In this document: one piece after another, positions 1 through 64,000 of the stretch
Numbering within the stretch: position 1 is the first letter of the stretch
Layout of the letters: every line of letters starts with the position of its first letter
Source: an uncultured virus (IMG/VR IMGVR_UViG_3300009605_000022)
Lineage: Duplodnaviria; Heunggongvirae; Uroviricota; Caudoviricetes
DNA: 64,000 nucleotides
Direction: 5' to 3' (one strand)
IMG/VR virus record: IMGVR_UViG_3300009605_000022
Notes under the pieces: generated by a model
The model's input: only the letters and a program-made list of their open reading frames with translations
Told to the model about the DNA's origin: nothing
The model's database searches: none
Program-made: the position numbers and the translations under genes

Positions 1-1
1 A

Positions 2-3000
2 GGTATTCAAGGTTCTCAAGGTTCTCAAGGTACGACAGGTACAACAGGAACACAAGGTAATACAGGTACACAAGGTAATACAGGAACACAAGGAACTACA
101 GGAACACAAGGAACAACAGGTACTCAAGGAACAACAGGTACTCAAGGAACAGCAGGTTCTGGTGGTGGTTCAGGTACTCAAGGTACACAAGGTACACAGG
201 GTACTCAAGGTACACAAGGTACTACAGGAACACAAGGAACTACAGGGACACAGGGAACTACAGGAACACAAGGAACTACTGGAGCTCAAGGTACAACTGG
301 AACACAGGGTACTACGGGAACTCAAGGAACTCAAGGAACACAGGGAACTGAGGGACTATTCGGTGGTAACAGTATAGAATTTAATTATAGCAGTTTCGAT
401 ATTACTGCTGGCTCTCCCGGCCAAACTAATGTCGGATTTAATATTGCATTGCCCGGAGGTGGTGGTACACCTAATTATGGTTTAATTTCTAAAGTTGGTA
501 TTTCTGACTTTGATATTAACACTACAGATGTCAGTGATTGGAACGATTCACTGGATGATGGTACTAGCACAGTAAGAGGGCATTTACGGATTTTTAAGAC
601 TGATGATTCAAATAAATATGTTACTTTTAACATTACAGGGTCTAATGTAGCTGGAGGAGTAGGTGTTACAGCTTACGAGGAAGTACAAGTACAGTATGTT
701 GATAATAATGGTTTTTTCACAAATGGTGATGATATTGTTGTTTCATATGTAAAAAGTGGTGACTTAGGAACGCAAGGAGCTACAGGTACACAAGGTAATA
801 CAGGAACACAAGGAACTACAGGTACACAAGGTACAACTGGTACACAGGGAACTACAGGAACTCAGGGAACAACTGGAACTCAGGGTACAACTGGTACTCA
901 AGGTACTACAGGTACGCAAGGAACTGATGGAACACAAGGAACAACAGGTACACAAGGTACAACTGGTACTCAAGGAACTACAGGAACTCAAGGTACACAA
1001 GGAACACAAGGAACTACAGGAACTCAGGGTACAACTGGAACTCAGGGTACAACTGGTACTCAAGGTACTACAGGTACGCAAGGAACTGATGGAACACAAG
1101 GAACTCAAGGTATCAAAGGAGATACAGGAGACACTGGAGCTCAAGGTACAACTGGTACTCAGGGTACAACAGGAACACAAGGAACTACAGGTACACAAGG
1201 AACAACAGGAACACAAGGAACTGATGGAACACAAGGTACACAAGGAACACAGGGTACAAATGGTACTCAAGGTACTACTGGTACTCAAGGAACGACAGGA
1301 ACACAAGGAACTACAGGTACACAAGGAACAACAGGAACACAAGGTACTGTTGGTGCTACTGGTGGTGGAGGTGCTACTGGTTCTCAGGGTATCAAAGGTG
1401 ATACTGGAGATACTGGTTCTCAAGGTACTACAGGTACGCAGGGAACTACAGGTACGCAGGGAACTACAGGTACACAAGGTACAACAGGTACACAAGGAAC
1501 TACAGGAACACAAGGTACTCAAGGTGCGATAGGAACTACTGGTTCACAAGGAACTACAGGAACTCAAGGTACAACTGGTACTACAGGAACTCAAGGTAAT
1601 ACAGGAGCTACTGGCGCACAAGGAACTACAGGAACACAAGGAACTACAGGTACGCAAGGAACTGATGGAACACAAGGTACAACTGGAACTCAAGGTACTG
1701 CTGGTACAGTTACAGGTGGTTCACAAGGTGCTGTTGGTACACAGGGAACTGATGGAGATACTGGAAGTCAAGGAACTACAGGTACACAGGGTACAACTGG
1801 TACTCAAGGTACTACAGGAACTCAAGGTACTGTTGGTGCTACTGGTAGTGGAGGTGCAACTGGTTCTCAAGGAACTACAGGTACACAAGGTACAACTGGT
1901 ACACAGGGAACAACAGGTACACAAGGAACTACAGGAACTCAGGGTACAACTGGCTCTCAAGGTACTACAGGTTCTACTGGTAGTGGAGGTGCAACTGGTT
2001 CTCAAGGAACTACAGGAACTCAGGGTACAACTGGTACACAGGGAACAACCGGTACACAAGGAACTACAGGTACACAAGGAACTACAGGAACTCAGGGTAC
2101 AACAGGAACACAAGGTACAACAGGAACACAAGGTACAACAGGAACTACAGGAGGCACAGGAAGTCAAGGAGCTGCTGGAAGTAATGGTGGTACAGGAAGT
2201 CAAGGTACACAAGGAACATCTGGTGGTTCAGCATCTCAGGGTACAACAGGAGCTACAGGAACACAAGGAACTACAGGTACAACAGGAAGTCAAGGTACAA
2301 CTGGAACTCAAGGAACTAATGGAACTACAGGAAGTCAAGGTACAACAGGAAATACTGGTACTCAAGGTACTCAAGGTATTAAAGGAGATACAGGTTCTGG
2401 TGGAGCTACTGGTTCACAAGGAACTACAGGTACAACAGGAAGTCAAGGTACAACTGGAACTCAAGGAACTAATGGAGCTACAGGAAGTCAAGGAACTACA
2501 GGTACAACAGGAAATACTGGTCCTCAAGGTACTCAAGGTATAAGAGGATTAGAAGGAGCACAGGGTGCTCAAGGAATATCTGGTGGTTCAGCATCTCAAG
2601 GTACACAAGGAACACAAGGAACTACAGGTGCTGGAGGAGGCACAGGAAGTCAAGGTACAGCAGGTTCTAATGGTTCTACAGGTACACAAGGTACAACAGG
2701 AAGTACAGGAAGTACAGGAAGTACTGGTTCTCAAGGTACAACAGGAACTCAAGGTACACAAGGTGTTAGAGGTCCTATAGGTTCAACAGGACCACAAGGA
2801 ACTAATGGTTCTACAGGTTCACAAGGAACTACAGGAGCTGGAACACAAGGAACTGTAGGAGCTCAAGGATTACCGGGAGACCCCGGAACACCGGGTGGTG
2901 CAGGTTCACAAGGTACACAAGGTATTAAAGGAGATACTGGTGGTGGAGGTTCTCAAGGTACTACAGGAACACAGGGAACTAATGGTTCTACAGGAACACA

Positions 3001-3340
3001 AGGTACTACAGGAGCTGGAACACAAGGAACTACTGGTTCTGGTGGTGGTACAGGTTCTCAAGGAACTGCTGGTTCAAATGGTTCTGGAGGTTCACAAGGT
3101 TCTCAAGGTACAACTGGTGCTACTGGTGGTGGAGGAGGTGGAGGTGGTACTACACTTTCACACGGAGGTTCTGGAGGTGCATCATATAACGTACCCGGAC
3201 CGGGAGCTCCAGTATCATCTATGACATCTGGTGCACCATTAGAAATGTTTGATATGGCTGGCGGAGGTTTCGTAGCTAATGGTTACGTTCACGGAACAAT
3301 AGGTGGAGTGGTCTATTATTGGCCATCATGGACAACATAA
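2..3340 (+). CDS. Collagen-like (Gly-X-Y; GTQ/GTT) fibre protein, 5'-truncated by the window edge
   Basis: Frame is open from nt 2 (ggt att caa ggt tct caa...) through the 449..3340 ORF; hundreds of Gly-Thr-Gln/Gly-Thr-Thr triplets, one globular insert (~355-760) and a short C-terminal domain. Confidence 0.9.
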   Translation, partial: GIQGSQGSQGTTGTTGTQGNTGTQGNTGTQGTTGTQGTTGTQGTTGTQGTAGSGGGSGTQGTQGTQGTQGTQGTTGTQGTTGTQGTTGTQGTTGAQGTTGTQGTTGTQGTQGTQGTEGLFGGNSIEFNYSSFDITAGSPGQTNVGFNIALPGGGGTPNYGLISKVGISDFDINTTDVSDWNDSLDDGTSTVRGHLRIFKTDDSNKYVTFNITGSNVAGGVGVTAYEEVQVQYVDNNGFFTNGDDIVVSYVKSGDLGTQGATGTQGNTGTQGTTGTQGTTGTQGTTGTQGTTGTQGTTGTQGTTGTQGTDGTQGTTGTQGTTGTQGTTGTQGTQGTQGTTGTQGTTGTQGTTGTQGTTGTQGTDGTQGTQGIKGDTGDTGAQGTTGTQGTTGTQGTTGTQGTTGTQGTDGTQGTQGTQGTNGTQGTTGTQGTTGTQGTTGTQGTTGTQGTVGATGGGGATGSQGIKGDTGDTGSQGTTGTQGTTGTQGTTGTQGTTGTQGTTGTQGTQGAIGTTGSQGTTGTQGTTGTTGTQGNTGATGAQGTTGTQGTTGTQGTDGTQGTTGTQGTAGTVTGGSQGAVGTQGTDGDTGSQGTTGTQGTTGTQGTTGTQGTVGATGSGGATGSQGTTGTQGTTGTQGTTGTQGTTGTQGTTGSQGTTGSTGSGGATGSQGTTGTQGTTGTQGTTGTQGTTGTQGTTGTQGTTGTQGTTGTQGTTGTTGGTGSQGAAGSNGGTGSQGTQGTSGGSASQGTTGATGTQGTTGTTGSQGTTGTQGTNGTTGSQGTTGNTGTQGTQGIKGDTGSGGATGSQGTTGTTGSQGTTGTQGTNGATGSQGTTGTTGNTGPQGTQGIRGLEGAQGAQGISGGSASQGTQGTQGTTGAGGGTGSQGTAGSNGSTGTQGTTGSTGSTGSTGSQGTTGTQGTQGVRGPIGSTGPQGTNGSTGSQGTTGAGTQGTVGAQGLPGDPGTPGGAGSQGTQGIKGDTGGGGSQGTTGTQGTNGSTGTQGTTGAGTQGTTGSGGGTGSQGTAGSNGSGGSQGSQGTTGATGGGGGGGGTTLSHGGSGGASYNVPGPGAPVSSMTSGAPLEMFDMAGGGFVANGYVHGTIGGVVYYWPSWTT

Positions 3341-3379
3341 TGACGATAGCTTTAAATACAATGAGGAGATATATTTAAT

Positions 3380-3592
3380 ATGAAGGTTGAAGAACGTGAT
3401 GAACTTTTAGTCCGAATGGATGAAAGAGTAAAGACTGTCTATAATAGAATGGATAGATTCGAAACGCTTTTCACAAATCACTTAGCACATCACGAAACGT
3501 GGGAAAAGGAAATGAATACCGAACTGAGGTGGGGTATTGGTCTTTTAACTACTGTCGTGGCTGGGTTAATCGCAGCAATGAGGTTTATGTAA
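3380..3592 (+). CDS. Small coiled-coil protein with C-terminal TM helix (XhlA/holin-like)
   Basis: LLVRMDERVK coiled coil, hydrophobic C-terminus, GAGGAG RBS upstream. Confidence 0.5.
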   Translation: MKVEERDELLVRMDERVKTVYNRMDRFETLFTNHLAHHETWEKEMNTELRWGIGLLTTVVAGLIAAMRFM

Positions 3593-3593
3593 T

Positions 3594-4052
3594 ATGGCAC
3601 TAGATATAACTTGGAACAACGTAATACGCACACGCACCCGCTTGTTAGCAGGGTCATCGCCTGATGAGGTAGATATTGATACATTAGATATTACTTTAGA
3701 TATGGCAGCGGAATGGTTTCAAGACCAAACTGGTTTAACTTACACACTTAACGCAGAGAATTCTTATGATAATGCAGTAATGTATTATGCATGTTACCTT
3801 TTATGTATGGTTCAAAATGGAGTTGGAATAGAAAGAATACAAGTAGGAGATACTTCTGTTTATTATGATAACGCAGATTATATTCATTTCAAAGAATTGG
3901 CAGACCAAACATTATTAATAAAACTTGGATTGAGCATAAAAAGAACTTCTTACAATGCTTCACCATGGTTGGGAACAGTCAACTGGAAGAAGAACGTCGT
4001 GGGAGTGGATGGCACTTTGAATATGTATCCACCTGTTGACGGGGTGGACTGA
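3594..4052 (+). CDS. Putative head-tail connector/adaptor
   Basis: Size, position in the morphogenesis block, 'IERIQVGDTSVYY' resembles adaptor proteins. Confidence 0.5.
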   Translation: MALDITWNNVIRTRTRLLAGSSPDEVDIDTLDITLDMAAEWFQDQTGLTYTLNAENSYDNAVMYYACYLLCMVQNGVGIERIQVGDTSVYYDNADYIHFKELADQTLLIKLGLSIKRTSYNASPWLGTVNWKKNVVGVDGTLNMYPPVDGVD

Positions 4053-4055
4053 TGA

Positions 4056-5402
4056 ATGACTACAACTTACTTCAACAACTATAATAGAGTAAAACCCGGA
4101 CATATAAACTTTCCAAGAGTATTAAGAAACTTTAATCAAAAAACAGGACAAGTCAGAGGTATAGTATGGCATTCCCCTACACAATACGCTACAGATGCTT
4201 ATGGAATACCAACTACAGTAATTAACAGACAACAAATGGAAGTTCCTGATTTACTTGCTAAAATACAACCTGTCACTACTAAAGATTTCCAACTTGCTAA
4301 AGAAGGTAGGTGGATAACTGGTGCAGCTAAGATTTTTATACCAAGTATGGAATGGTTATTTAAACATTATTCTATCAGTAGTGGGTTAGGTGGTTTTCAG
4401 TCTAATTATGGTCAAGGAAATAGAATAAGACCATGGGACCCTGAAAATGGTAATCAGCTTCCAATGGCTATAGATGGTTTGATGGATAATGTATTTTATG
4501 ATAAAGAAGCAGATATATTAGATTGGAGATATATAATAGAAAAGTCAGGTTCTACAAATTGGAGTGCAACTACAAATTATGCAACTCAGCTAGGTAGTGA
4601 TTGGGGTTTATTTACATCAGATGCATCTAACTCAGTTACTCTCAGTTCAGATAACGATTCTATTACTATAGTAGTATCTGGTACAAGCAACAGTAATACA
4701 TCAGGAACTATTTTCTTTTACAATGGTGAAATGTGGCCAGCACTTAATGCAGCTAATCGATTCTCCTTTGAATATTATACACCAGTTACAAGTTCTACTT
4801 CAAAAGCAGTACAATCCATGACTCCACTGATTATGAGAGTTAACGGAGCAGCTACTGGGTATGATTATCAATATATTAAATATGGTTACACAGGTAACAC
4901 AACACAAGGTCTAAGTACAACACAAGCTTCAGGAGAATGGCAAAAATATGATTTACCTTTTAATTCTGGTTCAGTATTAGCTAACTCAGTAGGAACTACA
5001 ACAGGTTCTCAGTTAACTACCTCAGTTCGTACAGGGATGAGTTCTTGGTTAAGAGAATCTACAGATGGTAAAGGTCAGACTTATGGTCAATCATATTCTG
5101 CTATACGAGATACACCTAACACAGGTAGTTTAAATAATAATGCAGCTGCTACTTACCCATGGGCTATATTAAGTGGTTCATCAAATGAGTATTACTTTGG
5201 TATGAGATTTAAAACTCCTGCCCTATCAGCAGGACATACAGCAACAATTAAACTGAGAAACTTTAAATGGTATAGAGCTATTCCATGGTCAGTTCACTCA
5301 GTTAAAGAGCTAGCAGACTATCAAGTATTAAATTGTGTTAGAGATGATGGACAAAGTCTAAATCAACAAGTAGCACAAGCAGAAGGAGTACAACCGTTAT
5401 GA
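4056..5402 (+). CDS. Putative head-closure protein with a large Ser/Thr-rich insertion
   Basis: 'AKIQPVTTKDFQLAKEG...AKIFIP' and C-terminal 'WSVHSVKE...QVLNCVR' resemble stopper proteins; gene order. Confidence 0.4.
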   Translation: MTTTYFNNYNRVKPGHINFPRVLRNFNQKTGQVRGIVWHSPTQYATDAYGIPTTVINRQQMEVPDLLAKIQPVTTKDFQLAKEGRWITGAAKIFIPSMEWLFKHYSISSGLGGFQSNYGQGNRIRPWDPENGNQLPMAIDGLMDNVFYDKEADILDWRYIIEKSGSTNWSATTNYATQLGSDWGLFTSDASNSVTLSSDNDSITIVVSGTSNSNTSGTIFFYNGEMWPALNAANRFSFEYYTPVTSSTSKAVQSMTPLIMRVNGAATGYDYQYIKYGYTGNTTQGLSTTQASGEWQKYDLPFNSGSVLANSVGTTTGSQLTTSVRTGMSSWLRESTDGKGQTYGQSYSAIRDTPNTGSLNNNAAATYPWAILSGSSNEYYFGMRFKTPALSAGHTATIKLRNFKWYRAIPWSVHSVKELADYQVLNCVRDDGQSLNQQVAQAEGVQPL

Positions 5403-5527
5403 TTTATGCAGCAGAAATAGAAAGAAGAACAATTATGGTGTTTACACAAGCTAATTGGGATAAGATGCCCGATTTCGCAAAACAAGCTTACCTTGATGAC
5501 CCTTACTGTGAAGTAGAGGTAGTATAA
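5399..5527 (+). CDS. 42-aa hypothetical protein (not in ORF track)
   Basis: MIYAAEIERRTIMVFTQANWDK...; ATGA and TAATG overlaps with both neighbours. Confidence 0.6.
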   Translation: MIYAAEIERRTIMVFTQANWDKMPDFAKQAYLDDPYCEVEVV

Positions 5528-6057
5528 TGGCAGCTCCAGACCATCTAAATGAGATAGAGCGTAAACTTATCGATAAGCTCCGTACAGGCACTTACTCTAC
5601 TAATAACGTCGGGGGCACAGCGACAGCATGGACAGACGGCAATGTTAATGTCTTTGGACAATGGCCCGCTACAGAATCATGCAAATACCCGTGTATCATA
5701 GTAGAGCACGTAGCTAATGGCTTAGAAGAGCAATTCTTTGGGCGCCATTTATCAGGTACCGCTGTAGGTGAAATTATGGGAGTAGGCTATGATATGTATG
5801 TAGCAGTGGATAACGACAGCCAATTTAGCGTTACGACAGCAGGCGGAACTGCGGTTTATAAAGGCAGACGTTTGCATAATTATCTCATGCAAAATTGCGC
5901 TAATATTCTTATGGATACTGACTTCAGTGGCACTAACACAGAGATAATAGAAAGACATTTTGCAGGCTTTAGGGAAATAATATTCGACCCTACTACAGAA
6001 ATATGGTACGCAGTCTGCTCTATGATTATTACATTTAAGAATGACCGTCCTAACTGA
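5527..6057 (+). CDS. Putative tail terminator/tail completion protein
   Basis: 'VFGQWP....YPCIIVE' pattern; position before the tail tube genes. Confidence 0.55.
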   Translation: MAAPDHLNEIERKLIDKLRTGTYSTNNVGGTATAWTDGNVNVFGQWPATESCKYPCIIVEHVANGLEEQFFGRHLSGTAVGEIMGVGYDMYVAVDNDSQFSVTTAGGTAVYKGRRLHNYLMQNCANILMDTDFSGTNTEIIERHFAGFREIIFDPTTEIWYAVCSMIITFKNDRPN

Positions 6058-7730
6058 TGGCATACGAACAGTCTGATTTATACACATATCATGGTAGTGA
6101 TTACTATAAGAACTCTCAAGATGTATTAACTGTATTAGAATCAGGTTTTTATCCTTATGTACCTTTTACGAAAGGTATGGAGTTAAGATTACACAATCAA
6201 ATTATACAAGCACAACCCGGAGGACTTACACAACAGAGTTATGAGATGCAGTTAGCTAATTATGAAGCTTCTGTAGAAGACCCTGTCAATAAGAAACTAG
6301 ACCAAACGATTGCTACTAGTATGGGTCTGAAAGGAGATATGAGGAAAGCAGGAGTTGAAATAGGTAATAGACTATCTAATGTAGTTACAAATAAACAGAC
6401 TTCTTTTGCTCAAGGTATACCACCTCGTTTAACCAACCGTCCTATTAATATCCCCGGAGAAATTGCAGTAGATGTAGTAGCTCAAAACATATTTGATAAG
6501 ATGGCAGCTAGAGATAAAAACTTTGGTAGAGAGTTCGAACTTGGTGCAAAGTTACCTAAAGATGCATTACAACAAGGTTTCGATTACGACCCTGAAAAAG
6601 CAGGTGATGAATTTGCAGTTATATTAGAAACTCTTAAAAACAAAGGTGTTGCGAAAACAAACAAAGTAGTAGGAGTAGAAACAACTATAGCTAGAGGTGG
6701 AAAGTATTTCCAACAAATAATGAATCAAGGATATAAAGGAGCTGAGTCTATGTCACAAGAGATGTGGAAGAAAGGAGTTAAAGATGTAGATGCGTTTACT
6801 AAAAGGTTAACTGGAAAGTATGGTAATACTAATGATTTAAAAAAGATAAGAGATTCAATTAAATCAGATGATAAGTCATCTAAACATATGGGTGAATCCT
6901 TAAATCTTATTGAAAGACAGGTATTAGACCGTTTGATAGGTATAACGTCTGTAATAGGACAAAACCCAGAAAAAGACAGATATCTATATCATATGCCTTT
7001 AAAAGGAGATGATGGTTTATGGACTAAAGCAGGTATATTAGTTATAGGTATTAAAAAGGTTGGTGGTAAGTATGAAGGGTTTGCTAAAGATGGAGGTATG
7101 TTTGATATGGGTGTGTTTGGAACTTTAGATAATTTAATCTTAATGCAAGCGCAAGTTTCTAATTTAATTTCAAAAGCTGAAGCTAACGTTATAGGTAATA
7201 TGGCAATGGCAGCAACAAGTAACGAAGCAATATCTAAATTTGCTGATGATGTAGCTATTGGTGCAATAAGTCAAAAAACTGTAGAAATGGCTTCTGAATT
7301 TGATGGAGCTATCAATGTAGCTAGAGTTCTCAGTACGAAACAGTTAGCTACTGCTATTATAGAATCTTTCGAAAACTATTCAGACATGGTAGTAAAAAAT
7401 CCATTGTTCGCAAATGTAGTTAAAGAATCATTAGGTAAATCTAATAATTTATCTCAAACATGGAAAGAAAGAGCATACAGAGCATTACCAAGATGGAGGA
7501 ACGGTGCAGGGTTTACATCTATGTCTTTTGATGACACTGGAAGTAATCCTGAAGGTGCATGGGCAGAGTCTATGAAACCTAATTGGAACAAGGATACAGG
7601 TAAAGGTGTAAACTTAGCTATATCACCTTATTTCTTAGAGAGTAAAAAGAGAATAGCTCAAAAGTTTGGTGAAGGTAGGCTAACAAAGTCAGGCCGACGC
7701 CTCCCAGAGAGCTCTGGAATCAAAGGATAG
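6057..7730 (+). CDS. Hypothetical protein in the morphogenesis block
   Basis: 557-aa ORF coupled to the upstream gene; no motif recognised. Confidence 0.6.
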   Translation: MAYEQSDLYTYHGSDYYKNSQDVLTVLESGFYPYVPFTKGMELRLHNQIIQAQPGGLTQQSYEMQLANYEASVEDPVNKKLDQTIATSMGLKGDMRKAGVEIGNRLSNVVTNKQTSFAQGIPPRLTNRPINIPGEIAVDVVAQNIFDKMAARDKNFGREFELGAKLPKDALQQGFDYDPEKAGDEFAVILETLKNKGVAKTNKVVGVETTIARGGKYFQQIMNQGYKGAESMSQEMWKKGVKDVDAFTKRLTGKYGNTNDLKKIRDSIKSDDKSSKHMGESLNLIERQVLDRLIGITSVIGQNPEKDRYLYHMPLKGDDGLWTKAGILVIGIKKVGGKYEGFAKDGGMFDMGVFGTLDNLILMQAQVSNLISKAEANVIGNMAMAATSNEAISKFADDVAIGAISQKTVEMASEFDGAINVARVLSTKQLATAIIESFENYSDMVVKNPLFANVVKESLGKSNNLSQTWKERAYRALPRWRNGAGFTSMSFDDTGSNPEGAWAESMKPNWNKDTGKGVNLAISPYFLESKKRIAQKFGEGRLTKSGRRLPESSGIKG

Positions 7731-7734
7731 AGAG

Positions 7735-7747
7735 AAAGCTTTATATA
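7735..7747 (+). promoter_or_regulatory. Archaeal-type BRE/TATA promoter for the tail operon
   Basis: AAAGCTTTATATA; near-identical motif at 57840, 60890 and 63461 (+) and 38325, 40307 and 41669 (-), each upstream of a gene. Confidence 0.7.
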
Positions 7748-7819
7748 CTATTCCGACGTTATTTAATACTAGTGTAATGTAATGTCAATTGTCTAGACAA
7801 CAATAAGGAGCAAATAAAT

Positions 7820-8524
7820 ATGGTATATTTCCTAGGAAGAGACGTCAACGTCGGTATAAGCACCGAGTCAACTACGGCTACTGAAAATGTTTCAGTAAGC
7901 ACGCTTAAATGTGTTTCTGGTTCGGCCAGTGGCATTATTTTCGCCGCAGATATGAATGGTACTACATTCGCATCATTTACAAGCGGAGATGGGCTGGTGG
8001 ACGATTTGATTGGCGTAGACATTAGCGTTGGCGCTATGGATGAAGATACTGCTTTCATTGGCCAGAAACAAGGCTCGAAAGTAGAAATAAAAAAAGAGAT
8101 TACAGTATCTCTTACACACAAAAAAGCAAATGATGTGTGGGACATTATATATAATGGACCTTCACAAGCCGCATCATTAGAAGACTTTGCAGCAGACCAA
8201 AACTTTGGTGCAAGATGGGGATTAGACGACACAAGTGGTAGTCCTTTTTTAGGTGTAGGATTGAGTAATCCAAAGGATGTTATAGTTAACGGTTCAACAA
8301 ACGTTTGCTATGGATATCGCATACACGTACAATTAAAGAGCGGAGCAGGAGCTGGAACTACAGAAACAATTTCCATTCCTAACTGCTGTATAACAGGTTA
8401 CACTGTCGGACTTAACGCTGACGGAGTAACTGAGGAAACATTAGAATTTACTACTCAACAATCAATGTTGAATTCAGTAGGTAATAATATTAATAACACA
8501 CTAACACCACAGGCAGGTTTCTAA
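7820..8524 (+). CDS. Putative major tail tube protein, paralogue 1
   Basis: Upstream of chaperones and tape measure; beta-rich; shares YFLGRDV, EIKKE, YGYR.HV and NADG.TEETLEF with the next gene. Confidence 0.65.
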   Translation: MVYFLGRDVNVGISTESTTATENVSVSTLKCVSGSASGIIFAADMNGTTFASFTSGDGLVDDLIGVDISVGAMDEDTAFIGQKQGSKVEIKKEITVSLTHKKANDVWDIIYNGPSQAASLEDFAADQNFGARWGLDDTSGSPFLGVGLSNPKDVIVNGSTNVCYGYRIHVQLKSGAGAGTTETISIPNCCITGYTVGLNADGVTEETLEFTTQQSMLNSVGNNINNTLTPQAGF

Positions 8525-8526
8525 GC

Positions 8527-9153
8527 ATGTACTTTTTAGGAAGAGATGTAGACGTTTATGTCACAACCGAAGCACCATCTGGCGCTTCTGCAACTGGTGT
8601 TTATGTTACAGCTAACGGTGCCCTTGCGCTTGCAAGTGGCAGTGGAGATGTTTTAGCTTTCTTACCATTAAACAGTGGTACGACCTCTAACGCATCTAAA
8701 GATGTAACTGGTGTTGATTTATCAATTGGAGCAGTTGATGAAGATATTTCTTATTTCGGTATCCGTTCAGTCGGTAAAGCTGAAATCAAGAAAGAAACAA
8801 CTGTTTCGTTAACAATGAAGAAAAGCAACAACGTATTCGACTCTATTTATAGTGGAGCTCGTTTCGGTGTATCTGGTTCCTCTGTAGGTAACGCACTTGC
8901 AGATGGTTTAGAAATGCCTAGTAATCAAAAAGTGGCCGCAGCTATCTCATATGGATATAGAGTGCATGTTGTATTGAAAGATGCAACTGAAACATTCACT
9001 ATTCCAAACAGCTGTATTCAAGGACACACTGTATCCATCAACGCTGATGGAACCACAGAAGAAACATTGGAATTTATGTCTTATGTTAGCCCGCTCATAA
9101 CAAGTGGTGCAGCAGCAGATATAACTGGCGCAACTGCCAGAACCGCAATATAA
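8527..9153 (+). CDS. Putative major tail tube protein, paralogue 2
   Basis: Clear paralogue of 7820..8524. Confidence 0.65.
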   Translation: MYFLGRDVDVYVTTEAPSGASATGVYVTANGALALASGSGDVLAFLPLNSGTTSNASKDVTGVDLSIGAVDEDISYFGIRSVGKAEIKKETTVSLTMKKSNNVFDSIYSGARFGVSGSSVGNALADGLEMPSNQKVAAAISYGYRVHVVLKDATETFTIPNSCIQGHTVSINADGTTEETLEFMSYVSPLITSGAAADITGATARTAI

Positions 9154-9199
9154 GCAGGACTGGGGGTGTGATACCCCCTCCTCCTTAGGAGAAAAATAA

Positions 9200-9595
9200 A
9201 TGACAGAAAACGAAGTCGAAGAAATAGAAGAAGTAGAAGAAATGGACACATGGTCCATGGATGATTTGGTAGGACTAACAGAAACTGTACAACACGATAG
9301 TATTGAATACCGTGGAAAACAGTTGAAGTTCCATTTTTGTGAATTAACAGAAAAAGAAGAACCAAAATTTAAAGCACTACCAGATAGCGCAAGCGAACAG
9401 AAGAAAATGGATATGTATCAAAAGTTAGGTGCCGAAAGGTGTTTAAGAATGATATTAAAAGCAAACGAAAAGAACCCAGAAGATATCACAATAGAAGAAT
9501 CACACTGGTTAAAGCTTCCAACAACATTACGTTATGGAATAGCAACTAAGATGATGAACATTGAAACGGAAGTGAAAGCAAATTTTACTCCCTGA
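9200..9595 (+). CDS. Tail assembly chaperone (lambda gpG-like position)
   Basis: Between tube and tape measure; ends with an in-frame slippery heptamer A AAT TTT. Confidence 0.7.
   Translation: MTENEVEEIEEVEEMDTWSMDDLVGLTETVQHDSIEYRGKQLKFHFCELTEKEEPKFKALPDSASEQKKMDMYQKLGAERCLRMILKANEKNPEDITIEESHWLKLPTTLRYGIATKMMNIETEVKANFTP
9580..9586 (+). other. Programmed -1 ribosomal frameshift site A AAT TTT
   Basis: X XXY YYZ heptamer in the correct frame; the -1 frame is open into 9595..9846. Confidence 0.7.
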
Positions 9596-9846
9596 TGCTG
9601 GAATCGCCTGATGCGGTACTTGTCTACATACCACTAATGAAGGGTTTGGGGATGAGTTGGGAAGATATTAAACGCACACCTAAAATGGAATTAGAAGTAT
9701 TACTCCAAGCCATGCACGAGTATGATGAACTTCATTCTATGGATGGGTATGATGATAAAGATATAAATGAAATGGCAAAGAACAAGCCTTCAATACGAAT
9801 GCATTATGCAAGGTATTTAGAAAAAGGGCTAAGTTCAACGATATGA
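9595..9846 (+). CDS. Tail assembly chaperone frameshift extension (gpT-like)
   Basis: In the -1 frame relative to 9200..9595; 'LGMSWEDIKRTP' pattern; precedes the tape measure gene. Confidence 0.65.
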   Translation: MLESPDAVLVYIPLMKGLGMSWEDIKRTPKMELEVLLQAMHEYDELHSMDGYDDKDINEMAKNKPSIRMHYARYLEKGLSSTI

Positions 9847-9889
9847 TTGGAAAGAAAAGAGAGGTTTCATTCGAAGGACTTAAACAATA

Positions 9890-12800
9890 ATGGGTTTTGC
9901 AGGACAAATATTTGCAGCGCGTGTCGCAGTCGGATTGGCTACTCCGAGCCCACAGGCTTTATCGGACGCAGGTAAAACGCTAGCAACAGGTGTCGAAGCA
10001 ATATATGGTAAGTTAAATCAAAAGAAAGTTAAAGCAGCTAAAGATAGAGAGAAAGCAGCTAACGAAGAGTTATCAGCAGCAAAATCTAATTTAAGTAAGT
10101 TTAGAGGTGATGAAGCTTCAAAGCTAGCCAAAGAAACGTCTGACCAGATTGCTCAAGTAGAATTTATTGGAAAGCGTATGAAACAGGCTGTACAAGCCTC
10201 GACGTCAGGTACTGGAGAAGTTTTCGGTCAGTTAAAGACAATGATTCCTAAAGATGTTTCTAAATCTTTATTAGCAGGAACTGACAAAGTAATGAGCTCA
10301 ATAGATAAGGCTCAAAAAATGGGTGCAAATTATGCTAAGATGACTGAAGGTCAGAGAGCAAAACTTCACCAAGGTACTGTAAAAAATATACAAGACAAAG
10401 AAGCTGAGATAAAAGGTATAGATAAGTTAAATAAAAGAAACGAAAACTTCATTAAGCAAATGCAAAAGGAACAGGACCAGTACGAAAAGAATTATGAAGG
10501 AAAAAGAGGTAGAAACTCACACTTCCTAAAAGAAATGAAGTCTTATGACGAAATGATTAAGACAATGAAGAAAGAAAATGTAGAACGAACTGAGGGAATT
10601 GAAAAAATACAAGAAACTATTAAAGTAGCTAAGAATGAGAAACAAGTAATAGATGACATAAAAGAATCTTACAACGCTTCTAAGAAAAGTATTAAAGATG
10701 CAGGAGATGTTTTAGAAAAGAAATATAGCAAAGCTCAAAAGAAAGCTAAGGATGCTACAAAGAAGACCAAAGACGAAATTGCAGCAATGAGCACTAGAGC
10801 CAAAGCTATGGGTCAAAACATAGGTAAGGCTGCTACACAGATATCATCAGGCTTTAACAACGCTTTACGTGACTCTATTGGGGTTATGACGGCGTTCTAT
10901 TACAAACTCAACCAGAACACACAAGAATTAATTGCTTTCGAAAGAGAATTGATTAATGCAGGTTCTGTATTTGAAGGAACTAAAGATGAACTATTTGAAG
11001 CAGGTGAGGTAGTTACTCAGTTCGGACAAAGATTTGGTATTGAAATGCAAAACGGTGCAACAGGTCTTTATCAACTGGCTTCTGCTGGTTTAACGGTAGA
11101 AGAATCTATGAAGGTATTACCAGAAACGCTCAAATTATCTATGGCTGTTCAAGGTGACCACAATACTATTGCTAAATTAACCACACAGACCATTAAAGGT
11201 TTCGGTATGGAAATGGATGATGCTGCTATTATTACAGACAAGTTTGCATACGCTATTCAGAAGTCTCTGATTGAGTATGAAGATTTATCAAGCGCTGTTA
11301 AGTTTGCTCTACCTTTCTTTACATCGACAGGGCAATCTATAGACCAACTGTTAGGGTCTCTACAGATATTGACTAATAGAGCTTTAGAGGCTGGTATTGC
11401 AGGGCGTGGTTTGAGACAAGCTCTAGCAGAGTTTGCTGAAGGAGCAGAAGATAACGATAGAGCTTTCAGAAAGATGGGTATTAACATCTTAAATGCAGAA
11501 GGAGAAATGAAGCAATTGAACGAGATTGCGGCTGATTTCGCTAAGGTAGTAGGCGAAGATACAGTAACTAACACAGAATTATTAACATCATTGATAGACG
11601 ACTTGAATGTGCGTGGTGCTACCGCGTTTGTCCACTTAGTTCAAGCATCTGACGAATTCACTGAAGCTGTACATAATACAGCTAATGCTGGTGGAGAGTT
11701 AGATATGATGGTCGAGAAGCAGAACGAATCTTTGCATTCTCAGATACAAATTTTAAAGAATAATGTTGGCATGATATTTATGCTTAACGATGCTAACTAT
11801 GCAGGAACTGGATATCTAAATGGTTTTCATGAAGCAGTTCATAATGCAGTAGCTACATTGAAAAACTTACTCGTAGTAGAAGAAGAAGGCACAATGGTCT
11901 TAACCGCTTTCGGTCAACAAATACAAGATATCGCTACAAGTGGAATAAACCTTTTAGTAGATGTTATGAAAGAAGCAGTAGTAATAGTTAGAGAATTCAC
12001 TGATGCTGGTGCTTTAAATATGGACTTGCTTAAATTATATGCAATGCCATTAAAAATAGTTTTAGATATATTAAATTTCATAGGTCCAAGTGGGACTAAA
12101 TTCTTATTATATTTCTCAATGTTGAATAAACTATTACCAGTATCAACAATACTTCAAGGAATATACAATTACAAATTATTAGAAGCCACCGCTGCTTCTT
12201 CCGCATTAGCAATCGCTAACGAAAAGGAAGCTGCCGCAAAACGTGCTGTAGTTTTTGCAGATATAGGGGGAGTTCCTGCTAAGAATACTAACACTGCTGC
12301 TACATGGGGTCAATGGTTGGCTACAAATTCATTAACAACGGCACTATGGGGTGCAGTAACTGCAACATATGCTTTCTTAGCACCATGGGCACCATTTATT
12401 GCAATAGGACTTGCTGTTGTAGGTGTTTTCTATATATTAAACAAAGAATTCAATATACTCGGTAGATTAATGGGTATGGTAAAAGAGGGTGTCAAGATAT
12501 TTGGTGAAGCATGGACTGAGGCATATGACGTACATATATTCCCATTCCTCTACACGGTAGGTAAAGAAATAGTAGCATTCGGAGCTATAGTTGGTTTTGT
12601 TATATCAGGTATTGTGCAACATATAAGAAATTGGATTGCAGACAATGGTATGATAGTACAAACTTTAAAATTCGTTTTTGATATAATATGGACAATAGGA
12701 CAAGTTGCAATTGCTTATGTAGTATATAAAGTCAAACAATGGTACAACTTATTTGAAACTGTATTCGATATAATTGGAGAAATATATGCGTTTGTAACAG

Positions 12801-13441
12801 GAGAACAAACTGTATGGGAAACTGTAGAAAATATAGTAGGTCATATCAAAGATTATTTCGTACAATGGTGGGAAAATATAGACGAAGCTATCTCAAGTGT
12901 AGATGCATTAGCAGGACCATGGGATACATTCAAATCGGGAGTTAAGGATGTTTTAGACTATTTCATTGACATGTACAACAAAGTCAAGGACATAGTAGAT
13001 ATAATGCCTAGTGTTGAAGGTTCATCATTTGCAGCTGGTGCTGAAACATCTTACTTAGCAGGTGAAGAAGGATATATACCTGACTTAGGTTTAACTGGTA
13101 ATAAGGATACATCTTACTGGAAAGGCGAAGAAGGACTCTTACCAGATTATGGTATTTTTGGAGCCAATGGTATGTATGTAAGAGGCATGGCTACAGGAGG
13201 CCCAATGGGCACTCGAAGGCCTTATATAGTAGGAGAAAAGGGTCCAGAACTCTTTATGCCTAACAATTCAGGGCAAGTTATAAATAATAGGAGGACCCTA
13301 GATATGTTAGGAAGAAGTATGGAAGGAGGCCCAGCTCTTAACGGACAGCCACAAAAAATAGAAGTGAAAAATCTAGAAGTTTCTTCCGCTAAACTAAAAG
13401 GAACAAGAATGGCAATCGATAGCTTTGCAGGAGTGATATAG
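9890..13441 (+). CDS. Tail tape measure protein (TP901-like core)
   Basis: Long helical protein with 'GLYQLASAG', 'AGRGLRQ', hydrophobic segments and C-terminal 'YIVGEKGPELFMP'. Confidence 0.9.
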   Translation: MGFAGQIFAARVAVGLATPSPQALSDAGKTLATGVEAIYGKLNQKKVKAAKDREKAANEELSAAKSNLSKFRGDEASKLAKETSDQIAQVEFIGKRMKQAVQASTSGTGEVFGQLKTMIPKDVSKSLLAGTDKVMSSIDKAQKMGANYAKMTEGQRAKLHQGTVKNIQDKEAEIKGIDKLNKRNENFIKQMQKEQDQYEKNYEGKRGRNSHFLKEMKSYDEMIKTMKKENVERTEGIEKIQETIKVAKNEKQVIDDIKESYNASKKSIKDAGDVLEKKYSKAQKKAKDATKKTKDEIAAMSTRAKAMGQNIGKAATQISSGFNNALRDSIGVMTAFYYKLNQNTQELIAFERELINAGSVFEGTKDELFEAGEVVTQFGQRFGIEMQNGATGLYQLASAGLTVEESMKVLPETLKLSMAVQGDHNTIAKLTTQTIKGFGMEMDDAAIITDKFAYAIQKSLIEYEDLSSAVKFALPFFTSTGQSIDQLLGSLQILTNRALEAGIAGRGLRQALAEFAEGAEDNDRAFRKMGINILNAEGEMKQLNEIAADFAKVVGEDTVTNTELLTSLIDDLNVRGATAFVHLVQASDEFTEAVHNTANAGGELDMMVEKQNESLHSQIQILKNNVGMIFMLNDANYAGTGYLNGFHEAVHNAVATLKNLLVVEEEGTMVLTAFGQQIQDIATSGINLLVDVMKEAVVIVREFTDAGALNMDLLKLYAMPLKIVLDILNFIGPSGTKFLLYFSMLNKLLPVSTILQGIYNYKLLEATAASSALAIANEKEAAAKRAVVFADIGGVPAKNTNTAATWGQWLATNSLTTALWGAVTATYAFLAPWAPFIAIGLAVVGVFYILNKEFNILGRLMGMVKEGVKIFGEAWTEAYDVHIFPFLYTVGKEIVAFGAIVGFVISGIVQHIRNWIADNGMIVQTLKFVFDIIWTIGQVAIAYVVYKVKQWYNLFETVFDIIGEIYAFVTGEQTVWETVENIVGHIKDYFVQWWENIDEAISSVDALAGPWDTFKSGVKDVLDYFIDMYNKVKDIVDIMPSVEGSSFAAGAETSYLAGEEGYIPDLGLTGNKDTSYWKGEEGLLPDYGIFGANGMYVRGMATGGPMGTRRPYIVGEKGPELFMPNNSGQVINNRRTLDMLGRSMEGGPALNGQPQKIEVKNLEVSSAKLKGTRMAIDSFAGVI

Positions 13442-13443
13442 AT

Positions 13444-16400
13444 ATGGTATCTGTTAGAAAGAATGCATTTTATAAAAAGGCAATTATCCCAGACACAGGA
13501 GTTGCTAAATTAACAGCGTTATTTAAGGATTTTCCTACGTATGAGACAACTAATTTGACACTAGAAGGAGGAGCAAACGCAAATAGGTATGTAGTTTCAG
13601 GAAGTATACCAGACACTCCTAAATATAAACAAGGAAAGCTAAAATCAGGAAAACTCATGGTTTATACTACAGCTACAGAATTATCTGAATCAGCTAGAGT
13701 TCCTCAAGCTTCTTTATATAAGATTAAAAAAGGAATACCAAGCACTGAAGGAAAAGCTTCTATGCTAACTAATGGTAATAAATTATTCGTTATGTCTTCT
13801 ATGTGTGGTACTGACAATATGTACGCAGAAGAAAGCTTTGACGGAGCTGAGAAGACTTTAGGAACTGAGGGTATTAGTGAGGGTGGTAATGGTGGAGTTA
13901 TGCTCCGAGAAAAACCATACGCTGACGCTGGTGCTTTAGCTAAGGTCGTTTATGTAGGCGGTACTTATTCAATATTCCATATGGATGGTGATGGTCCAAA
14001 TGGTGGAACAGGTGCCTTTTTAAGATTCTATTTCGGTATGCAAGAAAATGGTACTGAAAAGGGAGATATGAGTTCAAGAGTTATATTTTTAAAACCAATA
14101 AACCGTAATAAAATAAGTGGTAGATGGACTGTTAAAAATGACCATAGAACTGGTCTCAATCAATATACAGTTTTCGCTCCAGAATGGAAATGGAACGATG
14201 TAAAGGGACTTTTATCATTTATTAAAAGCACACCAGTATCAGAGAGTGATGACGCAACAACTCCTGCTACTAAATCAAATACAATATTTCAAACAATAAG
14301 AAGCAGTCCAGATAATCAAACTGCTTTATCAGAAAATTTAGATGGTGAACCATGGGCATTTAGTACTGTGGAATTATCACAAGAGAATGCAGATGTAGGA
14401 GGACAATCACTGAAATTAGCTCATTTTTGGAATCAAACTGATGGAACAAAACTTTCACAGGATGTATTTGGTCCAACAACCAGCATTAATCCTCAGTTCG
14501 CATGTGCATCAGGAGATATTTTACCTTATCCTGTTGCTTTAGACCAAGCTTTTGCGTCTGATGGAACAACGATACAAGATGTATCAGGAGCAACTGTATC
14601 TTCTCCAGAAGTTAATGTTAAATTTAATATTACAGAATTAGGTCAATCTTTACGTTTGGCTGCCGCAGGTGGCATGCATTACGAATTTGACAAATATGCA
14701 AATAATGCAAATGCTTCAGCAACTGCACCTTCTTATTCTTCTTGGGCAGAAGTAGCTCCCGGAACAACAGGGACAAGTACTAATACATATACAACTCTAC
14801 TGAGGTCCTTTACAGTTACCTTTGGAAACTACCCTGTCGTTGGTGGTGAATCTTTAGATTCTTATTTAAAGAGAGGTATGGAAGGATTTTATTGGGGTAA
14901 TGATTTAACTGTTGATGCTAGTAATTACACTGGTGTAGCAGCTAATCCTCATGACCCTGCCACTACTTACAAAAAGAAAGGAGTTCTTCCTGTTGTTGGA
15001 GGTTTTACAGTAATGAGATACATGGATGCAGATGATTCTGATTCTCCACGTCGTGTAGTAGCTACGCCTTTATTAACTAGAGTTTCTTCTTATGGTTATA
15101 CAGCAAATATATCAGAAAGAGCAATGTTAACTCGTTTTGTCTCTGGTGCAGGAGCGACTTTAACTAATGCCGATGCAAATATTATGATGTTTGGTGCTTC
15201 TACTAAAACAGATTCAGCAAGTAACGCAGCAAATAGAATAATTGATGATTATAGTAGTGCAAGTGTACAATTAGAACCTTCCGTAGCATTAAGTATGGAC
15301 CAATTCGTGAACGCTAAAGTAGTGTTCAATATGAATGGAACAAATAGTAGAGAAAATTGTGATTTAGCAAGAGTTTATTTTACAGATGGTGTATATAGTG
15401 AAGCAGAAGACTCTAACATTACTACAGAACCACCATCAATGCAAATGTATTTTCCTCTCAGTATGGCAGGTCTCAGTACACCTCCAACTGCACCAGAAGG
15501 TTCTATAACTGACTGGTCTTGGACTACAATACCTGAGTTCTGGCCACGTTACATGACAGTATGGTTACAAAATTATTCTTATTTCGATGGAGTTTCAGGT
15601 TCTGCTAACATAGACACAAGGTGGGGAAGGTTTGATACCGGTAATCCAACCTTTGGGGCAGTTATAAGAAATGAATTCCCTGTTGCTTCTGGTGCTCGTT
15701 TAGCTACAGCTTATGTTGATAGTATAAATTTAAAGAATTTTACACCTGAAGTTACTAACCATTCTGCTAATGCTTCTTCATTTACAAAACCAATGAATAT
15801 TCGTTCAGAAGGTATACCAATGTATCTTACATCTGGAGCAGTCATAGACAACGGAGCTACTGCATTACCACGATATGTAAGAGGTTGGGCATCTAATACA
15901 GACAATGCAGGAGAAGAAGTTGCAAGAGCTTTTGTTCCTACATATGTAACTATAGGAATGGACAATTTAGAAGATGCTTTATATACTGTTGATGTTTCCT
16001 CAGCTGGTGCAGTCTCTGAAGGTACTTTATTATGGAATGGTTTTTCCACCCCTGCTTTCTCAGGTTTAGAAAATGTTAATAATTACACTGCTAAAACATG
16101 GGTAATGGGCGTTTCAGGCTCTTTAGCTTCTTCAGCCCCAACAGGTTATAGAAGTGCTAACATGTTAGGTAATCAAATGGCAGGAAATACATATGCTAAC
16201 CCAACAGGTACAGCAGCAACAGCTGTTTCTCGGTTCGCTTTACCAAGTAGACTTACATCAGGTAACATCGATGCATCAGAAGATTTAGCTGGAGGGACTT
16301 ATGCAGACCCATATACCTTATATTTCGCATCTGGAAACAATGGTATAGATACTCGTTCATTTAATGCATTTACTTCTAAAGGAACTATGCAATTAAGAAT

Positions 16401-18618
16401 GGATACTGGAACAGATAACCAATTAGATACAGGTGCAGGAAATGCTAGAAACTGGGTAAAAAGAGAAAATGTATTAGCATCTACTAAAATTAAAGCAATC
16501 CCAGAATTTGATATAGATAGTCCAAATTATGATTTAAACAACCGTAGTATTCGTGTCCAAAATCCAGAAGTCTTTAGAGAAGACACTGTAGGAGACACTA
16601 GTTATGTAATTTATTGTGCAAACGCTTCATTGACAGACCATCAAATAACAGGCAGTGAACAATGTATCACTCAAGCTGGTATATTTGGTGATGAAGGTCA
16701 ACCAGTAGCTTTATGTGTTATGAATGGAACAACCACCGTAACATGTCCATCTAATAGTTTTATTGAAGTAGGTATGACTGTAGCAGATATAGTACAAACT
16801 GCACTGAATTCACAAATTGCTGAAAATACTACAGTTGTAGCTGTAAATACACCGGGAGCTGTAACTTCTATGACTCTCAGTGTAGCTGCAAAAGTTTCAA
16901 CCACAGCTACTTTAAAGTTTGGTGGTAGAGTTACACGAAGTGGATATTTAACTCAACAAGGAAGACCACAAAACGAAATAATAACATTTAACGAAGATGT
17001 AACAGCCATTGTTAACAACGCAAATTTACCATATTTATACGTATCTCCTGTTAAGAAATGGTTAAACATGGAAGTGTATCCCGGTTCAGGTAATGCTACT
17101 ACTAATAAAGCGTGGGAAAGCGGCTCAGCTGGAAGTAATGTCACATATGACAGTATTCTCGGTTTAGGAGAAGCACCAACAGCAGCGACTTTAACAGGTT
17201 CTACTTACAATGAATCTGATTATGGTTACAGTACAACAACTGGTTTGGCTACTGGTAAGAATGCTGTTTACAGAAATCCATGGGTTTTAGACACTGCTGA
17301 AAAAACAGAAACTAACCTAGATTTAGAAGAAGATTTTGGTTTTGGCACCTATGATGCTTCTAAAGACGAAGGTGGACAAGTAGATGTTAAAGCATTACAA
17401 GTAGGATATCAGACAGAGTTTGATATTACAGCAGTTTTAAAGAAAACTAAAGACCCAGAAGAACCAATTTTATTTACATTACAATTAAATACACCAACAA
17501 ACAGACAATCAGCTACGCTAACTGGTAATGATAGTGGTAATTCAGAATTTTTCAAACCTTATTATTTATTCGAATATATAGACCCAGTTCCACAATTGAA
17601 AAACCTTAAAGTAACACCTGCTTTTGATGGTATATCCAAAGAAGCAGACTTATATAAACTAGGAACTGAGAACTTAAATGCAGTAGTATATGAGTGGGAA
17701 GAATCTGGTGACGATATATGGTATAAATACATATTAAGAAAAGATAATGCAACGATACCAGATAAATACAGCAGTTGTTTTTTCCATGCACCATTAAATG
17801 AACCAGATACTATTACCGCACCGGGAACACCTTCTACATATTATGCTTATACTTATGATACAAATACTTTTGTAGATGGTACCAACAAGGCTGATTTAAC
17901 AGCTACTGGTGTAAAAGCTACAATTGAGGGTTTAGCAGGATATGCTGCCCAATTCAATGGAACCACTGCTTCTGTTTCTATACCAAACTCTGAATTTGTA
18001 GGTCCTGTTGGTAAAACAGAATACAGTATTGTGGTCCATGCAATACCAGCATCAGGAATGACTGGTAAAAACGTATTATTATCAAAAGGCACAGAAGCCG
18101 CAGGATTGGTCATTTATGCCTCTGGGTCTACTGCCTATAACCAAAAGATATACGCGACCATAAACAGCGCTACAGCGCTACTTACGGGCACATCTAACAT
18201 TGTATGTGATGGTCAGACCCCATTAAATGTCATTTATACATACAAACAGACAACAGAAGGACGTCCTAACATGGAACTTTATGTTAATGGACGTTTGGAA
18301 AATTATTCAATAAATAACACAGCAGTAACTGCTACAGCTAATTTAACTATGGGAGCATTGTCTGGTAATACTAGTGCATGGGATGGAACAATAGAAGAAG
18401 TTCTTATGTATGACCAACAATTGTGTGTGGTAGAATCAGGAAGTAAGTATTTACATAGTACTATTATGGAAAATGAATATGAAGGTGGAAGTAGTACAGC
18501 TAATTTAGCTACTAAAAACGCACGAGTATTCGCATTTGATTACACTAATATTAGAGGAACTTCTTCAGAAGAAGTAGGAATGTCTAATGAAACATCTTGG
18601 GAGATGACACCACTATGA
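13444..18618 (+). CDS. Large tail/receptor-binding protein with C-terminal LamG/ConA-like domain
   Basis: 'AAQFNGT...ELYVNG...LTMG...WDGTIEEVLMYD' LamG pattern; Ser/Thr-rich. Confidence 0.7.
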   Translation: MVSVRKNAFYKKAIIPDTGVAKLTALFKDFPTYETTNLTLEGGANANRYVVSGSIPDTPKYKQGKLKSGKLMVYTTATELSESARVPQASLYKIKKGIPSTEGKASMLTNGNKLFVMSSMCGTDNMYAEESFDGAEKTLGTEGISEGGNGGVMLREKPYADAGALAKVVYVGGTYSIFHMDGDGPNGGTGAFLRFYFGMQENGTEKGDMSSRVIFLKPINRNKISGRWTVKNDHRTGLNQYTVFAPEWKWNDVKGLLSFIKSTPVSESDDATTPATKSNTIFQTIRSSPDNQTALSENLDGEPWAFSTVELSQENADVGGQSLKLAHFWNQTDGTKLSQDVFGPTTSINPQFACASGDILPYPVALDQAFASDGTTIQDVSGATVSSPEVNVKFNITELGQSLRLAAAGGMHYEFDKYANNANASATAPSYSSWAEVAPGTTGTSTNTYTTLLRSFTVTFGNYPVVGGESLDSYLKRGMEGFYWGNDLTVDASNYTGVAANPHDPATTYKKKGVLPVVGGFTVMRYMDADDSDSPRRVVATPLLTRVSSYGYTANISERAMLTRFVSGAGATLTNADANIMMFGASTKTDSASNAANRIIDDYSSASVQLEPSVALSMDQFVNAKVVFNMNGTNSRENCDLARVYFTDGVYSEAEDSNITTEPPSMQMYFPLSMAGLSTPPTAPEGSITDWSWTTIPEFWPRYMTVWLQNYSYFDGVSGSANIDTRWGRFDTGNPTFGAVIRNEFPVASGARLATAYVDSINLKNFTPEVTNHSANASSFTKPMNIRSEGIPMYLTSGAVIDNGATALPRYVRGWASNTDNAGEEVARAFVPTYVTIGMDNLEDALYTVDVSSAGAVSEGTLLWNGFSTPAFSGLENVNNYTAKTWVMGVSGSLASSAPTGYRSANMLGNQMAGNTYANPTGTAATAVSRFALPSRLTSGNIDASEDLAGGTYADPYTLYFASGNNGIDTRSFNAFTSKGTMQLRMDTGTDNQLDTGAGNARNWVKRENVLASTKIKAIPEFDIDSPNYDLNNRSIRVQNPEVFREDTVGDTSYVIYCANASLTDHQITGSEQCITQAGIFGDEGQPVALCVMNGTTTVTCPSNSFIEVGMTVADIVQTALNSQIAENTTVVAVNTPGAVTSMTLSVAAKVSTTATLKFGGRVTRSGYLTQQGRPQNEIITFNEDVTAIVNNANLPYLYVSPVKKWLNMEVYPGSGNATTNKAWESGSAGSNVTYDSILGLGEAPTAATLTGSTYNESDYGYSTTTGLATGKNAVYRNPWVLDTAEKTETNLDLEEDFGFGTYDASKDEGGQVDVKALQVGYQTEFDITAVLKKTKDPEEPILFTLQLNTPTNRQSATLTGNDSGNSEFFKPYYLFEYIDPVPQLKNLKVTPAFDGISKEADLYKLGTENLNAVVYEWEESGDDIWYKYILRKDNATIPDKYSSCFFHAPLNEPDTITAPGTPSTYYAYTYDTNTFVDGTNKADLTATGVKATIEGLAGYAAQFNGTTASVSIPNSEFVGPVGKTEYSIVVHAIPASGMTGKNVLLSKGTEAAGLVIYASGSTAYNQKIYATINSATALLTGTSNIVCDGQTPLNVIYTYKQTTEGRPNMELYVNGRLENYSINNTAVTATANLTMGALSGNTSAWDGTIEEVLMYDQQLCVVESGSKYLHSTIMENEYEGGSSTANLATKNARVFAFDYTNIRGTSSEEVGMSNETSWEMTPL

Positions 18619-21600
18619 CGTTATATTTTAATGCAGCAACAGGGTCTGCGACCGCAACAGGAGACGTTTTTACTGAGGTTTCAGGTAATTTAAGGTTTAC
18701 TAAACCAGACGTAAGAGCAGTTTATATAGATTGGGGAGATGGTGAAGACCCTGATGGAAACTTTTCACATGACCGCAGATATGCTAATTACCAGTGGGTA
18801 AAATTAGATGAACCAAAAGAAAATATTATCACTACTCACACTTATACAGCTACCGGTACATTCAATCCAGTAGTTCAAACTGTTAATTCAAACGGTTTTT
18901 TCAGTAGATATACAGGTGCAGGGGCAGACCCCGGCTCGTATGTTTTACAACCATATTCTCAAAATGCATTTAGTACAAGTAACTTTACTGCTAATAATAA
19001 TCAGGGTGGAATTCAACCTATTACTATCAGTGATACTGAAGCTACAGCAGTTTTAAAGAGTCAAAATAGAACTGTTTTCTCTGGTATTGACAACTCTATA
19101 TTAGAAAAAGAAGGACCTAAGTTATTATATATGGTAATACCTCCTCTTTGTACAGCAGCTGAATTAACTACTGTTGCTAGTGCTACGTTACAAGTAAAAT
19201 GTGTGATGGATTTTTCTATGATAGAGAATGGAACTCAAGCTACCGAAGTAGGTGGTGGTGGTCGTAGAATTGTAACTTTAGAAAAGACCTTAGCAGGAGC
19301 AGCTTTATCAGGTGCATCAGGTATAACTGTATTAGATGAATTAGATGATGGCACAAGTGCTACTGGTTTGGTTTCTCAAGTTTTAGAAGTAAAATATTTA
19401 GACCCTAAACCAACTACAAATCTCAATGTATACAGTGATAATGATATTTATAACAGATTTAAAATGTTTGTTGTAGTCACTGGTGATGATGGGTTTGAAT
19501 ATCCTCTCAGTTATGTTACAGCAGGTTCTCCTATTAAAAAAGCTAATGACCCATTACGAAATACTATTTTAGATTTTGGTCAAAGTAGAGCAGCAGCCTC
19601 AAATGTTGACATAAGTCAGTATAGATATGATGTAGGTAAAGTATGGTTTCAACCTGCAAATCAATGGGATATTACAGGAACATTACATTTAGGAGACGCT
19701 ACAGCACAAACCAATACAACTAAGACTGTAGGATATACTTACTCAAATGTTCAACCTAACGGCTTAAATGGAGTCAATACTGCTGCATATTTAGCTTTTT
19801 CAGACAGTTCAAGTGCACGTGCTGCTTATGATTATGGCAGTTTATCACAAAAGTTTAGAACTGACCAGTTTATTATAGACGATTTCGGTAGGTTTTTACC
19901 TCAAAACCATTTAACTAGAGTTCAAGTACAACCTTCTAGTTCTACAACAACAACTTCATCACAAACAAGTTCAATGTCTGTTAGACCATTACCTTATAGA
20001 GTCACACCTACTACTCTTTCTACTATGTCAATGGCTACTTCAGGTGCAGCAACAAAATTAGATGTCGCTCCTCTTGCTTCAGGTAATTATTCTAGAGCAT
20101 ATGTAACAGAATCATTCAATCAAAGAACAAGTTCAGCAACTAATCTTGTATCACTTAGTGGAGTTAATACACAGACCTTTGATGACATGTCAGGAGACCC
20201 TAGAACTGACAACGAATATATGATTTTATTATTTTCAGAAAAAATGAATATGATTGGATTTAATATAAACAATTACGCTCAAACTTTAATTAATAAAACA
20301 CTCTCAGGTAGTGCAGTAACACCAGCTGAGACGTATAAAATAGGTGTATCTTATCTACATATAGACAATCCAGACACAAGAAAACAGAATGCTTACTGGA
20401 AAGATTTAGAATTTGAAGATACAACCAGAGTCGGACTCGAACTGAGAAACACTACTTCAGGTTCTTATGATTATCAATACACATCTCTAGGGCAATCAGG
20501 ATATATAAAATATGATATGCCTACAGACTGGAAAGCTACTAATCTTGATAAGCTTGTAGGTGGTCAGTATCTTGTAAATTATAGTGATGCTACAAATGAG
20601 ATGAGCTATACAAACACAGTTACTACGGCAGTCGGTAGTACAACTATTACTCATGCCGCTACTTATGCTCCAGCAGCAGGATATCAAGTAAGTGGTAGTG
20701 GTATCCCTTCAGGAGCAACAATCGAATCTATAACAGATAGTACTCATTTTATTATAACTGAAGCCGCAACAGCAGCAGCTAGTGTCACCTGTACATTTAG
20801 ATATCCGGGAACAGACGATATAATTGTTACTGGGTCTACAATAACAGATGTAGGTATAACAGCATCATCAACGTTTGGTGGTGTTATGAAAGTCACTGGA
20901 CTTACAGGAGAAGATGTAACTGGTGGTGCTATTGATTTAGCAGGTTTAGGAACAGCTGATGAATGTGGAGCTTTTAGATACATAGCTCTATGTAATTCGT
21001 CAGATAATGCTAGTGCAAGTACTAGAGCTAAAATAGAAAAAAGACCTTTGTGGGTAGCTAGTGGTACATCTAATGGATTAAACGCAGCAAGAGATGAATT
21101 ATATTTAACTTATGGAGATACAGAAACATCAGGAGGTAATATTTATGACCCTGTTGCAGGTGGTGTGGGAGATACTTGTGTGTTTGTTATTAGACGTATT
21201 AACATTTATGATGTGTTTAATGGTGTTTCTAAGGTTCAACAAGGAGATAATACAAGTAATGTTAAACTAGCTCCAGTAGATGCTCAAGCTACTGCCTTCC
21301 CTAATTCATACGTTTTTTCTGATACATCAACAAGTACAACTACTATAGGTGGTGCAATGACAGCAGCGTGGTCTGGAAGTTCAAATTTAAAATACGCACT
21401 TAAACTATCTATACAAGGTACAGGTAGTGCAGATGGTGGAGGTTCAAGTGTAAAAGCTTTCCCCGGTATTTATAATATATTTGGTATGAATAACTCTTAT
21501 TCAATGAACGTACAAGAAATAGATGATTCTGGTTGGACTTTAAATGCTTTACCTATAACAAGTGATATTGCTTCTACTCAAGCAGGTAATTATTATCAAG

Positions 21601-22001
21601 CTATTACACGAAAAGGAAAGGTTTTTATAGCTAAAACAGGTGTAGAAATCACTACAATAAGTTTTGCTAGTGTAGCATTAGGTGATACAGAGTCTGCTAC
21701 AGCTTTTGATGATAGAGGTCCCGGTACTAACTATGGATGGTTACATAAACTGAGACAAGTACAAGCTGAGAGTATTAGAGTATATTGGGATGAACCACAA
21801 AAAGATGGAACTTTTGTTAGATTCTGGGGTATTGTAACTGCTCTAAACGAGAGTCATCCAGCAGGAAGTCCAAAGTCTATAGTAAATTATAGCTTTGACA
21901 TGACTGTAGATAGTATTGCTTTGATAGATGAAAACAGTAGATTAATGACAGATATTTTCCCAATGGGAGGCTCAGAAATCAATGACCGAAATTACACCTA
22001 G
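18615..22001 (+). CDS. Tail protein with N-terminal PKD-like domain
   Basis: 'IDWGDG...THTYTATGTF'; likely start is the ATG at 18615 overlapping the upstream stop. Confidence 0.65.
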   Translation: MTLYFNAATGSATATGDVFTEVSGNLRFTKPDVRAVYIDWGDGEDPDGNFSHDRRYANYQWVKLDEPKENIITTHTYTATGTFNPVVQTVNSNGFFSRYTGAGADPGSYVLQPYSQNAFSTSNFTANNNQGGIQPITISDTEATAVLKSQNRTVFSGIDNSILEKEGPKLLYMVIPPLCTAAELTTVASATLQVKCVMDFSMIENGTQATEVGGGGRRIVTLEKTLAGAALSGASGITVLDELDDGTSATGLVSQVLEVKYLDPKPTTNLNVYSDNDIYNRFKMFVVVTGDDGFEYPLSYVTAGSPIKKANDPLRNTILDFGQSRAAASNVDISQYRYDVGKVWFQPANQWDITGTLHLGDATAQTNTTKTVGYTYSNVQPNGLNGVNTAAYLAFSDSSSARAAYDYGSLSQKFRTDQFIIDDFGRFLPQNHLTRVQVQPSSSTTTTSSQTSSMSVRPLPYRVTPTTLSTMSMATSGAATKLDVAPLASGNYSRAYVTESFNQRTSSATNLVSLSGVNTQTFDDMSGDPRTDNEYMILLFSEKMNMIGFNINNYAQTLINKTLSGSAVTPAETYKIGVSYLHIDNPDTRKQNAYWKDLEFEDTTRVGLELRNTTSGSYDYQYTSLGQSGYIKYDMPTDWKATNLDKLVGGQYLVNYSDATNEMSYTNTVTTAVGSTTITHAATYAPAAGYQVSGSGIPSGATIESITDSTHFIITEAATAAASVTCTFRYPGTDDIIVTGSTITDVGITASSTFGGVMKVTGLTGEDVTGGAIDLAGLGTADECGAFRYIALCNSSDNASASTRAKIEKRPLWVASGTSNGLNAARDELYLTYGDTETSGGNIYDPVAGGVGDTCVFVIRRINIYDVFNGVSKVQQGDNTSNVKLAPVDAQATAFPNSYVFSDTSTSTTTIGGAMTAAWSGSSNLKYALKLSIQGTGSADGGGSSVKAFPGIYNIFGMNNSYSMNVQEIDDSGWTLNALPITSDIASTQAGNYYQAITRKGKVFIAKTGVEITTISFASVALGDTESATAFDDRGPGTNYGWLHKLRQVQAESIRVYWDEPQKDGTFVRFWGIVTALNESHPAGSPKSIVNYSFDMTVDSIALIDENSRLMTDIFPMGGSEINDRNYT

Positions 22002-23028
22002 AATCACTATAGAAGGTGAGGATATGGATTACTTACAAGGTGACTACGTACAGCCCGGCAATCTCGGTGCTGCAACGTTGACCTTCTCTTTACCTTTGTC
22101 TTATGCAGGTGATAAAAAATTATGGAATAAAGAAGTTCTTATGTTTTTAAATAAACAAGACTCTGCTCCAATATTTCGTGGATATATAAGAAGAACTAAA
22201 AATACCTTTAATGAGATAGAAGTGTTTGCACAAGATGCTATAGGTTATTTAATAGAAGATGGAGATACTACAACTGCACAACTAAACTTAACTGAGACAG
22301 ACAATCTAGATGGACTGAGCGTATCAGCAGCTATTCAATTAGCAATTAAGAAAGCTCAACTAACCTCTAGACTTGGAGTGCTAGGCAATACTTCTCCAGT
22401 AATGAGCGTAGTTAGGCCCCCTATAAGGGGCACTATAAAGCTTTTAGATATAATAAAGACATTGCTTAGTAAAGCAGTGCTTAATACAGGCACTATACCT
22501 AGGCCTAATATAGCACGCTTAATAGATAATGGTAAGAAGAGCTTACTCTTAATAGAGCTACAGGCTGATTTAGATACTAGTCCTATAGTGCATAGCTACT
22601 CAGAGCTTAATAACATCCTGTCTTTAGATATTACTAATCGGAAGATTCCTTCTGTTTTGGTAGTAAACGGTAAAAATGGAGTAGCAGGAACATTTGCGCA
22701 CGATTCTGCAATTTCAGCTTTTGATAGGAATTACTTAACAGTAAGTAACGATTCATTAGAATCCCCTGCTGAGTGTAAAGACTTCGCACAAAAATTATTT
22801 AAAGCAAATGAAGTCGTACAATATGAGTATGGTATACTAACCTTAGAAGGTGCATACCTTATGGAAAATGATGTTATAAGAGTCGAAACTGATGACCCTA
22901 AGTTCTCTGGTAATTTTAGAGTAATAGGGAAGAAAGTTAGCTTCTCCCCATCTTCATATTCTGTTGGATTAAACATTAACCGTAAACCTCCTACACTCGC
23001 TGAGTATATCTCAAGTAGAGATAACTAA
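21982..23028 (+). CDS. Putative tail hub/baseplate protein
   Basis: 'PIFRGYI...IEVFAQD', 'DVIRV...FRVIGK' pattern; last gene of the tail operon. Confidence 0.55.
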   Translation: MTEITPRITIEGEDMDYLQGDYVQPGNLGAATLTFSLPLSYAGDKKLWNKEVLMFLNKQDSAPIFRGYIRRTKNTFNEIEVFAQDAIGYLIEDGDTTTAQLNLTETDNLDGLSVSAAIQLAIKKAQLTSRLGVLGNTSPVMSVVRPPIRGTIKLLDIIKTLLSKAVLNTGTIPRPNIARLIDNGKKSLLLIELQADLDTSPIVHSYSELNNILSLDITNRKIPSVLVVNGKNGVAGTFAHDSAISAFDRNYLTVSNDSLESPAECKDFAQKLFKANEVVQYEYGILTLEGAYLMENDVIRVETDDPKFSGNFRVIGKKVSFSPSSYSVGLNINRKPPTLAEYISSRDN

Positions 23029-23309
23029 GGATTGTTAGCTCGAGGGTTACCTGTTTTATTATCGCCTAATGGATTACCAGAACCTGATACTCTTTCGGAT
23101 GTTGGTGCGTAATCGCCACTCAAACCATTTCCTCCATAGCTTTCAGAGTTAGCAGCGTTCATTGTTCTTGCTGAAACTGTTCCTTCTATTTGTAATTCAC
23201 CTTCTAGACGAGTTACATCTGAGATACGTCCTTCTGAGTTCAAGTCTGCTTGTCTACCCATAGGTCGTCCTAGATTTTGATTAAAATTAATTTTGTTTAG
23301 TTCGGTCAT
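23025..23309 (-). CDS. Hypothetical protein
   Basis: 94-aa ORF closely packed in the minus-strand operon. Confidence 0.55.
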   Translation of the reverse strand: MTELNKINFNQNLGRPMGRQADLNSEGRISDVTRLEGELQIEGTVSARTMNAANSESYGGNGLSGDYAPTSERVSGSGNPLGDNKTGNPRANNP

Positions 23310-23310
23310 C

Positions 23311-23772
23311 TTAACCTTGTGGTTTGAAACCTACTCTACAGTATTCTATTGAAGTTGCTACGATTGCACCAGAATTTTTATTCTTGATAGATACAAACAA
23401 TTGGTCTATTCCTGTTAGTGGTAATACTGGATTACCTAATTGAATCACACATGAATCATTTGCACCGATAGCAGATACCGAAGGTATTAAGGTAAAGTCA
23501 GCTATACTTCCATCGTCGTCCATAAACTGGACAAGTCTGTCTGCTGCTGCTGCTCCATATGATAATGAAAATTGTAATTCTGTTGCGGCTAATGCCCCTG
23601 TAAAATTCATTCTCATCATCAAAGATGTATATTGTGTCATGTCGATTGCGACAGGATTTGTCCAACTTGCGTCGGCTGCTTTGCTACCTGATTCTCCGAA
23701 ATGTTGCCATGGGTCTGGCGCTACATTACGGCCGAGGTTTGTTCGTTCTTCACTTAGTGTTGTTAAAGTCAT
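23311..23772 (-). CDS. Hypothetical beta-rich protein
   Basis: 153-aa ORF with AGGAG RBS. Confidence 0.65.
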   Translation of the reverse strand: MTLTTLSEERTNLGRNVAPDPWQHFGESGSKAADASWTNPVAIDMTQYTSLMMRMNFTGALAATELQFSLSYGAAAADRLVQFMDDDGSIADFTLIPSVSAIGANDSCVIQLGNPVLPLTGIDQLFVSIKNKNSGAIVATSIEYCRVGFKPQG

Positions 23773-23808
23773 ATATTTTTACTCCTACCCGAAGGTCGTT
23801 TGAGAGGT

Positions 23809-25674
23809 TTAAATCTCACACTTATCGCCAACACATGCGAACTCAGCTTTACCTTGTGTATTGTCTTGAGTTTCATACGATGACAATTCGTTATAGTTAA
23901 TTAGGGGGAGGGCCTTTATAAGCCTTTCGTAAGTTCTATGGTCAATTTCCTCATAAGGAGCTAATTTGTACTTACCTCCAGAGTATGGTAAAAAGGATAC
24001 TCCATTTATAATATCCCAGTTCTGGTACACCCAGTTACCTACTTCGAACCACTCATCATCTCTCACATACACAGTCATACTAGCATTGTGTTCACACCAG
24101 TTGTGTTGTAAGTTTTTATAGTGTTTAAGCTGGTCTAAAGCTGTTACATCCTTTCTGGTTATACAACCATCAGGAGATTTAACTGGGAATTCTAACACCC
24201 ATGTAGATGCATCTTGTTTTGTTTGGCCATTCTCAGGGTTACATTTTATACCTGCATCTTTCATCATATTAAATAATGGGTCACGAGCTGCTATTCTGTA
24301 GCGACGAATGTAGTATTGAGAGTATCGTGGGTGAACTCCAGACGCTGAATCAACCAGTTGCGAAACTGTACCTGATGGTTTAACACAAGTAGTTGCTGCT
24401 GGCATCTTTGTCTTTAGTATACCTGATGCTTTGCGAGATATACGCAAAACACGGCTTTTAAGGGCCGTTAAGGCCTCCGAGGTCAAAACCGAGGGGTTAT
24501 CCATCTGACCCGTTAAACTGACGCCTAGAAGCGCTTCTACGTCACAATTCTTTTTCCACTCCTTTCTTAAGTAAGGAAAGTTGGTGAAAGAACTCTGTAT
24601 TACACCTAACCATGTGGCCGTCTCGACTTTGTCTAACAGCGTATCAAGGTCATCGTCTTCTCTAATTACTACTTCCGAGAGGTTACAAAATTGCATATCT
24701 CGCAACATTATTTCTCCACAAGGATTAGTACCCTGTATGAGTGGAGCGTAACGACGTGAAGGGGCTTTAGCTTGAGCTGAGGAAAGATTGAATATACCTC
24801 TTTCTCCAGTTCCTGATTTAGCTAATGCTCCCCACTCTATCAAGAAGTCTGCTGCGGATGGCTTCTCCCTAAATATAGCACTATTATTTGCCATAGCACG
24901 TTTAATAGGGAAGGGCCAGTCCTTAGCGTGACGCATATCTTTGTCATCAAGGTCGCTCAAAGAGATTTGTGAGCTGCGTCTAACTCCACCTACAACAACA
25001 ATCTCTGCAATCTGATTACATATATCATGAGCTTCGAGGGTTGTAAGCTTTCGACCTTGAGCATTGTGCATAGTTTCACGAATGAAGTCATGCAACTTTA
25101 CTAGCGGTGCGGGACCAGAAGCACGTCCACCCATAGTCATGAGGCGTGCACCTTCTAATCTTATCGCTGAGTAATCGAAATAAATGTTTTGTCCATCATA
25201 GAGGCTTCCCATAAGTGTCTTTACTGAGTCGGCCCAACCTGCCTTAGAATCTTCTATAAGAATCTTAGTCAAAGCTTGACCGGATTTAATTTCAGGCACT
25301 TCAGGCAATTTCATTACTTCTTCTGATTCCACTGAAAAGCCAAACCCCGTTCCACACATCAGTACATATAGGCACTCGGCGAAAGCCTCGATGGAGTTAA
25401 TCTTAGCAAAGGAGCAGTTATATATGCAAGTATTATCAGCCTTAGCTGCGGGACCTGCTGCCCATAAGAAACGCATAGAGGGCATTACTGCAAACTCTAA
25501 CATGTATTTTCTAATCTTGTTTATAGTCTTCTCAGGTATATCAGGTCTTTCTGAAATTATAAAACCTAAAAATCTTTCTATTGTTTCAGGCCAATCTTCT
25601 CGCCTGTTCTCTTCTTCTAACCAACGTGAATACGTTCTCTTATATATAAATTCTGCTACTTCATTTTTAAACAA
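23809..25674 (-). CDS. nrdJ: Class II (adenosylcobalamin-dependent) ribonucleotide reductase
   Basis: YNCSF, GTNPCGEI, FCNLSE, TCVKPSGT and C-terminal CxxxxC motifs; no beta-subunit gene in the window. Confidence 0.9.
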   Translation of the reverse strand: MFKNEVAEFIYKRTYSRWLEEENRREDWPETIERFLGFIISERPDIPEKTINKIRKYMLEFAVMPSMRFLWAAGPAAKADNTCIYNCSFAKINSIEAFAECLYVLMCGTGFGFSVESEEVMKLPEVPEIKSGQALTKILIEDSKAGWADSVKTLMGSLYDGQNIYFDYSAIRLEGARLMTMGGRASGPAPLVKLHDFIRETMHNAQGRKLTTLEAHDICNQIAEIVVVGGVRRSSQISLSDLDDKDMRHAKDWPFPIKRAMANNSAIFREKPSAADFLIEWGALAKSGTGERGIFNLSSAQAKAPSRRYAPLIQGTNPCGEIMLRDMQFCNLSEVVIREDDDLDTLLDKVETATWLGVIQSSFTNFPYLRKEWKKNCDVEALLGVSLTGQMDNPSVLTSEALTALKSRVLRISRKASGILKTKMPAATTCVKPSGTVSQLVDSASGVHPRYSQYYIRRYRIAARDPLFNMMKDAGIKCNPENGQTKQDASTWVLEFPVKSPDGCITRKDVTALDQLKHYKNLQHNWCEHNASMTVYVRDDEWFEVGNWVYQNWDIINGVSFLPYSGGKYKLAPYEEIDHRTYERLIKALPLINYNELSSYETQDNTQGKAEFACVGDKCEI

Positions 25675-25739
25675 ATTTTACCACTCCTTTTGCGGTTCAT
25701 TACTATAGTTTACGCTACTATAAAAGCCTTTTCTTAACT

Positions 25740-25928
25740 TTATAAATTATCTTCAGCATATTGTTTCATCTGCTGATAACCGATAATCTTTGTTAACTCA
25801 GTATAAACTAAGTTTTTATCTATGAGGTTGCCGAAGCTACCTGCTGCCATTCTATCGACTAAGTCTTTCTTAGCCTGTGTAATATCTTTATCACACTGTT
25901 CTATTATATCATCTTTACTTACTGTCAT
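25740..25928 (-). CDS. Hypothetical protein
   Basis: 62-aa ORF in the operon. Confidence 0.55.
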   Translation of the reverse strand: MTVSKDDIIEQCDKDITQAKKDLVDRMAAGSFGNLIDKNLVYTELTKIIGYQQMKQYAEDNL

Positions 25929-26025
25929 TTCATCATTCCTTTTTTATAATCTATTAGTACGCGATGCCCGCAATCACAATCCTCTTTAGGAGGACAAAGA
26001 CAACGGGCGGTACTGGATAACACTC

Positions 26026-26262
26026 TTATGCGAGTATATCCTTCATGCCTAAATCCCCATTCTGGTGAGTGAGTACATCACTTTCAGGGACCTCCATTGG
26101 GTCTCTTTCTCCAGATTTAGGATTGAATCTAAGAACCTTAACCATTACGACTTTTGGTTCTTCCTTAACTTCTTCGACTACTTCTTTAGTAGCCTTTTTG
26201 CTGGCTGCTTTTTTAGCTGCCATGTTTATTCCGCCTCCAAGACGGGGCCACCGTGACGCCAT
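26026..26262 (-). CDS. Hypothetical protein (start may be at MAAKK, 26223)
   Basis: GGAGG RBS before MAAKKAASKK. Confidence 0.55.
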   Translation of the reverse strand: MASRWPRLGGGINMAAKKAASKKATKEVVEEVKEEPKVVMVKVLRFNPKSGERDPMEVPESDVLTHQNGDLGMKDILA

Positions 26263-26310
26263 ACGACTCTAAATCCTTCTGGAGCTGGGTCTCCCTCAGT
26301 CCATTTTGGT

Positions 26311-26487
26311 TTACTTTCTTTTGGTTTTACGGGTGCTTCTGCTTTTACTTTTTTTGCCTCTTTTGACATTTTTCTTCACCTTCTTTGGTAGTTTTGCGCC
26401 CTTAGGCGTCTCCTTCTCCCATTTCTTCGCCATCTTCGGCTTGTTCGCGTGCATCCACGCTCTCTGTTTCTTCGACTTGAACGGCAT
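26311..26487 (-). CDS. Small highly basic protein (MPFKSKKQRAWMHAN...)
   Basis: Pattern common in small phage proteins; Lys-rich; GGAGG upstream. Confidence 0.65.
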   Translation of the reverse strand: MPFKSKKQRAWMHANKPKMAKKWEKETPKGAKLPKKVKKNVKRGKKSKSRSTRKTKRK

Positions 26488-26779
26488 TATTCTGTTCCTC
26501 CTGTGCTTCTTGCAATCTATTAATGAAAGATTGCCACTCCATAACGATATCTTGCTCTTCAACAAAGTCCTGTACGATTTGTGAGTTCCGTTGTAATACT
26601 TCACTCATTTCACTCAACTGAGAGTTTTGTGTGTCCATCTGTTCAGATGACAGTCTTAACTGTGCTACTAACCAATTCATGTTGTCCATTGTTTTAGTAG
26701 GTCCAGTTGCTTGCTCGAACCGCTTCATCCAGTCCTCGACTATATTTAGTCTCTTTTCCATTCTTTTTGCTGTTGCCAT
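26402..26779 (-). CDS. Hypothetical coiled-coil protein with acidic tail
   Basis: 125-aa ORF directly after the primase. Confidence 0.6.
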   Translation of the reverse strand: MATAKRMEKRLNIVEDWMKRFEQATGPTKTMDNMNWLVAQLRLSSEQMDTQNSQLSEMSEVLQRNSQIVQDFVEEQDIVMEWQSFINRLQEAQEEQNNAVQVEETESVDAREQAEDGEEMGEGDA

Positions 26780-26791
26780 ATTTATACCAAC

Positions 26792-27859
26792 TTATTCACT
26801 ACACAAGTTACATTCGCTGCTGCAAACGTTTGCTCGTATTAATTTATCCTTCGAATATCTATTTAAAGCTTTCTGTCTAATGAGCCTTATTTGACGTCCA
26901 CCCTCTCTAGGATTGTCCGTATACCAGCCATATTCGCCTGCCGGTTCATTATATATACTCTTAAATATAAAAGAGATATCTGCATCTTGATAGCCTGCAT
27001 TTACTAATTCTGTTGCTATTATATTATTATGTTCATGATGACTGTGTCCTTTCTGGATAGAATCTTCTATGAGTTTTTGTACGCAAGGTCTTACTGGCTT
27101 TATATACTCTGCTGTAAAGTCAGCCTTGGTTGTCGTAATACCTGCATTCTTTTCTAATTCATTCAACAAGAAGTCTACACTGTTTGATACAGTATGCTTT
27201 ACATCATGCATATCACATACAAACTCTACAAATCTTCTTAAAGCTTTTTTACTTTTGTCAGATGGTATAGTTTCTGGTCTACCTTCTTTAGCTATAGAAT
27301 AGAACCAATCCATATCATTCTTCTTATCCATTATTTCATCAACTGAGAACTGTGTACAATACACCTCTCCAGACATATGTTTAGTATTAACTACTCTTCG
27401 CATACATGATACACTATTCTGAACACATATATCATCTAATGTACTGAGGTAATACTTCTTTTTAAGGTGCTTCAAATACTCTTGTATAGCTGGTCGCTTC
27501 ACGTGTTCCGGTAAGTCCACTGGCATAAAGAAGTCTATATTCATTTGAAAGCCCTTGCCCCCTGTAAGATATATCCTTGGGGTAATCTTTTGTGGTTTGC
27601 AAAACCGGCGTATAAATTTTCTCACATCCTTTAAACATTTTTCTACATCCTTTTTATCATCAAAATCAAACCAAATAGTGTCTATTAAAGCTGAATCGTA
27701 ATTAGCTCTACCATCAGGTTTATCTTTAGAATCATCAAATACATATACACTGGCATAACAATTCTTTACACCATTGTATTTTTTTACTTGTGTTTTTATA
27801 TCAGCTACACTGTAGCATCTGGCTATTCTTGCGGGGATTCCGAATTCTCTGTAGTACAT
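26792..27859 (-). CDS. Archaeo-eukaryotic primase (PriS-like with probable PriL-like C-terminal Fe-S domain)
   Basis: N-terminal YYREFG, WFDFD, TGGKGF, RVVNTKH; C-terminal PC...H...YS...C..C..C. Confidence 0.8.
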   Translation of the reverse strand: MYYREFGIPARIARCYSVADIKTQVKKYNGVKNCYASVYVFDDSKDKPDGRANYDSALIDTIWFDFDDKKDVEKCLKDVRKFIRRFCKPQKITPRIYLTGGKGFQMNIDFFMPVDLPEHVKRPAIQEYLKHLKKKYYLSTLDDICVQNSVSCMRRVVNTKHMSGEVYCTQFSVDEIMDKKNDMDWFYSIAKEGRPETIPSDKSKKALRRFVEFVCDMHDVKHTVSNSVDFLLNELEKNAGITTTKADFTAEYIKPVRPCVQKLIEDSIQKGHSHHEHNNIIATELVNAGYQDADISFIFKSIYNEPAGEYGWYTDNPREGGRQIRLIRQKALNRYSKDKLIRANVCSSECNLCSE

Positions 27860-28125
27860 TTTCTTAAGACCTCAATCTTCTGTGCCCAATCTTTGGGTAT
27901 CGCTAAGATATCCACTCCATCGGTGTCAGACCAGTGCTGGACTAGTATTAAAACCTTTGGGTCATCTATTATCAGTTCACCTATAGTTTCACATACAGCT
28001 AAATGCATCTCTGGTCGCTTAGCGTTTATCGTATGTAGTTTTATTTGTTGAGCAGCATCATTCCATGTTACTTTAACAAGGTCTCCTACATGTCCTAACT
28101 CTGAAGCGTAAACCATTCTTTCCAA
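27823..28125 (-). CDS. Conserved phage-type hypothetical protein
   Basis: 'VKVTWNDA...CETIG...AIPK' pattern. Confidence 0.6.
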   Translation of the reverse strand: MERMVYASELGHVGDLVKVTWNDAAQQIKLHTINAKRPEMHLAVCETIGELIIDDPKVLILVQHWSDTDGVDILAIPKDWAQKIEVLRKCTTENSESPQE

Positions 28126-28454
28126 TCCTCAAACAACCCTGCAACAATAGACAAATCATTATCATGTTTATAATACTTGCTATTAGGTGGGGTTTCATTA
28201 ACCATTACAGCATTGTGTGGTCTTTCAAACAATACTCTGTCATGTGGTATCTGGTTATCTGCTAACCATTCTTTAGTTGCCATAACCCAATCTAATGAGT
28301 TAGGTCTCTTACACCATATAGTTATAGTGTGTCCTTGTTTTTTTAACCACATCATAAACTCTTTTACGTTGGTTAATACTCTTGCTCTTTCTACTTCAAT
28401 GTAGTCTGTACATGGTGTACATATTATTCCATCCATTCCGAATACTAAATTCAT
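28095..28454 (-). CDS. HAD-superfamily-like protein with degenerate motif I
   Basis: 'LVFGMDGIIC', 'GHTITIWCKR', 'TKEWLADNQIPHD'. Confidence 0.6.
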   Translation of the reverse strand: MNLVFGMDGIICTPCTDYIEVERARVLTNVKEFMMWLKKQGHTITIWCKRPNSLDWVMATKEWLADNQIPHDRVLFERPHNAVMVNETPPNSKYYKHDNDLSIVAGLFEDWKEWFTLQS

Positions 28455-30016
28455 TTCTTTTCCTTCTTTATATTATTAATCCAAGTTCTCCACTTATCTC
28501 CAACAGGAACCCAGTCATAATATTTTTTCATATGTTCTCTTGCGTTCTTTCCATGCTCTAACCTAAGCTGAGGATTATTATAATATAATTCTATTGCTTG
28601 TGCTATAGCTGGTTCTGAGACTAACGCTCTTTGTGGTGCTGCTCTTTTAGGAGTATCCCACCACATATCTTTATAAGGTAAAGCGATACCTCTATCACTT
28701 ACATCCTTTTCTAAATCTAAATAATCCCTACCGTTCTGTGCATCACTTCCAAGTGGCATCAGTGGTACTTCTTCTTTTAAGTCATCTGGATTCTTCATCA
28801 TTGTTAACTCGTATCCTGTAGTATAGTTAGTTAATGCACATGGAACTCCACATGACATAGCTTCTATAGATGGGATACCGAACCCTTCTCCACCAGTAGG
28901 TAAAATAAATACATCCATCTGATTGTATATCAAATCTACCATCTCTTGTTCTGTTAATGATTGGTTAGCATCGACACTTCCCATTACTGGTTCATACATA
29001 TACTCTCGAACTCCATACATCTTGGTCATATTATCTATATCCCAACCCATGTAGTCATCCCATTGCATATGTAAAAGTAATTTAATCTGGTCAGGTTTCA
29101 AGTCATTATCTTTAACGAACTGAGAAAAACCTTTTATTAAACGTGGAATGTTCTTTCTATGTTGATTACGCGCAACGCAGCCAACAACGAAAGCTTTGTG
29201 GCCTTTATCTACCAACTTAGGTTTAAAGAATTTTGTATCTACTCCATGTGGTATGTAAGTTAATTTTTTATTAAACTCTTTCAACTGAGGAAACTCAGCA
29301 GCTGCTACTGCTTTACCATACCGAGACATAGCTACAGGATAATCAAAGTCTTGAAATATAGGTGCCCACTCAGGTATTGCTGGTTGACCATCAAAAGGTA
29401 TTATACCACCTACTTTCCATGGTACTCCTGCATAGAGTCTTTTATATGCATCGTTAACCATATTCTGTCTTTGTATTCTTGTAAACTTTGTTCCATCTGG
29501 TTTCATTGCTGGAAGTTGAATACCTGCTGGTTTCTTCTTCTCTACAATATGAGCAAACATTTGTACATCTAAGTGAGTAAATATAAGGTTAGGTTGGAAA
29601 TTACGAATCCATTCATCCATAGATTTCTCTCCAAACTTTTCTTCACCGGGATGCATTATAGGTAACAGTTCAATATGTTCTTTCTTCTCGTCTTGACCGA
29701 GAGGCCATTCTATATCATATGCTGCGTGTTCAGGGTTTTGACATCCTGCATACCCAACATGTATACCTTCACCTGCAAATATAGCAGATATGTTTTTAGT
29801 ATTAGTTCCAAAGCCAGTAGGTGCCCATGGGCTATCTGATACTGGCATTACTCTAAATGCATCTTTCTTCCTAAGCTCAATTAATTGTTCACTTAGATTA
29901 GTAGGTATCTGTTGTTTCTTCTGCCACTCTACTTCATGTTTAGTAGGGGGCCTATTTCTCTGTACTTTCGGCGTAGCTTTCGCTATGCTCTTAGTAATAT
30001 CTTTACGTTTCTTCAT
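28451..30016 (-). CDS. GT-B glycosyltransferase (family 4-like)
   Basis: TGFG, IPHGVD, RNQHRKN, EGFGIPSIEAMSCGVP. Confidence 0.9.
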   Translation of the reverse strand: MKKRKDITKSIAKATPKVQRNRPPTKHEVEWQKKQQIPTNLSEQLIELRKKDAFRVMPVSDSPWAPTGFGTNTKNISAIFAGEGIHVGYAGCQNPEHAAYDIEWPLGQDEKKEHIELLPIMHPGEEKFGEKSMDEWIRNFQPNLIFTHLDVQMFAHIVEKKKPAGIQLPAMKPDGTKFTRIQRQNMVNDAYKRLYAGVPWKVGGIIPFDGQPAIPEWAPIFQDFDYPVAMSRYGKAVAAAEFPQLKEFNKKLTYIPHGVDTKFFKPKLVDKGHKAFVVGCVARNQHRKNIPRLIKGFSQFVKDNDLKPDQIKLLLHMQWDDYMGWDIDNMTKMYGVREYMYEPVMGSVDANQSLTEQEMVDLIYNQMDVFILPTGGEGFGIPSIEAMSCGVPCALTNYTTGYELTMMKNPDDLKEEVPLMPLGSDAQNGRDYLDLEKDVSDRGIALPYKDMWWDTPKRAAPQRALVSEPAIAQAIELYYNNPQLRLEHGKNAREHMKKYYDWVPVGDKWRTWINNIKKEKK

Positions 30017-30027
30017 GTTCCATTCCT

Positions 30028-30222
30028 TTACTGTTTGATTGCTATTATATCCTGTTTGTTAACAATAACCGTACCTTTTTGTCCAGTAAGATAAACAAAA
30101 TGTTCATCATCCTTTACAATCTTTCCTCGACCAACTTTGGTCTTCTCCTCTTCACGCCAAACCACCTTGACTTCTGCATCGCTTAAGAACGTTGCTAATT
30201 GTGTGTTTTCATCTCCATCCAT
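30028..30222 (-). CDS. Putative Sm/Hfq-like fold protein
   Basis: 64 aa; VKVVW...GKIVKDDEHFVYL...IVNKQDIIAI matches the Sm1/Sm2 spacing. Confidence 0.45.
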   Translation of the reverse strand: MDGDENTQLATFLSDAEVKVVWREEEKTKVGRGKIVKDDEHFVYLTGQKGTVIVNKQDIIAIKQ

Positions 30223-30306
30223 TTAATTCACCACGTTGTGGCGGAGCTCGCTACGGCGAGTCCTTTATATATTTCCGCTTGATGAGTATTTAAAGCTTGT
30301 GGCATT

Positions 30307-32535
30307 TTATATCCAATCCAATAGACTTTGCTGTTTAGAATCTAATAAAGTAAGAGGAGGTCTCTTAATTATTTTATTTTTTAAACTAAACTTTTCTAAC
30401 AGAGTACTTACTGTATCCCAATAGTATCGCATGTCTATATTCTCTACATCTTTCACTGTGTCAAGTAATCTGTAACCACTGTTTTCTTTTACATAATAGT
30501 AAGTTGTTCCTGCTTTAGGTGTGATTCCTATCTCTTGACCTAACACTGCCAACTGATAAGTTAAATCTGTCTCAGTCTTATAGTCTTCTAACTTCTTATG
30601 CATAGAACGTCTCATTACAAAATCATCAAGTTCATATTCTTTGAAGTCATATAGTTTCTGTATAAAGGAAGGTGTGATATCATTATTGAGTCTACCTTCG
30701 ATTAACTTCTCTAATACTTTTAAATAGAATTTAGAACGAGATGAAGCTTTGAATGTGCTTCCATGTTTAGTTAAAGTTCCATCTTGATTACGTAAAACAT
30801 AGTTTCCTATCTGAAGCCAGACACCTTCTTTAAAGTAATCTTTATCCATAGAAATATGTTCCGGCTCGGAATTAGGGATGTGATGTTTCATGAGTTGTTG
30901 AAGCCTGTTAGTTAACCAGTCTGCGTCAACATCCACATTAGTATTAATCCCATCAGTATGTACATATACCACAGCATCTTCTCCATATCGGCCACGGATA
31001 ATATCGACACCTGAAAGAAGGAGCCAGCGCGCAATTGCTGTAATAGCAATGCCCACACCCATATCACCATAGCTAACATAAGGATTAGCGTTTGCACCAT
31101 AGAAAGTATTCACCATTATTTTAAGAGCATTGGATTTACTCTTATCCTCCTTAGACGTGCCAACTTTATAAGGTTTACGCATCTCTTTAAATACATTACA
31201 CATTTCATATAGACAACTCTTCTTAGAATTATCTATTTCTAACATAAGTCTTTTGTTAACTTTATTGTCAGGAATGTATAAGATACCATCCTTAAATTCT
31301 ACCTTCTCTTCATAGTCTGCATACCCTACGATACGTGTAGTATCAGGGCCCAGATTAAGCGCCATTGCGATTGATGGATAGAAAGAGCTAAAGTCTACTT
31401 TGACATTCTGATGATGATATCCAGCTTGATATAGCTTGATATGTGCAGCTTGATAGTTACCTTTATCAGCTCTAAATATCTCTGGATGTCTTGTCTTATT
31501 ATTATTAAGCGTTACTATGCCTTGCTTGAATAGAGACCTGCCCTGTAGAATTTTCGTAATGTAGCTACTGGGGGCGTTCATATAGCTTGCCAAGGGTACG
31601 CAAATGGTTTCTGCGATATATTGTATCTGAGGAAAGTAGTGATTATATAAATAGAGCGTTGCATCAACATCGCTTAATACATAATCTTTAATAGTATCCA
31701 TAGGATAATCTAATAAGACCTTGTCTTCAAAATCCAATTCCATCGGTTCGAGCCCAAAGTTTCTTGAAACACTCTTAAGACCTTTAGGGATTCCAGATAA
31801 GGAATAATCAAGGCGAGTCCATCTAAGCAAGTCTAAGATTATGCGGCCGTTGGCTTGCATCTTCAATTCATCATACTTAGTTTCTGGTGTTTCCCAACCC
31901 CACTTGGCACCATCTCTGTTTAAATACGAAAGATACTGGGTGCGTGGGATGTGGTGATAGTTTACTCTGTGCATTATCTGTGGGATATCATAACCTGTTA
32001 AGTTATAACCACAAACAATATCAGGGTCATACTCTTGGAGATATTTTGCAAAGTCCCAAAGTAATTTTTCATCACTCTCTCCATCCCAAACGAACACCTC
32101 ACGCTCTCCAGTGGAACAAACTATCCCTATGGCTACTACAGGATACTTCTCTCCAAATGGAAACGACCCATCAGGAGACTGGGTTTCTATATCAAATACT
32201 AAACACTTTACTTCTTCCGTATTAGGGTAGTTAGCAAAGAACTCAGGGTGTTCAATACAGAGTCTTTCCATAAGGTTTTCACGTCCACCTTCGAAGAGCG
32301 CTGTCTTAGGTATTATATCCCTACCGGGAATATAAGTGTGCTTTGTTAGTTTTAAGCTCTCAGTTGAAGCTATAGTTTTCTTCTCATCACCTTCTCTATC
32401 TTCCATATAGAAGTAGGGTTTGTATGGAGATTCTACAGCCTCAGCCTGACCATTAATATACATACGGACTTTCTGTGCACCTGTTCTCAGGTCGATAGTC
32501 TTTTTGCTAATGGATGCCATTAGTGGTACTTTCAT
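30307..32535 (-). CDS. polB: Family B DNA polymerase
   Basis: FDIET, GYNLTGYD, DFSSFYPSI, KIMVNTFYG, HTDG. Confidence 0.95.
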   Translation of the reverse strand: MKVPLMASISKKTIDLRTGAQKVRMYINGQAEAVESPYKPYFYMEDREGDEKKTIASTESLKLTKHTYIPGRDIIPKTALFEGGRENLMERLCIEHPEFFANYPNTEEVKCLVFDIETQSPDGSFPFGEKYPVVAIGIVCSTGEREVFVWDGESDEKLLWDFAKYLQEYDPDIVCGYNLTGYDIPQIMHRVNYHHIPRTQYLSYLNRDGAKWGWETPETKYDELKMQANGRIILDLLRWTRLDYSLSGIPKGLKSVSRNFGLEPMELDFEDKVLLDYPMDTIKDYVLSDVDATLYLYNHYFPQIQYIAETICVPLASYMNAPSSYITKILQGRSLFKQGIVTLNNNKTRHPEIFRADKGNYQAAHIKLYQAGYHHQNVKVDFSSFYPSIAMALNLGPDTTRIVGYADYEEKVEFKDGILYIPDNKVNKRLMLEIDNSKKSCLYEMCNVFKEMRKPYKVGTSKEDKSKSNALKIMVNTFYGANANPYVSYGDMGVGIAITAIARWLLLSGVDIIRGRYGEDAVVYVHTDGINTNVDVDADWLTNRLQQLMKHHIPNSEPEHISMDKDYFKEGVWLQIGNYVLRNQDGTLTKHGSTFKASSRSKFYLKVLEKLIEGRLNNDITPSFIQKLYDFKEYELDDFVMRRSMHKKLEDYKTETDLTYQLAVLGQEIGITPKAGTTYYYVKENSGYRLLDTVKDVENIDMRYYWDTVSTLLEKFSLKNKIIKRPPLTLLDSKQQSLLDWI

Positions 32536-32617
32536 ATTTTCTCTTTTATTTCCTTTAATTCTTTAAGGATTTTCCTTAACAGAGGACCTGATGGGTCATG
32601 CGGGGTTGCCTTAACCA

Positions 32618-32881
32618 TTATTCCTCTTCGTCGTATACTATATCTTTACCTTCAGGGACTAAGTTTTCTATCTCACCATGGCCATCCTTAGTATCAGAGG
32701 TATATGTTACTTCTACCTCAGTGTCTGGGACATTAGATAGGTCATCACTTGTTGTGGTGCCTTCTTCCATAGTTATTCCCTCAGTTGGAGGGACATAGAC
32801 AATTACTCTTTCCTTAAGTATATCTCTTATCTCTGTTAGTAAATCAATTTTTATATCTTCTCTACCTTTTCTTTCACTCAT
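32618..32881 (-). CDS. Acidic hypothetical protein
   Basis: 87-aa ORF in the operon. Confidence 0.55.
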   Translation of the reverse strand: MSERKGREDIKIDLLTEIRDILKERVIVYVPPTEGITMEEGTTTSDDLSNVPDTEVEVTYTSDTKDGHGEIENLVPEGKDIVYDEEE

Positions 32882-33188
32882 CTTTTACTTCCTTTGTTAT
32901 ATTTTTTGCTTTTCCTTTCTCTACATCAATGTCAGTTACGACATCATCTGTTTCTAATGCTTGAATCAAGTGACAGGCCTCAGCAATAGCTGAACCCCAT
33001 GCTCTGTGGATTCTTGATACTAACCCCATATCATCAGGGTCATCATCTTCATCTTCAGGTTCAAATTGACCTGACATATCATAGTGATACTCACTTGCCT
33101 TTCCCAGCAATCTAATCCATTGTTCTCTTTGTTCTTTTGAATCAAGAGTTACTGTCTCAGTTTCTTCTACATCAGGTTTAAAACTCAT
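32874..33188 (-). CDS. Acidic hypothetical protein
   Basis: 104-aa ORF overlapping both neighbours. Confidence 0.6.
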   Translation of the reverse strand: MSFKPDVEETETVTLDSKEQREQWIRLLGKASEYHYDMSGQFEPEDEDDDPDDMGLVSRIHRAWGSAIAEACHLIQALETDDVVTDIDVEKGKAKNITKEVKDE

Positions 33189-33511
33189 TGACCCTCTCTA
33201 TAAGCTTGTGCTTCTTCTGGTGTCATACGTGCAAATAACTTGTCTATGTTGTTCACCATTAGGTCTGATATCTTTATACCATACACATCACAAAGACGTG
33301 TTAAGTACCATAAGACATCACCCATCTCATCTATGATGAGCTCTTTGTTATCTACGTGGTCACGTATTTCTTTCTTAAATGCTCCACCGACTTCTCCGGC
33401 TTCATTCATTAAACCTATCATTAGGTATTCTTTTTCTCTACGCTTTGGATACTTCGCTGTTGTGCGAGTAAAATCCATATACGTAGATTCTATTCCTTTT
33501 ATATCTACCAT
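33185..33511 (-). CDS. mazG: MazG-like nucleotide pyrophosphohydrolase
   Basis: GLMNEAGEV...KK...DEMGDVLWY...NIDKL. Confidence 0.9.
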   Translation of the reverse strand: MVDIKGIESTYMDFTRTTAKYPKRREKEYLMIGLMNEAGEVGGAFKKEIRDHVDNKELIIDEMGDVLWYLTRLCDVYGIKISDLMVNNIDKLFARMTPEEAQAYREGQ

Positions 33512-33822
33512 ATATTCAACTCCTCAGGTAAATGTTTCATTACCTTCTTTCTCTCAGTTGGCATATATCTATATACCAAGTCTGACTTCTGGTCGCTCTG
33601 CACGACCCAAGGTTTTATAATAATTAAATCCTTCTCTCTGCACCAAGTTCTCTTTTTAAACTTACCACCAATCCTAACCATTCTCATATTCCCATCAGCA
33701 CATAGTGCTTTCATGCGGGAACCACCAGACATCTCAGTTACCACTGCGAATTGTTCACCCTTACGAGGGAACCTAATCTTTCTTGGCGTAGTAGGACTGG
33801 ACTGCTTTGAGTTCTTCGTCAT
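33505..33822 (-). CDS. eif1a: Archaeal translation initiation factor 1A homologue (aIF-1A)
   Basis: RFPRKGEQFAVVTEMSGGSRMKALCADG..RMVRIGGKFKKRTWCREKDLIIIKPW....KSDLVYRY; likely start at MTKNS (33822). Confidence 0.9.
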   Translation of the reverse strand: MTKNSKQSSPTTPRKIRFPRKGEQFAVVTEMSGGSRMKALCADGNMRMVRIGGKFKKRTWCREKDLIIIKPWVVQSDQKSDLVYRYMPTERKKVMKHLPEELNIW

Positions 33823-35248
33823 TATAATCTCCTTCTGCACTGAGCATAAAAGTTTCATAGTCCTTTATGTCAGAGTCTTTTGCTGACTTGAAGACCTTAT
33901 CATAGTCTCCTTTCTTTACGTCTATCGCTGTCTTTGCTCCCGAACCCAACTCAATGTTGTCCCCGCTAAACGGGTCAACAACTTGGATACGGCTACAACT
34001 GCGCCCAATGTATTCTGTAGATACTTCAGGCCACTCTTTTCGTACAAACTTTTTCGTTTCATCTATTAATTCACTCCAATTTATTTTTGCTACAGGCTCG
34101 TTAATAAGAGGACTCTTATAGTATAGTTTATGTTTACCATCATCTTCTACTTCTAAGAACCCAGCTACTAAGAGACCACCTATCACAGGTCTCAGTTTAG
34201 TAAACGGAAGCCCAGCAGCCTTAGCTGCTTTCTTCAGTTCATTCTCTGACATTTTAACAGTGTCACTATCTGCAAAACCAAATCTATCTAACCTTGTTTC
34301 AGGAAATAGTTTTAAGATATCAACACCGTGGCTTGGCATATGTAGACATTCTTCTACGAATGAATTGAGGTAAATCCTCAGTGCCAACCAGTTATGTTTG
34401 GGAGAGACCAGACCATATTCTACATCACCATCTTGCACTTTTGTTATCTCTTGTGGATAAAAACGTGCTATGGCATTGACTAATCGTAACAAATACTGCA
34501 CCTTCGAACGAGATACAGGGAAAGCTGATGGTATGGCTTCTGACAGAAACGGCGCACATGGGTTCTTTATCTTGAGAGCATGTTCATCATCTCTCAGTTC
34601 AATAGAATCCACTATATGTTTCCTTAGGCCATCTATTTCTTCATCGGACATAGTAAACATTGTTGAGGGTCTCGTAGCTGCATGCATTAGTTTATGGTCT
34701 ATTACCCTTTCTGTTTGTTCTACAGTGGGATTAGTGTGCATAATCATACACCTACGTTCCAATTCAGCATCAAAGTATGATGCTCCCTTTTCATTTTCAA
34801 CAGCTACACACATAAAGACGAACTGAGGATATAGTCTTTGTATAACTACATCACTAATAGTCACGTCAGTTTTTTTACGTGTTGCTGTGCGGCCATCGGC
34901 CCATGTTTTTATTATCTCCATTACACCTTCTGGTAATTTTTGAGCTTCGGGAATAGATATAAAACGTGCATTGTTTATATCGTCTGCGTTATACCACACT
35001 GCCGTCTCAGACAAATGTTCAATGGTATGAACCCAGTCGTCAGGAAGTAAATTAAATATTGCTTCCATCAATACAGTTTTACCTGTTCCACTATAGGCTT
35101 TGACACAGAAGTTATTGTCTTCCAGCAGATACGACAAGGATGAAGTTAAAGCTAATGCGTCTTCTCCTAAGAGAGGAAAGAGCTTACCATCTTTATCCTT
35201 TGCATTGTGGAAATATCTCAATAAATCGTGTATTTCATATGTTTTCAT
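33773..35248 (-). CDS. AAA+/P-loop ATPase, possibly the replicative helicase
   Basis: Walker A AYSGTGKT, Walker B-like ISIPE, 'ELERR' arginine finger; lies in the replication block. Confidence 0.55.
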   Translation of the reverse strand: MKTYEIHDLLRYFHNAKDKDGKLFPLLGEDALALTSSLSYLLEDNNFCVKAYSGTGKTVLMEAIFNLLPDDWVHTIEHLSETAVWYNADDINNARFISIPEAQKLPEGVMEIIKTWADGRTATRKKTDVTISDVVIQRLYPQFVFMCVAVENEKGASYFDAELERRCMIMHTNPTVEQTERVIDHKLMHAATRPSTMFTMSDEEIDGLRKHIVDSIELRDDEHALKIKNPCAPFLSEAIPSAFPVSRSKVQYLLRLVNAIARFYPQEITKVQDGDVEYGLVSPKHNWLALRIYLNSFVEECLHMPSHGVDILKLFPETRLDRFGFADSDTVKMSENELKKAAKAAGLPFTKLRPVIGGLLVAGFLEVEDDGKHKLYYKSPLINEPVAKINWSELIDETKKFVRKEWPEVSTEYIGRSCSRIQVVDPFSGDNIELGSGAKTAIDVKKGDYDKVFKSAKDSDIKDYETFMLSAEGDYNDEELKAVQSYYAKKD

Positions 35249-35326
35249 TTTTCAGTTTTCTCCATAGGATATATAACATTGCAAACACAGGACCATCTAA
35301 GATGTATACCCATATTAACATTGATG

Positions 35327-36016
35327 TTAAATCCATTTTTGTTGCGCCTTTGTTACGTTTAATACATTGTTCTCACAAAGTTTAATAGCATAAGTCTTTA
35401 AGTCTTTTTCATCATAGGCTGAGAAGTTATCCTTTAATAATAAATATAAATCTATCATGTTCATAGGGTCTCCATGTCTATCTTTTAAAAACGTTGCTAT
35501 CTCTTCGGGAACTACCCATACTACTGTTTGTTCTTCAGAATTGTATAGGCTTGGTCTGAACTTCTCCTTTACAAACATATCCATATCTGTTTGTGTTAAG
35601 TGGTATCCGTTCACCGCACTACCAAATGAGGTCATTAGCTTAGTTCTCTTTACCTCGAACACAAAGTCAGTAGGGTTGGAAGTGTTTTCTATACACTTAG
35701 CAAATACCTTCTGAAATAATGTATGTGTTACGAGAGGAACTGAGAGGTATGAAACTTTAACTTTACCCCCACCTGCATATTCTGAGGTAGGCATATAGAT
35801 TCCATACGTAAACTCCTGTATCTTAGGAGTATTATTAGCACAGTATACACAGTCACCTTCTTGAGCCCAACACTTAACCCTTCTTCTTGCTGAGGGGTTC
35901 CAGTGCCGAACTCTATGAATAGGTGCTATGAATGCGAACTGAGCTAACGCCGTCATATCGTCCTCTAACCAGACTCTATCACTCTTTTGCGATTGTATCC
36001 AATCACTGTAGCTCAT
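35327..36016 (-). CDS. Putative ssDNA-binding protein (gp32-like Zn motif)
   Basis: HW...C.....DCVYC motif; next to the ATPase. Confidence 0.4.
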   Translation of the reverse strand: MSYSDWIQSQKSDRVWLEDDMTALAQFAFIAPIHRVRHWNPSARRRVKCWAQEGDCVYCANNTPKIQEFTYGIYMPTSEYAGGGKVKVSYLSVPLVTHTLFQKVFAKCIENTSNPTDFVFEVKRTKLMTSFGSAVNGYHLTQTDMDMFVKEKFRPSLYNSEEQTVVWVVPEEIATFLKDRHGDPMNMIDLYLLLKDNFSAYDEKDLKTYAIKLCENNVLNVTKAQQKWI

Positions 36017-36189
36017 TCTATAGTTACTGTTGCTTTCCTTATGACATGTTCACCAGCAATTTCATCATACATCCATACAACATTATCACCTGCTTCTAAT
36101 TGCATACGTTCTAATATTGCATCTGGTATGTAAATTCTTTTATACTGGTCAATTGTCTTAACTGAACTGACTTGTTTTAATTCACTCAT
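36013..36189 (-). CDS. AbrB/MazE/SpoVT-like DNA-binding protein, 58 aa (not in ORF track)
   Basis: KTIDQYKRIYIPDAILERMQLEAGDNVVW; ATGA overlaps at both ends. Confidence 0.8.
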   Translation of the reverse strand: MSELKQVSSVKTIDQYKRIYIPDAILERMQLEAGDNVVWMYDEIAGEHVIRKATVTIE

Positions 36190-36563
36190 TTTATCTCCAC
36201 CAGTTTAGCACTGGTTTTTTCTTTCTTTTCTATAGCGACATCTAATATACCATTGTTCATAGTAGCTTCGACTGACTCATTGTCTAAGTCATAGTCAAAT
36301 CTTTTACTCCAGTTATATTCTTTGTCACCTTGTTTCGCTTCTACTGTAACTTTATTAGTTCCTACTTCTAAAGCAACATCTTCTTTACCAAATCCTGCTA
36401 ACTCAATAGTTACTGTTACAGTTCCGTTCTCTTCATTAACACTAACGGGGCTGTTCTCTTTCCTTCGAAGTTCTTGGTGCCATGCATGTGGTGCTGACTC
36501 TATCTCTCCTAAGAGGTCCATCCACATATCCATCATGGTTTCTATGTCACGACGAAATACCAT
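36186..36563 (-). CDS. Small heat-shock protein (Hsp20/alpha-crystallin)
   Basis: IELAGFGKEDV...ATMNNGILDVAIEK...LVEIK; GGAGG RBS before the ATG at 36563. Confidence 0.9.
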   Translation of the reverse strand: MVFRRDIETMMDMWMDLLGEIESAPHAWHQELRRKENSPVSVNEENGTVTVTIELAGFGKEDVALEVGTNKVTVEAKQGDKEYNWSKRFDYDLDNESVEATMNNGILDVAIEKKEKTSAKLVEIK

Positions 36564-36778
36564 CAGTCCTCCACTTTCGATGGACCATCTGCTACACGTT
36601 TCATTAATCTGAAGTAGGGCTTTGCTGCTCCTTCTTTCCAATAGGAGTTTCTGAACATTACAAATTCATCTCCTGCTTCTGATTTACCTGTGTAGTAAAC
36701 GTTTCCGTTCTTATCTGTGTTCCGGAACAATCCGGCTCTGAGCTCAAGGCTCGTTTTCTTAGTTTCTTTTTCTGTCAT
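36563..36778 (-). CDS. Small hypothetical protein (DUF736/PC4-like pattern)
   Basis: GLFRNTDKNGNVYYTG...MFRN...KPYFRL. Confidence 0.55.
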   Translation of the reverse strand: MTEKETKKTSLELRAGLFRNTDKNGNVYYTGKSEAGDEFVMFRNSYWKEGAAKPYFRLMKRVADGPSKVED

Positions 36779-36801
36779 ACTTTGGGTTCTCCGTGTTTAT
36801 T

Positions 36802-37059
36802 TTATCCATGCATTGAACCTGAGGTCTGCATGGCTGTCTTAATATCAATCTCAAGTAATTTTTCTCCATACTTGTCAATCAATAGTTTCAATGTTTCAGT
36901 GAAGAATGCTCTAACGTCTATGTTCTCGTTAGGTGATACCTCCATTTGAAAAGTCCCGATGCGTAGTAGATGTGTTATCTTACTTGCATCCATCTTGGCC
37001 ATCATCATTTCAGCGGCCATATCTGCCATCTCGTCGGGTTTAGAAGATGAATCTGTCAT
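36802..37059 (-). CDS. Hypothetical protein
   Basis: GGAGG RBS, operon packing. Confidence 0.55.
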   Translation of the reverse strand: MTDSSSKPDEMADMAAEMMMAKMDASKITHLLRIGTFQMEVSPNENIDVRAFFTETLKLLIDKYGEKLLEIDIKTAMQTSGSMHG

Positions 37060-37309
37060 CTATTACCTCCAACTTAATCAATATTTTTCTTAGGTTTTTA
37101 ATCATACCTTGTGTTTCTCCAATCCTGTTATCCAAATCGTCAAATCTTTGAGTCATATGTTCTATGCGACTAAGCACATCCTCAATATTTTGAACAAAAG
37201 GAAACCAATTGCTATCAGAACTATAATGTTCTTCGTTACGTTTCACTATACCCTCAGTCCACGTTCTGTGGTGCTCGAGAGCCAGTTTCTTTTCGTCTGT
37301 GCTTACCAT
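37040..37309 (-). CDS. Hypothetical coiled-coil protein
   Basis: Operon packing. Confidence 0.55.
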   Translation of the reverse strand: MVSTDEKKLALEHHRTWTEGIVKRNEEHYSSDSNWFPFVQNIEDVLSRIEHMTQRFDDLDNRIGETQGMIKNLRKILIKLEVIDDRFIF

Positions 37310-37550
37310 TCTTATTTCTCCTTAGTTTTTTCATGAGTATTTTATTTTTACGTGGGTTGGCATGAACACCTTCCCCACTCCATCCGTCGACATAGTATCT
37401 TATGTAGCCCATCCAATAGTCTCTACAATTTTCCTCAGTTGGTTCCAGTCCTCTTATCTTGACTTTCTCCATGAGTCTCTGTCTCATCTTACTTGTTTTA
37501 CCTTTAGACCATATACGGTCAAAGGCTTCCCATCTTTCATTCATAACCAC
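37254..37550 (-). CDS. Hypothetical basic protein
   Basis: Operon packing. Confidence 0.5.
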   Translation of the reverse strand: MVMNERWEAFDRIWSKGKTSKMRQRLMEKVKIRGLEPTEENCRDYWMGYIRYYVDGWSGEGVHANPRKNKILMKKLRRNKNGKHRRKETGSRAPQNVD

Positions 37551-37641
37551 AAATGTCCTACTACTGCTCCGAAGCCGAATCCAAATAAGAATCCTGCTAT
37601 GAGCATTACTAAGTCTGCACTGATGTGTAAGTCTTCGTCAC

Positions 37642-37980
37642 TCATCCGAACATACTTCCTGAATATGAATCATTCATTGATGGACCTGAATTAGTGCTGA
37701 TAGAATCTATAACTTTATCAGCTCCTGCATCTTTAGCTCGACCAATCATCATCTCTAATAGTTTAACATAAGCTAAGAGAAACAACTGTTGCTCTCTGTT
37801 TAGTATAAACATCTTTGAGACTTTCTCGAGGTCTCTACCAACATGCAAAATGTCGATAGAGTCCATAGCTTTTACCATAACTTCCCATGATGTAGTCTCT
37901 TCCTCTGACATCATGTCCTTGAGGGTAAGTGTCTCATCACCTTTTGCTAATGTTAAAAACTCTTTTAGTAACTCGTTCAT
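37642..37980 (-). CDS. Hypothetical protein
   Basis: 112-aa ORF. Confidence 0.6.
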   Translation of the reverse strand: MNELLKEFLTLAKGDETLTLKDMMSEEETTSWEVMVKAMDSIDILHVGRDLEKVSKMFILNREQQLFLLAYVKLLEMMIGRAKDAGADKVIDSISTNSGPSMNDSYSGSMFG

Positions 37981-37982
37981 AT

Positions 37983-38288
37983 TTACTCTACTACCAATCT
38001 ATCTAATCGATATGCTCTTGCGTGGTTTGCGAACTGAGATGTATACTGTTTTAAGTTATATCTGTTGTCCTTACCTACAATGTAGAACTTACCTGCTTTA
38101 GACATAATCATGTCTTCTGGTAAGATTTTCCTTACTGACTCACTGTCTGAACTGTGCTTCCATGAAGCAAAGTCAAACTGTGTTCTTTTTGCTGGGTTGT
38201 ATCTGATACTAACCTGCTTGTGCTGACCTGTCTTTTGGTAATGCTTTACAGCATCCATTAGACTGTTGATTTGTTCTGTTCTTTTCAT
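37983..38288 (-). CDS. Stand-alone WYL-domain-like protein
   Basis: VSIRY...RKILP...FYIVG.D...RAYRLDRL; own TATA at 38325-38337. Confidence 0.65.
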   Translation of the reverse strand: MKRTEQINSLMDAVKHYQKTGQHKQVSIRYNPAKRTQFDFASWKHSSDSESVRKILPEDMIMSKAGKFYIVGKDNRYNLKQYTSQFANHARAYRLDRLVVE

Positions 38289-38417
38289 TTAAATCACCTT
38301 GATATCTAACCAAAACCACCTAACTATATAAAGCTTTGGCTATGTAAACTGAGACCTGTAAAGAATACACTCTCAGTTGTGCCCATAATGGGACTTGTAG
38401 TGGAATTATGTCCATAA

Positions 38418-38498
38418 TTATTTACATCTTGTGCAATATTGATTGCCTTCATAGTCCGAGAAGATAGCTTTACTACCACACATCGGACACGTTATCAT
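38418..38498 (-). CDS. 26-aa zinc-ribbon microprotein
   Basis: MITCPMCGSKAIFSDYEGNQYCTRCK. Confidence 0.6.
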   Translation of the reverse strand: MITCPMCGSKAIFSDYEGNQYCTRCK

Positions 38499-38503
38499 AT
38501 TTC

Positions 38504-39166
38504 TTACCATAGTGTTACCTTAAGTTTTATCCATGCTCTTACCCATCCATTAGGTTTAGGATTCTTGTAGCCTTTCCTAAGTTTCTTTGCACACCATCGA
38601 TACATTTCATTAGCGTATCTAATTGGTTTTCTAACATTTCTTGGTAGATATTTTAATCCACGTTCACCAAAGTAAAGTGACGCTTCAAACATATCTAAGT
38701 ATCTATTATGGTCTGTTCCTATATAATGGTATCCCCGTGCGACATCTTCATCATAGTCTCTGACGAAGTTAATTATCTGGTAAGCTCTACCTAAGTGCTC
38801 AGCGTAAGGATAAGCTGACTCTGGTGCATCTAATAGCTTAGCCATCATCAGTCCAATAACCTCAGCTGAACCTCTGCAATATCTTAGCATAGATTCATCA
38901 TCATGTATCTTATGATTCAAATCCATTCTCATAGAATTATAGAAGTCATGCTTCCATTCCATAGGCATATCATATTTTTTCTGAACGTATGCAAAGTTGT
39001 AAGCTAACCTCTCAAGGTCACCTACTACCTCGTCACCGTCGACTATGTTGTCTATGTGTCTTATAAATCCATACAACGCATATACATCCTTTTGCTTCTC
39101 AGTTGGAAAAGCTTTAGTGCAACATGCAAATGTTGTTGAACATTTATCCATTACTTCTTTCGTCAT
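38504..39166 (-). CDS. crtB: Phytoene/squalene synthase family protein
   Basis: VYALYGFIRHIDNIVD, YCRGSAEVIG, LGRAYQIINFVRDYDED..RG; likely start at MTKEV (39166). Confidence 0.85.
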   Translation of the reverse strand: MTKEVMDKCSTTFACCTKAFPTEKQKDVYALYGFIRHIDNIVDGDEVVGDLERLAYNFAYVQKKYDMPMEWKHDFYNSMRMDLNHKIHDDESMLRYCRGSAEVIGLMMAKLLDAPESAYPYAEHLGRAYQIINFVRDYDEDVARGYHYIGTDHNRYLDMFEASLYFGERGLKYLPRNVRKPIRYANEMYRWCAKKLRKGYKNPKPNGWVRAWIKLKVTLW

Positions 39167-39429
39167 GTTAATAACATGTATCCTACTGTAAATGATATAA
39201 CTATGAGACATGCCCATATGTATAACAGATAGTCGTAGGTTGTCCATTCCTCTTCTTTTTTATTCATTTGTTTTTTTACCTTTGGTTTTGCTACTATAAA
39301 GTGTGGAACTTTGTTCCAACAATCATCACAGAGATAGGCTCTGAGATGAGGGTCGTCACTCATGTAGTGTATTTTACACATCTTACAGTTGTGCCATAAT
39401 GCTTTGTAGTAAGTTGGATTAGGAGTCAT
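39163..39429 (-). CDS. Zn-finger protein with C-terminal TM helix
   Basis: CKMC...CDDC and hydrophobic tail. Confidence 0.55.
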   Translation of the reverse strand: MTPNPTYYKALWHNCKMCKIHYMSDDPHLRAYLCDDCWNKVPHFIVAKPKVKKQMNKKEEEWTTYDYLLYIWACLIVISFTVGYMLLT

Positions 39430-39688
39430 CTACATTGCTCTCCATTCGACAGTCACAGTTGGGACATGCCCAAATATATGTTCCTCTGATAGCGTGAACA
39501 CTCTTGACTCTCTCAATTGGCTTACCATCTTTGTCTTTACAGTAACAGTAGACTCTCATTTCCTTTTCTTTATAACTCTCTTTACAGGTTTTCTTTCTAT
39601 AATCCTATTGAAGTCTACGAACTGACCACCCTTCTCAGAGGAAGGAGGTAGTGTGTAAGCTTCATATGGTTGCTTGGTTGCTCTTTTT

Positions 39689-40204
39689 TTAATCATTTAT
39701 GTTTTCCTCGTATAGTTTTTGTAAGTTCCATCTTAACGGTGCTTTTAATCTATCGACAATATAAGCATGTTTATCGAACCAACTCCACTTTACTGATTTC
39801 TTATCGAACGCCTTACTATATAAGTATTTCGCTTGTGAAGGTGTTATCGCATAACATTTCTTATTTCGGTATTCCTCTCTTCGTATCAATATAAAACTCA
39901 GTCCACCAGCTCTTTCTAACTTGGCACCTTCTTTTATCTGGTGCTTAGCGATAGCAGGAGTATTACCATACCAAAGAGGGAAGCTACTAAGATTCCGAGA
40001 AGTTTTAGCCTCGACCATAATTGGTCTTCCTCTGTAAACCGAGAAGAAATCGGCCGGTTGCTTTTCGGCCACAGCAATTTTAACAAACCTATTAATATCA
40101 TTGGTATCTTGTATCCTGAACCACCATATGTGTCTACTCGACTGGAGGCTTCTTCGTATTTCATTTTCGAAGTTCTTTCCTGTGTCTTTTCTTTTCTTTG
40201 CCAT
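39689..40204 (-). CDS. Holliday junction resolvase (RecU/Hjc-like PD-(D/E)XK)
   Basis: GKNFE...PADF...VEAKT...HQ. Confidence 0.8.
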   Translation of the reverse strand: MAKKRKDTGKNFENEIRRSLQSSRHIWWFRIQDTNDINRFVKIAVAEKQPADFFSVYRGRPIMVEAKTSRNLSSFPLWYGNTPAIAKHQIKEGAKLERAGGLSFILIRREEYRNKKCYAITPSQAKYLYSKAFDKKSVKWSWFDKHAYIVDRLKAPLRWNLQKLYEENIND

Positions 40205-40340
40205 ACATCTCTATTATGACTATATAGTGAAAACATGATTATACTATATTATTGCTTAGTTAATCATGCTCTATTAGTCATGCTATATAGATATACTACT
40301 AAGAGATATATAAAGCTTTGCTAAGTAGAGCTTAATACTC

Positions 40341-40532
40341 TCAGTCTGTCTTGAGATACTTGCTTGGTTGTCTGTTATGAAACATGTCTCCATTGTATTC
40401 ATATCCATACTGCCAATGATGCTCAATGCTGGACTGAGAACCTGAAGGTTCATACTGATGACAATGATGAGGCTCTTCGGTTGATGCAGCAAAGCCACAT
40501 TCTTCACAAAAGTATTCATCATCCTCAAGCAT
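40341..40532 (-). CDS. Small Cys/His-rich protein
   Basis: CEECG...HHCH. Confidence 0.45.
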   Translation of the reverse strand: MLEDDEYFCEECGFAASTEEPHHCHQYEPSGSQSSIEHHWQYGYEYNGDMFHNRQPSKYLKTD

Positions 40533-40629
40533 CAGTAATTACCCTCTGCGGTGTATCCTATAATCCACAGTGTAATAAATATCCACCATAGATAAATAGG
40601 TAACTTCATTAAGTGTCCGTATTCTACGT

Positions 40630-40818
40630 CTACCAGTTGTCTGTCATTACTTTCTCTGTCTTGCATCCTATACAGTATCCTCCAGTCCGAGCATCTTCAG
40701 CGATGCTTATTCTCTTTTCGCATTCTTTACATTCCATGTAGGCTAACCCTAACGATTGACCCTGAATCTTTCTCAGTTTATTTTGTGTTAAAGTTTTCTT
40801 ACTTACTTTCTTACTCAC
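40630..40818 (-). CDS. Small Zn-finger protein
   Basis: CKEC...CIGC. Confidence 0.55.
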   Translation of the reverse strand: MSKKVSKKTLTQNKLRKIQGQSLGLAYMECKECEKRISIAEDARTGGYCIGCKTEKVMTDNW

Positions 40819-41095
40819 GTGTCATTCCTCTCTGTTCGAGCATCAACCTATCAACTGCGTCTTGAGCGACTTGTTCCATGAACGTCTTCTCTTCTTGAGC
40901 TATCTTTAGGTTTTCTTCCGAACCGTCATAGATTAACTGTCGAACCATCTTTATCGATTCCTTAACTGAATCGTTGTCAGTTACCTCAGCGATGTAGAAG
41001 TCTAAGTCATCCATCATGCTACGTGCAACCTGAGGGCTACACCAATCTAACACTATTTTCATAAAGTGTATTGCGTCTGTTTTATTTGTTGCCAT
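40811..41095 (-). CDS. Hypothetical protein
   Basis: 94-aa ORF. Confidence 0.55.
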   Translation of the reverse strand: MATNKTDAIHFMKIVLDWCSPQVARSMMDDLDFYIAEVTDNDSVKESIKMVRQLIYDGSEENLKIAQEEKTFMEQVAQDAVDRLMLEQRGMTRE

Positions 41096-41186
41096 GTTTA
41101 TTTCCTTCCATATTTTCTTGGGCGAAGTGTGAACTTCTTTTTACTAAATCCAAATTTAGTATCTAACCATACTATTATTTCTCGTA

Positions 41187-41624
41187 TCATTGTTTCTTCT
41201 CCGGTGGCCAATAGTATTCATACTCGTTTATGATTGCGAGGTCCGTTTGTGCATCAGCATCGAATCGTTGTTTATAAAAGTCATAGTCCTTACGTAGTAA
41301 GTTCATTCGATGTGACTTGTGCAGTTCCGGATAGCCTAACCACTGAGGGAATACTATCGGCTGTTCTATCTCATATAGTTGCATCGTGTTGTTGTAACCA
41401 CGTGCAATCCATTCTTCTATCATTACGTTAGTGTAATGTTTGAGAGCGTTCTCATAACCACGCCACATTAAACGTGCGGGGTGGTTAAGCCAACCTTTCA
41501 TAGTGTAGTCTGGGCTGAGTGAGTTGATGAGTTGCATACCCTCTACTCTCTGCTTACCGAGACGACGGTAGTCTAAAAGTTTGGCGACTGTCTTAAAGTT
41601 TTTTGTTGGTAAAAATGTTTGCAT
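41187..41624 (-). CDS. Pyrimidine-dimer DNA glycosylase family protein (DenV-like)
   Basis: MQTFLP...LDYRRLGKQRVE...HPA..MW.GY...HKSHR.NLLRKD. Confidence 0.85.
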   Translation of the reverse strand: MQTFLPTKNFKTVAKLLDYRRLGKQRVEGMQLINSLSPDYTMKGWLNHPARLMWRGYENALKHYTNVMIEEWIARGYNNTMQLYEIEQPIVFPQWLGYPELHKSHRMNLLRKDYDFYKQRFDADAQTDLAIINEYEYYWPPEKKQ

Positions 41625-41681
41625 ATTTTCAATTCCTATTTGTTATATTTGATATATATTGAAATATCTATATAAAGGTTG

Positions 41682-42004
41682 TGGTGCACGAAGAGAGAAC
41701 GGCTTCTCAGTTTATAACTCAAAGATACCCACTAAAGGGTCTTCTTTGTTTAGCCTCTTATCACGAAGAAGGAAAGGCCACGAACGTTTTATACCATAAT
41801 GATTAGGCTGTTCATGTAAACTTTAGGTTCGCTTTTGTGTCTGAGATAATTACGTGCTAACTCCATAGTCTACGTTTCGCTCTGTGTCTCAGCTAATTGG
41901 TTCTCTTTACGACTAACACCAATCCGTTAGTCACCTATGTATCTTTCATCGCTATGCGACGTTCTCGATACAAATGAGTTTCAAAATTCAAAGTCCCCGT
42001 GCAC
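41682..42004 (-). ncRNA. Candidate ~320-nt structured ncRNA with closing stem and pseudoknot
   Basis: No ORF; 11-bp terminal helix (41994-42004 with 41684-41694) containing G-U pairs only on the minus strand; internal hairpins; H-type pseudoknot. Confidence 0.65.
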
Positions 42005-42013
42005 TGTTTGGTG

Positions 42014-42079
42014 GGATACAAGCTGAGTAGAGGAAAATACAAACCGACTCACAGTTAAATAAATTCTCAACTTATATCC
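42014..42079 (-). other. 14-bp RNA stem-loop
   Basis: GGAUAUAAGUUGAG pairs with CUCAGCUUGUAUCC; two G-U pairs fix the minus strand. Confidence 0.7.
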
Positions 42080-42087
42080 TGTCACCC

Positions 42088-42165
42088 TTAGCTAAAGTAA
42101 ATGAATATCCACATCCATAACACAACAAAGAAACCCAACAGTATTATCCATTGGGCTTCTTCCAT
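42088..42165 (-). CDS. 25-aa membrane microprotein
   Basis: MEEAQWIILLGFFVVLWMWIFIYFS; AAGGA upstream. Confidence 0.45.
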   Translation of the reverse strand: MEEAQWIILLGFFVVLWMWIFIYFS

Positions 42166-42185
42166 GTGCGGTGGTCCTTTCAGTC

Positions 42186-44303
42186 TCAAACTTTTATCAC
42201 CTTTCTTATTATTTTGCTTACCTCAGTAGATAACTTCTCGGTATCGTCAACAATTACATAGTTGGTAAACATCTGAGCCATACTTGATTCACGTGCACCT
42301 GAGATACCTATCTGAATAACACTCCAACCTTGTCCTTCTATATGTCTGACACACTTCTTAGTATGTGCGATTCCATCGAAGTGTCTGTAGTTTTTAGCTG
42401 AGGGCTCTCCATCTGAGATAACAATCATAAGTCTGTTACTACCCATTGATGGTGATTCAGCTTTTACTCTGTCAGCTGAGGCTAAGATAGCCATACCGTC
42501 TCGGTTCTCTGACCGAGCTCTCATAGCTCCCATAGCTTTTAAGTCACTCTTATAAGTTGGTGACCAGTAACAAGACATGTTTGTCTCACCGGTTCCATCC
42601 CAATCGTAACCGTCAGCAGTGTGACCATAAACCCATAAGTTTAGTTTGTCATTATCTTTGAGTGCTTCACGTATAGCGATTGCACTCTCACGTGCTTTTT
42701 GCATTTTGTATGAACCCATGCTACCTGACTCGTCAACTAAGAGACATACATCTAATGGTTTGTCTTCGTCAACAATAATGTTTTTGAATAAGTCAGTTCG
42801 ACCGAGGGGTATCTTATGTAACATACGTTTATCTAATCTACCTCTTGGTTGGTTGCGAATAGTGTAGGCTTGAGTGTTACCATAGAGTTGTATACGTTTC
42901 TTCAGTTGACTGATGCTCTGTTTCATTCTTGATACACCGTTGTCGTATGAATACTTGGCGTCGGTATGACTCTTTTGGTTTCTCCATGTAACTTTAGTTC
43001 CTTGTTTTAAACCGAGAGCTCTACCTGTGTCCCACTTTTCTTCGCTATACATAGTGTCTTCTAACTCTGTGATAGCTTTTTCTAAGTCTGTGCTGATAGT
43101 ATCTAAGTCTGCACTGTAGTCAGCCATCTCAGTTGATGCACTCTCTACTCCGTCCATGATAGTTCGCATAGGTCCGGCTCTATCTTCATACTTTTTGTCA
43201 TCGGTAGCTTTCTGAACTAATTTATCTAAGATGTCATCTAACTGACTCTCAGTTAATAATTCTTTTGTCTTATCATCCCAATCATTCATAAGCCTATCCA
43301 TTTCAGCTTCAGCTTTTTCTTTGGGTGATGGACCATCCTTTGCATCCTTCTCAGCTATATCTTTTGCCAACTGATTCATATACTCATAGATAGTTACAGT
43401 TGCTTCCCACATACTTTCTCGGTTGTTGTTTGAATTGACTAAAGCTCGAGCAAAGAACTGAATGTGATTCGCATGTCTTTTCTTTCTCTCTTCATCTAAA
43501 GCTGAGGGATATCTAACTAAGGCCAGTAAAGTATTGATTACATCACCGAACTCATTTACTTTTTCCATCTTGCTTCCATGCTTATCGAAGTAATGCTCTT
43601 TCACTTTTGCAATGTAGTGAGTGAACCCACCATGTGTTTTACCTAACTGAGACTCGATGAACTCATCTTCGAGTATGTTAGCTATATTATGTATAAGCTT
43701 TTCTTGAGGTGGTCTCAGCTTATGGTCATAAGCATATACTCTTTCTAATTTTAATAAAGGCTTACTGTAAACTAAATGTAACTTCTCGTGTATAGCAAGA
43801 CCAGCAACAATATCTAACTTAGAATCGTCTCGGTCTAACAATGTGCCGTCAACATAGATTAATCCACGGTTGATGTTGGAATAACTTTTCTCGGTTGCAT
43901 AGTTTAATACATGTTTTACAGTTGGGTCTACAACTTTACAGAGAGAATCAAGATGAGCTTTGTGTTTGACTAATCTTTTTTCTTTGTCCGCTCTGTCGAA
44001 GTGAGATGATGCACCCCACATAGAGGTCATAGCTCCGACGCCTCGGTTCCACCATGAACCACCACTACCCCACGTGAATCCGCTACTTCTACCATAAAGG
44101 TCACCAGTAGCTGAGACAGTTGGTGCAGTTGAACTGTATGCTTTTGCTACGTGTGGAGTGAGGAAAGGGTCGACTGTATTGTATTTGATACCACAGGCTT
44201 TACAGTTCCCGTGACCATCATCCGCAGTCCAGTCATCACATGCGTCACAGAAGTCATCTTCCGTGTCCTCAGCCCAATCGTCTATTGAATGTCCGTAATC
44301 CAT
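42186..44303 (-). CDS. VWA-domain protein (CobT/NorD-like, MoxR partner)
   Basis: MIDAS LVDESGSM, ISDGEP; N-terminal HEKLH and ILED. Confidence 0.9.
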   Translation of the reverse strand: MDYGHSIDDWAEDTEDDFCDACDDWTADDGHGNCKACGIKYNTVDPFLTPHVAKAYSSTAPTVSATGDLYGRSSGFTWGSGGSWWNRGVGAMTSMWGASSHFDRADKEKRLVKHKAHLDSLCKVVDPTVKHVLNYATEKSYSNINRGLIYVDGTLLDRDDSKLDIVAGLAIHEKLHLVYSKPLLKLERVYAYDHKLRPPQEKLIHNIANILEDEFIESQLGKTHGGFTHYIAKVKEHYFDKHGSKMEKVNEFGDVINTLLALVRYPSALDEERKKRHANHIQFFARALVNSNNNRESMWEATVTIYEYMNQLAKDIAEKDAKDGPSPKEKAEAEMDRLMNDWDDKTKELLTESQLDDILDKLVQKATDDKKYEDRAGPMRTIMDGVESASTEMADYSADLDTISTDLEKAITELEDTMYSEEKWDTGRALGLKQGTKVTWRNQKSHTDAKYSYDNGVSRMKQSISQLKKRIQLYGNTQAYTIRNQPRGRLDKRMLHKIPLGRTDLFKNIIVDEDKPLDVCLLVDESGSMGSYKMQKARESAIAIREALKDNDKLNLWVYGHTADGYDWDGTGETNMSCYWSPTYKSDLKAMGAMRARSENRDGMAILASADRVKAESPSMGSNRLMIVISDGEPSAKNYRHFDGIAHTKKCVRHIEGQGWSVIQIGISGARESSMAQMFTNYVIVDDTEKLSTEVSKIIRKVIKV

Positions 44304-44662
44304 TGTTCTACCTTTTCTATTTCGTCTTCGTCTTCAGCTATGAACTTGAACTTAAAGCACTCGAGTGACTTCTTAGCTGAGCCTACACTACACTGATAGA
44401 CAAACATGTCTTCAGCTGAGACTAATCCTAATGCCATCTCACTTGCTTGATTCCTATTCATAGTTGGTTTTACAGGAATAATAATATCTTCATCCTGTAG
44501 TAATCTTCTTTTGTATGCACCGATGTGTCTACCATTTATCTCAGTTTCTGGAAATACATCCTTAATAATGTGTGAACACATAGTGGGTTTCAATCCTAAC
44601 TGTAATAACATTTTAGCCAACTGATGCCAATACGTTTGTTTTCTGTTTCCTTTCTTACTCAT
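44282..44662 (-). CDS. Hypothetical protein
   Basis: Likely start at MSKKGNRK (44662). Confidence 0.55.
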   Translation of the reverse strand: MSKKGNRKQTYWHQLAKMLLQLGLKPTMCSHIIKDVFPETEINGRHIGAYKRRLLQDEDIIIPVKPTMNRNQASEMALGLVSAEDMFVYQCSVGSAKKSLECFKFKFIAEDEDEIEKVEQWITDIQ

Positions 44663-44824
44663 AATAAAACTCCGGTTCTCTATCTTCGAAATCGCTAACG
44701 AGCTGAGCAATGATGCCATAAATAATACTATTCTCCATATCTGTAGCCGGTTCGAGTGTTGAGAAGTAATCAGCTAAGATAGCAAACTCTTCCATGTCTA
44801 ACCCTACAACGAACTTAGGCAAAC

Positions 44825-45988
44825 TTAGTCCCCCATAGATTGAATGACTTGTATAACTCTAACTCTCTCAGTGTCGTCACCTGCTTGAACAGGGTAGAAT
44901 GGTAGACAGGTATGTTTGAGTGCATCGATTAAACTCATGCCGTCAACTACTAACTCAGCTACTGCTAAACACATACGTGTTGAGACAGCAGTCGTAAGTT
45001 CGTCTGAACTGTGTAGGTCACGCACTCTCTTAGCGAAGTCTACTATCTTCTCTGCTGAGTAGTCATCTAACTGAGGGTTACGAATCATAACTAATTCTTT
45101 TTCTTTACTCATAGGTAAGTAGTCTAACTCATAGATACCACCTGTGAACCTATCTTTCCATGCTCTATCTAAATCATGAGATGCACCGAGATACTCTCGG
45201 CCTATGTTAGCAGTAGCATAGAAGAATGCTTGACTGTCAACTGAGACAGCGTCAGCGTCTTCACTCTCATCGAGTGCTAAATACTTTTGACCATCTAACA
45301 CTGGCATGAGAATATTAGCTAAGTCACCTGTTCGGTCACGGGTAACCTCATCTAACATAATGAATGAGTTCTGTTGAATTGCTTGGACAAACCGAGATGG
45401 TTTGAACCATGTTCCTGCTTCTTTGTCATACTTAGTATCACCTAACAGTTTAGCTGAGGGATTCATAGTATCACCAAAGTTGAAAGAATAAAATTCTTTA
45501 TTGGTAATGTCTGCTAATATCTTACCGAGACTACTCTTACCACATCCTGATGGACCTGTGATGAGAATGTTCTTACCTCGAAATATATTGCGTAACATTG
45601 TGTAGAATGTAATGTTATCGGCGAACTTAAATTCCTCCGGTATTTGAACTGAGCCTCTTAGCTTAGCCATTACTGTTTGCTTTTCTTCTACGGGTTCCGG
45701 TTCACTGGCCGGTGCCTCTACTTGCATGGGGTCTTCCTCAGTTGGTTCGTCTTTACCGAACAAACTGCCTAAACCCTCGTGAGTCGTTTCTGATTCCATT
45801 GATTCTCCAGTATCATCTTCCTTTATAAAGGTATCGGTCATTGGACTGAGACCTGCTTTCCATCTCTTTATACCACGGGTATCGGCTGAGACATGCCATA
45901 TTCTTCCGTCACCACCTTTCTTCTCATGTCCTAAGTCATACCATGTCGCGGACTGAGTAGGTGATGGTCTTGTTTTTCTTTCTGCCAT
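44825..45988 (-). CDS. MoxR/CbbQ/CobS-like AAA+ ATPase
   Basis: GPSGCGKS, MLDEVTR, ATAN, DRAWKDRF, STR. Confidence 0.9.
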   Translation of the reverse strand: MAERKTRPSPTQSATWYDLGHEKKGGDGRIWHVSADTRGIKRWKAGLSPMTDTFIKEDDTGESMESETTHEGLGSLFGKDEPTEEDPMQVEAPASEPEPVEEKQTVMAKLRGSVQIPEEFKFADNITFYTMLRNIFRGKNILITGPSGCGKSSLGKILADITNKEFYSFNFGDTMNPSAKLLGDTKYDKEAGTWFKPSRFVQAIQQNSFIMLDEVTRDRTGDLANILMPVLDGQKYLALDESEDADAVSVDSQAFFYATANIGREYLGASHDLDRAWKDRFTGGIYELDYLPMSKEKELVMIRNPQLDDYSAEKIVDFAKRVRDLHSSDELTTAVSTRMCLAVAELVVDGMSLIDALKHTCLPFYPVQAGDDTERVRVIQVIQSMGD

Positions 45989-45990
45989 AT

Positions 45991-46341
45991 TTAGTTGGAC
46001 CTCTTTCTTTTTATTAATCTTTGGTCGACACGAGATTTATCGAAGCCATAGGTTCTCTGTCCATGTATTCCATAGTTCTCACCTTTGACCTGATATTTCT
46101 TTACTGAGTTAACTACTCGTGCTCTGTCTATTGGTTCCAATGTGCTGAGGTCATCCACGAACTTACCTAAGTTCGCACTTACAGACCAAGCATTATCTTC
46201 TACGTCTCCGTAGAGTGAAGTTAAGAACTCCCTCAACACAGTGAACCTTTTATCTTCAGTTGACCCTACACTTAACAAAGGGACTTTGTCAACGTGCTGA
46301 GTCATAAAGTTATTGAACTTATTAAATGTTTCTACATTCAT
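45991..46341 (-). CDS. Hypothetical protein
   Basis: AGGTGA RBS. Confidence 0.6.
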   Translation of the reverse strand: MNVETFNKFNNFMTQHVDKVPLLSVGSTEDKRFTVLREFLTSLYGDVEDNAWSVSANLGKFVDDLSTLEPIDRARVVNSVKKYQVKGENYGIHGQRTYGFDKSRVDQRLIKRKRSN

Positions 46342-46447
46342 AGTTCACCTGTAATATAATCATTTACTAAACAGTGTTCGCAACTGCTTTTATTTACCTC
46401 ATGACCACCAGTGTCATAAGTTGAGTATTCACCACAATCTACGCAGT

Positions 46448-46741
46448 TCATTGTTTCCTCACTGTAACAAACATTGCGTTCTTAGTTCGGTTGTTTACTT
46501 TCTGAGCTAACCATGCCTCAGTTCCTATCTCTGCCATATAGTCAACAGTGTCTTTGTATACTCCGAACGTTAGACATTGATGTGGCTTAGGTGCATGACG
46601 GAAATACTTCTCAGTTCGAGCAATCCTTTTAGCACGTATCTTACTACCGTCTCGGTTGGCTGTCCTGAGAGACACTTGTTGTAGTTGGGCTGGGCTTAGT
46701 TGTTGTAGCATTTCAGCTATTGAGTCGATGTTACTTTTCAT
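46448..46741 (-). CDS. Hypothetical protein
   Basis: TATA-like element at about 46766-46777. Confidence 0.6.
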   Translation of the reverse strand: MKSNIDSIAEMLQQLSPAQLQQVSLRTANRDGSKIRAKRIARTEKYFRHAPKPHQCLTFGVYKDTVDYMAEIGTEAWLAQKVNNRTKNAMFVTVRKQ

Positions 46742-46789
46742 CTGATACTACATAGTAAACGCCCTTTATAAGCTTTTCCCTAAATCGGG

Positions 46790-47325
46790 GAGACCAACTG
46801 AGATTAACGTGTTTAAAACTATACTGAGAGCTATCCCTATATTAACTATATTAAGATATGGCTCTATTATGCAATATAGAGATATAATAAAAATGCTTTA
46901 TAGAGCTTGATTTGTAGAGCTATGATATACTGAGCAATGCTTAACTGAGCATGTTTTATTAAGCAATGCATAACTATGCTTATAATATATACACCCCCCT
47001 ACTATATAATACTTTGTCTCAGTTCACACATAACTGATAAAAGTTTTTTAAAACAGGCTCTACTAAGCAATTTTCTCATGCTCAGTTAGCGACAATGAAC
47101 TTAAACTGGTTTTAGTTTGGTATAGCTCAACTGAGAAGTGCTCAATTACTCACTGAGGGGGCCTGATAGAGCTTGCTCTTTTCTCACCCTGCCCTACAGA
47201 TAAACTGAGAGCTTGTTTTCTCACCCTCGGTTAGCGAGCTGAGAGATTTTTCTCATCGAGCCCTATAAAGCTAGGCTGAGAGAAGCTAAAAATAAAAAGA
47301 GAACTTAATAGAGCTGAGCTGAGAA
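46790..47325. repeat. Non-coding region with many short repeats (CTGAG, TAGAGC, TTTTCTCA); candidate origin or control region
   Basis: AGAGCTTG..TTTTCTCACCCT at 47168-47190 and 47208-47227; about a dozen CTGAG/CTCAG copies; AT-rich left half. Confidence 0.5.
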
Positions 47326-47326
47326 A

Positions 47327-47345
47327 TCCATACGTGTGGAAAAAT
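47327..47345. repeat. Module-boundary palindrome, copy 1
   Basis: TCCATACGTGTGGAAAAAT. Confidence 0.75.
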
Positions 47346-47375
47346 AAAAAAAGTTAGTTTATATAGGGGTGGGTA

Positions 47376-47575
47376 GGAGGATTTAATGTATACCTCCAAA
47401 CGCATTATGCCACTACATAGTAGATGCGTTACCAGTCTAACCTTCCTCCAGCAGTTGCTTCTCGGTTGGTTAATCCTGTGCCTTAGTCCGTGGCGGACTT
47501 GTTCGGCCATACCCGATTACGGAAGAGCTACTTCCATAAATGTAAAAGTGGGCAGTTTTCTGAGTTGCCCAGCTG
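47376..47575 (+). ncRNA. Candidate ~200-nt structured RNA (strand uncertain, + favoured)
   Basis: Five consecutive hairpins; plus-strand TTTATATA at 47358-47365; stem 47549-47571 extends by G-U pairs only on +. Confidence 0.4.
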
Positions 47576-47589
47576 CTTGATGTATTGAC

Positions 47590-47922
47590 TTACTTAAGCA
47601 ATCCTGCTTTCTTCATAGCTTTTTTCAATTCAGCTTCGGTAATTTTACCAGACTGAAGTGAAGCGACTACGGAATCAACAGATACTCCTTTGCGTTTTGC
47701 TCCTCTGAATGCTTGTAACTCGTTTGTGCGAGATGCAACCATTGAGGCGAACTTGTCTTCGTTCCTAAGCACATCTGATATTGCTATCATTGTGTCGTAT
47801 TTTACCCCTGTCGGGTAACGCTTACTTTCTCCGACGCCCTCGAATCCGAGATGGTCCAGTAAACCTGAAACCACCTTTTCATCTTTAGGTGCCCAGAGAT
47901 AATCCATGTTTGCTTTACTCAT
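47590..47922 (-). CDS. Hypothetical early protein
   Basis: AGGAG RBS; type-A promoter upstream. Confidence 0.7.
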   Translation of the reverse strand: MSKANMDYLWAPKDEKVVSGLLDHLGFEGVGESKRYPTGVKYDTMIAISDVLRNEDKFASMVASRTNELQAFRGAKRKGVSVDSVVASLQSGKITEAELKKAMKKAGLLK

Positions 47923-47935
47923 GTTTTCTCCTTAC

Positions 47936-47964
47936 TTACCAATAGAGTGTCCCTATTTAAGTTT
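47936..47964 (-). promoter_or_regulatory. Type-A promoter, copy 1
   Basis: (+) TTACCAATAGAGTGTCCCTATTTAAGTTT. Confidence 0.75.
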
Positions 47965-48202
47965 AACCCCTGCTGACTATTTGTCTGAGGTGCATTCTGT
48001 CAAAGATGTGAGGATTAGATAATCTCACGGACTCTGCTATCTCAAGATGCTCACCGCGGGAACCTGTTCCTACTGGTATCATCTCTTTATACATTCCATA
48101 CTTACCGTATGGGGTCGTGCCGACTTCAACAAAGTAGTCGACTGTCTGATTTTGACCGGCTCTCCAAGGAAGAGCTGTCTTAGTTTGAGTTGCTTTGCTC
48201 AT
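47963..48202 (-). CDS. Hypothetical early protein, probably leaderless
   Basis: ATG about 22 nt from the type-B TATA box. Confidence 0.7.
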   Translation of the reverse strand: MSKATQTKTALPWRAGQNQTVDYFVEVGTTPYGKYGMYKEMIPVGTGSRGEHLEIAESVRLSNPHIFDRMHLRQIVSRG

Positions 48203-48206
48203 AATA

Positions 48207-48255
48207 TACCAAGGACACCACCCTATATAAAGCTTTTTTCACCCGAGTGGAAAAA
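48207..48255 (-). promoter_or_regulatory. Type-B promoter plus boundary palindrome, copy 2
   Basis: (+) TACCAA..CTATATAAAGCTTTTTTCACCCGAGTGGAAAAA. Confidence 0.8.
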
Positions 48256-48260
48256 TAAAA

Positions 48261-48690
48261 AATGCAACTTCACCTGAGGCTCCGCGTGTTTAAGAAACAC
48301 CTCAGGGAGCGGTTGCCCGAGAGCACATTAATCTGCATAGGTAGTGCTACACGTGGGGTGTGACCTGTCGCCAGTCAAAAGGATATCCTTCACGAAAGGC
48401 GAACACAAGCATGAACAGGTGTGATACTCATAGCTTAACGGATTGATTCTATAACAGGGATAAAGTGATTCAAAGGTGATACATAATGTTAGCTACACGT
48501 CGTTCTAAAACTTAGATGCGCATCGACCGGAAAGGGATTGGGTCAGCACTGTTCAGCTAGTATTTGTTATGTGAATGTCTCGTTGTTGCGTATGGTTCGA
48601 TTTTGTTTCCTTGTCAGGTCACGTGTTACAGCTGATAACTGTAAGTGAGCGGGTGCAATACTATTTTGCTATTTTCATCTCCCCGCTCTG
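48261..48690 (-). ncRNA. Candidate ~430-nt structured ncRNA with its own promoter and U-rich terminator
   Basis: No minus-strand ORF in the track; starts directly under the type-A promoter; long-range GUGACCUG/CAGGUCAC helix; nested 3' helices; ends at UUUUUUAUUUUU. Confidence 0.7.
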
Positions 48691-48721
48691 TATTACCAAT
48701 AGAGTGTCTCTATATAAGCTT
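48691..48721 (-). promoter_or_regulatory. Type-A promoter, copy 2
   Basis: (+) TATTACCAATAGAGTGTCTCTATATAAGCTT. Confidence 0.8.
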
Positions 48722-48946
48722 TTCTCCCATGGACTTTATCTCACTGACATACACGTCACCGAGTTCAAAAGAACCATAAGTAAAATCTGATTTGACAGCG
48801 CAGAACCAACGGGCGTGTGGGTTCTTCGCTTCATTCTCAGCGTTTTGGTATTTCTTTAATACTCTCCATTCAAAGCCACGTGGGCCAGTCCAGACCTCGT
48901 AAGGGTCATCTGTTTTGCGGGTTTTACCGCACATGTTTTTAGTCAT
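48710..48946 (-). CDS. Conserved-looking small viral protein, probably leaderless
   Basis: KTRK.DDPY...EWRVLKKYQ...ARWFCAVKS...ELGDVY. Confidence 0.75.
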   Translation of the reverse strand: MTKNMCGKTRKTDDPYEVWTGPRGFEWRVLKKYQNAENEAKNPHARWFCAVKSDFTYGSFELGDVYVSEIKSMGEKLI

Positions 48947-48950
48947 ACAA

Positions 48951-48998
48951 TACCAAGGGTGGGGGTCTATATAAAGCTTTTTTCACACGAGTGGAAAA
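48951..48998 (-). promoter_or_regulatory. Type-B promoter plus boundary palindrome, copy 3
   Basis: (+) TACCAA..CTATATAAAGCTTTTTTCACACGAGTGGAAAA. Confidence 0.8.
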
Positions 48999-49389
48999 CC
49001 TCGAGGCGGGGGCAAAGGCCATAGCCCCCTAGAGGTGTCAAAACTGCTTACGAAATACGTCTGGCCTTTTTGATAATCTTATTCGTTCTCTTCTTCCAAC
49101 CTCGTTCTAAGTAGGTATCGTAGCTCATAAGCCACACCCACAGCAAGGTGCATCTTCACACCCGCAGAGGACAATATAGTCTCCTGCTTCACTTATACCA
49201 GAGATGACCATGTCATCTAAAATATCTAAGATGCTCTTCATTTGGTCAACCCCAGCTTGATTGCTTTTAGTTGGTCCAATACTCCGGAATCAATTTTATT
49301 CTTTTGTATGGTTCTGCGTGCTACTCTCCTGAAGCGGAAAGCGTTTCTGGTGTCTTGTATTGTTTGTTCTAACATGTTTATCTCCTATC

Positions 49390-49554
49390 TTACCATACTC
49401 CACAGGCTATATAAAACCTTTCATCATCGAACCGTGGGTTCTCTGCTTCATACTTTTTTGCGAAGTCTTTTGCTACCTGCATCTTTACCGATGCCGGCCA
49501 TCCTGTTGTCCTTATTAGGTCTGCTGTTGCTTGAAAATCTTTTCTTGTGTTCAT
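49390..49554 (-). CDS. Small protein (TRKDF...A.I...NPRFD..RF..AC pattern)
   Basis: GAGG RBS; start at MNTRKDF; followed by further short ORFs down to about 49050. Confidence 0.7.
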   Translation of the reverse strand: MNTRKDFQATADLIRTTGWPASVKMQVAKDFAKKYEAENPRFDDERFYIACGVW

Positions 49555-49569
49555 ATTTATTTCCTCGTA

Positions 49570-49600
49570 TATTACCAATAGGGTGTCCCTATATAAGCTT
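49570..49600 (-). promoter_or_regulatory. Type-A promoter, copy 3
   Basis: (+) TATTACCAATAGGGTGTCCCTATATAAGCTT, identical to 50320-50350. Confidence 0.8.
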
Positions 49601-49742
49601 ACCGGTGCCTCCACTTTCTCATTCTCACCAGCATACTTTGAGTTTGTAAACTCCTGCTGTAGAACTCTTCGAATTCCATTTTACCACCATATGATTTATA
49701 GTGATGCCAATTTGCTAACCTTTGTGTTTCGTATTTAGTCAT
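49599..49742 (-). CDS. 47-aa hypothetical protein, probably leaderless
   Basis: Start at MTKYETQ directly under the type-B promoter. Confidence 0.6.
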   Translation of the reverse strand: MTKYETQRLANWHHYKSYGGKMEFEEFYSRSLQTQSMLVRMRKWRHR

Positions 49743-49746
49743 AGTA

Positions 49747-49796
49747 TACCAACGGGTGTGTCTATATAAAGCTTTTTTCACACGTGTGGAAAAGCT
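49747..49796 (-). promoter_or_regulatory. Type-B promoter plus boundary palindrome, copy 4
   Basis: (+) TACCAA..CTATATAAAGCTTTTTTCACACGTGTGGAAAAGCT. Confidence 0.8.
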
Positions 49797-50132
49797 GGCG
49801 CCCCGCCGACTTAAAAGAAGCCGGTTATGGGGGTAACCTGCGTTTAGCTGTCCTACCATTATAGGCTGGCTTACTAAACTGAAGATGCGTCGCTACGTTT
49901 AACGCTCGGGCGGACTTATGCCTAAGGCCCTTCGCCATCACTTGTCAGGCGTCTCCTATTGTCCACGATGCTGGACAGTTTATTAGACTGACTCATACAC
50001 TTGCCCTTTCCGTTGGGGGAACCTACTCCTTCGGCCTCCTTCTTACAGTGTTCGTGGACTCACGGAACATAATCTCTTTTGGGCTGAGTGTAATACTATT
50101 TTACTATTTTCATCGTCTCAGCCCGTTAGAGG
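49797..50132 (-). ncRNA. Candidate ~335-nt structured ncRNA
   Basis: More GC-rich than the genome; no credible ORF; begins with the same hairpin motif as 48647-48688; several hairpins; G-U pair in CCGGCUU/AAGUCGG supports the minus strand. Confidence 0.65.
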
Positions 50133-50140
50133 TGCGTGGT

Positions 50141-50209
50141 TTATAATTTTCTTGTTGCGTATGATATTCCTACTAACCATGTTAGTAAGCTACTTTGGTA
50201 TGTGTTCAT
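50141..50209 (-). CDS. 22-aa microprotein
   Basis: MNTYQSSLLTWLVGISYATRKL; GGAGG RBS; TAATG coupling. Confidence 0.45.
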   Translation of the reverse strand: MNTYQSSLLTWLVGISYATRKL

Positions 50210-50307
50210 TAGTCGCCTCCTTTTCTTATTAAGTATTGATAGTGAAATGGTCTACCGTTTTTCTTAAAGTCTTTTGCTAGCTTTGCCCAGTGTTGTCTTC
50301 GTGTCAT
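50209..50307 (-). CDS. 32-aa basic microprotein
   Basis: MTRRQHWAKLAK...; AGAGG RBS under the type-A promoter. Confidence 0.55.
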   Translation of the reverse strand: MTRRQHWAKLAKDFKKNGRPFHYQYLIRKGGD

Positions 50308-50319
50308 GTTTTTCCTCTG

Positions 50320-50350
50320 TATTACCAATAGGGTGTCCCTATATAAGCTT
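50320..50350 (-). promoter_or_regulatory. Type-A promoter, copy 4
   Basis: (+) TATTACCAATAGGGTGTCCCTATATAAGCTT. Confidence 0.8.
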
Positions 50351-50441
50351 ATCCCCTGAACTCCGTCCAGCACTCCCAACATAGTTGAGAGTTGAAAAGT
50401 GTATAAGTCATGCATGCTGATTTATTACATTCTTCGCACAT
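50349..50441 (-). CDS. 30-aa Zn-finger microprotein
   Basis: MCEECNKSACMTYTLFNSQLCWECWTEFRG. Confidence 0.6.
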   Translation of the reverse strand: MCEECNKSACMTYTLFNSQLCWECWTEFRG

Positions 50442-50442
50442 T

Positions 50443-50559
50443 TTATTCCTCACCGGTCCAAAATGTTGCGAACATTTCAGTATCGCAATCTTCACATAGT
50501 CCACCGAATAATTCGATATCTTCCAAGCCACAGTCTTCACATTGTTGTTTTAATTCCAT
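50443..50559 (-). CDS. 38-aa Zn-finger microprotein (not in ORF track)
   Basis: MELKQQCEDCGLEDIELFGGLCEDCDTEMFATFWTGEE; GAGG RBS. Confidence 0.6.
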   Translation of the reverse strand: MELKQQCEDCGLEDIELFGGLCEDCDTEMFATFWTGEE

Positions 50560-50687
50560 TTGTATTCCTCGCTAATATACCAACGCGAGGTAACATATAT
50601 TACTTTGGGTGGGGCCTATCGTCGTGAACCTCAAAATCCTAAACAGGGGTATATAAGGGGGCCAATCCCGCTCGCGTTTTTTGGTGA

Positions 50688-50715
50688 AATTTTTTTTCAC
50701 ACGTGTGGAAAAATT
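50688..50715. repeat. Module-boundary palindrome, copy 5
   Basis: AA-T-run-CACACGTGTGGAAAAATT. Confidence 0.8.
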
Positions 50716-50762
50716 GCTGGGGGTTTATATACCCCCTTTTCCGGCGAATGGACTATATATAC

Positions 50763-50903
50763 TTATAGCTGTTCGTGAATCTGGTCAACGATGTCATGAA
50801 GTATGTCTAACATATAACCACGAGTTAATACGTCATTATGACCATACTTATTTTTTTGCATCGAACCGATGTCAACTTTATCTAAATCAATTTCGAATTT
50901 CAT
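50763..50903 (-). CDS. 46-aa hypothetical protein
   Basis: MKFEIDLDKVDIG...; GGAGG RBS; ATGA overlap. Confidence 0.6.
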   Translation of the reverse strand: MKFEIDLDKVDIGSMQKNKYGHNDVLTRGYMLDILHDIVDQIHEQL

Positions 50904-51127
50904 TTTTCTACCTCCTTTATTTTTCCTGCCATTTCTTGAACCTCTTTTAGAACATACTTTGCAAAGTTATTCCAATCGGTTTTATTTCTTGAATCTTTTG
51001 CTAATGAATCCCATGCCATTATAGTGGACCTGAGATTATTGTAAGCGTTAGCTTCGTTTCTGATTTGCTCATTGCTTAATGCTGGGGCTTCTTCTGCCCT
51101 CTTGATGTAGGTGATTAACATGCTCAT
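50900..51127 (-). CDS. Hypothetical protein
   Basis: Operon packing. Confidence 0.6.
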   Translation of the reverse strand: MSMLITYIKRAEEAPALSNEQIRNEANAYNNLRSTIMAWDSLAKDSRNKTDWNNFAKYVLKEVQEMAGKIKEVEK

Positions 51128-51129
51128 GT

Positions 51130-51342
51130 TTACACCCCCAATTCATAGAAGCAGTCAAGGCATACCTTGTAGCCTCTTGCCCTGTGGGCTTGAACTGCAT
51201 CGTTGCAACACTCGCACATATCTTGTGCGTTGTTTAATTCTTTCATGCCTTGCTCGATGGCCATATCTAATTGGTGCATCATGCTGTCTAACTCGGTTAT
51301 TATTTCGTTGTTGTTCATATTTGTTTCCTCTGTATTACTCAT
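51130..51342 (-). CDS. Small Zn-finger protein (start may be at MNNNE)
   Basis: CECC...CLDC. Confidence 0.55.
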   Translation of the reverse strand: MSNTEETNMNNNEIITELDSMMHQLDMAIEQGMKELNNAQDMCECCNDAVQAHRARGYKVCLDCFYELGV

Positions 51343-51418
51343 AGCGACCTACTTAATAAAGGTTTCGTTGGGAGGGGTATACCCCCCCTACCCTAGGCCC
51401 CTACTGGGGGTGCCCCCC

Positions 51419-51733
51419 TTAGGCCCTCCTGTGCCCAGTGTTTGCCATACCTTGACATTCTGGCTCAGAGCCATATTGTCGGTAGTGTTCAGCAACCAAA
51501 GAAGCTTCATGTTCTAAAGCTTCCCATGGGTTTGAAAATTCTTTCAATACTATCATGGATACATCATGACCTTTTTTAGGCCTGTGTTTACTAAGTCTTG
51601 ACTGGGGGTCTTGAGTTAGTCCGTAATAGATTGCATCCTTATCTATTCCTTGTGTATAATCGACGTCAAAGAAGTGATAACTTGTCTTTTCTGTCTGTCT
51701 GGCTAGTTTGTATATATAGTAGTTGTTGTTCAT
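51419..51733 (-). CDS. GIY-YIG nuclease family protein
   Basis: YIY...YYGLT..P..RLSKH...ALEHE. Confidence 0.75.
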   Translation of the reverse strand: MNNNYYIYKLARQTEKTSYHFFDVDYTQGIDKDAIYYGLTQDPQSRLSKHRPKKGHDVSMIVLKEFSNPWEALEHEASLVAEHYRQYGSEPECQGMANTGHRRA

Positions 51734-51824
51734 ATTACTTACCTCTTACCTATACAGGGGCAACACCCTATATAAGCTTAAGTGTTTTAAAGGAGGGGGT
51801 ATATAAGTAAATCCAAGCAAATGG

Positions 51825-51902
51825 AAAAAAACGCAAAAAAAATGACAAAAAAATGCAAAAAATCGCGCAAAAAATGCGCTAAAAAAACGCCAAAAACGCG
51901 CC
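51825..51902. repeat. Seven helically phased A-tracts (intrinsically bent DNA)
   Basis: A5-A8 tracts start at 51825, 51835, 51847, 51857, 51869, 51881 and 51892. Confidence 0.8.
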
Positions 51903-52265
51903 AATGTCGCGCGCTATAAATTTATTAAAAATCGCGCTAATGTATATATTATCTTATTATATTATCTTTTTCAGTATACCCCCGTCTAAAAAAATCATGC
52001 CCCCACCTAAACACACAGGCGCCTAGGGGTTTAAACAAATCGAGCCATTTTTTGAAAGCACTAAATAAGAATATACTATAAGCACTGTGTTTAAACTATA
52101 TATCGCTAAGTATCTCTTGCATTATTAATCAAGCTCTTTTAACCATGCTCTATTAGTCTCTCTTACGCGCGTAGGATAGCCAGTGAACTGAGAAGCAAGC
52201 TCTACATACCACAACTCTTATATACTCTGAGGTAGTATAATTATATACAAAAAAGGAAACTAACT

Positions 52266-52751
52266 ATGTCCAAAAAAACCCAAAACGCAATTAAGTGGAT
52301 GTGTAACGACATTCGCGATTTGCTAATAGAAAAGAACAAGGCCTATGGCAACTCAGCTATAGACCCTGAGAACATATTCAGTAAGCTCGATAATGCACAA
52401 GCTATCTGTGCACGTATCGATGATAAGCTAGCTCGTATAAAGAACAGAGGGCTAGATGATAAAACAGAAGACACACTTGATGACCTCATAGGTTATTTAG
52501 TATTGCTCAAAGTCGCGAGGAGCGAGGAGGCAGCTAATGTGACTGTATGGACCATGTGTAATTGTGCGTTAGGGTGTACTATGTGTAGCAAGAGCTGTGA
52601 TTGCGTTTGCAATATGGAGCCTAATACATCTGATAAGTTTAGCGACTATAGCGAAGGTTATGCACCTCCGTGGAGTCAAGAGATAGAAAAGGTAACGGTC
52701 TTTGTTAGTGACCCCGGAGATGAAATGAAGCCTATAGAGAAAAAGGCTTAA
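52266..52751 (+). CDS. Nucleotide-modification-associated (MazG-fold, DUF1599-like) protein with Cys-rich tail
   Basis: EKNKAYGNS...RIDDKLARI...EDTLDDLIGY. Confidence 0.65.
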   Translation: MSKKTQNAIKWMCNDIRDLLIEKNKAYGNSAIDPENIFSKLDNAQAICARIDDKLARIKNRGLDDKTEDTLDDLIGYLVLLKVARSEEAANVTVWTMCNCALGCTMCSKSCDCVCNMEPNTSDKFSDYSEGYAPPWSQEIEKVTVFVSDPGDEMKPIEKKA

Positions 52752-53827
52752 TGGAGCTTAATATGATTGAGATAAAACATTTAATGAAAGACTCTTTAGT
52801 GCCTTTGGCTTTAGAGAGAGGAGGAACTGTAAAGCCTCTTATAATACCAGCAGCCGAGACCGGTGGGTTAGGATTATGCAACCCGTCGATATACCACGTA
52901 CCTAAGACATCTAAGTACTTGATTAATGTGCGTAATGTATCTTATTACTTACACCACTGTGAAGGAGACCAGAAGTACCAAACACCATGGGGTCCTTTGA
53001 ATTATGTAAGACCAGATAACGATGCATACCTAAGAACTAAGAATTTTATATGCGATTATAATTTAGGACAGGGTAAGATAACCAAGCATAAACTATTAGA
53101 TACATCTAAATTTAAGAAAGAACCTGAGTGGGACTTTGTAGGATTAGAGGATGGACGTATAGTGGAGTGGGAAGGTAAAACATATTTAACCGGCGTTAGG
53201 CGCTACGCGCCTGATGGCAAAGGAAGGATGGTGCTGTCTGAAATTGAGATTACTAAAAAAGGAGTCAAGGAAGTTGGTCGATATGTGATGGACTCTCCTA
53301 ATGGTCCTGAAGAATACTGTGAGAAGAACTGGATGCCTATCTTAGATATGCCATTCCATTATGTTCATACAGCTAACCCACTTAAGATTGTCAAAGTAGA
53401 TATAAATGAAAAGTGGAAACATAACCCAATAAAGTATAGGTGTCCTGTTAACGTAGTACACGAAGGTAAAGAAGAGATACCTCTACAGTTAGACCCTCGT
53501 GGCAGTTCACAACTTGTACCATGGAAGGATGGTTATCTATGTGTAACACATGAATGTGACTACTGGCATAATGAGAAAAATGACAGAGACGCACATTACT
53601 ATCACAGGTTTATATACTGGGACAAAGAATGGAACCTAAAAGGATATTCACAACCGTACAAGTTTATGGATGGTAGAATAGAATTCTGTTGTGGTATGGC
53701 AGGTCACCCTGATGCACAGTGTGATGACATGCTTATAACATATGGCTTCCAAGATAATTCTGCTTATGTACTACACATAAAAGAAGACCATATACTAGAG
53801 TTATTGGAGCATTCAAATAAGGAATGA
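52751..53827 (+). CDS. Beta-propeller glycosidase/phosphorylase-like protein
   Basis: NPSI, GLEDGR, EKNWMP, RGSS, YYHRF, IEFCCG, YGFQD. Confidence 0.6.
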   Translation: MELNMIEIKHLMKDSLVPLALERGGTVKPLIIPAAETGGLGLCNPSIYHVPKTSKYLINVRNVSYYLHHCEGDQKYQTPWGPLNYVRPDNDAYLRTKNFICDYNLGQGKITKHKLLDTSKFKKEPEWDFVGLEDGRIVEWEGKTYLTGVRRYAPDGKGRMVLSEIEITKKGVKEVGRYVMDSPNGPEEYCEKNWMPILDMPFHYVHTANPLKIVKVDINEKWKHNPIKYRCPVNVVHEGKEEIPLQLDPRGSSQLVPWKDGYLCVTHECDYWHNEKNDRDAHYYHRFIYWDKEWNLKGYSQPYKFMDGRIEFCCGMAGHPDAQCDDMLITYGFQDNSAYVLHIKEDHILELLEHSNKE

Positions 53828-55449
53828 ACAATTACTGGAAAACCACAGCGTGGCCTACGCTAGAGATAACAACCTCAATTCCTAAAGCAGGATGCGTAGT
53901 TGATTGTGTCTTTTGTCCACAACGAGTCTTACAGAAAGTATGGGATGCTGAGAAGTTCACTACTAACGCAGCTAGAACTATGAAGCTCGAGGACTTCAAG
54001 ATGGTAATAGATAAATTACCTAAAGAAGTGAGGATTACTTTCTCAGGGTTCACCGAACCTTGGTTAAATAAAAATACTACTGACATGTTGTTATATGCAC
54101 ATGAGCAGGGACATAGGGTATCCGTATTTACTACAGCAGTAGGTATGCAACTCAAAGACGTTGAAAGAATAAAAGACATTCCATTCTGTGGTGGACCTAA
54201 TGGTGGGTTTACTTTACACTTACCTGATACAGAAAGGTTAGCCAAACATCCAGTAAATAAGAAGTACATTAAAGTAGTTCAAGCACTTAAAGACGCCAAT
54301 ATCAATAATTTTCAAACGATGTCTATGGGCATGGTTCATGAAGAGGTGGTAGATATTTATCCAGACGAAGAAGTCAATAAATATGAAATGTGGCACAGAG
54401 CAGGTAACCTATTAGGTGAAGCTCAACTTAAACCAGAAGTAAAAGAAGTATGGGATAGATTTAAATCAATAATGCATGAGGATGAAATGACATGTGGTTG
54501 TGTAGAAGATTTATATCATAATATCTTATTACCTAATGGTGAAGTATCTTTATGTTGTATGGATTATAATTTAGAAGAGATACTTGGTAATTTATATACT
54601 GAAGAGTATGACGACATACTACCACCACCAAATACTACATATGATATGTGTAGCAGGTGTGAGAATGGTGTTCCACCTATGAAACTAAGTGGATGGGAAG
54701 AAGAGATAACAATAAACCCACAAGGAACATCACCAGAGAGTAATGCACCTATTCTCGTCAAAGAAGAAACAATAGATAGATTAGATTATAACAATTACTT
54801 TGTTCCAGAAGCTATGGTACAATATTTAGATAATAATAAAGTTCCAGAGCATGAAATAATAAACTGGGCTAAGAATAACTTCTGTCATAACGAAAAGACG
54901 TTTGTAGACATAGGAGCACATGTTGGTACATATACATGGACACTAGCACCGTTCTTTAGTAGTACAGTTAGTTTCGAACCTACTAAGTCAACATATAATT
55001 ATTTATGTGGAAACGTAATGCTTAAGAACCTGTCAAAGAAAGTTACAACTCATAACGTAGCTTTAGGTGCAGAAGAAACTACCATGATGTTTTACGAAAG
55101 AAGTAAAGATGGTGGTACTAATGGATTGAACTTAGATTACAACAATGGTAAATGGTTAGGTAATGACCAAGACCACTACGAAGTAAAAGTAAATAGATTA
55201 GATGATTATAAACTAATGAATGTAGGATTTATAAAAATAGATGTAGAAGGCTATGAGCTTGCAGTATTAAAAGGAGCAACCACAACATTACAGAACAATG
55301 GTTACCCTCCAATACTATTCGAAAGCTGGCCTGCTAACAATCCAGAGAATACTTTATTGAAAGATAATTTATTTAATTACTTATTCGCATTAGGATACAA
55401 AATAGGAAGTACACCACACCCCGAGATATTTATAGCAAGGAAAGATTAA
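53824..55449 (+). CDS. Radical SAM/SPASM protein fused to an FkbM-family methyltransferase
   Basis: CVVDCVFC, FSGFTEP, NGEVSLCCMD, C..C; then VDIGAHVG, SFEP, IKIDVEGYE..VLKG. Confidence 0.85.
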   Translation: MNNYWKTTAWPTLEITTSIPKAGCVVDCVFCPQRVLQKVWDAEKFTTNAARTMKLEDFKMVIDKLPKEVRITFSGFTEPWLNKNTTDMLLYAHEQGHRVSVFTTAVGMQLKDVERIKDIPFCGGPNGGFTLHLPDTERLAKHPVNKKYIKVVQALKDANINNFQTMSMGMVHEEVVDIYPDEEVNKYEMWHRAGNLLGEAQLKPEVKEVWDRFKSIMHEDEMTCGCVEDLYHNILLPNGEVSLCCMDYNLEEILGNLYTEEYDDILPPPNTTYDMCSRCENGVPPMKLSGWEEEITINPQGTSPESNAPILVKEETIDRLDYNNYFVPEAMVQYLDNNKVPEHEIINWAKNNFCHNEKTFVDIGAHVGTYTWTLAPFFSSTVSFEPTKSTYNYLCGNVMLKNLSKKVTTHNVALGAEETTMMFYERSKDGGTNGLNLDYNNGKWLGNDQDHYEVKVNRLDDYKLMNVGFIKIDVEGYELAVLKGATTTLQNNGYPPILFESWPANNPENTLLKDNLFNYLFALGYKIGSTPHPEIFIARKD

Positions 55450-55451
55450 CA

Positions 55452-56111
55452 ATGAGACAAATAGAAATAAAATTAGAAGAATACCTAGCAGACCCCACAG
55501 AACCAATGACCAGTTTCAACATGGGACTTGAGTATGAACTCATAGGGCAGTATGCCTCTGCAATGGGATACTATCTGAAAGCAGCTGAATTAACAGATGA
55601 TGATAAGTTAGCATACGAATGTTTACTTAGAAAAGCAATGTGTTATAAAGAGTTACCAGATAGATGGGCACATGTAAGAATTAATTGTTTACACGCAGTT
55701 AGTTTGATGCCAGAAAGACCTGAAGCATATCATTTGCTGTCTGTAGCTTACGAGAACACAGGCAATTGGATAGAATCATATACATGGGCTAAAGTAGGAC
55801 AAAGATTAAATGGAATAGCTAAGAATGATATATTAAGAACAGATGTACAATATGCTGGACATTATGTATTAAGATTTCAACAAGCTGTTGCAGAATGGCA
55901 TCTAGGTAGATTCCAAGAATCAATAGACCAATTCAAAGCTTTACTTGAAGAAGAACCTTTAGACTTAGCTTATCAAGGTCATTGTAAATGGAATGTAGAC
56001 CACCTAGAAGGTAGAGATGCAGATGCACTTGCTGGTATTAAGAAAGGTAAGAGCACTACTGATAAAGATGAGATAATTAAAAAGATAATGGAGAAACAAC
56101 AAAAGAAGTAA
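55452..56111 (+). CDS. TPR-repeat protein
   Basis: Helical repeats: AMGYYLKAAE, PERPEAY, GRFQES. Confidence 0.7.
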   Translation: MRQIEIKLEEYLADPTEPMTSFNMGLEYELIGQYASAMGYYLKAAELTDDDKLAYECLLRKAMCYKELPDRWAHVRINCLHAVSLMPERPEAYHLLSVAYENTGNWIESYTWAKVGQRLNGIAKNDILRTDVQYAGHYVLRFQQAVAEWHLGRFQESIDQFKALLEEEPLDLAYQGHCKWNVDHLEGRDADALAGIKKGKSTTDKDEIIKKIMEKQQKK

Positions 56112-56113
56112 TT

Positions 56114-56863
56114 ATGTTAGATGAGCTAGAAGATGTAGGTTGGATATCCGAAGAAGACTTCAAAGAGATGAAGAGTCTCGGTATAGAAACCCCTAAAGAG
56201 TATTTTAAATATAAAGATAATATAACCACTAGAGATGTAGAAGATATATTATTAGAATCAGTAAAACATGTTACAGTTAAAGAAGGCTCATTACCTACAT
56301 TGATTGTTATCGACGATTTCTTTAACGACCCTGATTCAGTAAGAGACTTTGCTATGACTAGAGACTTTGTACCACGTGGAGAACATGGTGCAGTAGGGCA
56401 CAGAACTTTAGTTCACCATCATTTTGATGGAGTAAGAGAACACTTTGAAAAAGTACTTGGTTCTAAGATATTAGATGGAAAAGACATAGGTGGTTGGGAT
56501 TACCAACCTAATGGTACATTCCAACACTGTATGGCAGAAGACCCTTTTGTTATTCATGCAGATGACCAACAATGGGCAGCTATGGTATATCTAACACCTG
56601 ACGCACCACCAGAGTGTGGAACTTCTATGTATAGACATAAAGAGTCAGGAATGGATGCAATACGTAAAAAGGAGTGGCACATATTTAAAGAAAACTTTTA
56701 TGATGCAACACCCTTTGAGTTAGTAGATAAGATAGGAAACAAATACAATCGTTGTGTGATTATGGATGCTAAACTAATACACGCAGCTTCACAATACTTT
56801 GGCGACAATATAAAAAATGATAGATTATTTCAAATATACTTTTTTGATACGGAGAACAAATAA
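56114..56863 (+). CDS. 2OG-Fe(II) oxygenase (DUF6445-like)
   Basis: IDDFFNDPD.VR, HAD, YLTPD...GT..Y, YNR...H, RLFQ. Confidence 0.8.
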   Translation: MLDELEDVGWISEEDFKEMKSLGIETPKEYFKYKDNITTRDVEDILLESVKHVTVKEGSLPTLIVIDDFFNDPDSVRDFAMTRDFVPRGEHGAVGHRTLVHHHFDGVREHFEKVLGSKILDGKDIGGWDYQPNGTFQHCMAEDPFVIHADDQQWAAMVYLTPDAPPECGTSMYRHKESGMDAIRKKEWHIFKENFYDATPFELVDKIGNKYNRCVIMDAKLIHAASQYFGDNIKNDRLFQIYFFDTENK

Positions 56864-57837
56864 TGACAGAAACTAAATGGACAGCGAGTCACATGAGGCT
56901 CAGCCCAAGTAAGATTAATACTTACATGAAATGCCCCCGAGAGTTCTACTATAACTATATAGCTAAACTCCCACAAAAGAAAACAATACATTTGTTCAGA
57001 GGAACATTAGTACACAAAGTCTTAGAAGAACTTTTTAAGCAACAATTTAAAACTTTACCACAATGGGAGAAAGGAGAACCTAAGGTATGGGTACAAGAAC
57101 AATTCGAAAAAGGATGGGAAGAAAAGATAGCTAAACACAAATGGTTATGGGACGTACACACTGATTTAGAAATGGATGCTATGTATAAAGAGACAGAAGC
57201 ACTATTACAAAACTTTGTAGACTCTGTAGATAAGAAACTAACAGAAATGGTTGAATGGAAGATATTCCGTAATAAACAACAAGCATGGAATGCAGTAGCA
57301 CCTAAGTATGCTGAGAAGTGGGTTAAGTCTCACGAGTATGCAATCGTAGGAGTTATAGATGTTGTATGTAATGATTTCGATGGTGGCACTACACTACTTG
57401 ATTATAAGACATCAAAAAGATATGGACCATACCTACCAGAAGAATATTACAGGCAGTTAATTATTTATGCCTTTTTATATACGTTAGAGATGGGAGAGAT
57501 GCCTAACTTTGTAGGTGTTAACTATCTTCGTTTTGATGATACATTCTTTGTTAAGGTAGGACAAAAGGAACTTGATGAAGCTAAAGACTTAATTAAGATG
57601 GTACACGATTGTATCAAAGAACGTCAAGAGTATGAAGACAGATATGAACAGAAACCACAGAACTTATGTAAGTGGTGTTCTTTCCATAAATCTCAAGGTG
57701 GACCCTGTGATGCTGAAGTTCCAAAATGGGAACCAAAGTTCAAAAAACGTAAAAAAGAAAATTATGCAGATATATCAAAAGATTCTAAATTGAACATAGA
57801 ATTAGAAAATCAGGACCAGTTTCCAGACTACGACTAA
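56863..57837 (+). CDS. Cas4/RecB-like PD-(D/E)XK exonuclease
   Basis: LSPSKI....CP, GTLVH, GVID, DYKT, QL..Y, C..C....C. Confidence 0.85.
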   Translation: MTETKWTASHMRLSPSKINTYMKCPREFYYNYIAKLPQKKTIHLFRGTLVHKVLEELFKQQFKTLPQWEKGEPKVWVQEQFEKGWEEKIAKHKWLWDVHTDLEMDAMYKETEALLQNFVDSVDKKLTEMVEWKIFRNKQQAWNAVAPKYAEKWVKSHEYAIVGVIDVVCNDFDGGTTLLDYKTSKRYGPYLPEEYYRQLIIYAFLYTLEMGEMPNFVGVNYLRFDDTFFVKVGQKELDEAKDLIKMVHDCIKERQEYEDRYEQKPQNLCKWCSFHKSQGGPCDAEVPKWEPKFKKRKKENYADISKDSKLNIELENQDQFPDYD

Positions 57838-57874
57838 GGAAACCTTTATATAAGCGCGTGATGTAAAATATAAC

Positions 57875-58831
57875 ATGGCGCGCGATGATTATGGAGCTAT
57901 CTCTGTAATCTCTGATGATGAACGTGAAGCATTAGGGATAGGAGGTAGAAGACCAGACGATGAAGAAGAAGGTCTTTTTGAGACCATTGGTAAAGCTGGA
58001 GATAAACTTGGAGAAACTAAATTAGGTAAAAAACTAGGTTCTATACTTACGGTACTATTATTAACTATGTTTGGCAGCGGCGCTGTAGATGTCGGTATGC
58101 TACAAGATATTTTTGGAGGAGAGGAAGAGCCCATATCAAAGGGTGGATGTATGGACGTTGGAGCTGTCAATTTTAAAAGTGATGCAACTTTTGATAACGG
58201 CAGTTGTGTATTCCCCCCTCCTGTAGTGTATGGATGTACAAATCCAGATGCAGATAATTATAACGCACAGGCTACCCATGATAATGGGCGATGTCAATTT
58301 CTTGGTGGGAGTCCTAACAACAACACAAATAACAATGAGACACAGACAAACGAGACAGTTTATGGGTGTATGGACTTAGAAGCTGAGAACTATAATGACC
58401 GAGCTGAGGAAGATGATGGAAGCTGTGAGTATGAAGAGTATGATTGTACAGCTAACCATACTTATTTTTATAATGGTTTACAATACGGAAACTATTCTAG
58501 AGAAGACAACTCTTTAAATATTACAGTAGACATAGATACAGACTGTGACCTAGACACATTACCAGTTATGGTTTATTATGACATAGGTCATATGAAGGTA
58601 GTGGACAACGAAACAGTGTGGAATGGTTATATGTTTAATAATTACTTTTTTAACGTAACTGGTTGGGAAGGTAATGAATATCAACTATCCTCAGGGGTAG
58701 AATACTTTACAGAACCTTATACAGGATGGTATATGGTATATGTGAATTTATACGCAGACTACAATAGAGATGGTGAGTATGAATACGTAAATTACTTTTA
58801 CATAGAAGAAATTATATTGGAGGAGGAATGA
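57875..58831 (+). CDS. Membrane-anchored protein with three GC(M/T)(D/N)..A.N(Y/F)...A..D(N/D)G.C repeats
   Basis: TM helix followed by three Cys/Asp-rich repeats; TATA at 57840-57852. Confidence 0.75.
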   Translation: MARDDYGAISVISDDEREALGIGGRRPDDEEEGLFETIGKAGDKLGETKLGKKLGSILTVLLLTMFGSGAVDVGMLQDIFGGEEEPISKGGCMDVGAVNFKSDATFDNGSCVFPPPVVYGCTNPDADNYNAQATHDNGRCQFLGGSPNNNTNNNETQTNETVYGCMDLEAENYNDRAEEDDGSCEYEEYDCTANHTYFYNGLQYGNYSREDNSLNITVDIDTDCDLDTLPVMVYYDIGHMKVVDNETVWNGYMFNNYFFNVTGWEGNEYQLSSGVEYFTEPYTGWYMVYVNLYADYNRDGEYEYVNYFYIEEIILEEE

Positions 58832-58961
58832 AGGCTAGAGAAATGCTAGTCCTTACAAATATGTTAGCGAAAATTATATCAGAAGTGGATGACTTGAAAA
58901 GAATGATTAGCAAATCAGTTAATGACGATTTTAGAGAAAACTACACTGAAGGTGAAGAGGA

Positions 58962-59492
58962 GTGATTGAATGGATAAGTATACTAGAAATATTGGCAGTA
59001 ACAATGGCAGCGTCAGCTACCATATTAATGCTAGTAATAATAGTGCAATTTGCGCGCCGCATGATGCCAAGTATACCACCCAAGAAAGTAGTGCTGATAG
59101 AACAAACAAAAGAAAAGGAGAAACCAAAAATGAGTAAAGAAGCAAAGGAAGGAGTTACATTTAATGACCTATTTATGTTTATGATTGCAGTACCTCTAGT
59201 TTTACTGTGGGTTGGATTTGCAGGGTTCGTTATACATAGCGGACTTGGTAAACCTGAAGTTCTTGAAAACATTGAAGCATACACAACTTTAATAGCTATA
59301 TTAGGTGGGCCAGCCCTTCTAATTATTAAAGATGCTCTAGATGTTTGGAAACAAGAACAAGCAGAGAAAACAGCATTCTACAAGATTAAAGCACAATCTG
59401 TTATTGATTATAATGAATCTACACAGAAGCAAGCACAAATGATAGAAGCTAAGGCACAAGAACAAGAACATAAGATGGAGATAAAAAAATGA
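58962..59492 (+). CDS. Three-TM membrane protein
   Basis: Three hydrophobic segments and a coiled-coil tail. Confidence 0.7.
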   Translation: MIEWISILEILAVTMAASATILMLVIIVQFARRMMPSIPPKKVVLIEQTKEKEKPKMSKEAKEGVTFNDLFMFMIAVPLVLLWVGFAGFVIHSGLGKPEVLENIEAYTTLIAILGGPALLIIKDALDVWKQEQAEKTAFYKIKAQSVIDYNESTQKQAQMIEAKAQEQEHKMEIKK

Positions 59493-59616
59493 ACGACTTT
59501 GAGATGAAACAAATGAGAGCTGAGCTAGATGGACTACATGAGACAGTAGAAGTATTGTTAGCATGTATAGGCAAAGATATGTACGCAGAGCACGACTGCT
59601 GTTGTGATGAGAGCGG

Positions 59617-59868
59617 TTGCTGCGTAACCGAGGAAGAATAAACATGGTAGAAGAACCAGATTTTATGAATAAACAAAAGAAGGCTTTTGGTATTTACAAA
59701 GGAGATGGTAGTGGAGAAGTTAACACAAATCCTGAACAAGGAACACCCAATGCAGATTGGTGTGAGAAAGTTAATTCATTACCAACCTATAGTGCACCTA
59801 ATGGTAACAAGGAAACTTACACCGACAAGGACTATAGATTTAAACCAAAAGACGATTACATAGACTAG
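59617..59868 (+). CDS. Hypothetical protein (start probably at MVEEP)
   Basis: GAGG RBS before the internal ATG. Confidence 0.5.
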   Translation: MLRNRGRINMVEEPDFMNKQKKAFGIYKGDGSGEVNTNPEQGTPNADWCEKVNSLPTYSAPNGNKETYTDKDYRFKPKDDYID

Positions 59869-59878
59869 GATTGATTCT

Positions 59879-59998
59879 ATGGCTTATGTAAAGAAAAACA
59901 AAAACGGGGTCCCCCGAAAGAAACCTACCAAGCGTAGGGTGAAGAAAGGTGAGAAGGCCTTCCGTGGAAAAGACGGAAAACTCAGGAAAAAGAAATAA
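59879..59998 (+). CDS. 39-aa highly basic protein
   Basis: MAYVKKNKNGVPRKKPTKRR...; TAATG coupling. Confidence 0.55.
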   Translation: MAYVKKNKNGVPRKKPTKRRVKKGEKAFRGKDGKLRKKK

Positions 59999-60258
59999 TG
60001 GCAATAAGTAATAAACAAGTAGCAAAAACAAACAAGAAAGAAGGAATCGATAAAACTCTAACAATGAGGAAATCAGGTTCTGGAGAAAAAGTCTTCAGCC
60101 ACGTTGGCGGTAAGACCCATGCTTTAGAAAAGAATCCTATATCTAAAGAAACAGCTCTTAAACAAATTAGAGATGTAACAGAAACAGAGATAGCAGATAG
60201 AAAGCACCACGGTCACCACATAGGTAAAAGACAAGCAACCAAAGATACAAGGAAGTAA
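59998..60258 (+). CDS. Basic hypothetical protein
   Basis: 86-aa ORF. Confidence 0.6.
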   Translation: MAISNKQVAKTNKKEGIDKTLTMRKSGSGEKVFSHVGGKTHALEKNPISKETALKQIRDVTETEIADRKHHGHHIGKRQATKDTRK

Positions 60259-60436
60259 TAATGATATTTAGAAATGGTTCAGAAAAGAAACATGAATGTC
60301 TTTCACATGACCACTTTATGGATGAAGATGGTAAATCTTGGAGCGGTATGAATACAGCTGTTCCTAAGACACGTGAAGCATTGATGAAAAAGAAAGGACC
60401 AATTATAGGTAGGTCACCAGCAGGAGTTGATGAATA

Positions 60437-60604
60437 ATGGTAGCTAAGAAGAAAGGACTGTATGCAAACATACACGCCAAAAGAAAGCGCATTAAGAAAG
60501 GCTCTGGTGAGAAGATGAAGAAGAAAGGAGCTAAAGGACGACCTACAGCTAAACAATTTAAAAAAGCAGCAAAGACTGCTAAGAAAAGAGGCAAGAAGAA
60601 ATAA
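60437..60604 (+). CDS. 55-aa highly basic protein (GLYANIHAKRKR pattern)
   Basis: Not in ORF track; TAATG coupling on both sides. Confidence 0.7.
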   Translation: MVAKKKGLYANIHAKRKRIKKGSGEKMKKKGAKGRPTAKQFKKAAKTAKKRGKKK

Positions 60605-60891
60605 TGGCGCCTGCAAAGAAGAAGGATGCCAAATTAACAAGAGCGGGAGTATCAGGTTATAACAAACCTAAGCGAACGCCTAAACACCCAAAGAAATCAC
60701 ATGTAGTAGTTGCTAAAGAAGGTGGTAAGACTAAACTAATTAGATTTGGTCAACAAGGAGTAACTACAGCAGGTAAGAAAACAGACAAGAAATCTATGGC
60801 CCGAAGGAAGAGTTTTAAAGCGCGCCACGCTAAGAATATCAAGAAGGGAAAGATGTCTGCTGCATATTGGGCTGATAAAGTTAAATGGTAA
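60604..60891 (+). CDS. Basic protein of a common marine-virus type (KLIRFGQQG...SFKARH...SAAYWA)
   Basis: Motif recognition. Confidence 0.7.
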   Translation: MAPAKKKDAKLTRAGVSGYNKPKRTPKHPKKSHVVVAKEGGKTKLIRFGQQGVTTAGKKTDKKSMARRKSFKARHAKNIKKGKMSAAYWADKVKW

Positions 60892-61005
60892 GCTTTATAT
60901 ACTCAGGGGTGCTAATTATTATAGGCTCTCTCGTTAGGGCCAAGGCTTCATAGGATAGGCATACGCCAGTGTCCAAGAAGGAGCCCACAAAAAAAGGAGA
61001 CATAT

Positions 61006-61455
61006 ATGTCGAACAATACAACAAATGAAACAAATGATAACTCAACAGTACTAGATACTAATGAGACAGCAGATGGTAATTTATCTGCTATTATCGAGAG
61101 TGTAGAAGAATCAGGACTTTTGGATAGTCTAATGGATGAACCGTTATTGGTAGGACTCGTTGCAGTAGTATTAGGTCTTGGTGCTTACATAGCATACACA
61201 GTACCAGCTGTTAAAGCTTTAGTATTTAAATACTTAAAGAATAACGAAGCCGAACTTATGGAACTATTAGATAAAAACTTAACAAAAGTTCAGATGAAGG
61301 CATTCGAGAAGCTGGATGAAGCAGCTCAGAAGCACGTAAAGGACTCAATGGTCAAAAATGTTTTAGTCACCGCATGGGATGAGAAAGACGATGAATTAGC
61401 CGCATTGGTTAAATCAAAAGTCAAATCAGCTCTTGACGAAGGCAAAGCACTTTGA
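61006..61455 (+). CDS. Membrane protein with N-X-T/S sequons at the N-terminus
   Basis: NNTT, NET, NST, NET, NLS; one TM helix; own promoter at 60890. Confidence 0.7.
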   Translation: MSNNTTNETNDNSTVLDTNETADGNLSAIIESVEESGLLDSLMDEPLLVGLVAVVLGLGAYIAYTVPAVKALVFKYLKNNEAELMELLDKNLTKVQMKAFEKLDEAAQKHVKDSMVKNVLVTAWDEKDDELAALVKSKVKSALDEGKAL

Positions 61456-61802
61456 ACGTAGAGGAATACGAGCAGCGGTTACGTCAGCGAGTAGGAGAAG
61501 GGGAATATGAACGTCATAAAGAACTTGTACGCTTGCTGGCTCGCAATCTTGCTCTTGAAGACATACTGTGGGAAGAAATTCTTGTATCTATTCGGGATGT
61601 TAACAAAAGAACAGAGCTACTGCGACAGAGAAATTCAATCGTTCGTGACATACATACGGAGTTCCGAGCGTTAAATATAGAAGTGCCTACAGTGGCAGAA
61701 GAAAGAACAGCAGACTTTGCATCTTTCTTAGGAGATTTAGGAAATGACGACGACCAAGCTACCTCAGGGGGTAGCACCGCCAAGTCCAGTGAAGAGTCAT
61801 AA
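61452..61802 (+). CDS. Possible terminase small subunit
   Basis: Helical 116-aa ORF immediately before TerL. Confidence 0.45.
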   Translation: MNVEEYEQRLRQRVGEGEYERHKELVRLLARNLALEDILWEEILVSIRDVNKRTELLRQRNSIVRDIHTEFRALNIEVPTVAEERTADFASFLGDLGNDDDQATSGGSTAKSSEES

Positions 61803-63459
61803 AAGCACCATTACGGCATCAATAACCGGAACTGGGCTCCATGATTCAAGAGAGTTAGAGAATATATTCGAAAAGTGTAGACAAAGTCCTGACAAAATGT
61901 TGAAGTTGGTCAGAGCTTTTTGCGAAACGTACTTAATGGACCAAAAGCAACGACCTCTTAAACTTAGACCTTTACAGGAAGATATCATTGTAAATGCATT
62001 GACCTATCCCGAGAATGGAAAGCAACGTAAGTTAGCAATCCTAGCGCCAAGGGGCAGTGGGAAATCATTCGCACTTTCTGTAGCTGTATGTATCTATATG
62101 TTTTTTAATAGATTTAGAGACTTAGTGTTTATCTTGGCTCCAACTGAGGACCAAGCAGCTCTAATATTCAATTACTGTTATCGTCATTTTGCTGATAACA
62201 AATTCTTGGATAGCTTAGTAGACGGGTATCGTTTTCATAACAAGCCCAATATAACACTTAAGGGGGGCACTGTAATGCGCAGAGCTCCATTAGCGCCTAC
62301 TAATCAAGGACAAGCTATACGTGGACAACATCCAACTTTCTTAATAGTTGACGAGTCTCCGCTTATAGATGACCGATTGTTCATTGACAATGTAGAGCCT
62401 GCTATTGTTTCTAATAAAGCTCCTTTTATAAACTTGGGTACGCCTAAGTCAAAGGAGAATCATATGTATCGTTATCTTTATGATGACGCTTATGAACAGA
62501 CATTTACACGCATGCATTATACATGGAAGGATGCCATTAAAAAGGGCAACGCTTATGACCCACCGTACACCGAGGAGGAGATGCTCGACAAAATGATAGA
62601 GTGGGGAGAGGATTCCATATATTGGAGAACTGAATATGAATGCGAATTCGTTGAAAGTGTATCTAATGTATTCCAACCAGAAAAGGTGAAAGCATGTTAT
62701 GAGGATTACGAACTTACTAAAATCGATGGAGAAGTCAGAGGGCAGGGAGGCAGTAATATCACTGTTGCTGTTGACATTGGCAAATCTGTTAATTCTACTG
62801 TTATTAGTGCATGGCGTCTTGAAAAGTCTGATGCCGAGAATATTGCAAGAATGGTATACTGTGAAGAAATTAATGCACGAACTGGCGGACACGACATACC
62901 ATATCAGCGTAGACGTATCATGGACGTGGCTCTGGGTCTTAGTGCCGATAGGGTTATTATTGACGCTACTGGTATTGGTGGTGCGATTGAACAGGACATC
63001 AGAAGAGGATGTGTAGATAATGGTATTCACTTTATTGGTTTTGTTTTTACGGGCGGTCCTAAAGGAACTAAAACACAGATGTACAGGGATTACCAATCGT
63101 TTATCCAACAAGGAAGAGTAAAAGTACCTAATCCTAAACTTTTAAATAAAGACGACGCAAAAGTAATAAACAAATGGACCAGAGAACATTTCGATTTAGA
63201 ATACACTATGGATGCAGCTCAGAAGACTGAAAGGATATCTGCACCTAGTAATAAACATGATGATTACTGTGATAGCTCAGCAATGGGTATACACGCAACT
63301 TTGAGTATGTTACCATCTCAAGGAACATTTGCTTCAGCGTCTGTAAACAGACCTAGAAGAGTTGAAAGAGCGGAAAGACCAAATCACACTGGAGGTCCAC
63401 TTTTTGCAACAACAAGACGTAGAAATCAGCTAAATAAGCCTAGTTATACCAATTTGTGA
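61744..63459 (+). CDS. terL: Terminase large subunit
   Basis: LRPLQ, APRGSGKS, LIVDE, GTP, EYECEF, AVDIG, IDATGIG, HDDYCDS. Confidence 0.95.
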   Translation: MTTTKLPQGVAPPSPVKSHKSTITASITGTGLHDSRELENIFEKCRQSPDKMLKLVRAFCETYLMDQKQRPLKLRPLQEDIIVNALTYPENGKQRKLAILAPRGSGKSFALSVAVCIYMFFNRFRDLVFILAPTEDQAALIFNYCYRHFADNKFLDSLVDGYRFHNKPNITLKGGTVMRRAPLAPTNQGQAIRGQHPTFLIVDESPLIDDRLFIDNVEPAIVSNKAPFINLGTPKSKENHMYRYLYDDAYEQTFTRMHYTWKDAIKKGNAYDPPYTEEEMLDKMIEWGEDSIYWRTEYECEFVESVSNVFQPEKVKACYEDYELTKIDGEVRGQGGSNITVAVDIGKSVNSTVISAWRLEKSDAENIARMVYCEEINARTGGHDIPYQRRRIMDVALGLSADRVIIDATGIGGAIEQDIRRGCVDNGIHFIGFVFTGGPKGTKTQMYRDYQSFIQQGRVKVPNPKLLNKDDAKVINKWTREHFDLEYTMDAAQKTERISAPSNKHDDYCDSSAMGIHATLSMLPSQGTFASASVNRPRRVERAERPNHTGGPLFATTRRRNQLNKPSYTNL

Positions 63460-63501
63460 CAAAAGCTTTATATACTATATTAACGTTAATTATAAATAGC
63501 C

Positions 63502-64000
63502 ATGTCGTTGATAGATAATATTAGGCGACGCTTTGCTCTAACAGGAAGCGCACCAGCCTTTGAAAAAGATGAGCCCCGCTCTTATGGGGACGGAGTTATC
63601 AAACGTATTGCATTAAGTAAGGGAGGTACCTCTTTTCAACAAAAGAAGTATGAACCTCATATTGGACGTCCAAGAACTTACATGAATGTATACCTAGCTG
63701 ACCCTATCGTTCGTAGTCTTATTGATTTACCATGTTTTTATGCGGTAAAAGATAACTATGACATAGTCACAGCTGATGATAGCTTAAGAGAAACAATAGA
63801 AACCATGTTCCGAGATATTAATATAGAGAATATATTATACGGGTGGTTGAGAAATGCCCGAGTTTTTGGTAATGGATACTTGGAGTGGACCGGCGATAAC
63901 TTAATTGTCCGTTCTAGCCAAAACATGTTTGTTAAAAGAGACAAGCATGGACAAATAGAATACTACTATCAGGATTTAGGAGATGATAAAGATTCTATAT
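63502..64000 (+). CDS. Probable portal protein, 3'-truncated
   Basis: Frame open from ATG 63502 to the window end; follows TerL; 'YLADPIVRSLID...ARVFGNGYLE'; TATA at 63461-63474. Confidence 0.7.
   Translation, partial: MSLIDNIRRRFALTGSAPAFEKDEPRSYGDGVIKRIALSKGGTSFQQKKYEPHIGRPRTYMNVYLADPIVRSLIDLPCFYAVKDNYDIVTADDSLRETIETMFRDINIENILYGWLRNARVFGNGYLEWTGDNLIVRSSQNMFVKRDKHGQIEYYYQDLGDDKDSI

Follow-up and report, generated by a model that had tools for sequence, protein, structure and literature searches.

A conserved structured RNA with a bulge-helix-bulge hairpin and a mosaic of modules, located downstream of a MoxR/VWA gene pair in uncultured marine viruses

Introduction

GOLLD and ROOL are long, intricately folded non-coding RNAs that are often borne by phages and whose biochemical role is unknown; known ornate RNAs have a fixed architecture. 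In the maturation of archaeal tRNAs, the CCA end can be added after transcription. In the bulge-helix-bulge (BHB) motif, each cut falls after the second letter of the bulge, in tRNA numbering.

The BHB motif has been defined, and one example in an untranslated region (UTR) is known, in the parts of PMC7714728 on which we draw: the 5' UTR of Haloferax volcanii HVO_1309 contains a BHB intron that is cut by the endonuclease, and a 46-nt ring has been found, its role being unknown. The same parts of PMC7714728 describe the archaeal 16S/23S rRNA processing stems and the cbf5 mRNA intron as matured by the endonuclease, with circularised products, and name as non-tRNA, non-rRNA substrates one UTR intron and one mRNA intron. 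The TACK archaea, including Thaumarchaeota, have a splicing endonuclease of broad specificity that accepts relaxed motifs, according to portions of PMC7714728 and PMC4090602.

Here, we describe an RNA element from the viral record IMGVR_UViG_3300009605_000022 (IMG/VR), of which we have analysed one 64-kb stretch, referred to as "the window", and we compare it with its relatives from marine viral and metagenome contigs, numbered with the prefix L. We regard it as all but certain that the element belongs to a real, conserved and unclassified family of structured RNAs; full-text literature searches have found no paper describing this family. The carriers are probably uncultured marine tailed viruses of archaea.

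Results

Extent and genomic setting of the element

The structured RNA element occupies 406 nt of the minus strand (42087-41682): it starts 1 nt 3' of the stop codon of a small membrane-peptide ORF, and its 3' limit lies 4 nt upstream of the BRE/TATA-like promoter of the next gene. The first-pass annotation had confined the element to 41682-42004, an extent that has to be revised, with 83 nt more upstream (42005-42087) belonging to it. On the minus strand, the order is MoxR, VWA (the "cobS/cobT" pair), the small membrane-peptide ORF, the RNA and a glycosylase gene:

44825-45988, minus strand: gene for a MoxR-type AAA+ ATPase; PHROG label 'porphyrin biosynthesis'; PDB matches to Midasin, CbbQ/NorQ and, weakly, CobS
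42186-44303, minus strand: gene for a VWA/CobT_C protein of 705 aa, with the VWA/CobT_C domain at the C-terminus
42088-42189, minus strand: small membrane-peptide ORF, conserved, with a translation ending in PPHMEEAQWIILLGFFVVLWMWIFIYFS and stop
42006-42087, minus strand: 5' module, a BHB hairpin (alignment A2, consensus fold, covariance model R1)
41682-42005, minus strand: large domain, the element of the first-pass annotation, with base helices P1-P3 around a mosaic of modules
41669-41677, minus strand: CTTTATATA, TATA-box-like promoter motif of the glycosylase gene, marking the 3' limit of the element
41187-41624, minus strand: pyrimidine-dimer glycosylase gene, the next gene after the RNA

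The translation of the small ORF reads ...WMWIFIYFS up to its stop, with its end at 42088. The gap that had been described as ORF-free thus contains, at 42088-42189, a conserved small ORF, and is ORF-poor in the stretch 3' of it. The same small peptide ends 0-3 nt upstream of the RNA in relatives; where it is missing (L008, L017, L024, L026 and L028), the stop of the VWA gene itself takes the place of its stop. The distance from stop to motif is -1 to 3 nt in 37 of 38 distinct contexts (31 of the 38 by script, plus six rows, at 1-3 nt, that were re-read in the frame of the peptide), the exception being L044, with 7 nt. Since the stop codon abuts the motif, a terminating ribosome would cover the 4-bp helix, and processing could in this way be coupled to translation.

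The predicted folding energy of 41682-42004 (323 nt) is -87.1 kcal/mol, with a z-score of -2.85 and 1 of 100 shuffles equalling it; the opposite strand over the same positions has a z-score of -2.30 in the shuffle comparison. For the whole 406 nt, the corresponding values are -114.2 kcal/mol, -3.59 and 0 of 100.

Several further observations concern the neighbouring genes. The 'CobT' protein (42186-44303, minus strand) has an N-terminal CxxC...CxxC stretch that resembles a zinc ribbon, a linker rich in Gly, Ser and Trp, and HEKLH (HExxH) before the VWA domain. Its 'CobS' partner is nearer to the MoxR ATPases of the Midasin and CbbQ/NorQ types than to solved CobS (E 5e-18 vs 3e-4), and the label of cobalt chelatase is therefore doubtful. 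Within the small membrane-peptide ORF, the complementary codons for EEA and for FF form a 15-bp hairpin (42127-42162, minus strand), which scored as terminator-like, has a weak RsaA match (25.7 bits vs 50) and, by eye, has a similarly pairing counterpart in L003. A very basic peptide of 30-33 aa (MIREIIVWLDTKFGFSKKKFTLRPRKYGRK in the window, at 41098-41190, minus strand; L026, 5518-5617; L035, 3624-3715) is encoded by the first gene past the promoter flanking the RNA in relatives that have no glycosylase gene, and follows the glycosylase gene in the window; it is a possible candidate for an RNA-binding partner. A pairing of RNA and VWA protein like that of Y RNA and Ro60 has been rejected: sequence searches of Pfam and the PDB give only VWA/CobT_C and no TROVE domain, and the RNA tracks the stop codon of the small ORF, not the VWA gene.

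Relatives of the element

Searches with the VWA protein have retrieved 2, and then 10, viral contigs together with 63 marine metagenome contigs. In nearly all loci with enough downstream DNA, a related element is located 3' of the VWA gene, and no empty site, i.e. a locus without the element, has been seen among the examined relatives. The full-length matches include 31 distinct complete elements from marine metagenome and viral loci, with RNA lengths of 166-743 nt (179-756 nt when 13 nt of the promoter are counted); 9 more are incomplete, three of them (L024, L033 and L040) being cut in the 5' module by the contig end and six ending before the 3' end of the element.

The covariance model R1, which was built from the alignment of the 5' module, has 44 matches in 70 sources, with exactly one 5' module per locus; some of the matches are very divergent (24-44 bits). 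In the window, R1 scores 76.3 bits at 42006-42087 and finds no second copy within the 64 kb. A search of IMG/VR for the 15-mer of the hairpin loop gave 108 stretches; among the 80 loci listed, 4 match R1, all of them contigs already in the set, and the other listed loci are chance matches.

The reading as an unclassified large non-coding RNA is supported by the searches of Rfam and by the strong covariation among 28-36 distinct relatives. At the gathering score, cmscan of the window has no match in the region 41682-42087; with E values up to 10, it has only three weak matches, all outside this region; and with E values up to 0.5, it has none in 8 related loci (58,235 bases). Among the covariance models of Rfam 15 (RNase P, SRP, group I/II introns, GOLLD, ROOL, HEARO, OLE and others), none matches the element. 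In cultured-phage records, a DNA search with the region has no match, and protein searches with the VWA protein, terminase and polymerase have only distant matches, with 20-28% identity. The stretch is held in 20 sequencing runs from 13 studies, so the viruses that carry it appear to be common; no RNA runs are on record among the 20.

The 5' module has the geometry of a bulge-helix-bulge motif

The 5' module is composed of an outer pair (G42087-C42006), a 4-bp helix, two staggered 3-nt bulges, a 14-bp stem and a variable loop, which contains a small hairpin and the conserved GUCGGUUU(UGCUCAU). Its parts are located as follows:

42083-42086, minus strand: central helix H, 5' strand GGUG, pairing with 42010-42013
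42010-42013, minus strand: central helix H, 3' strand CACC, pairing with 42083-42086
42080-42082, minus strand: 5' bulge ACA (A-N-A in relatives; A2 columns 6 and 8 are invariant)
42007-42009, minus strand: 3' bulge AAA, always 3 nt in alignments A2 and A3
42008-42080, minus strand: 73-nt piece predicted from the BHB geometry to be excised, possibly as an RNA ring

The comparison rests on alignment A2, which holds 28 distinct sequences, and on a set extended through R1 to 36 distinct rows. In the 28 sequences, 98.5% of the cells are paired and 10 of the 19 pairs have double changes; none of 500 shuffles reaches the observed paired cells, double-change pairs and cells or covariation score, and one of the 500 reaches the observed value for further pair types, while slid controls are 33-44% paired. 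The central helix is paired throughout (100%) in each of the 34 distinct sequences with letters at these positions, with compensatory changes in three of its four pairs, and both bulges are 3 nt long in every row of A2 and A3. The inner helix h' has 9-14 pairs, 97.5% paired, with double changes in 8 of 14. Divergent members keep the same geometry with other letters: GGCG/CGUC in L073 and CGUG/CACG in L053. One U.G wobble of the long stem never varies and G.U pairs are frequent, which identifies the RNA strand as the gene-sense strand.

The bulges are located on opposite strands, each 3' of its own strand of the central helix, as in the definition of the BHB motif; in the 28-sequence alignment, the 5' bulge is inside the 4-bp helix and the 3' bulge outside it. 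This polarity presumably fits the canonical 37/38 tRNA intron, with a bulge 3' of each central-helix strand and the 3' bulge abutting the anticodon stem. The outer helix h consists of a single contiguous pair, where the definition of the motif asks for two or more; across the 36 distinct rows, this pair is GC in 27, AU in 5 and UG in 1. In 24 of the 31 elements, P1, the closing helix of the large domain, follows the outer pair without a gap and, in a proposed model, could stack beneath it. The gap between the outer pair and P1 is one unpaired A in the window and a 34-nt hairpin in the L002 and L044 group.

A relaxed form of the geometry with an inner stem of at least 8 pairs occurs at 85 places in the window and at 75-118 in five simulated sequences; with at least 10 pairs, the numbers are 9 and 12-20. 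Because the relaxed geometry is so common by chance, the case rests on its conservation and not on the shape seen in the window. From this conserved geometry, and allowing for the uncertainty about the host, we judge it probable, by a small margin, that the 5' part is a substrate of the splicing endonuclease, with predicted cuts that we take to fall, by the BHB rule, between 42081 and 42080 and between 42008 and 42007.

Other candidate functions of the 5' module have been dropped: a guide RNA of the H/ACA or C/D type, as the hairpin has neither boxes nor a pocket; antisense pairing of the loop with the AUG region, as the loop in the window does not have the needed letters; and re-pairing of GGUG, after excision, with the CACC of ...GUGCACCA, for which there is no covariation in L007 and L053.

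The large domain: fixed base helices around a mosaic of modules

The large domain is closed by three base helices, which surround the modules:

41994-42002, minus strand: P1, 5' strand GCACGGGGA, pairing with 41686-41694 (UCUUCGUGC); 9 bp
41986-41989, minus strand: P2, 5' strand GAAU, pairing with 41697-41700 (GUUC)
41975-41978, minus strand: P3, 5' strand CUCA, pairing with 41706-41709 (UGAG)
41938-41972, minus strand: module M1, consisting of a stem, an internal loop and GUCGC-AUA-GCGAU; present in 6 of 31 elements
41895-41932, minus strand: module M2, in which the loop of hairpin 41932-41911 forms an H-type pseudoknot with 41901-41895 and GAGAACC comes next; found in 15 of 31 elements

The pairing of the ends of 41682-42004 had been proposed from the window alone, and the relatives bear it out: P1 (42002-41994/41694-41686) is conserved and covarying, with double changes at positions 5, 8 and 9, and its letters in L053 and L054 are wholly different yet paired. 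A small internal loop separates P1 from P2, in which the first three of the four pairs have double changes (GAGU/GCUC, UGAU/GUCA, AGAU/GUCU) and the change at the fourth is mostly one-sided. Between P2 and P3, there is a conserved asymmetric loop, with UUUGAA opposite (A)AGCC. P3 reads CUCAG/CUGAG, with variants such as CUCG/CGAG and CUUAG/CUAAG in relatives. The proposed pairing of AACUCA with UGAGUU is present in the letters of the window; in relatives, the 5' strand instead pairs with the CUGAG before AAGCC, i.e. as P3. In 20 distinct rows, P1-P3 are 97.2% paired vs 79.7% when shuffled, with 81 vs 25 double-change cells, where the counts for P3 lean towards pairing because its register was picked by best pairing. 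Compensatory changes are thus found among the homologues, where the first-pass annotation had suggested that they be sought, in the 5' module, in P1-P3 and in M2. A K-turn in M1 or in the P2/P3 loop has been rejected, as the letters, by eye, do not fit the G.A/A.G rule.

Two of the inner structures seen in the window recur as modules. UGUAUC(GUCGC/GCGAU)GAUACA corresponds to M1; its core is the same in L006 and L003, and in L003 the outer stem is changed to AACC/GGUU. In 12 distinct copies of M2, the four outer pairs of hairpin 41932-41911 are paired in 12 of 12, all four with double changes; the four pairs of the pseudoknot with 41901-41895 are 91.7% paired, two of them invariant and one compensatory (UA 8, CG 2). 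By eye, L034 and L070 have UGGGUU/AACCCA in place of the AUUGGU/ACCAAU of M2 in the window. The letters of CUGAGA/UCUCAG, AGCCU/AGGCU and ACCC/GGGU are likewise present in the window, and the interior of L006 differs there.

Module counts among the 31 elements are 6 for M1, 15 for M2, 13 for M3, 17 for M4, 12 for M5 and 14 for M7. Modules are duplicated, and their order and number vary between relatives: M1-M2-M3-M4 in the window, M5-M4-M3-M2 in L071 and M5-M2-M1-M4-M3-M7 in L053. L006, the closest relative (VWA protein 79% identical), has the 5' module, P1-P3 and M1 in common with the window, and its other interior is different. A fixed frame, composed of the BHB hairpin and P1-P3, with swapped, duplicated and reordered modules is unusual, and offers a natural system for asking what the modules bind.

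Two observations concern the borders of the modules. Unitigs from four marine runs, all of them DNA, break or branch at 42007, 41936-41943 and 41711, which are module borders; this suggests, as a reading of the assemblies, that co-occurring strains have the 5' module and M1 in common with other interiors, and since the content of the unitig joints is undefined, they speak for strain mosaics at most and not for splicing. A near-direct repeat flanks the large domain on the minus strand (CACCAAA before P1, 42013-42007; CACCACA after it, 41686-41680), the copy after P1 being CACCAAA in L003, L012 and L071; the repeat may have been left by an insertion where the 3' cut of the hairpin is predicted.

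Promoters and host

The motif CTTTAWATA occurs in 24 copies in the window vs 3.4 expected (about 7-fold), before many genes and usually after AAAG or AAAC. An ATG that opens an ORF of at least 40 aa is located 19-24 nt past the box at 7 of 44 TTTAWATA sites, vs 2.5% of random positions; such a distance is that between an archaeal TATA box and the start of a leaderless message. For sigma-70-like sites, the window shows no enrichment (45 vs 42.7). The gene content includes a family B polymerase, a B12-type ribonucleotide reductase, HSP20 and the cobS/cobT-like pair, and fits that of the marine archaeal tailed viruses described in parts of PMC8651126 and PMC7678222. From the geometry of the promoters, with which this gene content fits, the host is probably an archaeon. 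An alignment search for the VWA protein in a prokaryote genome collection gave no match, and a protein atlas searched for host taxa gave viral clusters only.

A promoter-like AAAAGCTTTATATAG is located at 49771, 48976 and 48232 (minus strand) and at 3350 and 57844 (plus strand), with an ATG 20-22 nt after it, again at leaderless spacing; upstream of its three minus-strand copies is an operator-like palindrome, TTTTCCAC-NCGN-GTGAAAA, and the ORFs there start with MTK or MSK. A manA RNA (RF01745) is located at 47366-47539 (minus strand), at full length and with 64.6 bits vs a gathering score of 55.2, overlapping a doubtful 74-aa ORF. The manA family is known from cyanophages and marine bacteria, so that, with an archaeal host, this copy would lie outside the known range of the family. 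A resolvase-like protein matches the bacterial-type RecU; whatever this protein and the manA RNA say about the host would favour bacteria.

The 3' end of the element

The last four letters of the element are those that had suggested a tRNA-like end:

41682-41685, minus strand: ACCA 3' of P1, without conservation across the family

The stem that resembles an acceptor stem, followed by ACCA, is present in the window as described; in the family, free ACCA is found in only 14 of the 31 elements. Among the 29 elements of the main group, the letters after P1 are ACCA in 14, GCCA, GACA, AACC and ACCC in 1 each, and none in 11, which form one clade and have no letters between P1 and the AAAC of the promoter; in L053 and L054, the letters that correspond to ACCA are paired inside P1. 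As already noted from the window, there is no T-arm, nor is there a T-loop; ARAGORN makes no call in the window or in 45 related loci, and cmscan has no tRNA-clan match in the window or in 8 relatives.

Discussion

Proposed processing and its alternatives

On the minus strand, no TTTAWATA occurs between 41676 and 48231; with no TATA-type promoter to itself, the RNA is most likely transcribed as the tail of the message that encodes MoxR, the VWA protein and the membrane peptide. The best reading, to which we give even odds, is that the host splicing endonuclease cuts the BHB motif of this tail, parting the message from the RNA and freeing a 73-nt piece. Under the proposed mechanism, the host tRNA-splicing endonuclease would cut both bulges, at 42081/42080 and at 42008/42007; this would sever the message 6-9 nt past its stop codon, free the 73-nt hairpin, which the host ligase may circularise, and define the 5' end of the large domain. 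This domain would then be a stable scaffold, and the interchangeable modules displayed on it would bind host or viral factors or act as decoys for them; this role as scaffold or decoy is a conjecture. A broader form of the proposal is that the viruses use the tRNA-splicing enzymes of the host to make non-coding RNAs from the tail of a message, i.e. a ring of 70-90 nt with the conserved GUCGG loop and a scaffold of 100-650 nt, whose modules would be decoys or sponges for host RNA-binding factors while abundant marine archaea are being infected; the shuffling of the modules would be the record of an arms race, and cutting would be coupled to upstream translation by the ribosome melting the motif. 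This broader form is speculative, and we consider it unlikely.

The same arrangement could be a structured 3' end that has nothing to do with tRNA-splicing enzymes, i.e. a hairpin and closed domain acting in cis, whether as a site for processing by a double-strand-specific nuclease, as a barrier to 3' exonucleases or as an insulator that separates the upstream operon from the next promoter, with the staggered bulges serving some other protein. This would be the default if the host were a bacterium, and it suits an element that is terminal in its operon, with the stop codon flush on one side and the next promoter on the other; the host is no more than probably an archaeon, the geometry of the bulges is common by chance in a single sequence, and the invariant letters of the stem (the U.G wobble, AAG and the A-N-A bulge) suggest a protein that reads sequence over an enzyme that reads shape. 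However, a barrier or nuclease site does not explain why the exact 3-4-3 spacing is kept while the letters of the helix change, nor is the interior of 100-650 nt with its recurring modules explained; it is also the TATA-like box with leaderless spacing that is enriched, and not the sites of the sigma-70 type. We regard such a structured 3' end as a minority prospect, with roughly one chance in its favour for three against. The element could also be the leftover of a mobile RNA or DNA, the hairpin being a degenerate intron of the archaeal type and the domain an insertion that gains and loses modules and is of little or no use to the virus. Its size range of 166-743 nt, its permuted and duplicated modules, an interior that differs even at 79% identity of the VWA protein, the near-repeat around the domain (CACCAAA before P1, CACCA(C/A)A after it) and the DNA unitigs of co-occurring strains that break at the module borders 42007 and 41936-41943 are in keeping with such an origin; the presence of the element in nearly all relatives with enough downstream DNA, the clear structural selection on the base helices and several modules and the lack of an empty site among relatives are not, and we consider a mobile leftover improbable.

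The least probable alternative, to which we give very little weight, is the one that the first-pass annotation had put forward, namely a tRNA-like decoy, in which P1 and A-CCA would mimic an acceptor stem and make the RNA a target for maturation, tagging or binding by enzymes that act on tRNA (RNase P, tRNase Z, the CCA-adding enzyme or a synthetase). The 9-bp P1 of the window is indeed followed by ACCA, an A directly follows P1 in 26 of 29 elements, several divergent lineages, among them the L002 group (56% VWA identity), have retained ACCA, and CCA can be added post-transcriptionally where it is not encoded, as stated in part of PMC7714728. Against this, free ACCA is confined to 14 of 31 elements, with 11 lacking it and its letters being paired in L053 and L054, and neither ARAGORN (window and 45 loci) nor the Rfam families for tRNA, tmRNA and tRNA-like structures recognise the element; with neither a T-arm nor a tRNA or tmRNA call, the tRNA-like reading loses most of its support, and the possible addition of CCA after transcription leaves it a slight chance.

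Excision of the hairpin by the splicing endonuclease is the reading with which we proceed. If it is true, the viral family would join the very few substrates of the archaeal enzyme known outside tRNA and rRNA; it would also be the first family of large structured RNAs to be linked with uncultured viruses of marine archaea. Even on a more guarded view, the new RNA family is well supported, and its alignment and covariance model could be deposited.

Comparison with known systems

Like tRNA-like structures, about half of the members have paired ends followed by ACCA; unlike them, the viral family has no T-arm, D-arm or anticodon arm, and its ACCA is dispensable. The likeness to the rRNA processing stems and the cbf5 intron lies in the action of the host splicing endonuclease on RNAs other than tRNA, which is here predicted; in rRNA, the motif is located within the stem that closes the released RNA, whereas in the viral element P1 is free of bulges and the motif is located beside it. 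As in HVO_1309, the BHB motif is located in an untranslated part of a protein-coding message. In contrast to HVO_1309, where this part is the 5' UTR, the viral motif is at the 3' end of the message, flush with the stop codon; its outer helix would consist, in our model, of one pair and a stacked long-range helix; and it is joined to a large modular domain, its cutting being predicted. Finally, the element resembles GOLLD and ROOL in being a long, intricately folded non-coding RNA, and differs from them in matching no Rfam family and in a size and module order that vary several-fold across the viral family.

Follow-up and report, generated by a model that had tools for sequence, protein, structure and literature searches.

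The window, a stretch of 64,000 nucleotides, comes from a marine tailed virus of about 67 kb, and at 47.3-50.7 kb it carries a minus-strand array of small ORFs, promoter-like motifs and long non-coding segments at the head of a leftward gene block rich in ORFans. The array is punctuated by a 20- to 24-bp dyad with the minus-strand consensus TTTTCCAC-nCGn-GTGAAAAA, also written TTTTCCAC-nCGn-GTG(A/G)AAAA. Five copies, four strict and one degenerate, split the region into units of 919, 795, 744 and about 907 bp, confirming the repeated units reported in an earlier first-pass annotation (five dyads, four units of about 750-920 bp). Counting both strands, we found 8 dyad matches against 0.63 expected (0/100 shuffles).

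50719..50736, minus strand: GC hairpin GGGGGTATATAAACCCCC, then a T run that is the left arm of P0; terminator-like
50690..50713, minus strand: dyad P0, TTTTTCCAC ACGT GTGAAAAAAAA (strict core 50695-50710); closes the upstream o46 unit, no TATA directly behind
50572..50606, minus strand: displaced promoter of unit 4 (TAATATATG, TTGGTATATT), leader with GAGG; equivalent sites in relatives
50319..50350, minus strand: dyad-less core ('A', unit 4)
49773..49793, minus strand: dyad P1 (strict core 49776-49791)
49743..49772, minus strand: core abutting P1 ('B', unit 3); TATATAG 19 nt before ATG, no SD
49569..49600, minus strand: dyad-less core ('A', unit 3); TAG of TATATAG is the o47 stop
49387-49418, minus strand: third core of unit 3, preceding o45 and o38b (block 49125..49418)
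48978..48998, minus strand: dyad P2 (strict core 48981-48996), preceded by GC hairpin GGGGGC...GCCCCC
48947-48976, minus strand: core abutting P2, preceding o78
48690..48721, minus strand: dyad-less core ('A', unit 2), predicted to drive nc2 with no intervening ORF
48234..48255, minus strand: dyad P3 (strict core 48237-48252)
48203-48232, minus strand: core abutting P3, preceding o79
47933-47965, minus strand: dyad-less core before o110
47327..47344, minus strand: dyad P4, terminal and degenerate; T7-A-T5 before, no promoter behind

Promoter cores and dyads

Two promoter types, A and B, had been proposed for the array. Both motifs recur (a type A 32-mer and a type B 30-mer linking dyad to TATA, 3 copies each versus 0 expected, with further copies of A at 47933-47965 and 49387-49418), but they share a single core, TATATAG-N10-TTGGTAT, and differ only by the presence of the dyad. 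The displaced promoter predicted for unit 4 was located at 50572..50606. The proposed order of palindrome followed by promoter B holds for the three dyads that adjoin a core but not for the first and last (2/5 in the window), which have no adjacent TATA; terminal dyads in at least 10 relatives likewise lack a neighbouring promoter. Stop codons overlap the next promoter in 4/4 units, as had been noted (TAA 47963, TAA 50349 and the TAG of TATATAG at 48710 and 49599), although the unit 4 ORF ending at 50349 is o30zn rather than the 38-aa ORF of the displaced promoter or a 63-aa GTG frame. The distance from the end of the TATA 8-mer to the ATG is 20-23 nt in ORFs without an SD and 32-36 nt in those with one, a spacing rule that extends outside the array, and conservation of N-termini starts at the first ATG. 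Across 58 promoters, spacer types were not linked to ORF families.

The dyad is restricted to the array: in each of two 100%-complete relatives (67.3 and 69.3 kb), all 5 dyads fall on a single strand inside a 2.8-kb stretch. The 68 distinct copies have invariant arms that never covary, a conserved centre (C in 56/68, G in 61/68) and variable flanks. Read as RNA, the right arm has a C.A mismatch in 61/68 copies, and the hairpin is missing from some folds around the dyad (z -0.2 to -1.8), making a hairpin-type terminator role doubtful; many copies have a dyad T run of just 4 nt. Every copy lies at the 3' end of a unit, including the promoterless ones after manA and before unit 4, and unit ends carry a GC hairpin and a T run. 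Each structured RNA directly precedes a dyad, and the right arm of the dyad overlaps the BRE position. The element may act as an operator, a terminator or both.

Three structured RNAs

The long non-coding segments, previously described as unrelated cargo, are instead three conserved structured RNAs, nc4, nc2 and manA, listed here with their accompanying elements.

50085..50125, minus strand: hairpin copy 1; covarying stem, conserved 27-nt loop
49837..50073, minus strand: nc4 core, about 235 nt, unit 4
48645..48690, minus strand: hairpin copy 2, sharing the conserved 27-nt loop of copy 1
48357..48625, minus strand: nc2 core, about 270 nt, unit 2; long-range closing helix GUGACCUG/CAGGUCAC
48256..48325, minus strand: 3' stem-loop element behind nc2 (GGCAAC...GUUGC), then a T run; missing from relatives L020 and L030
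47366..47539, minus strand: manA RNA at the end of unit 1, full-length match to Rfam RF01745

Covariation is extensive in both nc2 (32 pairs, 16 compensatory; 98.8% paired versus 26-54% when slid; 0/500 shuffles) and nc4 (50 pairs, 22 compensatory; 99.5% paired versus 37-49% when slid), for neither of which Rfam has a family. Marine metatranscriptome assemblies of two studies hold contigs identical to parts of the two RNAs, including 266 nt of nc2 (48359-48624) and 164 nt of nc4 (49893-50056); assembled contigs of this kind make up all of the transcript evidence, and promoters and terminators are predicted. The match of manA to RF01745 (64.6 bits, E 3e-15) exceeds the gathering score, as do those of 10 relatives, while 2 others fall slightly short of it, and the RNA occupies the same position in 12/12 relatives covering the site. 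manA has been described as a candidate 5'-UTR element in cyanophages, Photobacterium and marine metagenomes (Weinberg et al. 2010, PMC2864571) and is the subject of a cryo-EM preprint (10.64898/2026.07.01.735769). In contrast to that 5'-UTR setting, manA here sits downstream of a small ORF, a dyad closes it off, and the roughly 600 nt that follow contain no gene; the virus has archaeal-type signals.

No change in the order nc4, nc2, manA was seen among 50 arrays (29/29 loci with at least two RNAs detected). The three RNAs are therefore not exchangeable cargo, unlike the small ORFs.

Small ORFs and cassette mosaicism

50443..50559, minus strand: o38zn, 38 aa, CxxC...CxxC; in many relatives predicted to be driven directly by dyad and promoter, in some in a different slot
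50349..50441, minus strand: o30zn, second CxxC ORF, 30 aa; own SD, TAA overlapping the BRE of the next promoter
50209..50307, minus strand: o32, 32 aa; relatives carry other short ORFs instead
49599..49742, minus strand: o47, 47 aa; an insertion compared with most relatives
49390..49554, minus strand: o54, 54 aa; homologue directly behind dyad and promoter in most relatives
49238-49375, minus strand: o45, unit 3
49125-49241, minus strand: o38b, unit 3
48710-48946, minus strand: o78, 78 aa; kept in every relative covering the slot
47963-48202, minus strand: o79, 79 aa; conserved from the first residue
47590-47922, minus strand: o110, 110 aa, conserved; always precedes manA

We found the scaffold in 19 IMG/VR contigs and more than 223 metagenome stretches. 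Relatives differ by the insertion or replacement of small ORFs or by their transfer to another slot, and the breakpoints coincide with the promoter/dyad motif. For example, the window differs from relative L034 by an insertion of o47 with its promoter, bounded by the B core (49736) and the o45 promoter (49395), and o47 occupies other slots in L016, L086, L081, L073 and L131. Five ORFs (o47, o38zn, o54, f9 and o78) were each seen behind dyad-bearing and dyad-less promoters alike. The nc4-to-o78 interval takes 9 different arrangements among 26 loci, but one of these, pooling loci with and without o45 flagged, is shared by 19/26 relatives, so shuffling is occasional rather than rampant.

The first-pass annotation had read the locus as a conserved scaffold with exchangeable contents and proposed aligning relatives as a check. 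Among relatives the small ORFs differ or move at the motifs but nc4, nc2 and manA stay collinear, so this interpretation as a whole is partly supported, holding for scaffold and small ORFs and failing for the RNAs. In agreement with its statement that the window contains no recognisable recombinase, Pfam detected no integrase or resolvase in the 85 window ORFs, nor in the two complete relatives (controls positive). There is thus no sign of a dedicated recombinase. Homologous recombination between copies of the motif accounts better for the exchange, and the mosaic patterns suggest that recombination occurs there.

Interpretation and known counterparts

The locus is probably best explained as an archaeal-type cassette array resembling the PeSL (promoter-early stem-loop) cassettes of T4-type phages (Arbiol et al. 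2010, PMC2839356; Comeau et al. 2014, PMC4122927), with insulated mini-operons, a three-RNA payload and motif-based cassette exchange in the promoter-proximal part of a leftward block. Each of the four mini-operons would begin at a BRE/TATA promoter whose initiator region is conserved (TATATAG, about 10 nt, TTGGTAT) and stop at a dyad. The T run of the dyad follows either a structured RNA or a hairpin rich in GC, and its A run adjoins the BRE of the following promoter; within a unit, dyad-less promoter copies would start second cistrons. The conserved payload comprises nc4, nc2, manA RNA and the small proteins o78, o79 and o110, with the remaining ORFans accessory. The dyad-plus-promoter element would give every cassette a start and a boundary of its own, as PeSLs do, and because it is repeated it would also supply homology for recombination that inserts, deletes or moves ORF cassettes. 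The place of the array at the head of the block and its wealth of ORFans fit an early-gene role, and this promoter-proximal part of the block is probably early.

Promoter-core geometry and a virus-encoded aIF-1A (99.5 bits versus a cut-off of 91; 6/6 NCBIfam matches to aIF-1A/eIF-1A models) point to an archaeal host, and the viral Hsp20 is best matched by archaeal models; the relatives of the aIF-1A are marine sequences. A bacteriophage carrying literal PeSLs, with sigma-70 promoters (-35 TTTATA, extended -10 TGGTATAMT) and rho-independent terminators, appears unlikely. The same hexamers can be read as -35 and extended -10 elements, a scan scores two B promoters 9/12 with the TG extension, TerL and PolB have only distant matches (20-24% identity), mostly to cyanophages, and manA has so far been reported from cyanophages and gamma-proteobacteria (PMC2864571). 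However, because the ATG abuts the would-be -10, transcription from a sigma-70 promoter would begin within ORFs that show N-terminal conservation from this ATG onwards, whereas an archaeal start about 22-24 nt after TATA predicts the observed shift of TATA 11-14 nt further upstream in SD ORFs. The 18 sigma-70-like sites are not clearly above shuffles (12.9, sd 3.1), and a virus-encoded archaeal/eukaryal-type aIF-1A also argues against a bacteriophage.

Three further readings concern the dyad itself. It could serve solely as the operator of a dimeric DNA-binding regulator, of viral or host origin, that sits on the BRE and switches all dyad-bearing promoters jointly as a co-regulated early regulon, with T runs alone terminating and mosaicism a by-product. 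We regard this as possible, if tentative: invariant, non-covarying arms and the conserved central CG fit recognition of two-fold-symmetric double-stranded DNA better than a hairpin loop, the right arm overlaps the BRE position and the RNA hairpin is weak, but some dyads of the window and of relatives adjoin no promoter, no DNA-binding domain was recognised among the array ORFs (models of o79 and o110 being too poor to search), and we found no candidate dyad-binding protein. Alternatively, a long primary transcript might be cut at or near the hairpins, much as at the processing stems of stable RNAs, releasing and stabilising nc4, nc2 and manA. The dyad behind every structured RNA would suit this, and contigs of two studies end at 48624/48625, the foot of the nc2 closing helix and ~63 nt downstream of the predicted start, which hints at a processed 5' end; one contig carries at this end what we take to be an Illumina adapter. 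Such processing is nevertheless improbable, given the frequent mismatch, unreliable folding and lack of covariation in the dyad, its position 3' of the extra stem-loop of nc2 and away from the contig ends, and the chance that these ends mirror strain variation around a conserved core. Finally, evenly spaced palindromes between variable, exchangeable small genes recall integron attC arrays, in which the palindromes would be site-specific recombination sites. This idea is close to refuted: neither the 85 window ORFs nor the two complete relatives encode a tyrosine or serine recombinase (controls positive), each cassette brings a promoter with it, some breakpoints lie at promoter copies that lack the dyad, and the invariant 20-24-bp dyad is far shorter than attC sites.

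By analogy, then, the array is an archaeal-type counterpart of PeSL promoter/terminator cassettes. Both systems combine promoter and inverted repeat into a composite repeat within a plastic region of small ORFans, give each cassette its own start and boundary, and show insertion, deletion and replacement in relatives bounded by the element. They differ in that PeSL promoters have a sigma-70 form rather than archaeal BRE/TATA geometry, and PeSL stems are variable poly-G/poly-C rather than one invariant sequence with a conserved centre and weak hairpin; the array is also short (5 copies in one 3.4-kb locus), and its conserved payload is three structured RNAs. The layout had been thought undescribed in archaeal viruses, yet the haloarchaeal myovirus HGTV-1 is reported to have a repeated motif of a TATA-like box and inverted repeat before most left-arm ORFs (Sencilo et al. 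2013, cited in PMC3950731), a motif that the same review likens to PeSLs. Compared by description, HGTV-1, an archaeal tailed virus, shares the repetition of a TATA box with an inverted repeat ahead of many small ORFs, but it belongs to a different lineage and a hypersaline habitat rather than marine plankton, and the review's account mentions no structured RNA cargo. While the scaffold thus has known counterparts, in PeSLs and HGTV-1, the novel part is the three-RNA payload.

Palindromes at the unit ends of the array

The array, on the minus strand at 47.3-50.7 kb, is divided by palindromes (dyads) into four units, as the first-pass annotation had proposed; the units are numbered here 4 to 1 along transcription. 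Four copies matched TTTTCCAC-N4-GTGAAAAA strictly, against 0.63 expected and with 0 of 100 shuffles reaching the count, and a fifth copy was degenerate; the units between them measured 919, 795, 744 and ~907 bp. The same concentration was seen in the two complete relatives, each of which had five dyads within 2.8 kb on a single strand and none elsewhere in the genome.

Dyads and looser promoter-core copies in the array
50695-50710, minus, strict dyad core
49776-49791, minus, strict dyad core
48981-48996, minus, strict dyad core
48237-48252, minus, strict dyad core
47327-47344, minus, degenerate fifth dyad
49387-49418, minus, looser promoter-core copy
47933-47965, minus, looser promoter-core copy

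Neither arm of the dyad varied among 68 distinct copies drawn from the window and 18 relatives, and the centre read N-C-G-N, with C in 56 and G in 61 copies. The right arm was GTGA in 61 of the 68, which would place a C.A mismatch in an RNA stem. Folding of five unit ends as RNA did not form the dyad hairpin reliably: four folds did not outscore shuffled sequence (z -0.2 to -1.8), and the fifth (z -3.4) owed its score to a GC hairpin upstream. Invariant arms, an absence of covariation and conservation of the symmetric centre point to a site that would be read by a dimer on double-stranded DNA rather than as an RNA stem-loop.

Dyads always occurred at the 3' end of a unit, where each was preceded by a GC hairpin or a structured RNA that the T run of the dyad prolongs. 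The earlier placing of the palindrome at the head of each unit, ahead of its promoter, was not borne out, since the dyads mark unit ends: the first (50690-50713) and last copies each close a unit with no TATA adjoining, and copies behind the manA RNA, the structured RNA of unit 1, have no promoter at all. The preceding hairpin or RNA, continued by the dyad's own T run, together with these promoterless copies, makes an additional role as boundary or terminator likely.

Promoter cores and archaeal-type signals

Three dyads continued directly into GCTTTATATAG, and the 30-mer spanning both elements occurred three times (expected, 0), as did the 32-mer AAGCTTATATAGRGACACYCTATTGGTAATAC of promoters lacking a dyad (expected, 0). 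The first-pass annotation had described these as two promoter types, B and A; the repeats are real, but both share a single core (TATATAG, ~10 nt, TTGGTAT) with the dyad present or absent, and the distinction between types did not hold. An archaeal promoter has an A/T-rich 8-mer ~25 nt ahead of the start and a purine-rich BRE before that 8-mer; here AAAGC or AAAAAAGC lay upstream of TATA. In all four units an ORF stop fell within the following BRE/TATA (47963, 48710, 49599 and 50349), as had been noted; the stop at 50349 ends a 30-aa CxxC ORF (50349-50441) that has a Shine-Dalgarno (SD) sequence of its own.

In dyad-bearing promoters, TATATAG lay 19-20 nt from an ATG that adjoined the TTGGTATAYT block without an SD, and array proteins were conserved from their first residue at that ATG. 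Among the 85 window ORFs, the distance from the end of the TATA 8-mer to the ATG was 20-23 nt without an SD and 32-36 nt with one, a pattern that extended beyond the array (for example, ORFs starting at 46741, 38288 and 57875). Archaeal transcription starts ~22-24 nt downstream of the TATA box, which predicts these spacings as leaderless messages without an SD and 11-14-nt leaders with one. A sigma-70 reading of the promoter bases, with a -35 and an extended -10, can also be made, but a bacterial start would then land inside the ORFs, and both start-codon spacing and SD pattern fit archaeal TATA geometry rather than a sigma-70-type early promoter. The predicted promoters form a natural mutational series for marine archaeal virus promoters, in which the core occurs with or without dyad and with or without leader, sometimes ahead of one gene across strains. 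We observed that o110, a conserved 110-aa protein (47590-47922), is preceded in the window by a leader with an SD and is leaderless, directly behind the core, in several relatives (compared with L012, L023, L007 and L037).

The window holds a nearly complete tailed-virus genome encoding a tape-measure protein, collagen-like tail fibre, large terminase and family B DNA polymerase, together with a class II ribonucleotide reductase, CobS/CobT-like proteins, Hsp20, MazG and a PD-(D/E)XK nuclease. Genes run rightward to ~23 kb and from 52.3 kb, and leftward from 51.8 to 23.3 kb. Of the two complete relatives, one is 67,299 bp long and has terminal repeats, and the other is 69,348 bp long; a near-identical IMG/VR record ended at window position 46767, just beside the array. 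Marine DNA runs containing the window stretch numbered at least 14 and came from many studies, and GenBank phage records contained no close relative by DNA, PolB, TerL or aIF-1A.

Auxiliary genes and a four-gene block
23809-25674, B12-dependent ribonucleotide reductase
36186-36641, Hsp20
38504-39247, squalene/phytoene synthase-like protein
42186-45988, CobT-like and CobS-like proteins
52751-56863, block of four genes: unknown protein of 358 aa; radical SAM/SPASM plus FkbM methyltransferase; TPR; DUF6445

The four-gene block had no counterpart in L002 and L004, both otherwise collinear there. The intergenic stretch at 51825-51896, between the divergent leftward and rightward blocks, contained 5-7 A tracts phased at 10-13 bp, a pattern suggestive of bent DNA and perhaps of an origin or control region.

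An archaeal-type initiation factor, aIF-1A, is encoded at 33505-33858 on the minus strand (99.5 bits; cut-off, 91); all six NCBIfam matches of its product were aIF-1A/eIF-1A models, and the best matches of the viral Hsp20 were archaeal models. Judged from the promoter geometry and these proteins, the host is very probably archaeal. In a protein search with aIF-1A, marine metagenomes and viromes yielded 144 homologues, with 60-96% identity for the best 120 of the 144. The sole match among genome contigs, 23 residues of a Paenibacillus contig, was rejected as spurious, and a Maricaulis-labelled MAG, the only name among the members of the aIF-1A cluster, was taken as a mis-binned viral contig. 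The magrovirus paper, consulted for the host lineage, mentions cobS/cobT only.

Three structured RNAs

The array carries three structured RNAs: nc4 in unit 4, nc2 in unit 2 and, at the end of unit 1, a manA RNA (RF01745) at 47366-47539. The manA match was full-length (model positions 1-192; E 3.8e-14) and scored 64.6 bits, above the gathering score of 55.2. It recurred at the same position in all 12 relatives covering the place, ten at 56.6-69.2 bits and two at ~51. manA RNAs have been described as candidate 5'-UTR elements in cyanophages, Photobacterium and marine metagenomes (PMC2864571), and a 2026 preprint describes their assembly in vitro into closed oligomers with as many as 60 subunits (10.64898/2026.07.01.735769). 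Here o110 precedes the RNA, T7-A-T5 and the dyad come after it, and no gene lies within ~600 nt behind it (next ORF starting at 46741), an arrangement other than that of a 5' UTR ahead of a gene that the RNA would regulate in cis. Among eight of nine papers that mention the manA or wcaG RNA in full text, none concerned archaeal viruses, judged by title. The locus places a manA RNA outside the 5' UTR and outside cyanophages and gamma-proteobacteria, which bears on its function given the reported self-assembly.

The nc2 core (48357-48625) had 32 predicted pairs, 16 of them with compensatory changes among 13 sequences; 98.8% of cells were paired, versus 26-54% with slid partners, and 0 of 500 shuffles matched the score. 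The nc4 core (49837-50073) had 50 pairs, 22 of them compensatory among 15 sequences, with 99.5% paired versus 37-49% when slid. Rfam searches to E 10 returned nothing credible for either, only chance-level matches, and within IMG/VR their conserved blocks were confined to this lineage. Support for these two new structured RNAs (235-270 nt) is strong; with defined boundaries, predicted promoters and natural variants, they are ready for structural and functional study.

Metatranscriptome assemblies, whose contigs show presence rather than starts, ends or levels, contained parts of both RNAs; stretches that no contig covered, manA among them, carry no information either way. Run X16 yielded a 266-nt contig identical to the nc2 core (48359-48624), and run X17 yielded several nc2-identical contigs, plus one of 164 nt that matches part of nc4 exactly (49893-50056). 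Contigs from both runs ended at 48624/48625, the foot of the nc2 closing helix, where the sequence ending one contig is presumably adapter; these stops give a weak hint of a defined nc2 5' end. No bulge-helix-bulge motif was found by eye at the closing helix.

Two further hairpins (48645-48690 and 50085-50125, minus strand) share a conserved 27-nt loop (GATGAAAATAGYAAAATAGTATTRCAC) on a covarying stem. This hairpin precedes nc2 or nc4, gives way to other hairpins in some relatives and also occurs in L006, L007, L020, L028, L034, L036 and L038. A C/D-box snoRNA was considered for it and rejected, as Rfam scores of 17-24 bits were at chance level and no k-turn was found by eye. Behind nc2, a 3' stem-loop (48256-48325, minus strand; GGCAAC...GTTGC) has a covarying inner helix and, being absent from L020 and L030, forms a module of its own.

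Fixed and exchanged contents of the array

We compared 50 arrays: the window, 18 distinct IMG/VR relatives (from 19 contigs, one of which was a duplicate and was set aside) and 31 non-redundant metagenome loci (from 65 retrieved of more than 223 matching stretches). The distal half was invariant, comprising o78, nc2, a dyad, o79, o110, manA and a dyad, where o78, o79 and o110 are conserved small proteins named by length in residues. The order nc4, nc2, manA held in 29 of 29 loci with at least two of the RNAs flagged by blastn; a non-coding gap followed o78 in 31 of 31 loci (324-470 nt) and o110 in 10 of 10 (239-362 nt). The proximal half was variable, with nine arrangements between nc4 and o78 among 26 loci, the commonest in 15 (19 if detection of o45 is ignored). 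The exchange of cargo at motif breakpoints proposed in the first-pass annotation applies to small ORFs of the proximal half; it does not extend to the non-coding RNAs, whose order is fixed, or to the constant distal half. The contrast between the halves provides a clean data set.

Against its closest relative, L034, the window carries an insertion, o47 with a promoter copy, ahead of o54: homology ends at 49736, at the ATG behind a dyad-bearing core, and restarts at 49395, inside the o45 promoter. The o47 family took the first slot in L016 and L086, and the CxxC ORF o38zn the second slot in L016, L081 and L086. Five ORF families occurred behind promoters both with and without a dyad. The variable 11-nt promoter spacer was likewise unlinked from the ORF behind it across 58 promoters: one spacer type preceded o54 (11), o78 (5) and o47 (2), and a second preceded o79 (4), o38zn (4), o54 (2), o29 (1) and o78 (1). 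No tyrosine or serine recombinase was present in the 85 window ORFs, in agreement with the first reading, and PF00589 and PF00239 were absent from the two complete relatives, with positive controls. The virus encodes a RecU-like resolvase and the PD-(D/E)XK nuclease, and the simplest account of cassette exchange is homologous recombination between repeated cores.

The layout had been thought undescribed in archaeal viruses, a claim that did not survive comparison with published systems. PeSL cassettes of T4-type phages, each a promoter with a stem-loop, are described as dense among ORFans and as drivers of modular shuffling (PMC2839356; PMC4122927). In the haloarchaeal virus HGTV-1, most left-arm ORFs are preceded by a TATA-like box and inverted repeat, a motif that the review reporting it itself likens to PeSLs (PMC3950731). 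Since both the PeSL logic and the HGTV-1 motif are already described, the scaffold is not of a new kind. Like PeSLs, the array has a composite promoter and adjoining inverted repeat that recurs within one region and flanks small ORFans in a plastic region, and the element delimits the indels and replacements that distinguish its relatives. Unlike PeSLs, its promoter has archaeal TATA geometry instead of the strong sigma-70 early type. The PeSL stem-loop acts as a transcription terminator or attenuator, a role that the dyad may share: it stands at the unit 3' end behind a hairpin plus T run, and as RNA it is weak and mismatched. In PeSL systems, recombination between copies also yields mini-circles. 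Integrons differ in other respects: no tyrosine recombinase accompanies the array, and integron cassettes are promoterless and end in attC, whereas each array cassette has its own promoter core and a dyad of 20-24 bp.

We consider it probable that PeSL-like boundary-plus-promoter elements organise the array, where they would set up insulated mini-operons for the ORFans and three structured RNAs and double as recombination substrates. A more speculative reading, to which we give distinctly less weight, makes the array a platform by which a widespread marine archaeal virus would express a fixed trio of abundant structured RNAs: nc2 and nc4 would represent new classes of large viral RNA, two in number, working with manA, the RNAs might build assemblies or act as decoys or host-takeover RNAs, and the invariant dyad would be a putative regulator-binding site timing the RNA burst. 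What appear to be new are the invariant symmetric dyad restricted to one locus, the fixed structured-RNA trio as conserved payload and a manA RNA outside a 5' UTR in a virus with archaeal-type signals. With PeSL-like organisation as the preferred reading, the principle that repeated promoter/boundary elements insulate small genes and allow shuffling would extend to a marine virus lineage that is uncultured and widespread and that bears archaeal-type signals.

Database searches said little about the array ORFs. Pfam gave no family for the 12 scanned, PHROGs at most one weak match of unknown function, NCBIfam no useful match and the ESM Atlas hypothetical viral clusters only, and AlphaFold models were poor (pLDDT 59.9 for o110 and 53.2 for o79). 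GP88-family and other ORFs formed extra units in some loci; the 150-aa GP88 ORF (PF17338; 77.6 bits for the single copy that was scanned), absent from the window, is a dyad-bounded unit found at L097:2531-2980 and eight other loci. Metatranscriptome joints in runs X18 and X19 belong to 90-95% relatives and hint that an o38zn-o45 junction exists in another sample. Past the terminal dyad, ~550 bp of ORF-free DNA (46790-47325) is dense in short repeats (ACTGAGA/CTGAGAG, TTTTCTCA) that may be iterons or an origin, and the relatives' arrays are likewise flanked by CTGAG-rich DNA.

Follow-up and report, generated by a model that had tools for sequence, protein, structure and literature searches.

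What is a short hairpin with a nearly fixed core doing at two separate places in the early region of an uncultured marine phage, each time ahead of a long stretch without genes? The first-pass annotation of the 64-kb window (the whole stretch of DNA analysed here) had described two copies of such a hairpin on the minus strand, proposing that they were a selected RNA module of a kind that matched no RNA family. We have examined both copies, their relatives in other phages and the RNAs around them, and the sections below consider first whether the element is an RNA at all, then where it is found and, finally, which functions could be attributed to it.

The hairpin and its two copies

Both copies were confirmed on the minus strand of the window, at 48647..48688 (copy 1) and 50081..50124 (copy 2), and they are the only 2 matches of the core pattern in it, while none was found in 100 shuffles and none is expected by chance. 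A covariance model recovered both as the simple form of the hairpin (67.1 and 68.9 bits, respectively) and found no third copy in the window. Copy 1 consists of the 5′ strand of the outer stem, P1 (GAGCGGG, 48682-48688), a GA linker, the 25-nt core GATGAAAATAGCAAAATAGTATTGC (48655-48679), a single A and the 3′ strand of P1 (CCCGCTC, 48647-48653), so that, as RNA, GAGCGGG pairs with CCCGCUC and, within the core, the inner stem P2 (GCAA/UUGC) closes the loop AAUAGUA. In copy 2 the same elements are GGGCTGAG (50117-50124), an AC linker, the core GATGAAAATAGTAAAATAGTATTAC (50090-50114), a single A and CTCAGCCC (50081-50088), with GGGCUGAG/CUCAGCCC as P1 and GUAA/UUAC as P2; relatives carry at this position either GCAA/UUGC or a three-way-junction form of the hairpin (see below). 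As had been claimed, the two cores differ solely at one C/U and one G/A position, and these two positions pair with each other. The hairpins have folding energies of -12.7 (copy 1) and -13.1 kcal/mol (copy 2), with z-scores of -3.4 and -4.4; the outer stem is present in the single-sequence fold of both, and the 4-bp inner stem is absent from the minimum-energy fold.

Conservation and covariation

Searches of IMG/VR and marine metagenome loci yielded 117 distinct instances of the hairpin. P1 is a variable closing stem, mostly of 6-9 bp and most often of 7-8 bp. It is followed by the core, whose 5′ strand is an A-rich stretch of 12 nt (AA-GAUGAAAAUA), then by the 4-bp P2 (G-C, C-G or U-A, A-U, A-U) with its AAUAGUA loop, and by the single nucleotide that joins the core back to P1. 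In a second form, represented by 23 instances, an extra covarying hairpin (P1a) converts the structure into a three-way junction. Even in this optional peripheral hairpin the loop is conserved, usually as UAUCGAC, with flanks GGGGAAC and GACCUAAAAA, and simple and junction forms substitute for one another at the same position.

The three helices covary. At the inner P2 pair, where the search pattern permitted all four combinations of C/U and G/A, the 117 instances comprise 81 C-G, 36 U-A and no mixed pairs. When the four inner-stem positions were freed, 21 of 116 among the matches listed were fully paired, all 21 of them as GCAA/UUGC or GUAA/UUAC. For P1, 7 of 8 pairs have changed on both sides among 18 simple-form sequences, in which 92.6% of the P1 cells are paired (a value reached in 0 of 500 shuffles), as against 75.4% after shuffling and 37-48% when the partner strand is slid. 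The 23 junction-form sequences show compensatory changes at 4 of 7 P1 pairs and 7 of 8 P1a pairs, with 94.3% of the cells paired. The 585 cells of the five inner P1 pairs include 22 G-U and only 2 A-C combinations; because G-U is tolerated in this proportion over A-C while the outer stem stays paired, it is the minus strand that acts, and it does so as RNA.

By contrast with the stems, the 25-nt core is nearly invariant, the exceptions being positions 1, 6, 12:24 and 19, and this held when positions 1-5, or 6-10 and 18-19, were freed in the search. Two of the variable positions are linked, as U at position 6 is found only alongside A at position 19 (5 U/A, 6 A/A, 106 A/G and no U/G among the 117 instances); together with the conserved loop of P1a, this speaks for a compact fold. 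Downstream of P1, about 40% of the sequence clusters carry an optional single-stranded tail, (A)CCUUAY: CTTA occurs no more than 12 nt past P1 in 33 of 77 clusters, compared with 4.5 in shuffled sequences and 6-7 in flank controls. The ACUUAC that follows copy 1 (48641..48646, minus strand) belongs to this class. The spacing between hairpin and tail ranges from 0 to 11 nt, and in three further clusters a CACUUAY tail is found only behind an inserted hairpin, approximately 35 nt downstream; neither a complement nor covariation was detected that would pair the tail with P1 or the core. Taken together, the covariation of P1, P1a and P2 and the tolerance of G-U and not of A-C bear out the proposal of a selected RNA module: the hairpin is a strongly selected structured RNA element, transcribed from the minus strand of the window.

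Distribution and novelty

The hairpin is a candidate RNA family absent from Rfam. The view that it matches no known family was upheld at E values up to 5 over positions 46500-51500, where nothing overlaps either hairpin or either downstream segment; with Rfam 15, the sole gathering-score match in the window is manA RNA, at neither hairpin, and only manA and tRNA matches were obtained at E values up to 0.1 in 20 loci of relatives. A literature search of limited coverage found no description of the core sequence or of a matching new class of phage ribozyme.

The carriers belong to one lineage of uncultured marine tailed phages, whose terminases are only 67-78% identical, at the protein level, to that of the window, a divergence against which the near-invariant core points to strong selection. 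Among the relatives, one copy per contig was found in 27 loci and two copies in 3 loci. The hairpin was absent from 185,579 genomes of prokaryote species, and blastn searches of INPHARED with a 4.9-kb region and with the 53-nt hairpin gave no match, where the low-complexity filter may hide the A-rich core; likewise, the nearest virus record (G001) contains no match to the model, being 81% complete and possibly lacking the region. When 31 records (30 IMG/VR loci and the window) were compared, most genes were common to all of them and, since all carriers represent one phage lineage, gene co-occurrence cannot point to a protein partner of the hairpin.

Neighbouring RNAs and genomic settings

The two segments headed by the hairpins of the window, which had been described as ORF-free and structured, extend from 48646 to 48258 (some 390 nt with the terminator) and from 50080 to 49790 (some 290 nt). 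No sense-strand ORF of at least 30 aa lies in either segment body, with the reservation that the final 60 nt of the second are shared with an 86-aa frame, which runs through a part where relatives have large indels. Regarding structure, covariation supports it, and the single-sequence folding energies are not significant (z -1.4 and -0.6).

The first segment begins, between copy 1 and the RNA body, with a small leader hairpin (UUACAG-UUAUCAG-CUGUAA, 48626..48644, minus strand) that covaries (C-G to U-A, A-U to G-C). It continues with an uncatalogued RNA that we call Y (48317..48625, minus strand), identified from Alifold and RNA contigs and closed by the pairing of GUGACCUG (48615-48622) with CAGGUCAC (48360-48367); among 8 relatives, Alifold predicts 78 pairs, 21 of them compensatory. 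Past Y there is a terminator-like hairpin with a U-run (CUCCCUGAGG...CCUCAGG, 48251..48309, minus strand), the stem of which covaries in relatives. The second segment holds another uncatalogued RNA, X1 (49797..50080, minus strand), for which Alifold predicts 67 pairs, 31 compensatory, from 11 sequences; it includes the hairpin GCC-UGACAAGUGAU-GGC, and its indels in relatives are not multiples of three. Neither Y nor X1 has an Rfam match at E values up to 5.

Upstream of copy 2 lies a tiny conserved ORF, MNTYQSSLLTWLVGISYATRKL (50141..50209, minus strand), whose stop codon is 16 nt ahead of the hairpin and in which synonymous differences are visible among loci. Directly upstream of copy 1 there is instead a promoter-like repeat (AAGCUUAUAUAGAGACACUCUAUUGGUAAUAC, 48689..48729, minus strand) of repeat families D2 and D3, which have 4-5 copies between 47924 and 50358. 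The manA RNA of the window (RF01745; 47366..47539, minus strand) scores 64.6 bits against a gathering score of 55.2. This RNA was described by Weinberg et al. (2010, PMC2864571). It has habitat and clusters in common with the hairpin. In the window it belongs to the same non-coding RNA cluster, and in relatives no other RNA is found as often immediately before the hairpin, with P1 starting 0-5 nt past the manA 3′ end. Unlike a part of manA, however, the hairpin is outside the manA model, which ends before P1, and both window copies are without an adjoining manA.

The first-pass annotation had stated that the hairpin heads long non-coding segments, and this describes one of its settings; others also occur. 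According to our own pattern-based classing of the 117 instances, manA is directly upstream in 18 (15 of 77 clusters), the tiny conserved ORF in 34 and a promoter-like box in 16. The hairpin may be found at the border between the tiny ORF and X1, at the border between manA and another RNA (X2), 15 nt before a tRNA-Glu, straight after the promoter-like box before Y, or just ahead of a terminator, and individual loci have tRNA-Glu, short ORFs or a terminator after it. Its downstream neighbours are thus as diverse as X1, X2, Y, tRNA, manA, terminators and unrelated short ORFs. It is co-directional with manA in 6 of 6 loci and with nearby tRNA genes in 3 of 4, and its order with respect to manA, X2 and tRNA differs between phages. 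As there are only 1-2 copies per contig and other RNA-RNA junctions in the same clusters are without a hairpin (for instance, the X2-to-tRNA junction in L310), the element is not a general punctuation mark. Nor is it a tRNA or tRNA-like: ARAGORN lists 0 tRNA genes in the window, and the tRNA-Glu matches of relatives (ARAGORN, RF00005) lie beside the hairpin and not on it. It is not an intrinsic terminator either, as none is listed at either copy, whose tails are ACUUACAG and AAAAGAGA.

A possible role in RNA maturation

We tentatively predict that the hairpin is a portable leader or spacer module directing RNA maturation, either as a self-cleaving RNA or as a nuclease handle. It would be a part of early transcripts bearing stable non-coding RNAs, the RNAs served being manA, the new X and Y RNAs and tRNA-Glu. 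The hairpin would be left out of the mature RNAs and would mark a cut site in their precursor, which could be cut by the hairpin itself, as a small self-cleaving ribozyme, or by a dedicated nuclease using it as a specific handle. Either route would fix the ends of the neighbouring RNAs. The covarying structure, the strong selection, the compact fold and the border positions described above all speak for this reading.

Contigs from RNA libraries give a weak hint of such a cut, inasmuch as several end near copy 1, with the proviso that contigs of this kind cannot prove RNA ends. Y is covered by contigs from 4 RNA libraries. In two studies (X15 and X17) the contigs end at 48624/48625 and have no loose end; at the same place those of a third study (X16) pass into adapter. 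At 48316-48319, contigs of X16 and X17 stop as well. In addition, an adapter-flanked RNA-library fragment (X18) starts at 48641, right past ACUUA. These ends fall 6-22 nt 3′ of copy 1, and there is almost no cover of the hairpin itself (48647-48688) by X15-X18. Meanwhile, a contig of a relative in the X17 library (record 17) bridges the tiny ORF, the hairpin and the downstream RNA, and therefore uncut molecules, or contaminating DNA, exist.

In rRNA and tRNA operons, processing is signalled by RNase III stems or by tRNA "punctuation", that is, by loosely conserved duplexes or true tRNAs. The hairpin resembles these leader and spacer signals in being co-transcribed with stable RNAs and, on the weak hint of the contigs, missing from the mature RNA; it differs from them in its 25-nt invariant core and in that ARAGORN finds no tRNA there. 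A cut site for a host RNase is unlikely because it would have no need of 25 invariant nucleotides, which narrows the choice to a ribozyme or a dedicated nuclease, and no dedicated nuclease for the hairpin was identified.

The more specific proposal, that the hairpin represents a previously undescribed class of small self-cleaving ribozyme, with a minimal form of 42 nt and a three-way-junction form, and that the phages would use it to release stable non-coding RNAs, among them the cage-forming manA and the two uncatalogued structured RNAs, with precise termini from their early transcripts, is quite unlikely in our estimation. Like the small self-cleaving ribozymes (hammerhead, twister, pistol, hatchet, theta), the element is 42-90 nt long and combines a core that does not vary with closing helices that covary freely; a peripheral helix is optional, the non-coding contexts are diverse and may adjoin tRNA genes, and copies are sometimes in tandem. 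HDV-like theta ribozymes, for example, reportedly sit beside phage tRNAs. Unlike those ribozymes, the hairpin matches no Rfam ribozyme model; the hammerhead, twister, pistol and hatchet models gave no match in the window (E up to 5) or in 20 loci (up to 0.1), and the order of the hammerhead core does not agree with the junction strands. The variable spacing of the tail (0-11 nt, or about 35 nt) is also hard to reconcile with docking of the tail in a catalytic core.

Alternative functions

A somewhat unlikely alternative is that the hairpin is a processive antitermination signal, acting in the nascent RNA alone or with a small phage protein to render RNA polymerase resistant to Rho and to intrinsic terminators past the untranslated RNAs. 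Phages are known to carry structured RNAs in their early leaders upstream of terminators, such as the put RNAs of phage HK022 and the nut sites (boxA and boxB) of lambdoid phages. Similarly, the hairpin is short, structured and present once or twice per genome upstream of terminators in an early leader, with stems that vary and unpaired nucleotides that are conserved. Both copies of the window lie no further than 2-3.5 kb into the early leftward region, copy 1 directly past the promoter-like box and copy 2 past the stop codons of two tiny ORFs, and behind each come an untranslated RNA and, next, a terminator-like hairpin; in three relatives (L019, L261 and L268) only 5-25 nt separate it from such hairpins. 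Furthermore, the 47-52 kb part of the window has no rrn-type boxA, and the unit holding copy 2 opens with a conserved 32-aa basic ORF, starting MTRRQHWAKLAK, which we take to be reminiscent of the arginine-rich motifs of N proteins. The window and 6 of 30 loci of relatives (7 of 31 records) have this ORF some 95-100 nt ahead of the hairpin. However, its pattern matched only 10 of 31 records, in 3 of which it is 221-1003 nt away, and related small ORFs are on the opposite strand in some relatives. The hairpin has no sequence or structural match to put or nut, and no boxB pentaloop of the nut type was found, the loop being the 7-nt AAUAGUA, inside a 26-nt internal region, and not a GNRA-like pentaloop. 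A likeness of the tail to boxA or the rrn leader (GCUCACUUACAGUUAUCAG versus UGCUCUUUAACAAUUUAUCAG in E. coli) was considered and rejected: the tails of the 77 cluster representatives, compared with the E. coli rrsH boxA by mean local score, are no closer than shuffled tails (4.68 vs 4.53). For a nut site, one would equally not expect so close a junction with the 3′ end of another RNA, manA, or a peripheral hairpin that is optional and adds a third helix.

It is unlikely that the hairpin is a free small stable RNA of approximately 45-90 nt, excised as tRNAs are, that would engage a conserved host protein in trans, as an aptamer or decoy. In a variant of this idea, it might remain attached to scaffold RNAs such as manA, which, according to a preprint, forms multimeric cages. 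An invariant core would suit a conserved target, and the element behaves as an independent gene module, given its changing order relative to manA, X2 and tRNA and the occurrence, in L013 and L029, of a simple-form and a junction-form copy in tandem with 66 nt between them (91 nt from start to start). The predominance of 7-8 bp in P1 and the presence of ACC within 2 nt of P1 in 31 of 117 instances point in the same direction. There are also two leads, and leads only, from 16S rRNA: the start of the junction form, UAGGGGAAC, recurs exactly in helix 45 of the E. coli 16S rRNA, and the tail CACCUUA is similar to the 3′ end of that rRNA, CACCUCCUUA. Nonetheless, a 9-nt match somewhere in an rRNA is not rare and the simple form has none, and a putative stable small product would be missed by standard libraries and contigs.

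We regard as very unlikely that the hairpin is a ligand-sensing riboswitch, or that the underlying double-stranded DNA is a site (an activator box, an origin or a recombination site) built on the direct repeat AAAATAG. The highly conserved core and the variable stems do look aptamer-like, but the loci share no constant downstream gene or expression platform. As to a DNA site, the core indeed contains AAAATAG-N-AAAATAG and the tail fits the -10-like TAYAWT; against this, duplex DNA does not explain stem covariation with the excess of G-U over A-C noted above. The tail was also tried as a sigma-70 -10 box and rejected, as there is no -35 at a usable spacing and the transcription start would be set inside tRNA-Glu in L015. 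The DNA-site reading is, consequently, disfavoured.

Finally, translation of the core as a minigene (AUG AAA AUA GYA AAA UAG) that traps or engages ribosomes, also suggested in the first-pass annotation, is extremely unlikely: an AUG and an in-frame stop are present in all instances, and the G19A change turns UAG into UAA, still a stop, at positions that the search patterns fixed or limited, whereas freeing positions 6-10 in the search brought up no synonymous change at a third position, the sole frequent codon change (GCA to GUA, codon 4) is in every case accompanied by a change at a position that the frame does not include, and no Shine-Dalgarno is conserved, the purine-rich stretch 2-3 nt before the AUG lying inside P1 and being replaced by ACCUAAAAAGAUG in the three-way-junction form, where a Shine-Dalgarno is absent.

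Significance

With more than 100 natural variants, three covarying helices and an invariant core of 25 nt, the hairpin is a clean candidate for an RNA family. The early region that it marks in these abundant ocean phages is rich in RNAs and carries two further uncatalogued structured RNAs in addition to manA, an orphan RNA for which the formation of cages has been reported in the preprint mentioned above. Whether it serves for cutting, for antitermination or as a decoy, its role would provide a first experimental hold on the many stable RNAs of these phages and, if the hairpin is self-cleaving, it would represent a new, very small ribozyme class.

A covarying, strand-specific hairpin

The first-pass annotation had described two minus-strand copies of a hairpin, and the core pattern does occur twice in the window, as compared with never in 100 shuffles; a covariance-model search of all 64 kb revealed no further copy. 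The hairpin consists of an outer stem (P1) and a 25-nt core with an inner stem (P2) and loop. The core, GATGAAAATAGYAAAATAGTATTRC, lies at 48655-48679 in copy 1, within P1 GAGCGGG/CCCGCTC, and at 50090-50114 in copy 2, within P1 GGGCTGAG/CTCAGCCC (both minus strand). As had been noted, these outer stems are unlike each other and perfectly paired, and the cores differ only at two positions, which pair with each other. Both hairpins fold better than their own shuffles (z = -3.4 and -4.4).

Scanning IMG/VR for the exact pattern retrieved 30 stretches, and marine metagenome contigs, scanned with slight degeneracy allowed, yielded at least 125; with the window, these give at least 117 distinct 155-nt instances; the 117 listed form 77 clusters by ungapped identity of the downstream 40 nt, and all these counts include related sequences rather than independent events. 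P1 takes many unrelated sequences with pairing kept. In 18 sequences of the simple form (P1 and core), seven of eight P1 pairs show changes on both sides. Pairing holds in 92.6% of cells, a level that none of 500 shuffles attains (75.4% in shuffles, 37-48% with a slid partner). One P2 pair is variable, being C-G in 81, U-A in 36 and mixed in none of the 117 matches listed, with a search pattern that permitted all four combinations. As copy 2 carries U-A and its closest orthologues C-G, this double change arose more than once. Additionally, at least 23 distinct instances adopt a three-way-junction form, in which GAAC, a further hairpin (P1a) and GACCUAAAAA are inserted after the P1 5′ strand and ahead of the core; seven of eight P1a pairs are compensatory, and 94.3% of all its cells are paired in the 23 junction-form instances listed.

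Among the five inner P1 pairs, G-U is found 22 times and A-C only twice (585 cells, 117 matches listed). The hairpin is co-directional with manA RNA in 6/6 loci, with nearby tRNA genes in 3/4, and with a tiny upstream ORF at every locus inspected. The excess of G-U and this shared strand indicate that selection acts on the minus-strand transcript. Together with the covariation of P1, P1a and P2, they bear out the earlier proposal of a selected RNA module: the hairpin is an RNA fold that is compact, strand-specific and under tight constraint. The first pass could match it to no RNA family; no Rfam 15 family matches it, and the papers searched, for the core sequence and for new phage ribozyme classes, gave no description of it.

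Core conservation and carriers

Separate searches left free core positions 1-5, positions 6-10 and 18-19, or the inner stem. The only variants in the hairpin-bearing matches listed were G1A (once), A6U, C12U with G24A, and G19A. Positions 6/19 are U/A in 5, A/A in 6, A/G in 106 and U/G in none of the 117 matches listed; U6 thus appears only alongside A19, and these combinations are spread over five or more distinct P1 contexts. Such coupling suggests either that the A-rich 5′ strand contacts the P2 loop or that an alternative pairing forms.

For carrier comparison, 30 IMG/VR loci were taken with 10-kb flanks; one hairpin match was found in 27 and two in 3. The carriers are one lineage, with exonucleases 48-91% (23 of 30 loci) and terminases 67-78% (13 of 30) identical in protein sequence to those of the window, and since the 25-mer stays unchanged across this divergence, it is not neutral. 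The core is absent from 185,579 prokaryote species (one genome each), and 50,697 deposited phage records gave no blastn match, a result weakened by the low-complexity filter. No cultured relative exceeds 24% terminase identity.

PHROGs and Pfam identify the window as a tailed phage, with a tape-measure protein, a family B DNA polymerase, a class II ribonucleotide reductase, and MazG, Hsp20 and CobS/CobT-like genes. A 229-aa ORF at 35327-36016 (minus) bears a weak resemblance to nucleotidyltransferases of the poly(A)-polymerase type, in their palm domain (E 3e-4, short of the curated cut-off), and its product could act on RNA 3′ ends. Leftward and rightward gene blocks meet at A-rich direct repeats (AAAAAAACGC / AAAAAATGCGC units; 51825-51903).

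Structured RNAs and the borders they share

Each copy was said to head a structured, ORF-free segment. Both segments are real structured RNAs. Y, downstream of copy 1 (~48625 to 48317, minus; ~310 nt), is closed by the 8-bp helix GUGACCUG/CAGGUCAC and shows compensatory changes in 21/78 predicted pairs (8 relatives); X1, downstream of copy 2 (50080 to ~49797, minus), shows them in 31/67, with indel lengths not divisible by three. Neither matches Rfam or stands out by folding energy alone. Contigs of four RNA libraries, from four studies, lie on Y, the only part of a 3.1-kb stretch covered by all four. They stop at 48624/48625 (X15 and X17 without loose end, X16 running into adapter) and at 48316-48319, these being ends of contigs, from which neither RNA ends nor RNA levels can be read; one adapter-flanked fragment begins at 48641. 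X1 shares a hairpin, GCC-UGACAAGNNAU-GGC-GAAG, with X2 (L003, L008, L016, L318), a further RNA of relatives that contains CGCGGUUGGAAGCCCGUGGUUAGC, adjoins tRNA-Glu(UUC) and is uncatalogued in Rfam.

The hairpin is not tied to Y or X1, as its contexts vary. Classed by our own patterns and a purpose-built manA profile (metagenome flanks up to 450 nt), the upstream neighbour in the 117 instances listed is a tiny ORF, MN(K/T)YQSSLLTWLVGISYATRKL (34), manA RNA with P1 starting 0-5 nt after it (18), a promoter-like box (16), X2 (4) or unclassed (45), and the downstream one is X1 (20), X2 (14), Y (11), manA RNA (3), tRNA-Glu (2) or unclassed (67). Just 3′ of the hairpin there is a terminator-like hairpin in L019, L261 and L268, and 10-55 nt 3′ of it a short ORF in L004, L006, L023 and L297. 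Module order differs (manA-hairpin-X2-tRNA in L310, ORFs-X2-hairpin-tRNA in L318), and simple and junction forms interchange between tiny ORF and X1. In the early region, the hairpin sits as a portable module where stable RNA genes adjoin their neighbours.

The manA RNA of the window (RF01745, 64.6 bits; 47366-47539, minus; Weinberg et al. 2010, PMC2864571; manA RNA cages are treated in a preprint) follows a 110-aa ORF. No hairpin comes after it, unlike in relatives, where one is joined directly to the manA 3′ end. The ORF-poor 580 nt 3′ of it (46780-47360, minus) contain CTCAG 11 times and its reverse complement twice; the arrangement resembles an iteron array and may represent an origin or regulator-binding field.

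Other repeats punctuate the region (all minus). A unit with 3-4 occurrences (48203-48257, 48951-49001, 49743-49796, 50679-50715) comprises a terminator-adjacent palindrome, TTTTCCAC-N4-GTG(G)AAAA, then AAGCTTTATATAG...TTGGTATAnT and directly ATG; in three different small genes the start ATG lies at this fixed distance, with no Shine-Dalgarno sequence. A second promoter-like box, AAGCTTATATAGRGACACYCTATTGGTAATA (47924-47972, 48681-48729, 49560-49608, 50310-50358), has an inner palindrome, ATAGGG-ACA-CCCTAT, with a compensatory change in one copy (ATAGAG-ACA-CTCTAT). Two tiny conserved ORFs overlap at 50141-50209 and ~50209-50307, one basic (MTRRQHWAKLAKDFKKNGRPFHYQYLIRKGGD) and the other hydrophobic (MNTYQSSLLTWLVGISYATRKL); small basic ORFs related to these, with ...TRR(A/S)(T/K)WM(R/K) at their end, occur in relatives.

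Possible functions

The hairpin would work like known phage leader or spacer RNA signals, among them put/nut sites and ribozymes beside tRNAs, such as those that the theta-ribozyme paper reportedly describes next to phage tRNAs. It falls short of each named family on the defining features tested. Our tentative preference is for a maturation module that putatively cleaves itself or serves a dedicated nuclease as its handle; that it represents a new ribozyme class is the boldest proposal, and an unlikely one. Against maturation, an RNA-library contig of a relative bridges the hairpin, genomes have only one or two copies, and no dedicated nuclease was identified.

An antitermination signal, which we consider doubtful, would account for this copy number, for the promoter-proximal early position with terminators downstream, and for the absence of an rrn-type boxA in this region. 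Additionally, a conserved basic 32-aa ORF (MTRRQHWAKLAK...), presumably resembling the arginine-rich motifs of N proteins, opens the unit of copy 2; ORFs of this type were found by pattern in 10/31 records, 7 of which have it ~95-100 nt 5′ of the hairpin. By contrast, the boxA likeness of the single-stranded tail after P1 failed its control and was dropped. Among the matches listed, CTTA lies within 12 nt after P1 in 33/77 clusters (4.5 in shuffles) and CCTTA in the tail in 25/77 (1.0 in shuffles).

Somewhat less probable is a free small RNA or decoy, which module-like shuffling and tandem copies would fit; the junction form matches 16S helix 45 (UAGGGGAAC), which is no more than a lead. Covariation, conservation and context make a riboswitch (whose contexts would not be expected to vary so) or a DNA site improbable even when taken together, and speak most strongly against the translated AUG...UAG minigene that had been suggested.

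A core of 25 invariant nucleotides with an optional peripheral helix and 6:19 coupling is the pattern one would look for in an RNA core that is catalytic or tightly bound, not in a loose RNase site. Fusion to the manA 3′ end and the weak hint that Y starts 6-22 nt 3′ of the hairpin agree with its removal in a step that sets ends. Core conservation, manA fusion and this hint are why the maturation module is ranked first: the hairpin would be removed from the transcript while defining the ends of the neighbouring RNAs.

Follow-up and report, generated by a model that had tools for sequence, protein, structure and literature searches.

A stand-alone gene for a conserved structured RNA in an uncultured marine tailed virus

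Intricate large RNAs without an assigned function are few, and several of those carried by viruses build assemblies made of RNA only. The 6S, CsrB-type and Y RNAs are precedents for RNAs that act as sponges or mimics. We know of no 6S-like rod RNA in archaea or their viruses and, to our knowledge, almost no structured ncRNAs are known from viruses of archaea. The pRNA of phi29, which sits on the packaging motor, forms loop-loop rings by means of two different complementary loops.

A palindromic loop lets two identical molecules pair, as a review describes for the retroviral DIS type (PMC7357161). The phage RNAs ROOL and GOLLD are reported to form cages or homo-oligomers, partly through kissing loops (PMC12286853). 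According to a preprint, manA RNAs form 8-, 10- and 60-mers via kissing loops in vitro (10.64898/2026.07.01.735769).

We analyzed a stretch of 64,000 nucleotides from an uncultured virus (IMG/VR record IMGVR_UViG_3300009605_000022), hereafter the window. A part of its minus strand, positions 48261 to 48690, had been flagged in an earlier note. This part is a stand-alone gene for a structured ncRNA of ~440 nt in an uncultured marine tailed virus. The RNA matches no catalogued family, and we rate it as a new family among the large structured viral RNAs without an assigned function. The family comprises ~90 natural sequences with a covariation-supported fold, appears to come from viruses of archaea and has a sharply testable feature, namely a tip that stays self-complementary through eight spellings.

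Extent and signals of the transcription unit

The earlier note had read the flagged part as a stand-alone non-coding transcription unit, and our analysis confirms this. The unit has its own promoter box, a terminator stem with a U-run and no conserved ORF, and its helices covary. It spans positions 48689 to ~48252 on the minus strand (~440 nt), and every element listed in the note is present in the window where the note had placed it. On the minus strand, from 48724 to 48251, the order is a promoter module (AAAAGCTTATATAG), a 21-nt spacer ending in TTGGTAATAC, ~440 nt with no credible ORF, a long GC-rich stem and UUUUUUAUUUUU.

The promoter box (48711..48724, minus strand) consists of a purine-rich stretch and an A/T-rich 8-mer, CTTATATA, at 48718-48711. 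The 21-nt spacer that follows it (48690..48710, minus strand) contains the inverted repeat ATAGAG-ACA-CTCTAT in addition to the conserved TTGGTAATAC. As had been claimed, the module recurs in the early region, where we count 4-5 copies (families D2/D4), and a small gene follows the other copies. Throughout the window, the motif ARSYTTAWATAG occurs 9 times against 0.48 expected occurrences, and RSCTTTAWATA occurs 14 times against 0.65. All sites lie on the locally coding strand except one at 27096 (plus strand). Of the 67 homologues, 63 also keep the box ahead of the RNA, and the corresponding alignment holds 51 distinct promoters.

Seven genes lack a ribosome-binding site and have their ATG 20-27 nt past the A/T-rich box. 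This spacing is fixed at 20-22 nt in the leaderless modules at 48231, 48975, 49770 and 57845. The gene downstream of the RNA, encoding 79 aa, is likewise preceded by a conserved box of its own, which stands exactly 21 nt ahead of the ATG, in relatives too. Applied to the flagged unit, the geometry of the leaderless genes predicts that transcription starts at A 48689, the foot of the first hairpin. A TATA-like box at a fixed distance from a leaderless start is the promoter geometry of archaea, not of bacteria. We would sooner take the “type-A promoter” of the earlier note for a TATA/BRE-like box of the archaeal style, with a start ~22 nt downstream, than for a bacterial promoter. It is likely that the host polymerase transcribes the unit from this box, starting near 48689, and that the RNA is released at the long stem and U-run. 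We also considered an N4-like hairpin promoter served by a virion RNA polymerase. This idea was dropped: no polymerase was found, and the giant ORFs resemble tail proteins.

That the RNA is expressed early, as the note had supposed, is inferred solely from its location next to the replication module, amid small genes. The type of promoter cannot date expression, since this box also stands before structural genes at 57842 and 63464.

The promoter architecture and one gene are the basis on which we consider an archaeal host likely. This gene, at 33505-33858, encodes a protein of the aIF-1A/eIF-1A family (Pfam eIF-1a; NCBIfam NF003084, 99.5 bits against a cut-off of 91). The virus also encodes a family B DNA polymerase, a B12-dependent ribonucleotide reductase and CobS/CobT-like proteins, and no RNA polymerase gene was found in the 64 kb. 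Candidate virus groups are thaumarchaeal ‘Marthavirus’ and group II ‘magrovirus’; the former is described as carrying CobS, radA and ATPases (10.1101/2020.04.02.019802). Scans of genome contigs for the RNA motif and for TerL were both empty and gave no link to a host genome. Among deposited phages, blastn found no close relative and nothing resembling the RNA; TerL and PolB are <25% identical to their counterparts there, and no relative of the aIF-1A protein was found.

The flagged part had been described as lacking any ORF beyond a 5-codon minigene. Indeed, all minus-strand ORFs inside 48261-48690 are at most 26 aa long. The longest plus-strand ORF has 71 aa (48575-48790) and overlaps the promoter. 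The longest ORF of the region varies in size between 31 and 85 aa across the 64 full-length homologues, 26 of which have it on the sense strand and 38 on the antisense strand. Pairwise comparison of homologues with the window gives 487 indel runs in the core; 440 of these have a length of 1 nt and 35 a length of 2 nt. The minigene itself is not conserved, as it sits in a 27-nt insert that is carried by 16 of the 67 unique homologues.

Parts of the stretch occur in 17 runs that are on record as RNA. The evidence from RNA libraries consists of contigs only, and such libraries can contain DNA. The note had named metatranscriptome coverage and strand as a check. Contigs from four metatranscriptome runs of four studies establish presence in RNA libraries, but contigs do not reveal strand, level or true ends. 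When the contigs of these runs were placed on 46300-50800, 12 of the 16 pieces fell within 48318-48684, and one 266-nt contig equals the window sequence exactly over 48359-48624. Given that the runs were selected with the flagged stretch, we do not use the missing contig cover on flanking genes as evidence. Contigs from three studies end at 48623-48625, and in one run an adapter follows 48623. These ends, near the helix that closes the core, could reflect processing to the core, or could equally be assembly breaks where strains diverge. Overall, the conservation, the lack of a conserved reading frame, the covariation and the RNA-library contigs support the note's inference of a large viral non-coding RNA.

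Homologues and the conserved fold

Loci were fetched from viral contigs by means of the two flanking proteins, of 79 and 78 aa, which yielded 28 loci. In 15 viral contigs, the intergenic stretch between the two genes is 70-88% identical. A motif made from invariant columns recovered the same viral contigs and 73 metagenome loci, all 73 of which are homologous according to nhmmer (E 1e-52 to 4e-130). Removal of duplicates left 67 unique sequences, 64 of them with a complete core and 59 distinct in the pair test. A scan of one genome from each of 185,579 prokaryote species gave no match to the motif. The flagged stretch encodes a conserved, structured and separately transcribed ncRNA found in viruses only.

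A covariance model built from the alignment found a distant copy, L024, in another viral contig (35.7 bits, E 8.6e-10). This copy has P1 in the form GGCACGC/GCGUGCC and retains the Pd-Pf arm, and its genomic context and orientation differ. Two contigs from a looser pattern, L120 and L122, were not confirmed as family members by the covariance model. Within the 64 kb, the model finds one copy and no second. The record nearest to the window ends at window position 46767 and lacks the RNA region.

As the note had suggested, we compared folding energies with those of shuffled sequences, and the outcome is weak. The whole 451 nt give z = -0.84, with 18 of 100 shuffles matching them in folding. For the 263-nt core of 14 representatives, z ranges from -0.27 to -3.44, with a mean of -1.7, and the consensus helices explain just about half of the predicted folding energy. 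Given this weak folding energy, the case for structure stands on covariation instead.

The homologues bear the structure out. In the 59 distinct sequences, the 57 proposed pairs are 91.8% paired, compared with 28.1-43.7% when partners are slid by 1-3 columns. Changes on both sides occur in 35 of the 57 pairs, against 9-12 in the slid controls. The covariation score is 0.298 versus 0.104 in shuffles, and none of 500 shuffles reaches 0.298. The pairs have a mild strand preference (G.U in 149 cells versus A.C in 59; 91.8% versus 89.1% paired). Among the 44 pairs that RNAalifold predicted from 14 sequences, 18 of them compensatory, were those of the long-range helix and the 3′ stem. By reading the alignment of 64 sequences, we added four nested long-range helices that it had missed. 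Two other RNAalifold folds, one implausibly irregular and one without P3-P6, were dropped, and the helices read from the alignment were tested instead. Scanning naively for covariation, all against all, mostly picked up lineage noise.

Overall, the RNA folds into a 263-nt core, closed by the helix P1, with two variable hairpins on its 5′ side and, on its 3′ side, another variable hairpin followed by the terminator stem. Three parts meet in the core at a junction: P1, the short arm Pd-Pf and a long rod of six helices (P4-P5-P6-P3-P2-Pa), whose tip forks into Pb and Pc. All of these elements lie on the minus strand.

P1 is the long-range helix that the note had proposed between GUGACCUG (48615..48622) and CAGGUCAC (48360..48367). 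It is 100% paired in the 59 distinct sequences, with changes on both sides in 3 of 8 pairs. The alternative ACACGUG/CACGUGU pairing that had been suggested for the same region is not conserved and is specific to the window or its lineage. Adjoining P1 is the hairpin Pd-Pe-Pf (48368..48402), with the sequence UCGCC..UC..GAAGGAUAUCCUUU..GA..GGCGA. Pd is 100% paired and has compensatory changes in 5/5 pairs, while Pe-Pf is 99.8% paired with such changes in 5/8 pairs.

The central rod (48429..48594) contains the conserved internal loops AAUCCCUUNCCGG, UGUAUCACC and UCCCUGUUAUA. Its outermost helix, P4 (48594-48588/48434-48429), is 98.3% paired; an A-U pair becomes U-A in 7 sequences, and the two most distant members have a variant without a bulge. 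P5 (48584-48581/48440-48437) is 90.8% paired with compensatory changes in 3/4 pairs. P6 (48576-48573/48449-48446) is poorly aligned, and none of 1000 partner permutations reaches its native mean. In P3 (48570-48565/48456-48451), one U-A pair changes to C-G in 2 sequences; together, P3 and P6 are 83.4% paired. P2 (48547-48544/48495-48492) is 95.3% paired, and its compensatory support is weak. The internal loops of the rod are nearly invariant in sequence. One conserved loop may resemble the 3′ end of 16S rRNA. Four sequences have lost two segments of 12-13 nt together, one from each side of the rod.

Upstream of the core, 5′ hairpin 1 (48647..48688) has the stem GAGCGGG/CCCGCUC, which covaries (GAGUGGGG/CCCCACUC and GAGAGAGU/ACUCUCUC). 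It carries the 27-nt insert with the minigene at 48653-48679, and this insert is duplicated at 50088-50114 (family D10). An archaeal box C/D sRNA or kink-turn reading of the insert was rejected, as its only hit was at chance level: at the paralogous insert (50081-50124) it scored 24.1 bits, against a gathering score of 45, with E 4.4. The second 5′ hairpin, UUACAGUU-AUC-AGCUGUAA (48626..48644), had already been noticed; it is conserved in relatives and changes in a compensatory manner from ACAG/CUGU to AUGG/CCAU. In some lineages, one short palindromic hairpin replaces both of these covarying hairpins.

Downstream of the core, the variable hairpin reads AGCAC...GUGCU in the window (48322..48348). 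A hairpin at this place was correctly proposed, but its exact sequence is not conserved; sequence and length differ among relatives, and some lack it. The terminator stem (48264..48316), GCAAC-CG-CUCCCUGAGGU ... CCUCAGG-U-GA-A-GUUGC, contains pairs predicted by RNAalifold with compensatory changes. Its arms occur in 8 complementary variants among the 48 of 67 sequences that fit the search pattern. Nine unique homologues, all with a match that stops at model position 348-353 of 436, lack the stem. Of the 3′ domain drawn in the earlier note, the outer and middle stems are conserved with compensatory changes, but the inner GUGUUU/AAACAC hairpin is specific to the window or its lineage. The unit ends, as read from the sequence, in the U-run UUUUUUAUUUUU (48251..48262). 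The U-tract that had been pointed out is conserved: 47 of the 64 full-length homologues have a run of at least 5 U within their final 60 nt, and 4 more have U4 only.

The palindromic tip and what the RNA might do

At the tip of the rod (48499..48527), Pa (GUCG/CGAC) encloses Pb and Pc and is 100% paired with compensatory changes in 3/4 pairs. Pc (48515-48505) is poorly aligned, with 39.9% paired, and is uncertain. Pb, by contrast, is the palindrome GAUGCGCAUC (48524-48515), whose mirrored positions are complementary 4/4 in all 59 distinct sequences. A perfect palindrome of 8-10 nt is present at Pb in 64 of 64 copies. It occurs in eight spellings, with the cores AUGCGCAU, AUGGCCAU, UCGCGCGA, UCCUAGGA, UCCGCGGA, ACGGCCGU, UCAGCUGA and GAUGCAUC. 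In the 59 distinct sequences, the central pair is CG in 30, GC in 27 and UA in 2, and the pair next to it is GC in 53, CG in 3, AU in 2 and UA in 1.

Within one molecule, the central four bases of Pb would have to form the loop, so a hairpin does not need their complementarity. Selection for pairing between two copies of the RNA would explain it most simply. Other hairpins also contain perfect palindromes, namely Pc in one lineage, Pf in 44 of 59 sequences (it is of the UUCG type in 14 of 59) and the short 5′ hairpin of some lineages. Given these, a tendency toward perfect palindromes at the level of DNA is also conceivable.

As the most likely mechanism, the RNA would act in trans as a folded particle, and the palindromic tip of one copy would pair with the tip of a second to give a dimer. 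Further contacts could then lead to a larger RNA-only assembly, as for ROOL, GOLLD and manA. This particular mechanism, which rests on the palindrome, is plausible, and if anything we lean marginally against it. The best explanation as a whole, a stand-alone structured ncRNA that acts in trans and pairs with itself through its tip, is one on which we are evenly divided. More speculatively, the invariant internal loops could serve as its working surface, where a host or viral factor would be held in the course of infection.

A monomeric RNA might instead act in trans as a sponge or mimic, with a host protein or complex bound at the invariant loops and the palindrome being a mere capping hairpin. 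We regard this as possible though rather unlikely. A rod with large, near-invariant internal loops is the kind of surface that such RNAs use, the RNA is served by a promoter and terminator of its own, its neighbours are small genes without an assigned function, and palindromes elsewhere in it are not universal, as the UUCG-type Pf illustrates. However, a capping hairpin leaves the central complementarity of Pb in 59 of 59 sequences, through all its spellings, unexplained, and no Rfam family of such RNAs matches. The contig ends near P1 raise a different idea, that the P1-closed 263-nt core is excised from a precursor and possibly circularised, or that the RNA is itself a ribozyme. Archaea circularise some RNAs, one contig runs nearly from P1 to P1, an adapter follows 48623 in one run, and the 5′ hairpins and 3′ parts are variable or dispensable. 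We nonetheless think it improbable: the contig ends coincide with the onset of strain differences, which also breaks assemblies, no back-joined contig was seen, although contigs cannot settle circularisation, no ribozyme family matches, and by eye there is no conserved bulge-helix-bulge outside P1.

In close relatives, the RNA lies directly upstream of the 79-aa gene, and read-through is conceivable in the 9 unique homologues that lack the terminator stem, as would suit a cis-acting leader (attenuator or riboswitch-like) that controls this gene. A riboswitch or leader would have no promoter between itself and its gene; here, the stem and U-run close the unit and the gene has a separate conserved box 21 nt before its ATG. 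Moreover, the distant homologue lies in another context and orientation, and the conserved core far exceeds known leaders in size, which makes a leader very unlikely. Still less probable is an element that works as DNA, in replication, packaging or as regulatory inverted repeats, and is transcribed incidentally. Its many perfect palindromes and its place in the replication-proximal early region, near repeat arrays, would fit, but helices separated by up to 247 nt covary, as expected of RNA and not of protein-bound DNA sites. The palindromes also change sequence freely, G.U exceeds A.C, and the promoter and terminator are dedicated to the unit. As for a decayed or very short protein-coding gene, which would account for ORFs of up to 85 aa in single homologues and for the minigene in the window, we regard it as extremely improbable: no ORF keeps its frame, strand or length across homologues, most indels are of 1 nt, and the minigene insert is found in a minority of homologues (16/67).

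Comparison with known RNAs

We searched positions 46500-50500 with cmscan (E <=10) against Rfam 15, whose 4227 models include manA, GOLLD, ROOL, OLE, raiA, 6S, SRP, RNase P, ribozymes and riboswitches, and obtained no match inside 48251-48690. For 8 diverse homologues and 2 distant loci (E <=1), the only matches were to manA and lay in flanking DNA. The Ocean-VI motif, which is not in Rfam, is a different RNA, judging by the supplement alignment of PMC2864571. A keyword search found no published description of the RNA; a motif published under another name would escape such a search.

The one Rfam RNA found in the window is a manA RNA (RF01745) at 47366-47539, ~800 nt downstream (64.6 bits against a gathering score of 55.2). 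In relatives, manA is also near the copies of our RNA, in 7 of 10 loci searched. This neighbouring manA ends a transcription unit and does not precede a gene, which bears on the idea of manA as a gene-control element. A third conserved RNA without ORFs lies at 49797-50140. We tentatively propose, and hold it doubtful, that our RNA is the founding member of a new class, large structured RNAs of marine archaeal viruses that self-associate via a maintained palindromic tip, and that with manA and the third RNA it forms an RNA-rich early module. The virus would then deploy RNA-only particles, not proteins, for part of its takeover of the cell.

The RNA shares with manA its occurrence in this virus and its relatives, its marine and viral association and, if the tip pairs as proposed, the self-assembly that the preprint reports. 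However, it does not match the manA model, and it differs in size and architecture, being a rod, whereas manA has a compact multi-hairpin fold. Like the 6S-type RNAs, which are abundant and trans-acting, it is a long irregular rod with large conserved internal loops, but no model of these RNAs matches it. As in the retroviral DIS and pRNA, complementary loop sequences might let it associate with itself. It resembles neither in sequence or by model; here, a single self-complementary 8-10-mer is borne on a long rod, and there is no link to packaging.

ROOL and GOLLD too are virus-borne, several hundred nucleotides long, elaborately structured with covariation, without a known function and encoded by stand-alone genes. 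GOLLD and ROOL are often, though not obligatorily, beside tRNA genes, while ARAGORN finds 0 tRNAs in the 64-kb window. Our RNA is also shorter, with its 263-nt core, its host is probably archaeal, and its oligomerisation is predicted from sequence. Given that ROOL and GOLLD are reported to oligomerise by kissing loops, the always-palindromic tip of the new RNA fits this mode.

RNA elements around the flagged unit

The flagged RNA, a structured non-coding unit of about 440 nt on the minus strand (window 48689 to ~48252), shares a 27-nt element, GAUGAAAAUAG.AAAAUAGUAUU.CAC, with a second ORF-less stretch nearby. The two copies (48653-48679 and 50088-50114, both on the minus strand) are 93% identical, and each lies within a hairpin's loop in its RNA. 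Because only 16 of the 67 homologues of the flagged RNA carry it, the element behaves like an insertable module. A single RNA-library contig links 48684 to 50140, which indicates a strain whose arrangement differs.

The second stretch (49797-50140, minus strand, ~340 nt) has a 22-aa ORF on one side and the next promoter on the other. Relatives share it at 79-85% identity, and RNAalifold, run on 8 sequences without controls, gave 83 pairs, 31 of them with compensatory changes. This stretch is probably another structured RNA, and it is no paralogue of the flagged RNA.

Two more distant relatives, L025 and L024, whose versions of the 78-aa protein encoded beside the flagged RNA are 70-74% identical to it, have the same promoter box past that gene, followed by ~400 nt of different sequence (L025:3228-3640; L024:3370-3900). 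These ~400 nt are apparently non-coding, and the slot behind the 78-aa gene may be occupied by different RNAs according to lineage. In L024, the genuine if distant homologue of the flagged RNA is found elsewhere, on the opposite strand (4100-4366).

The manA RNA and candidate DNA-level sites

The manA RNA (RF01745; 64.6 bits) occupies 47366-47539 on the minus strand, 3′ of the stop codon of a 110-aa gene (47590). No promoter box occurs between this stop codon and the RNA, and on the downstream side of the RNA there is a U-run and then ~560 nt of gene-free DNA. In this virus, manA therefore lies 3′-terminally within a unit instead of in a 5′ leader. Among relatives, 7 of the 10 loci searched have kept it.

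In a gene-free 570 nt (46776-47345, minus strand), the motif CTCAG occurs 11 times on a single strand, versus ~0.9 expected at the window-wide rate. Conservation of this region among relatives is only patchy; it may be an array of binding sites, or an origin. Origin-like bent DNA is suggested by phased A-tract repeats (51815-51914, spacing 10-13 nt), located at the divergence point of the leftward and rightward gene blocks, which is also where the cumulative GC skew turns.

Viral genes and leaderless modules

On the minus strand, the virus encodes a 117-aa homologue of the translation initiation factor aIF-1A/eIF-1A (33505-33858), for which no counterpart was found among deposited phage records. 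Auxiliary genes, all on the same strand, encode a squalene/phytoene synthase family protein (38504-39247), Hsp20 (36186-36641), a B12-dependent ribonucleotide reductase (23809-25674), and a CobS-like AAA ATPase with a CobT/VWA protein (42186-45988).

Each leaderless module is preceded on the minus strand by TTTTCCAC-N4-GTGAAAAAA (48250-48221, 49001-48965, 49796-49760 and 50715-50679), whose 4-nt centre varies freely among relatives. This sequence could serve as an inverted repeat of the operator type or belong to the preceding stop signal. The promoter box RSCTTTAWATA occurs at 14 sites in the whole window, e.g., 3348, 7737, 38325, 40307, 57842 and 63464, versus 0.65 expected. At several genes an ATG follows 20-27 nt 3′ of the box, without a ribosome-binding site. 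Judged by sequence, these boxes are predicted promoters of the archaeal style, serving leaderless mRNAs.
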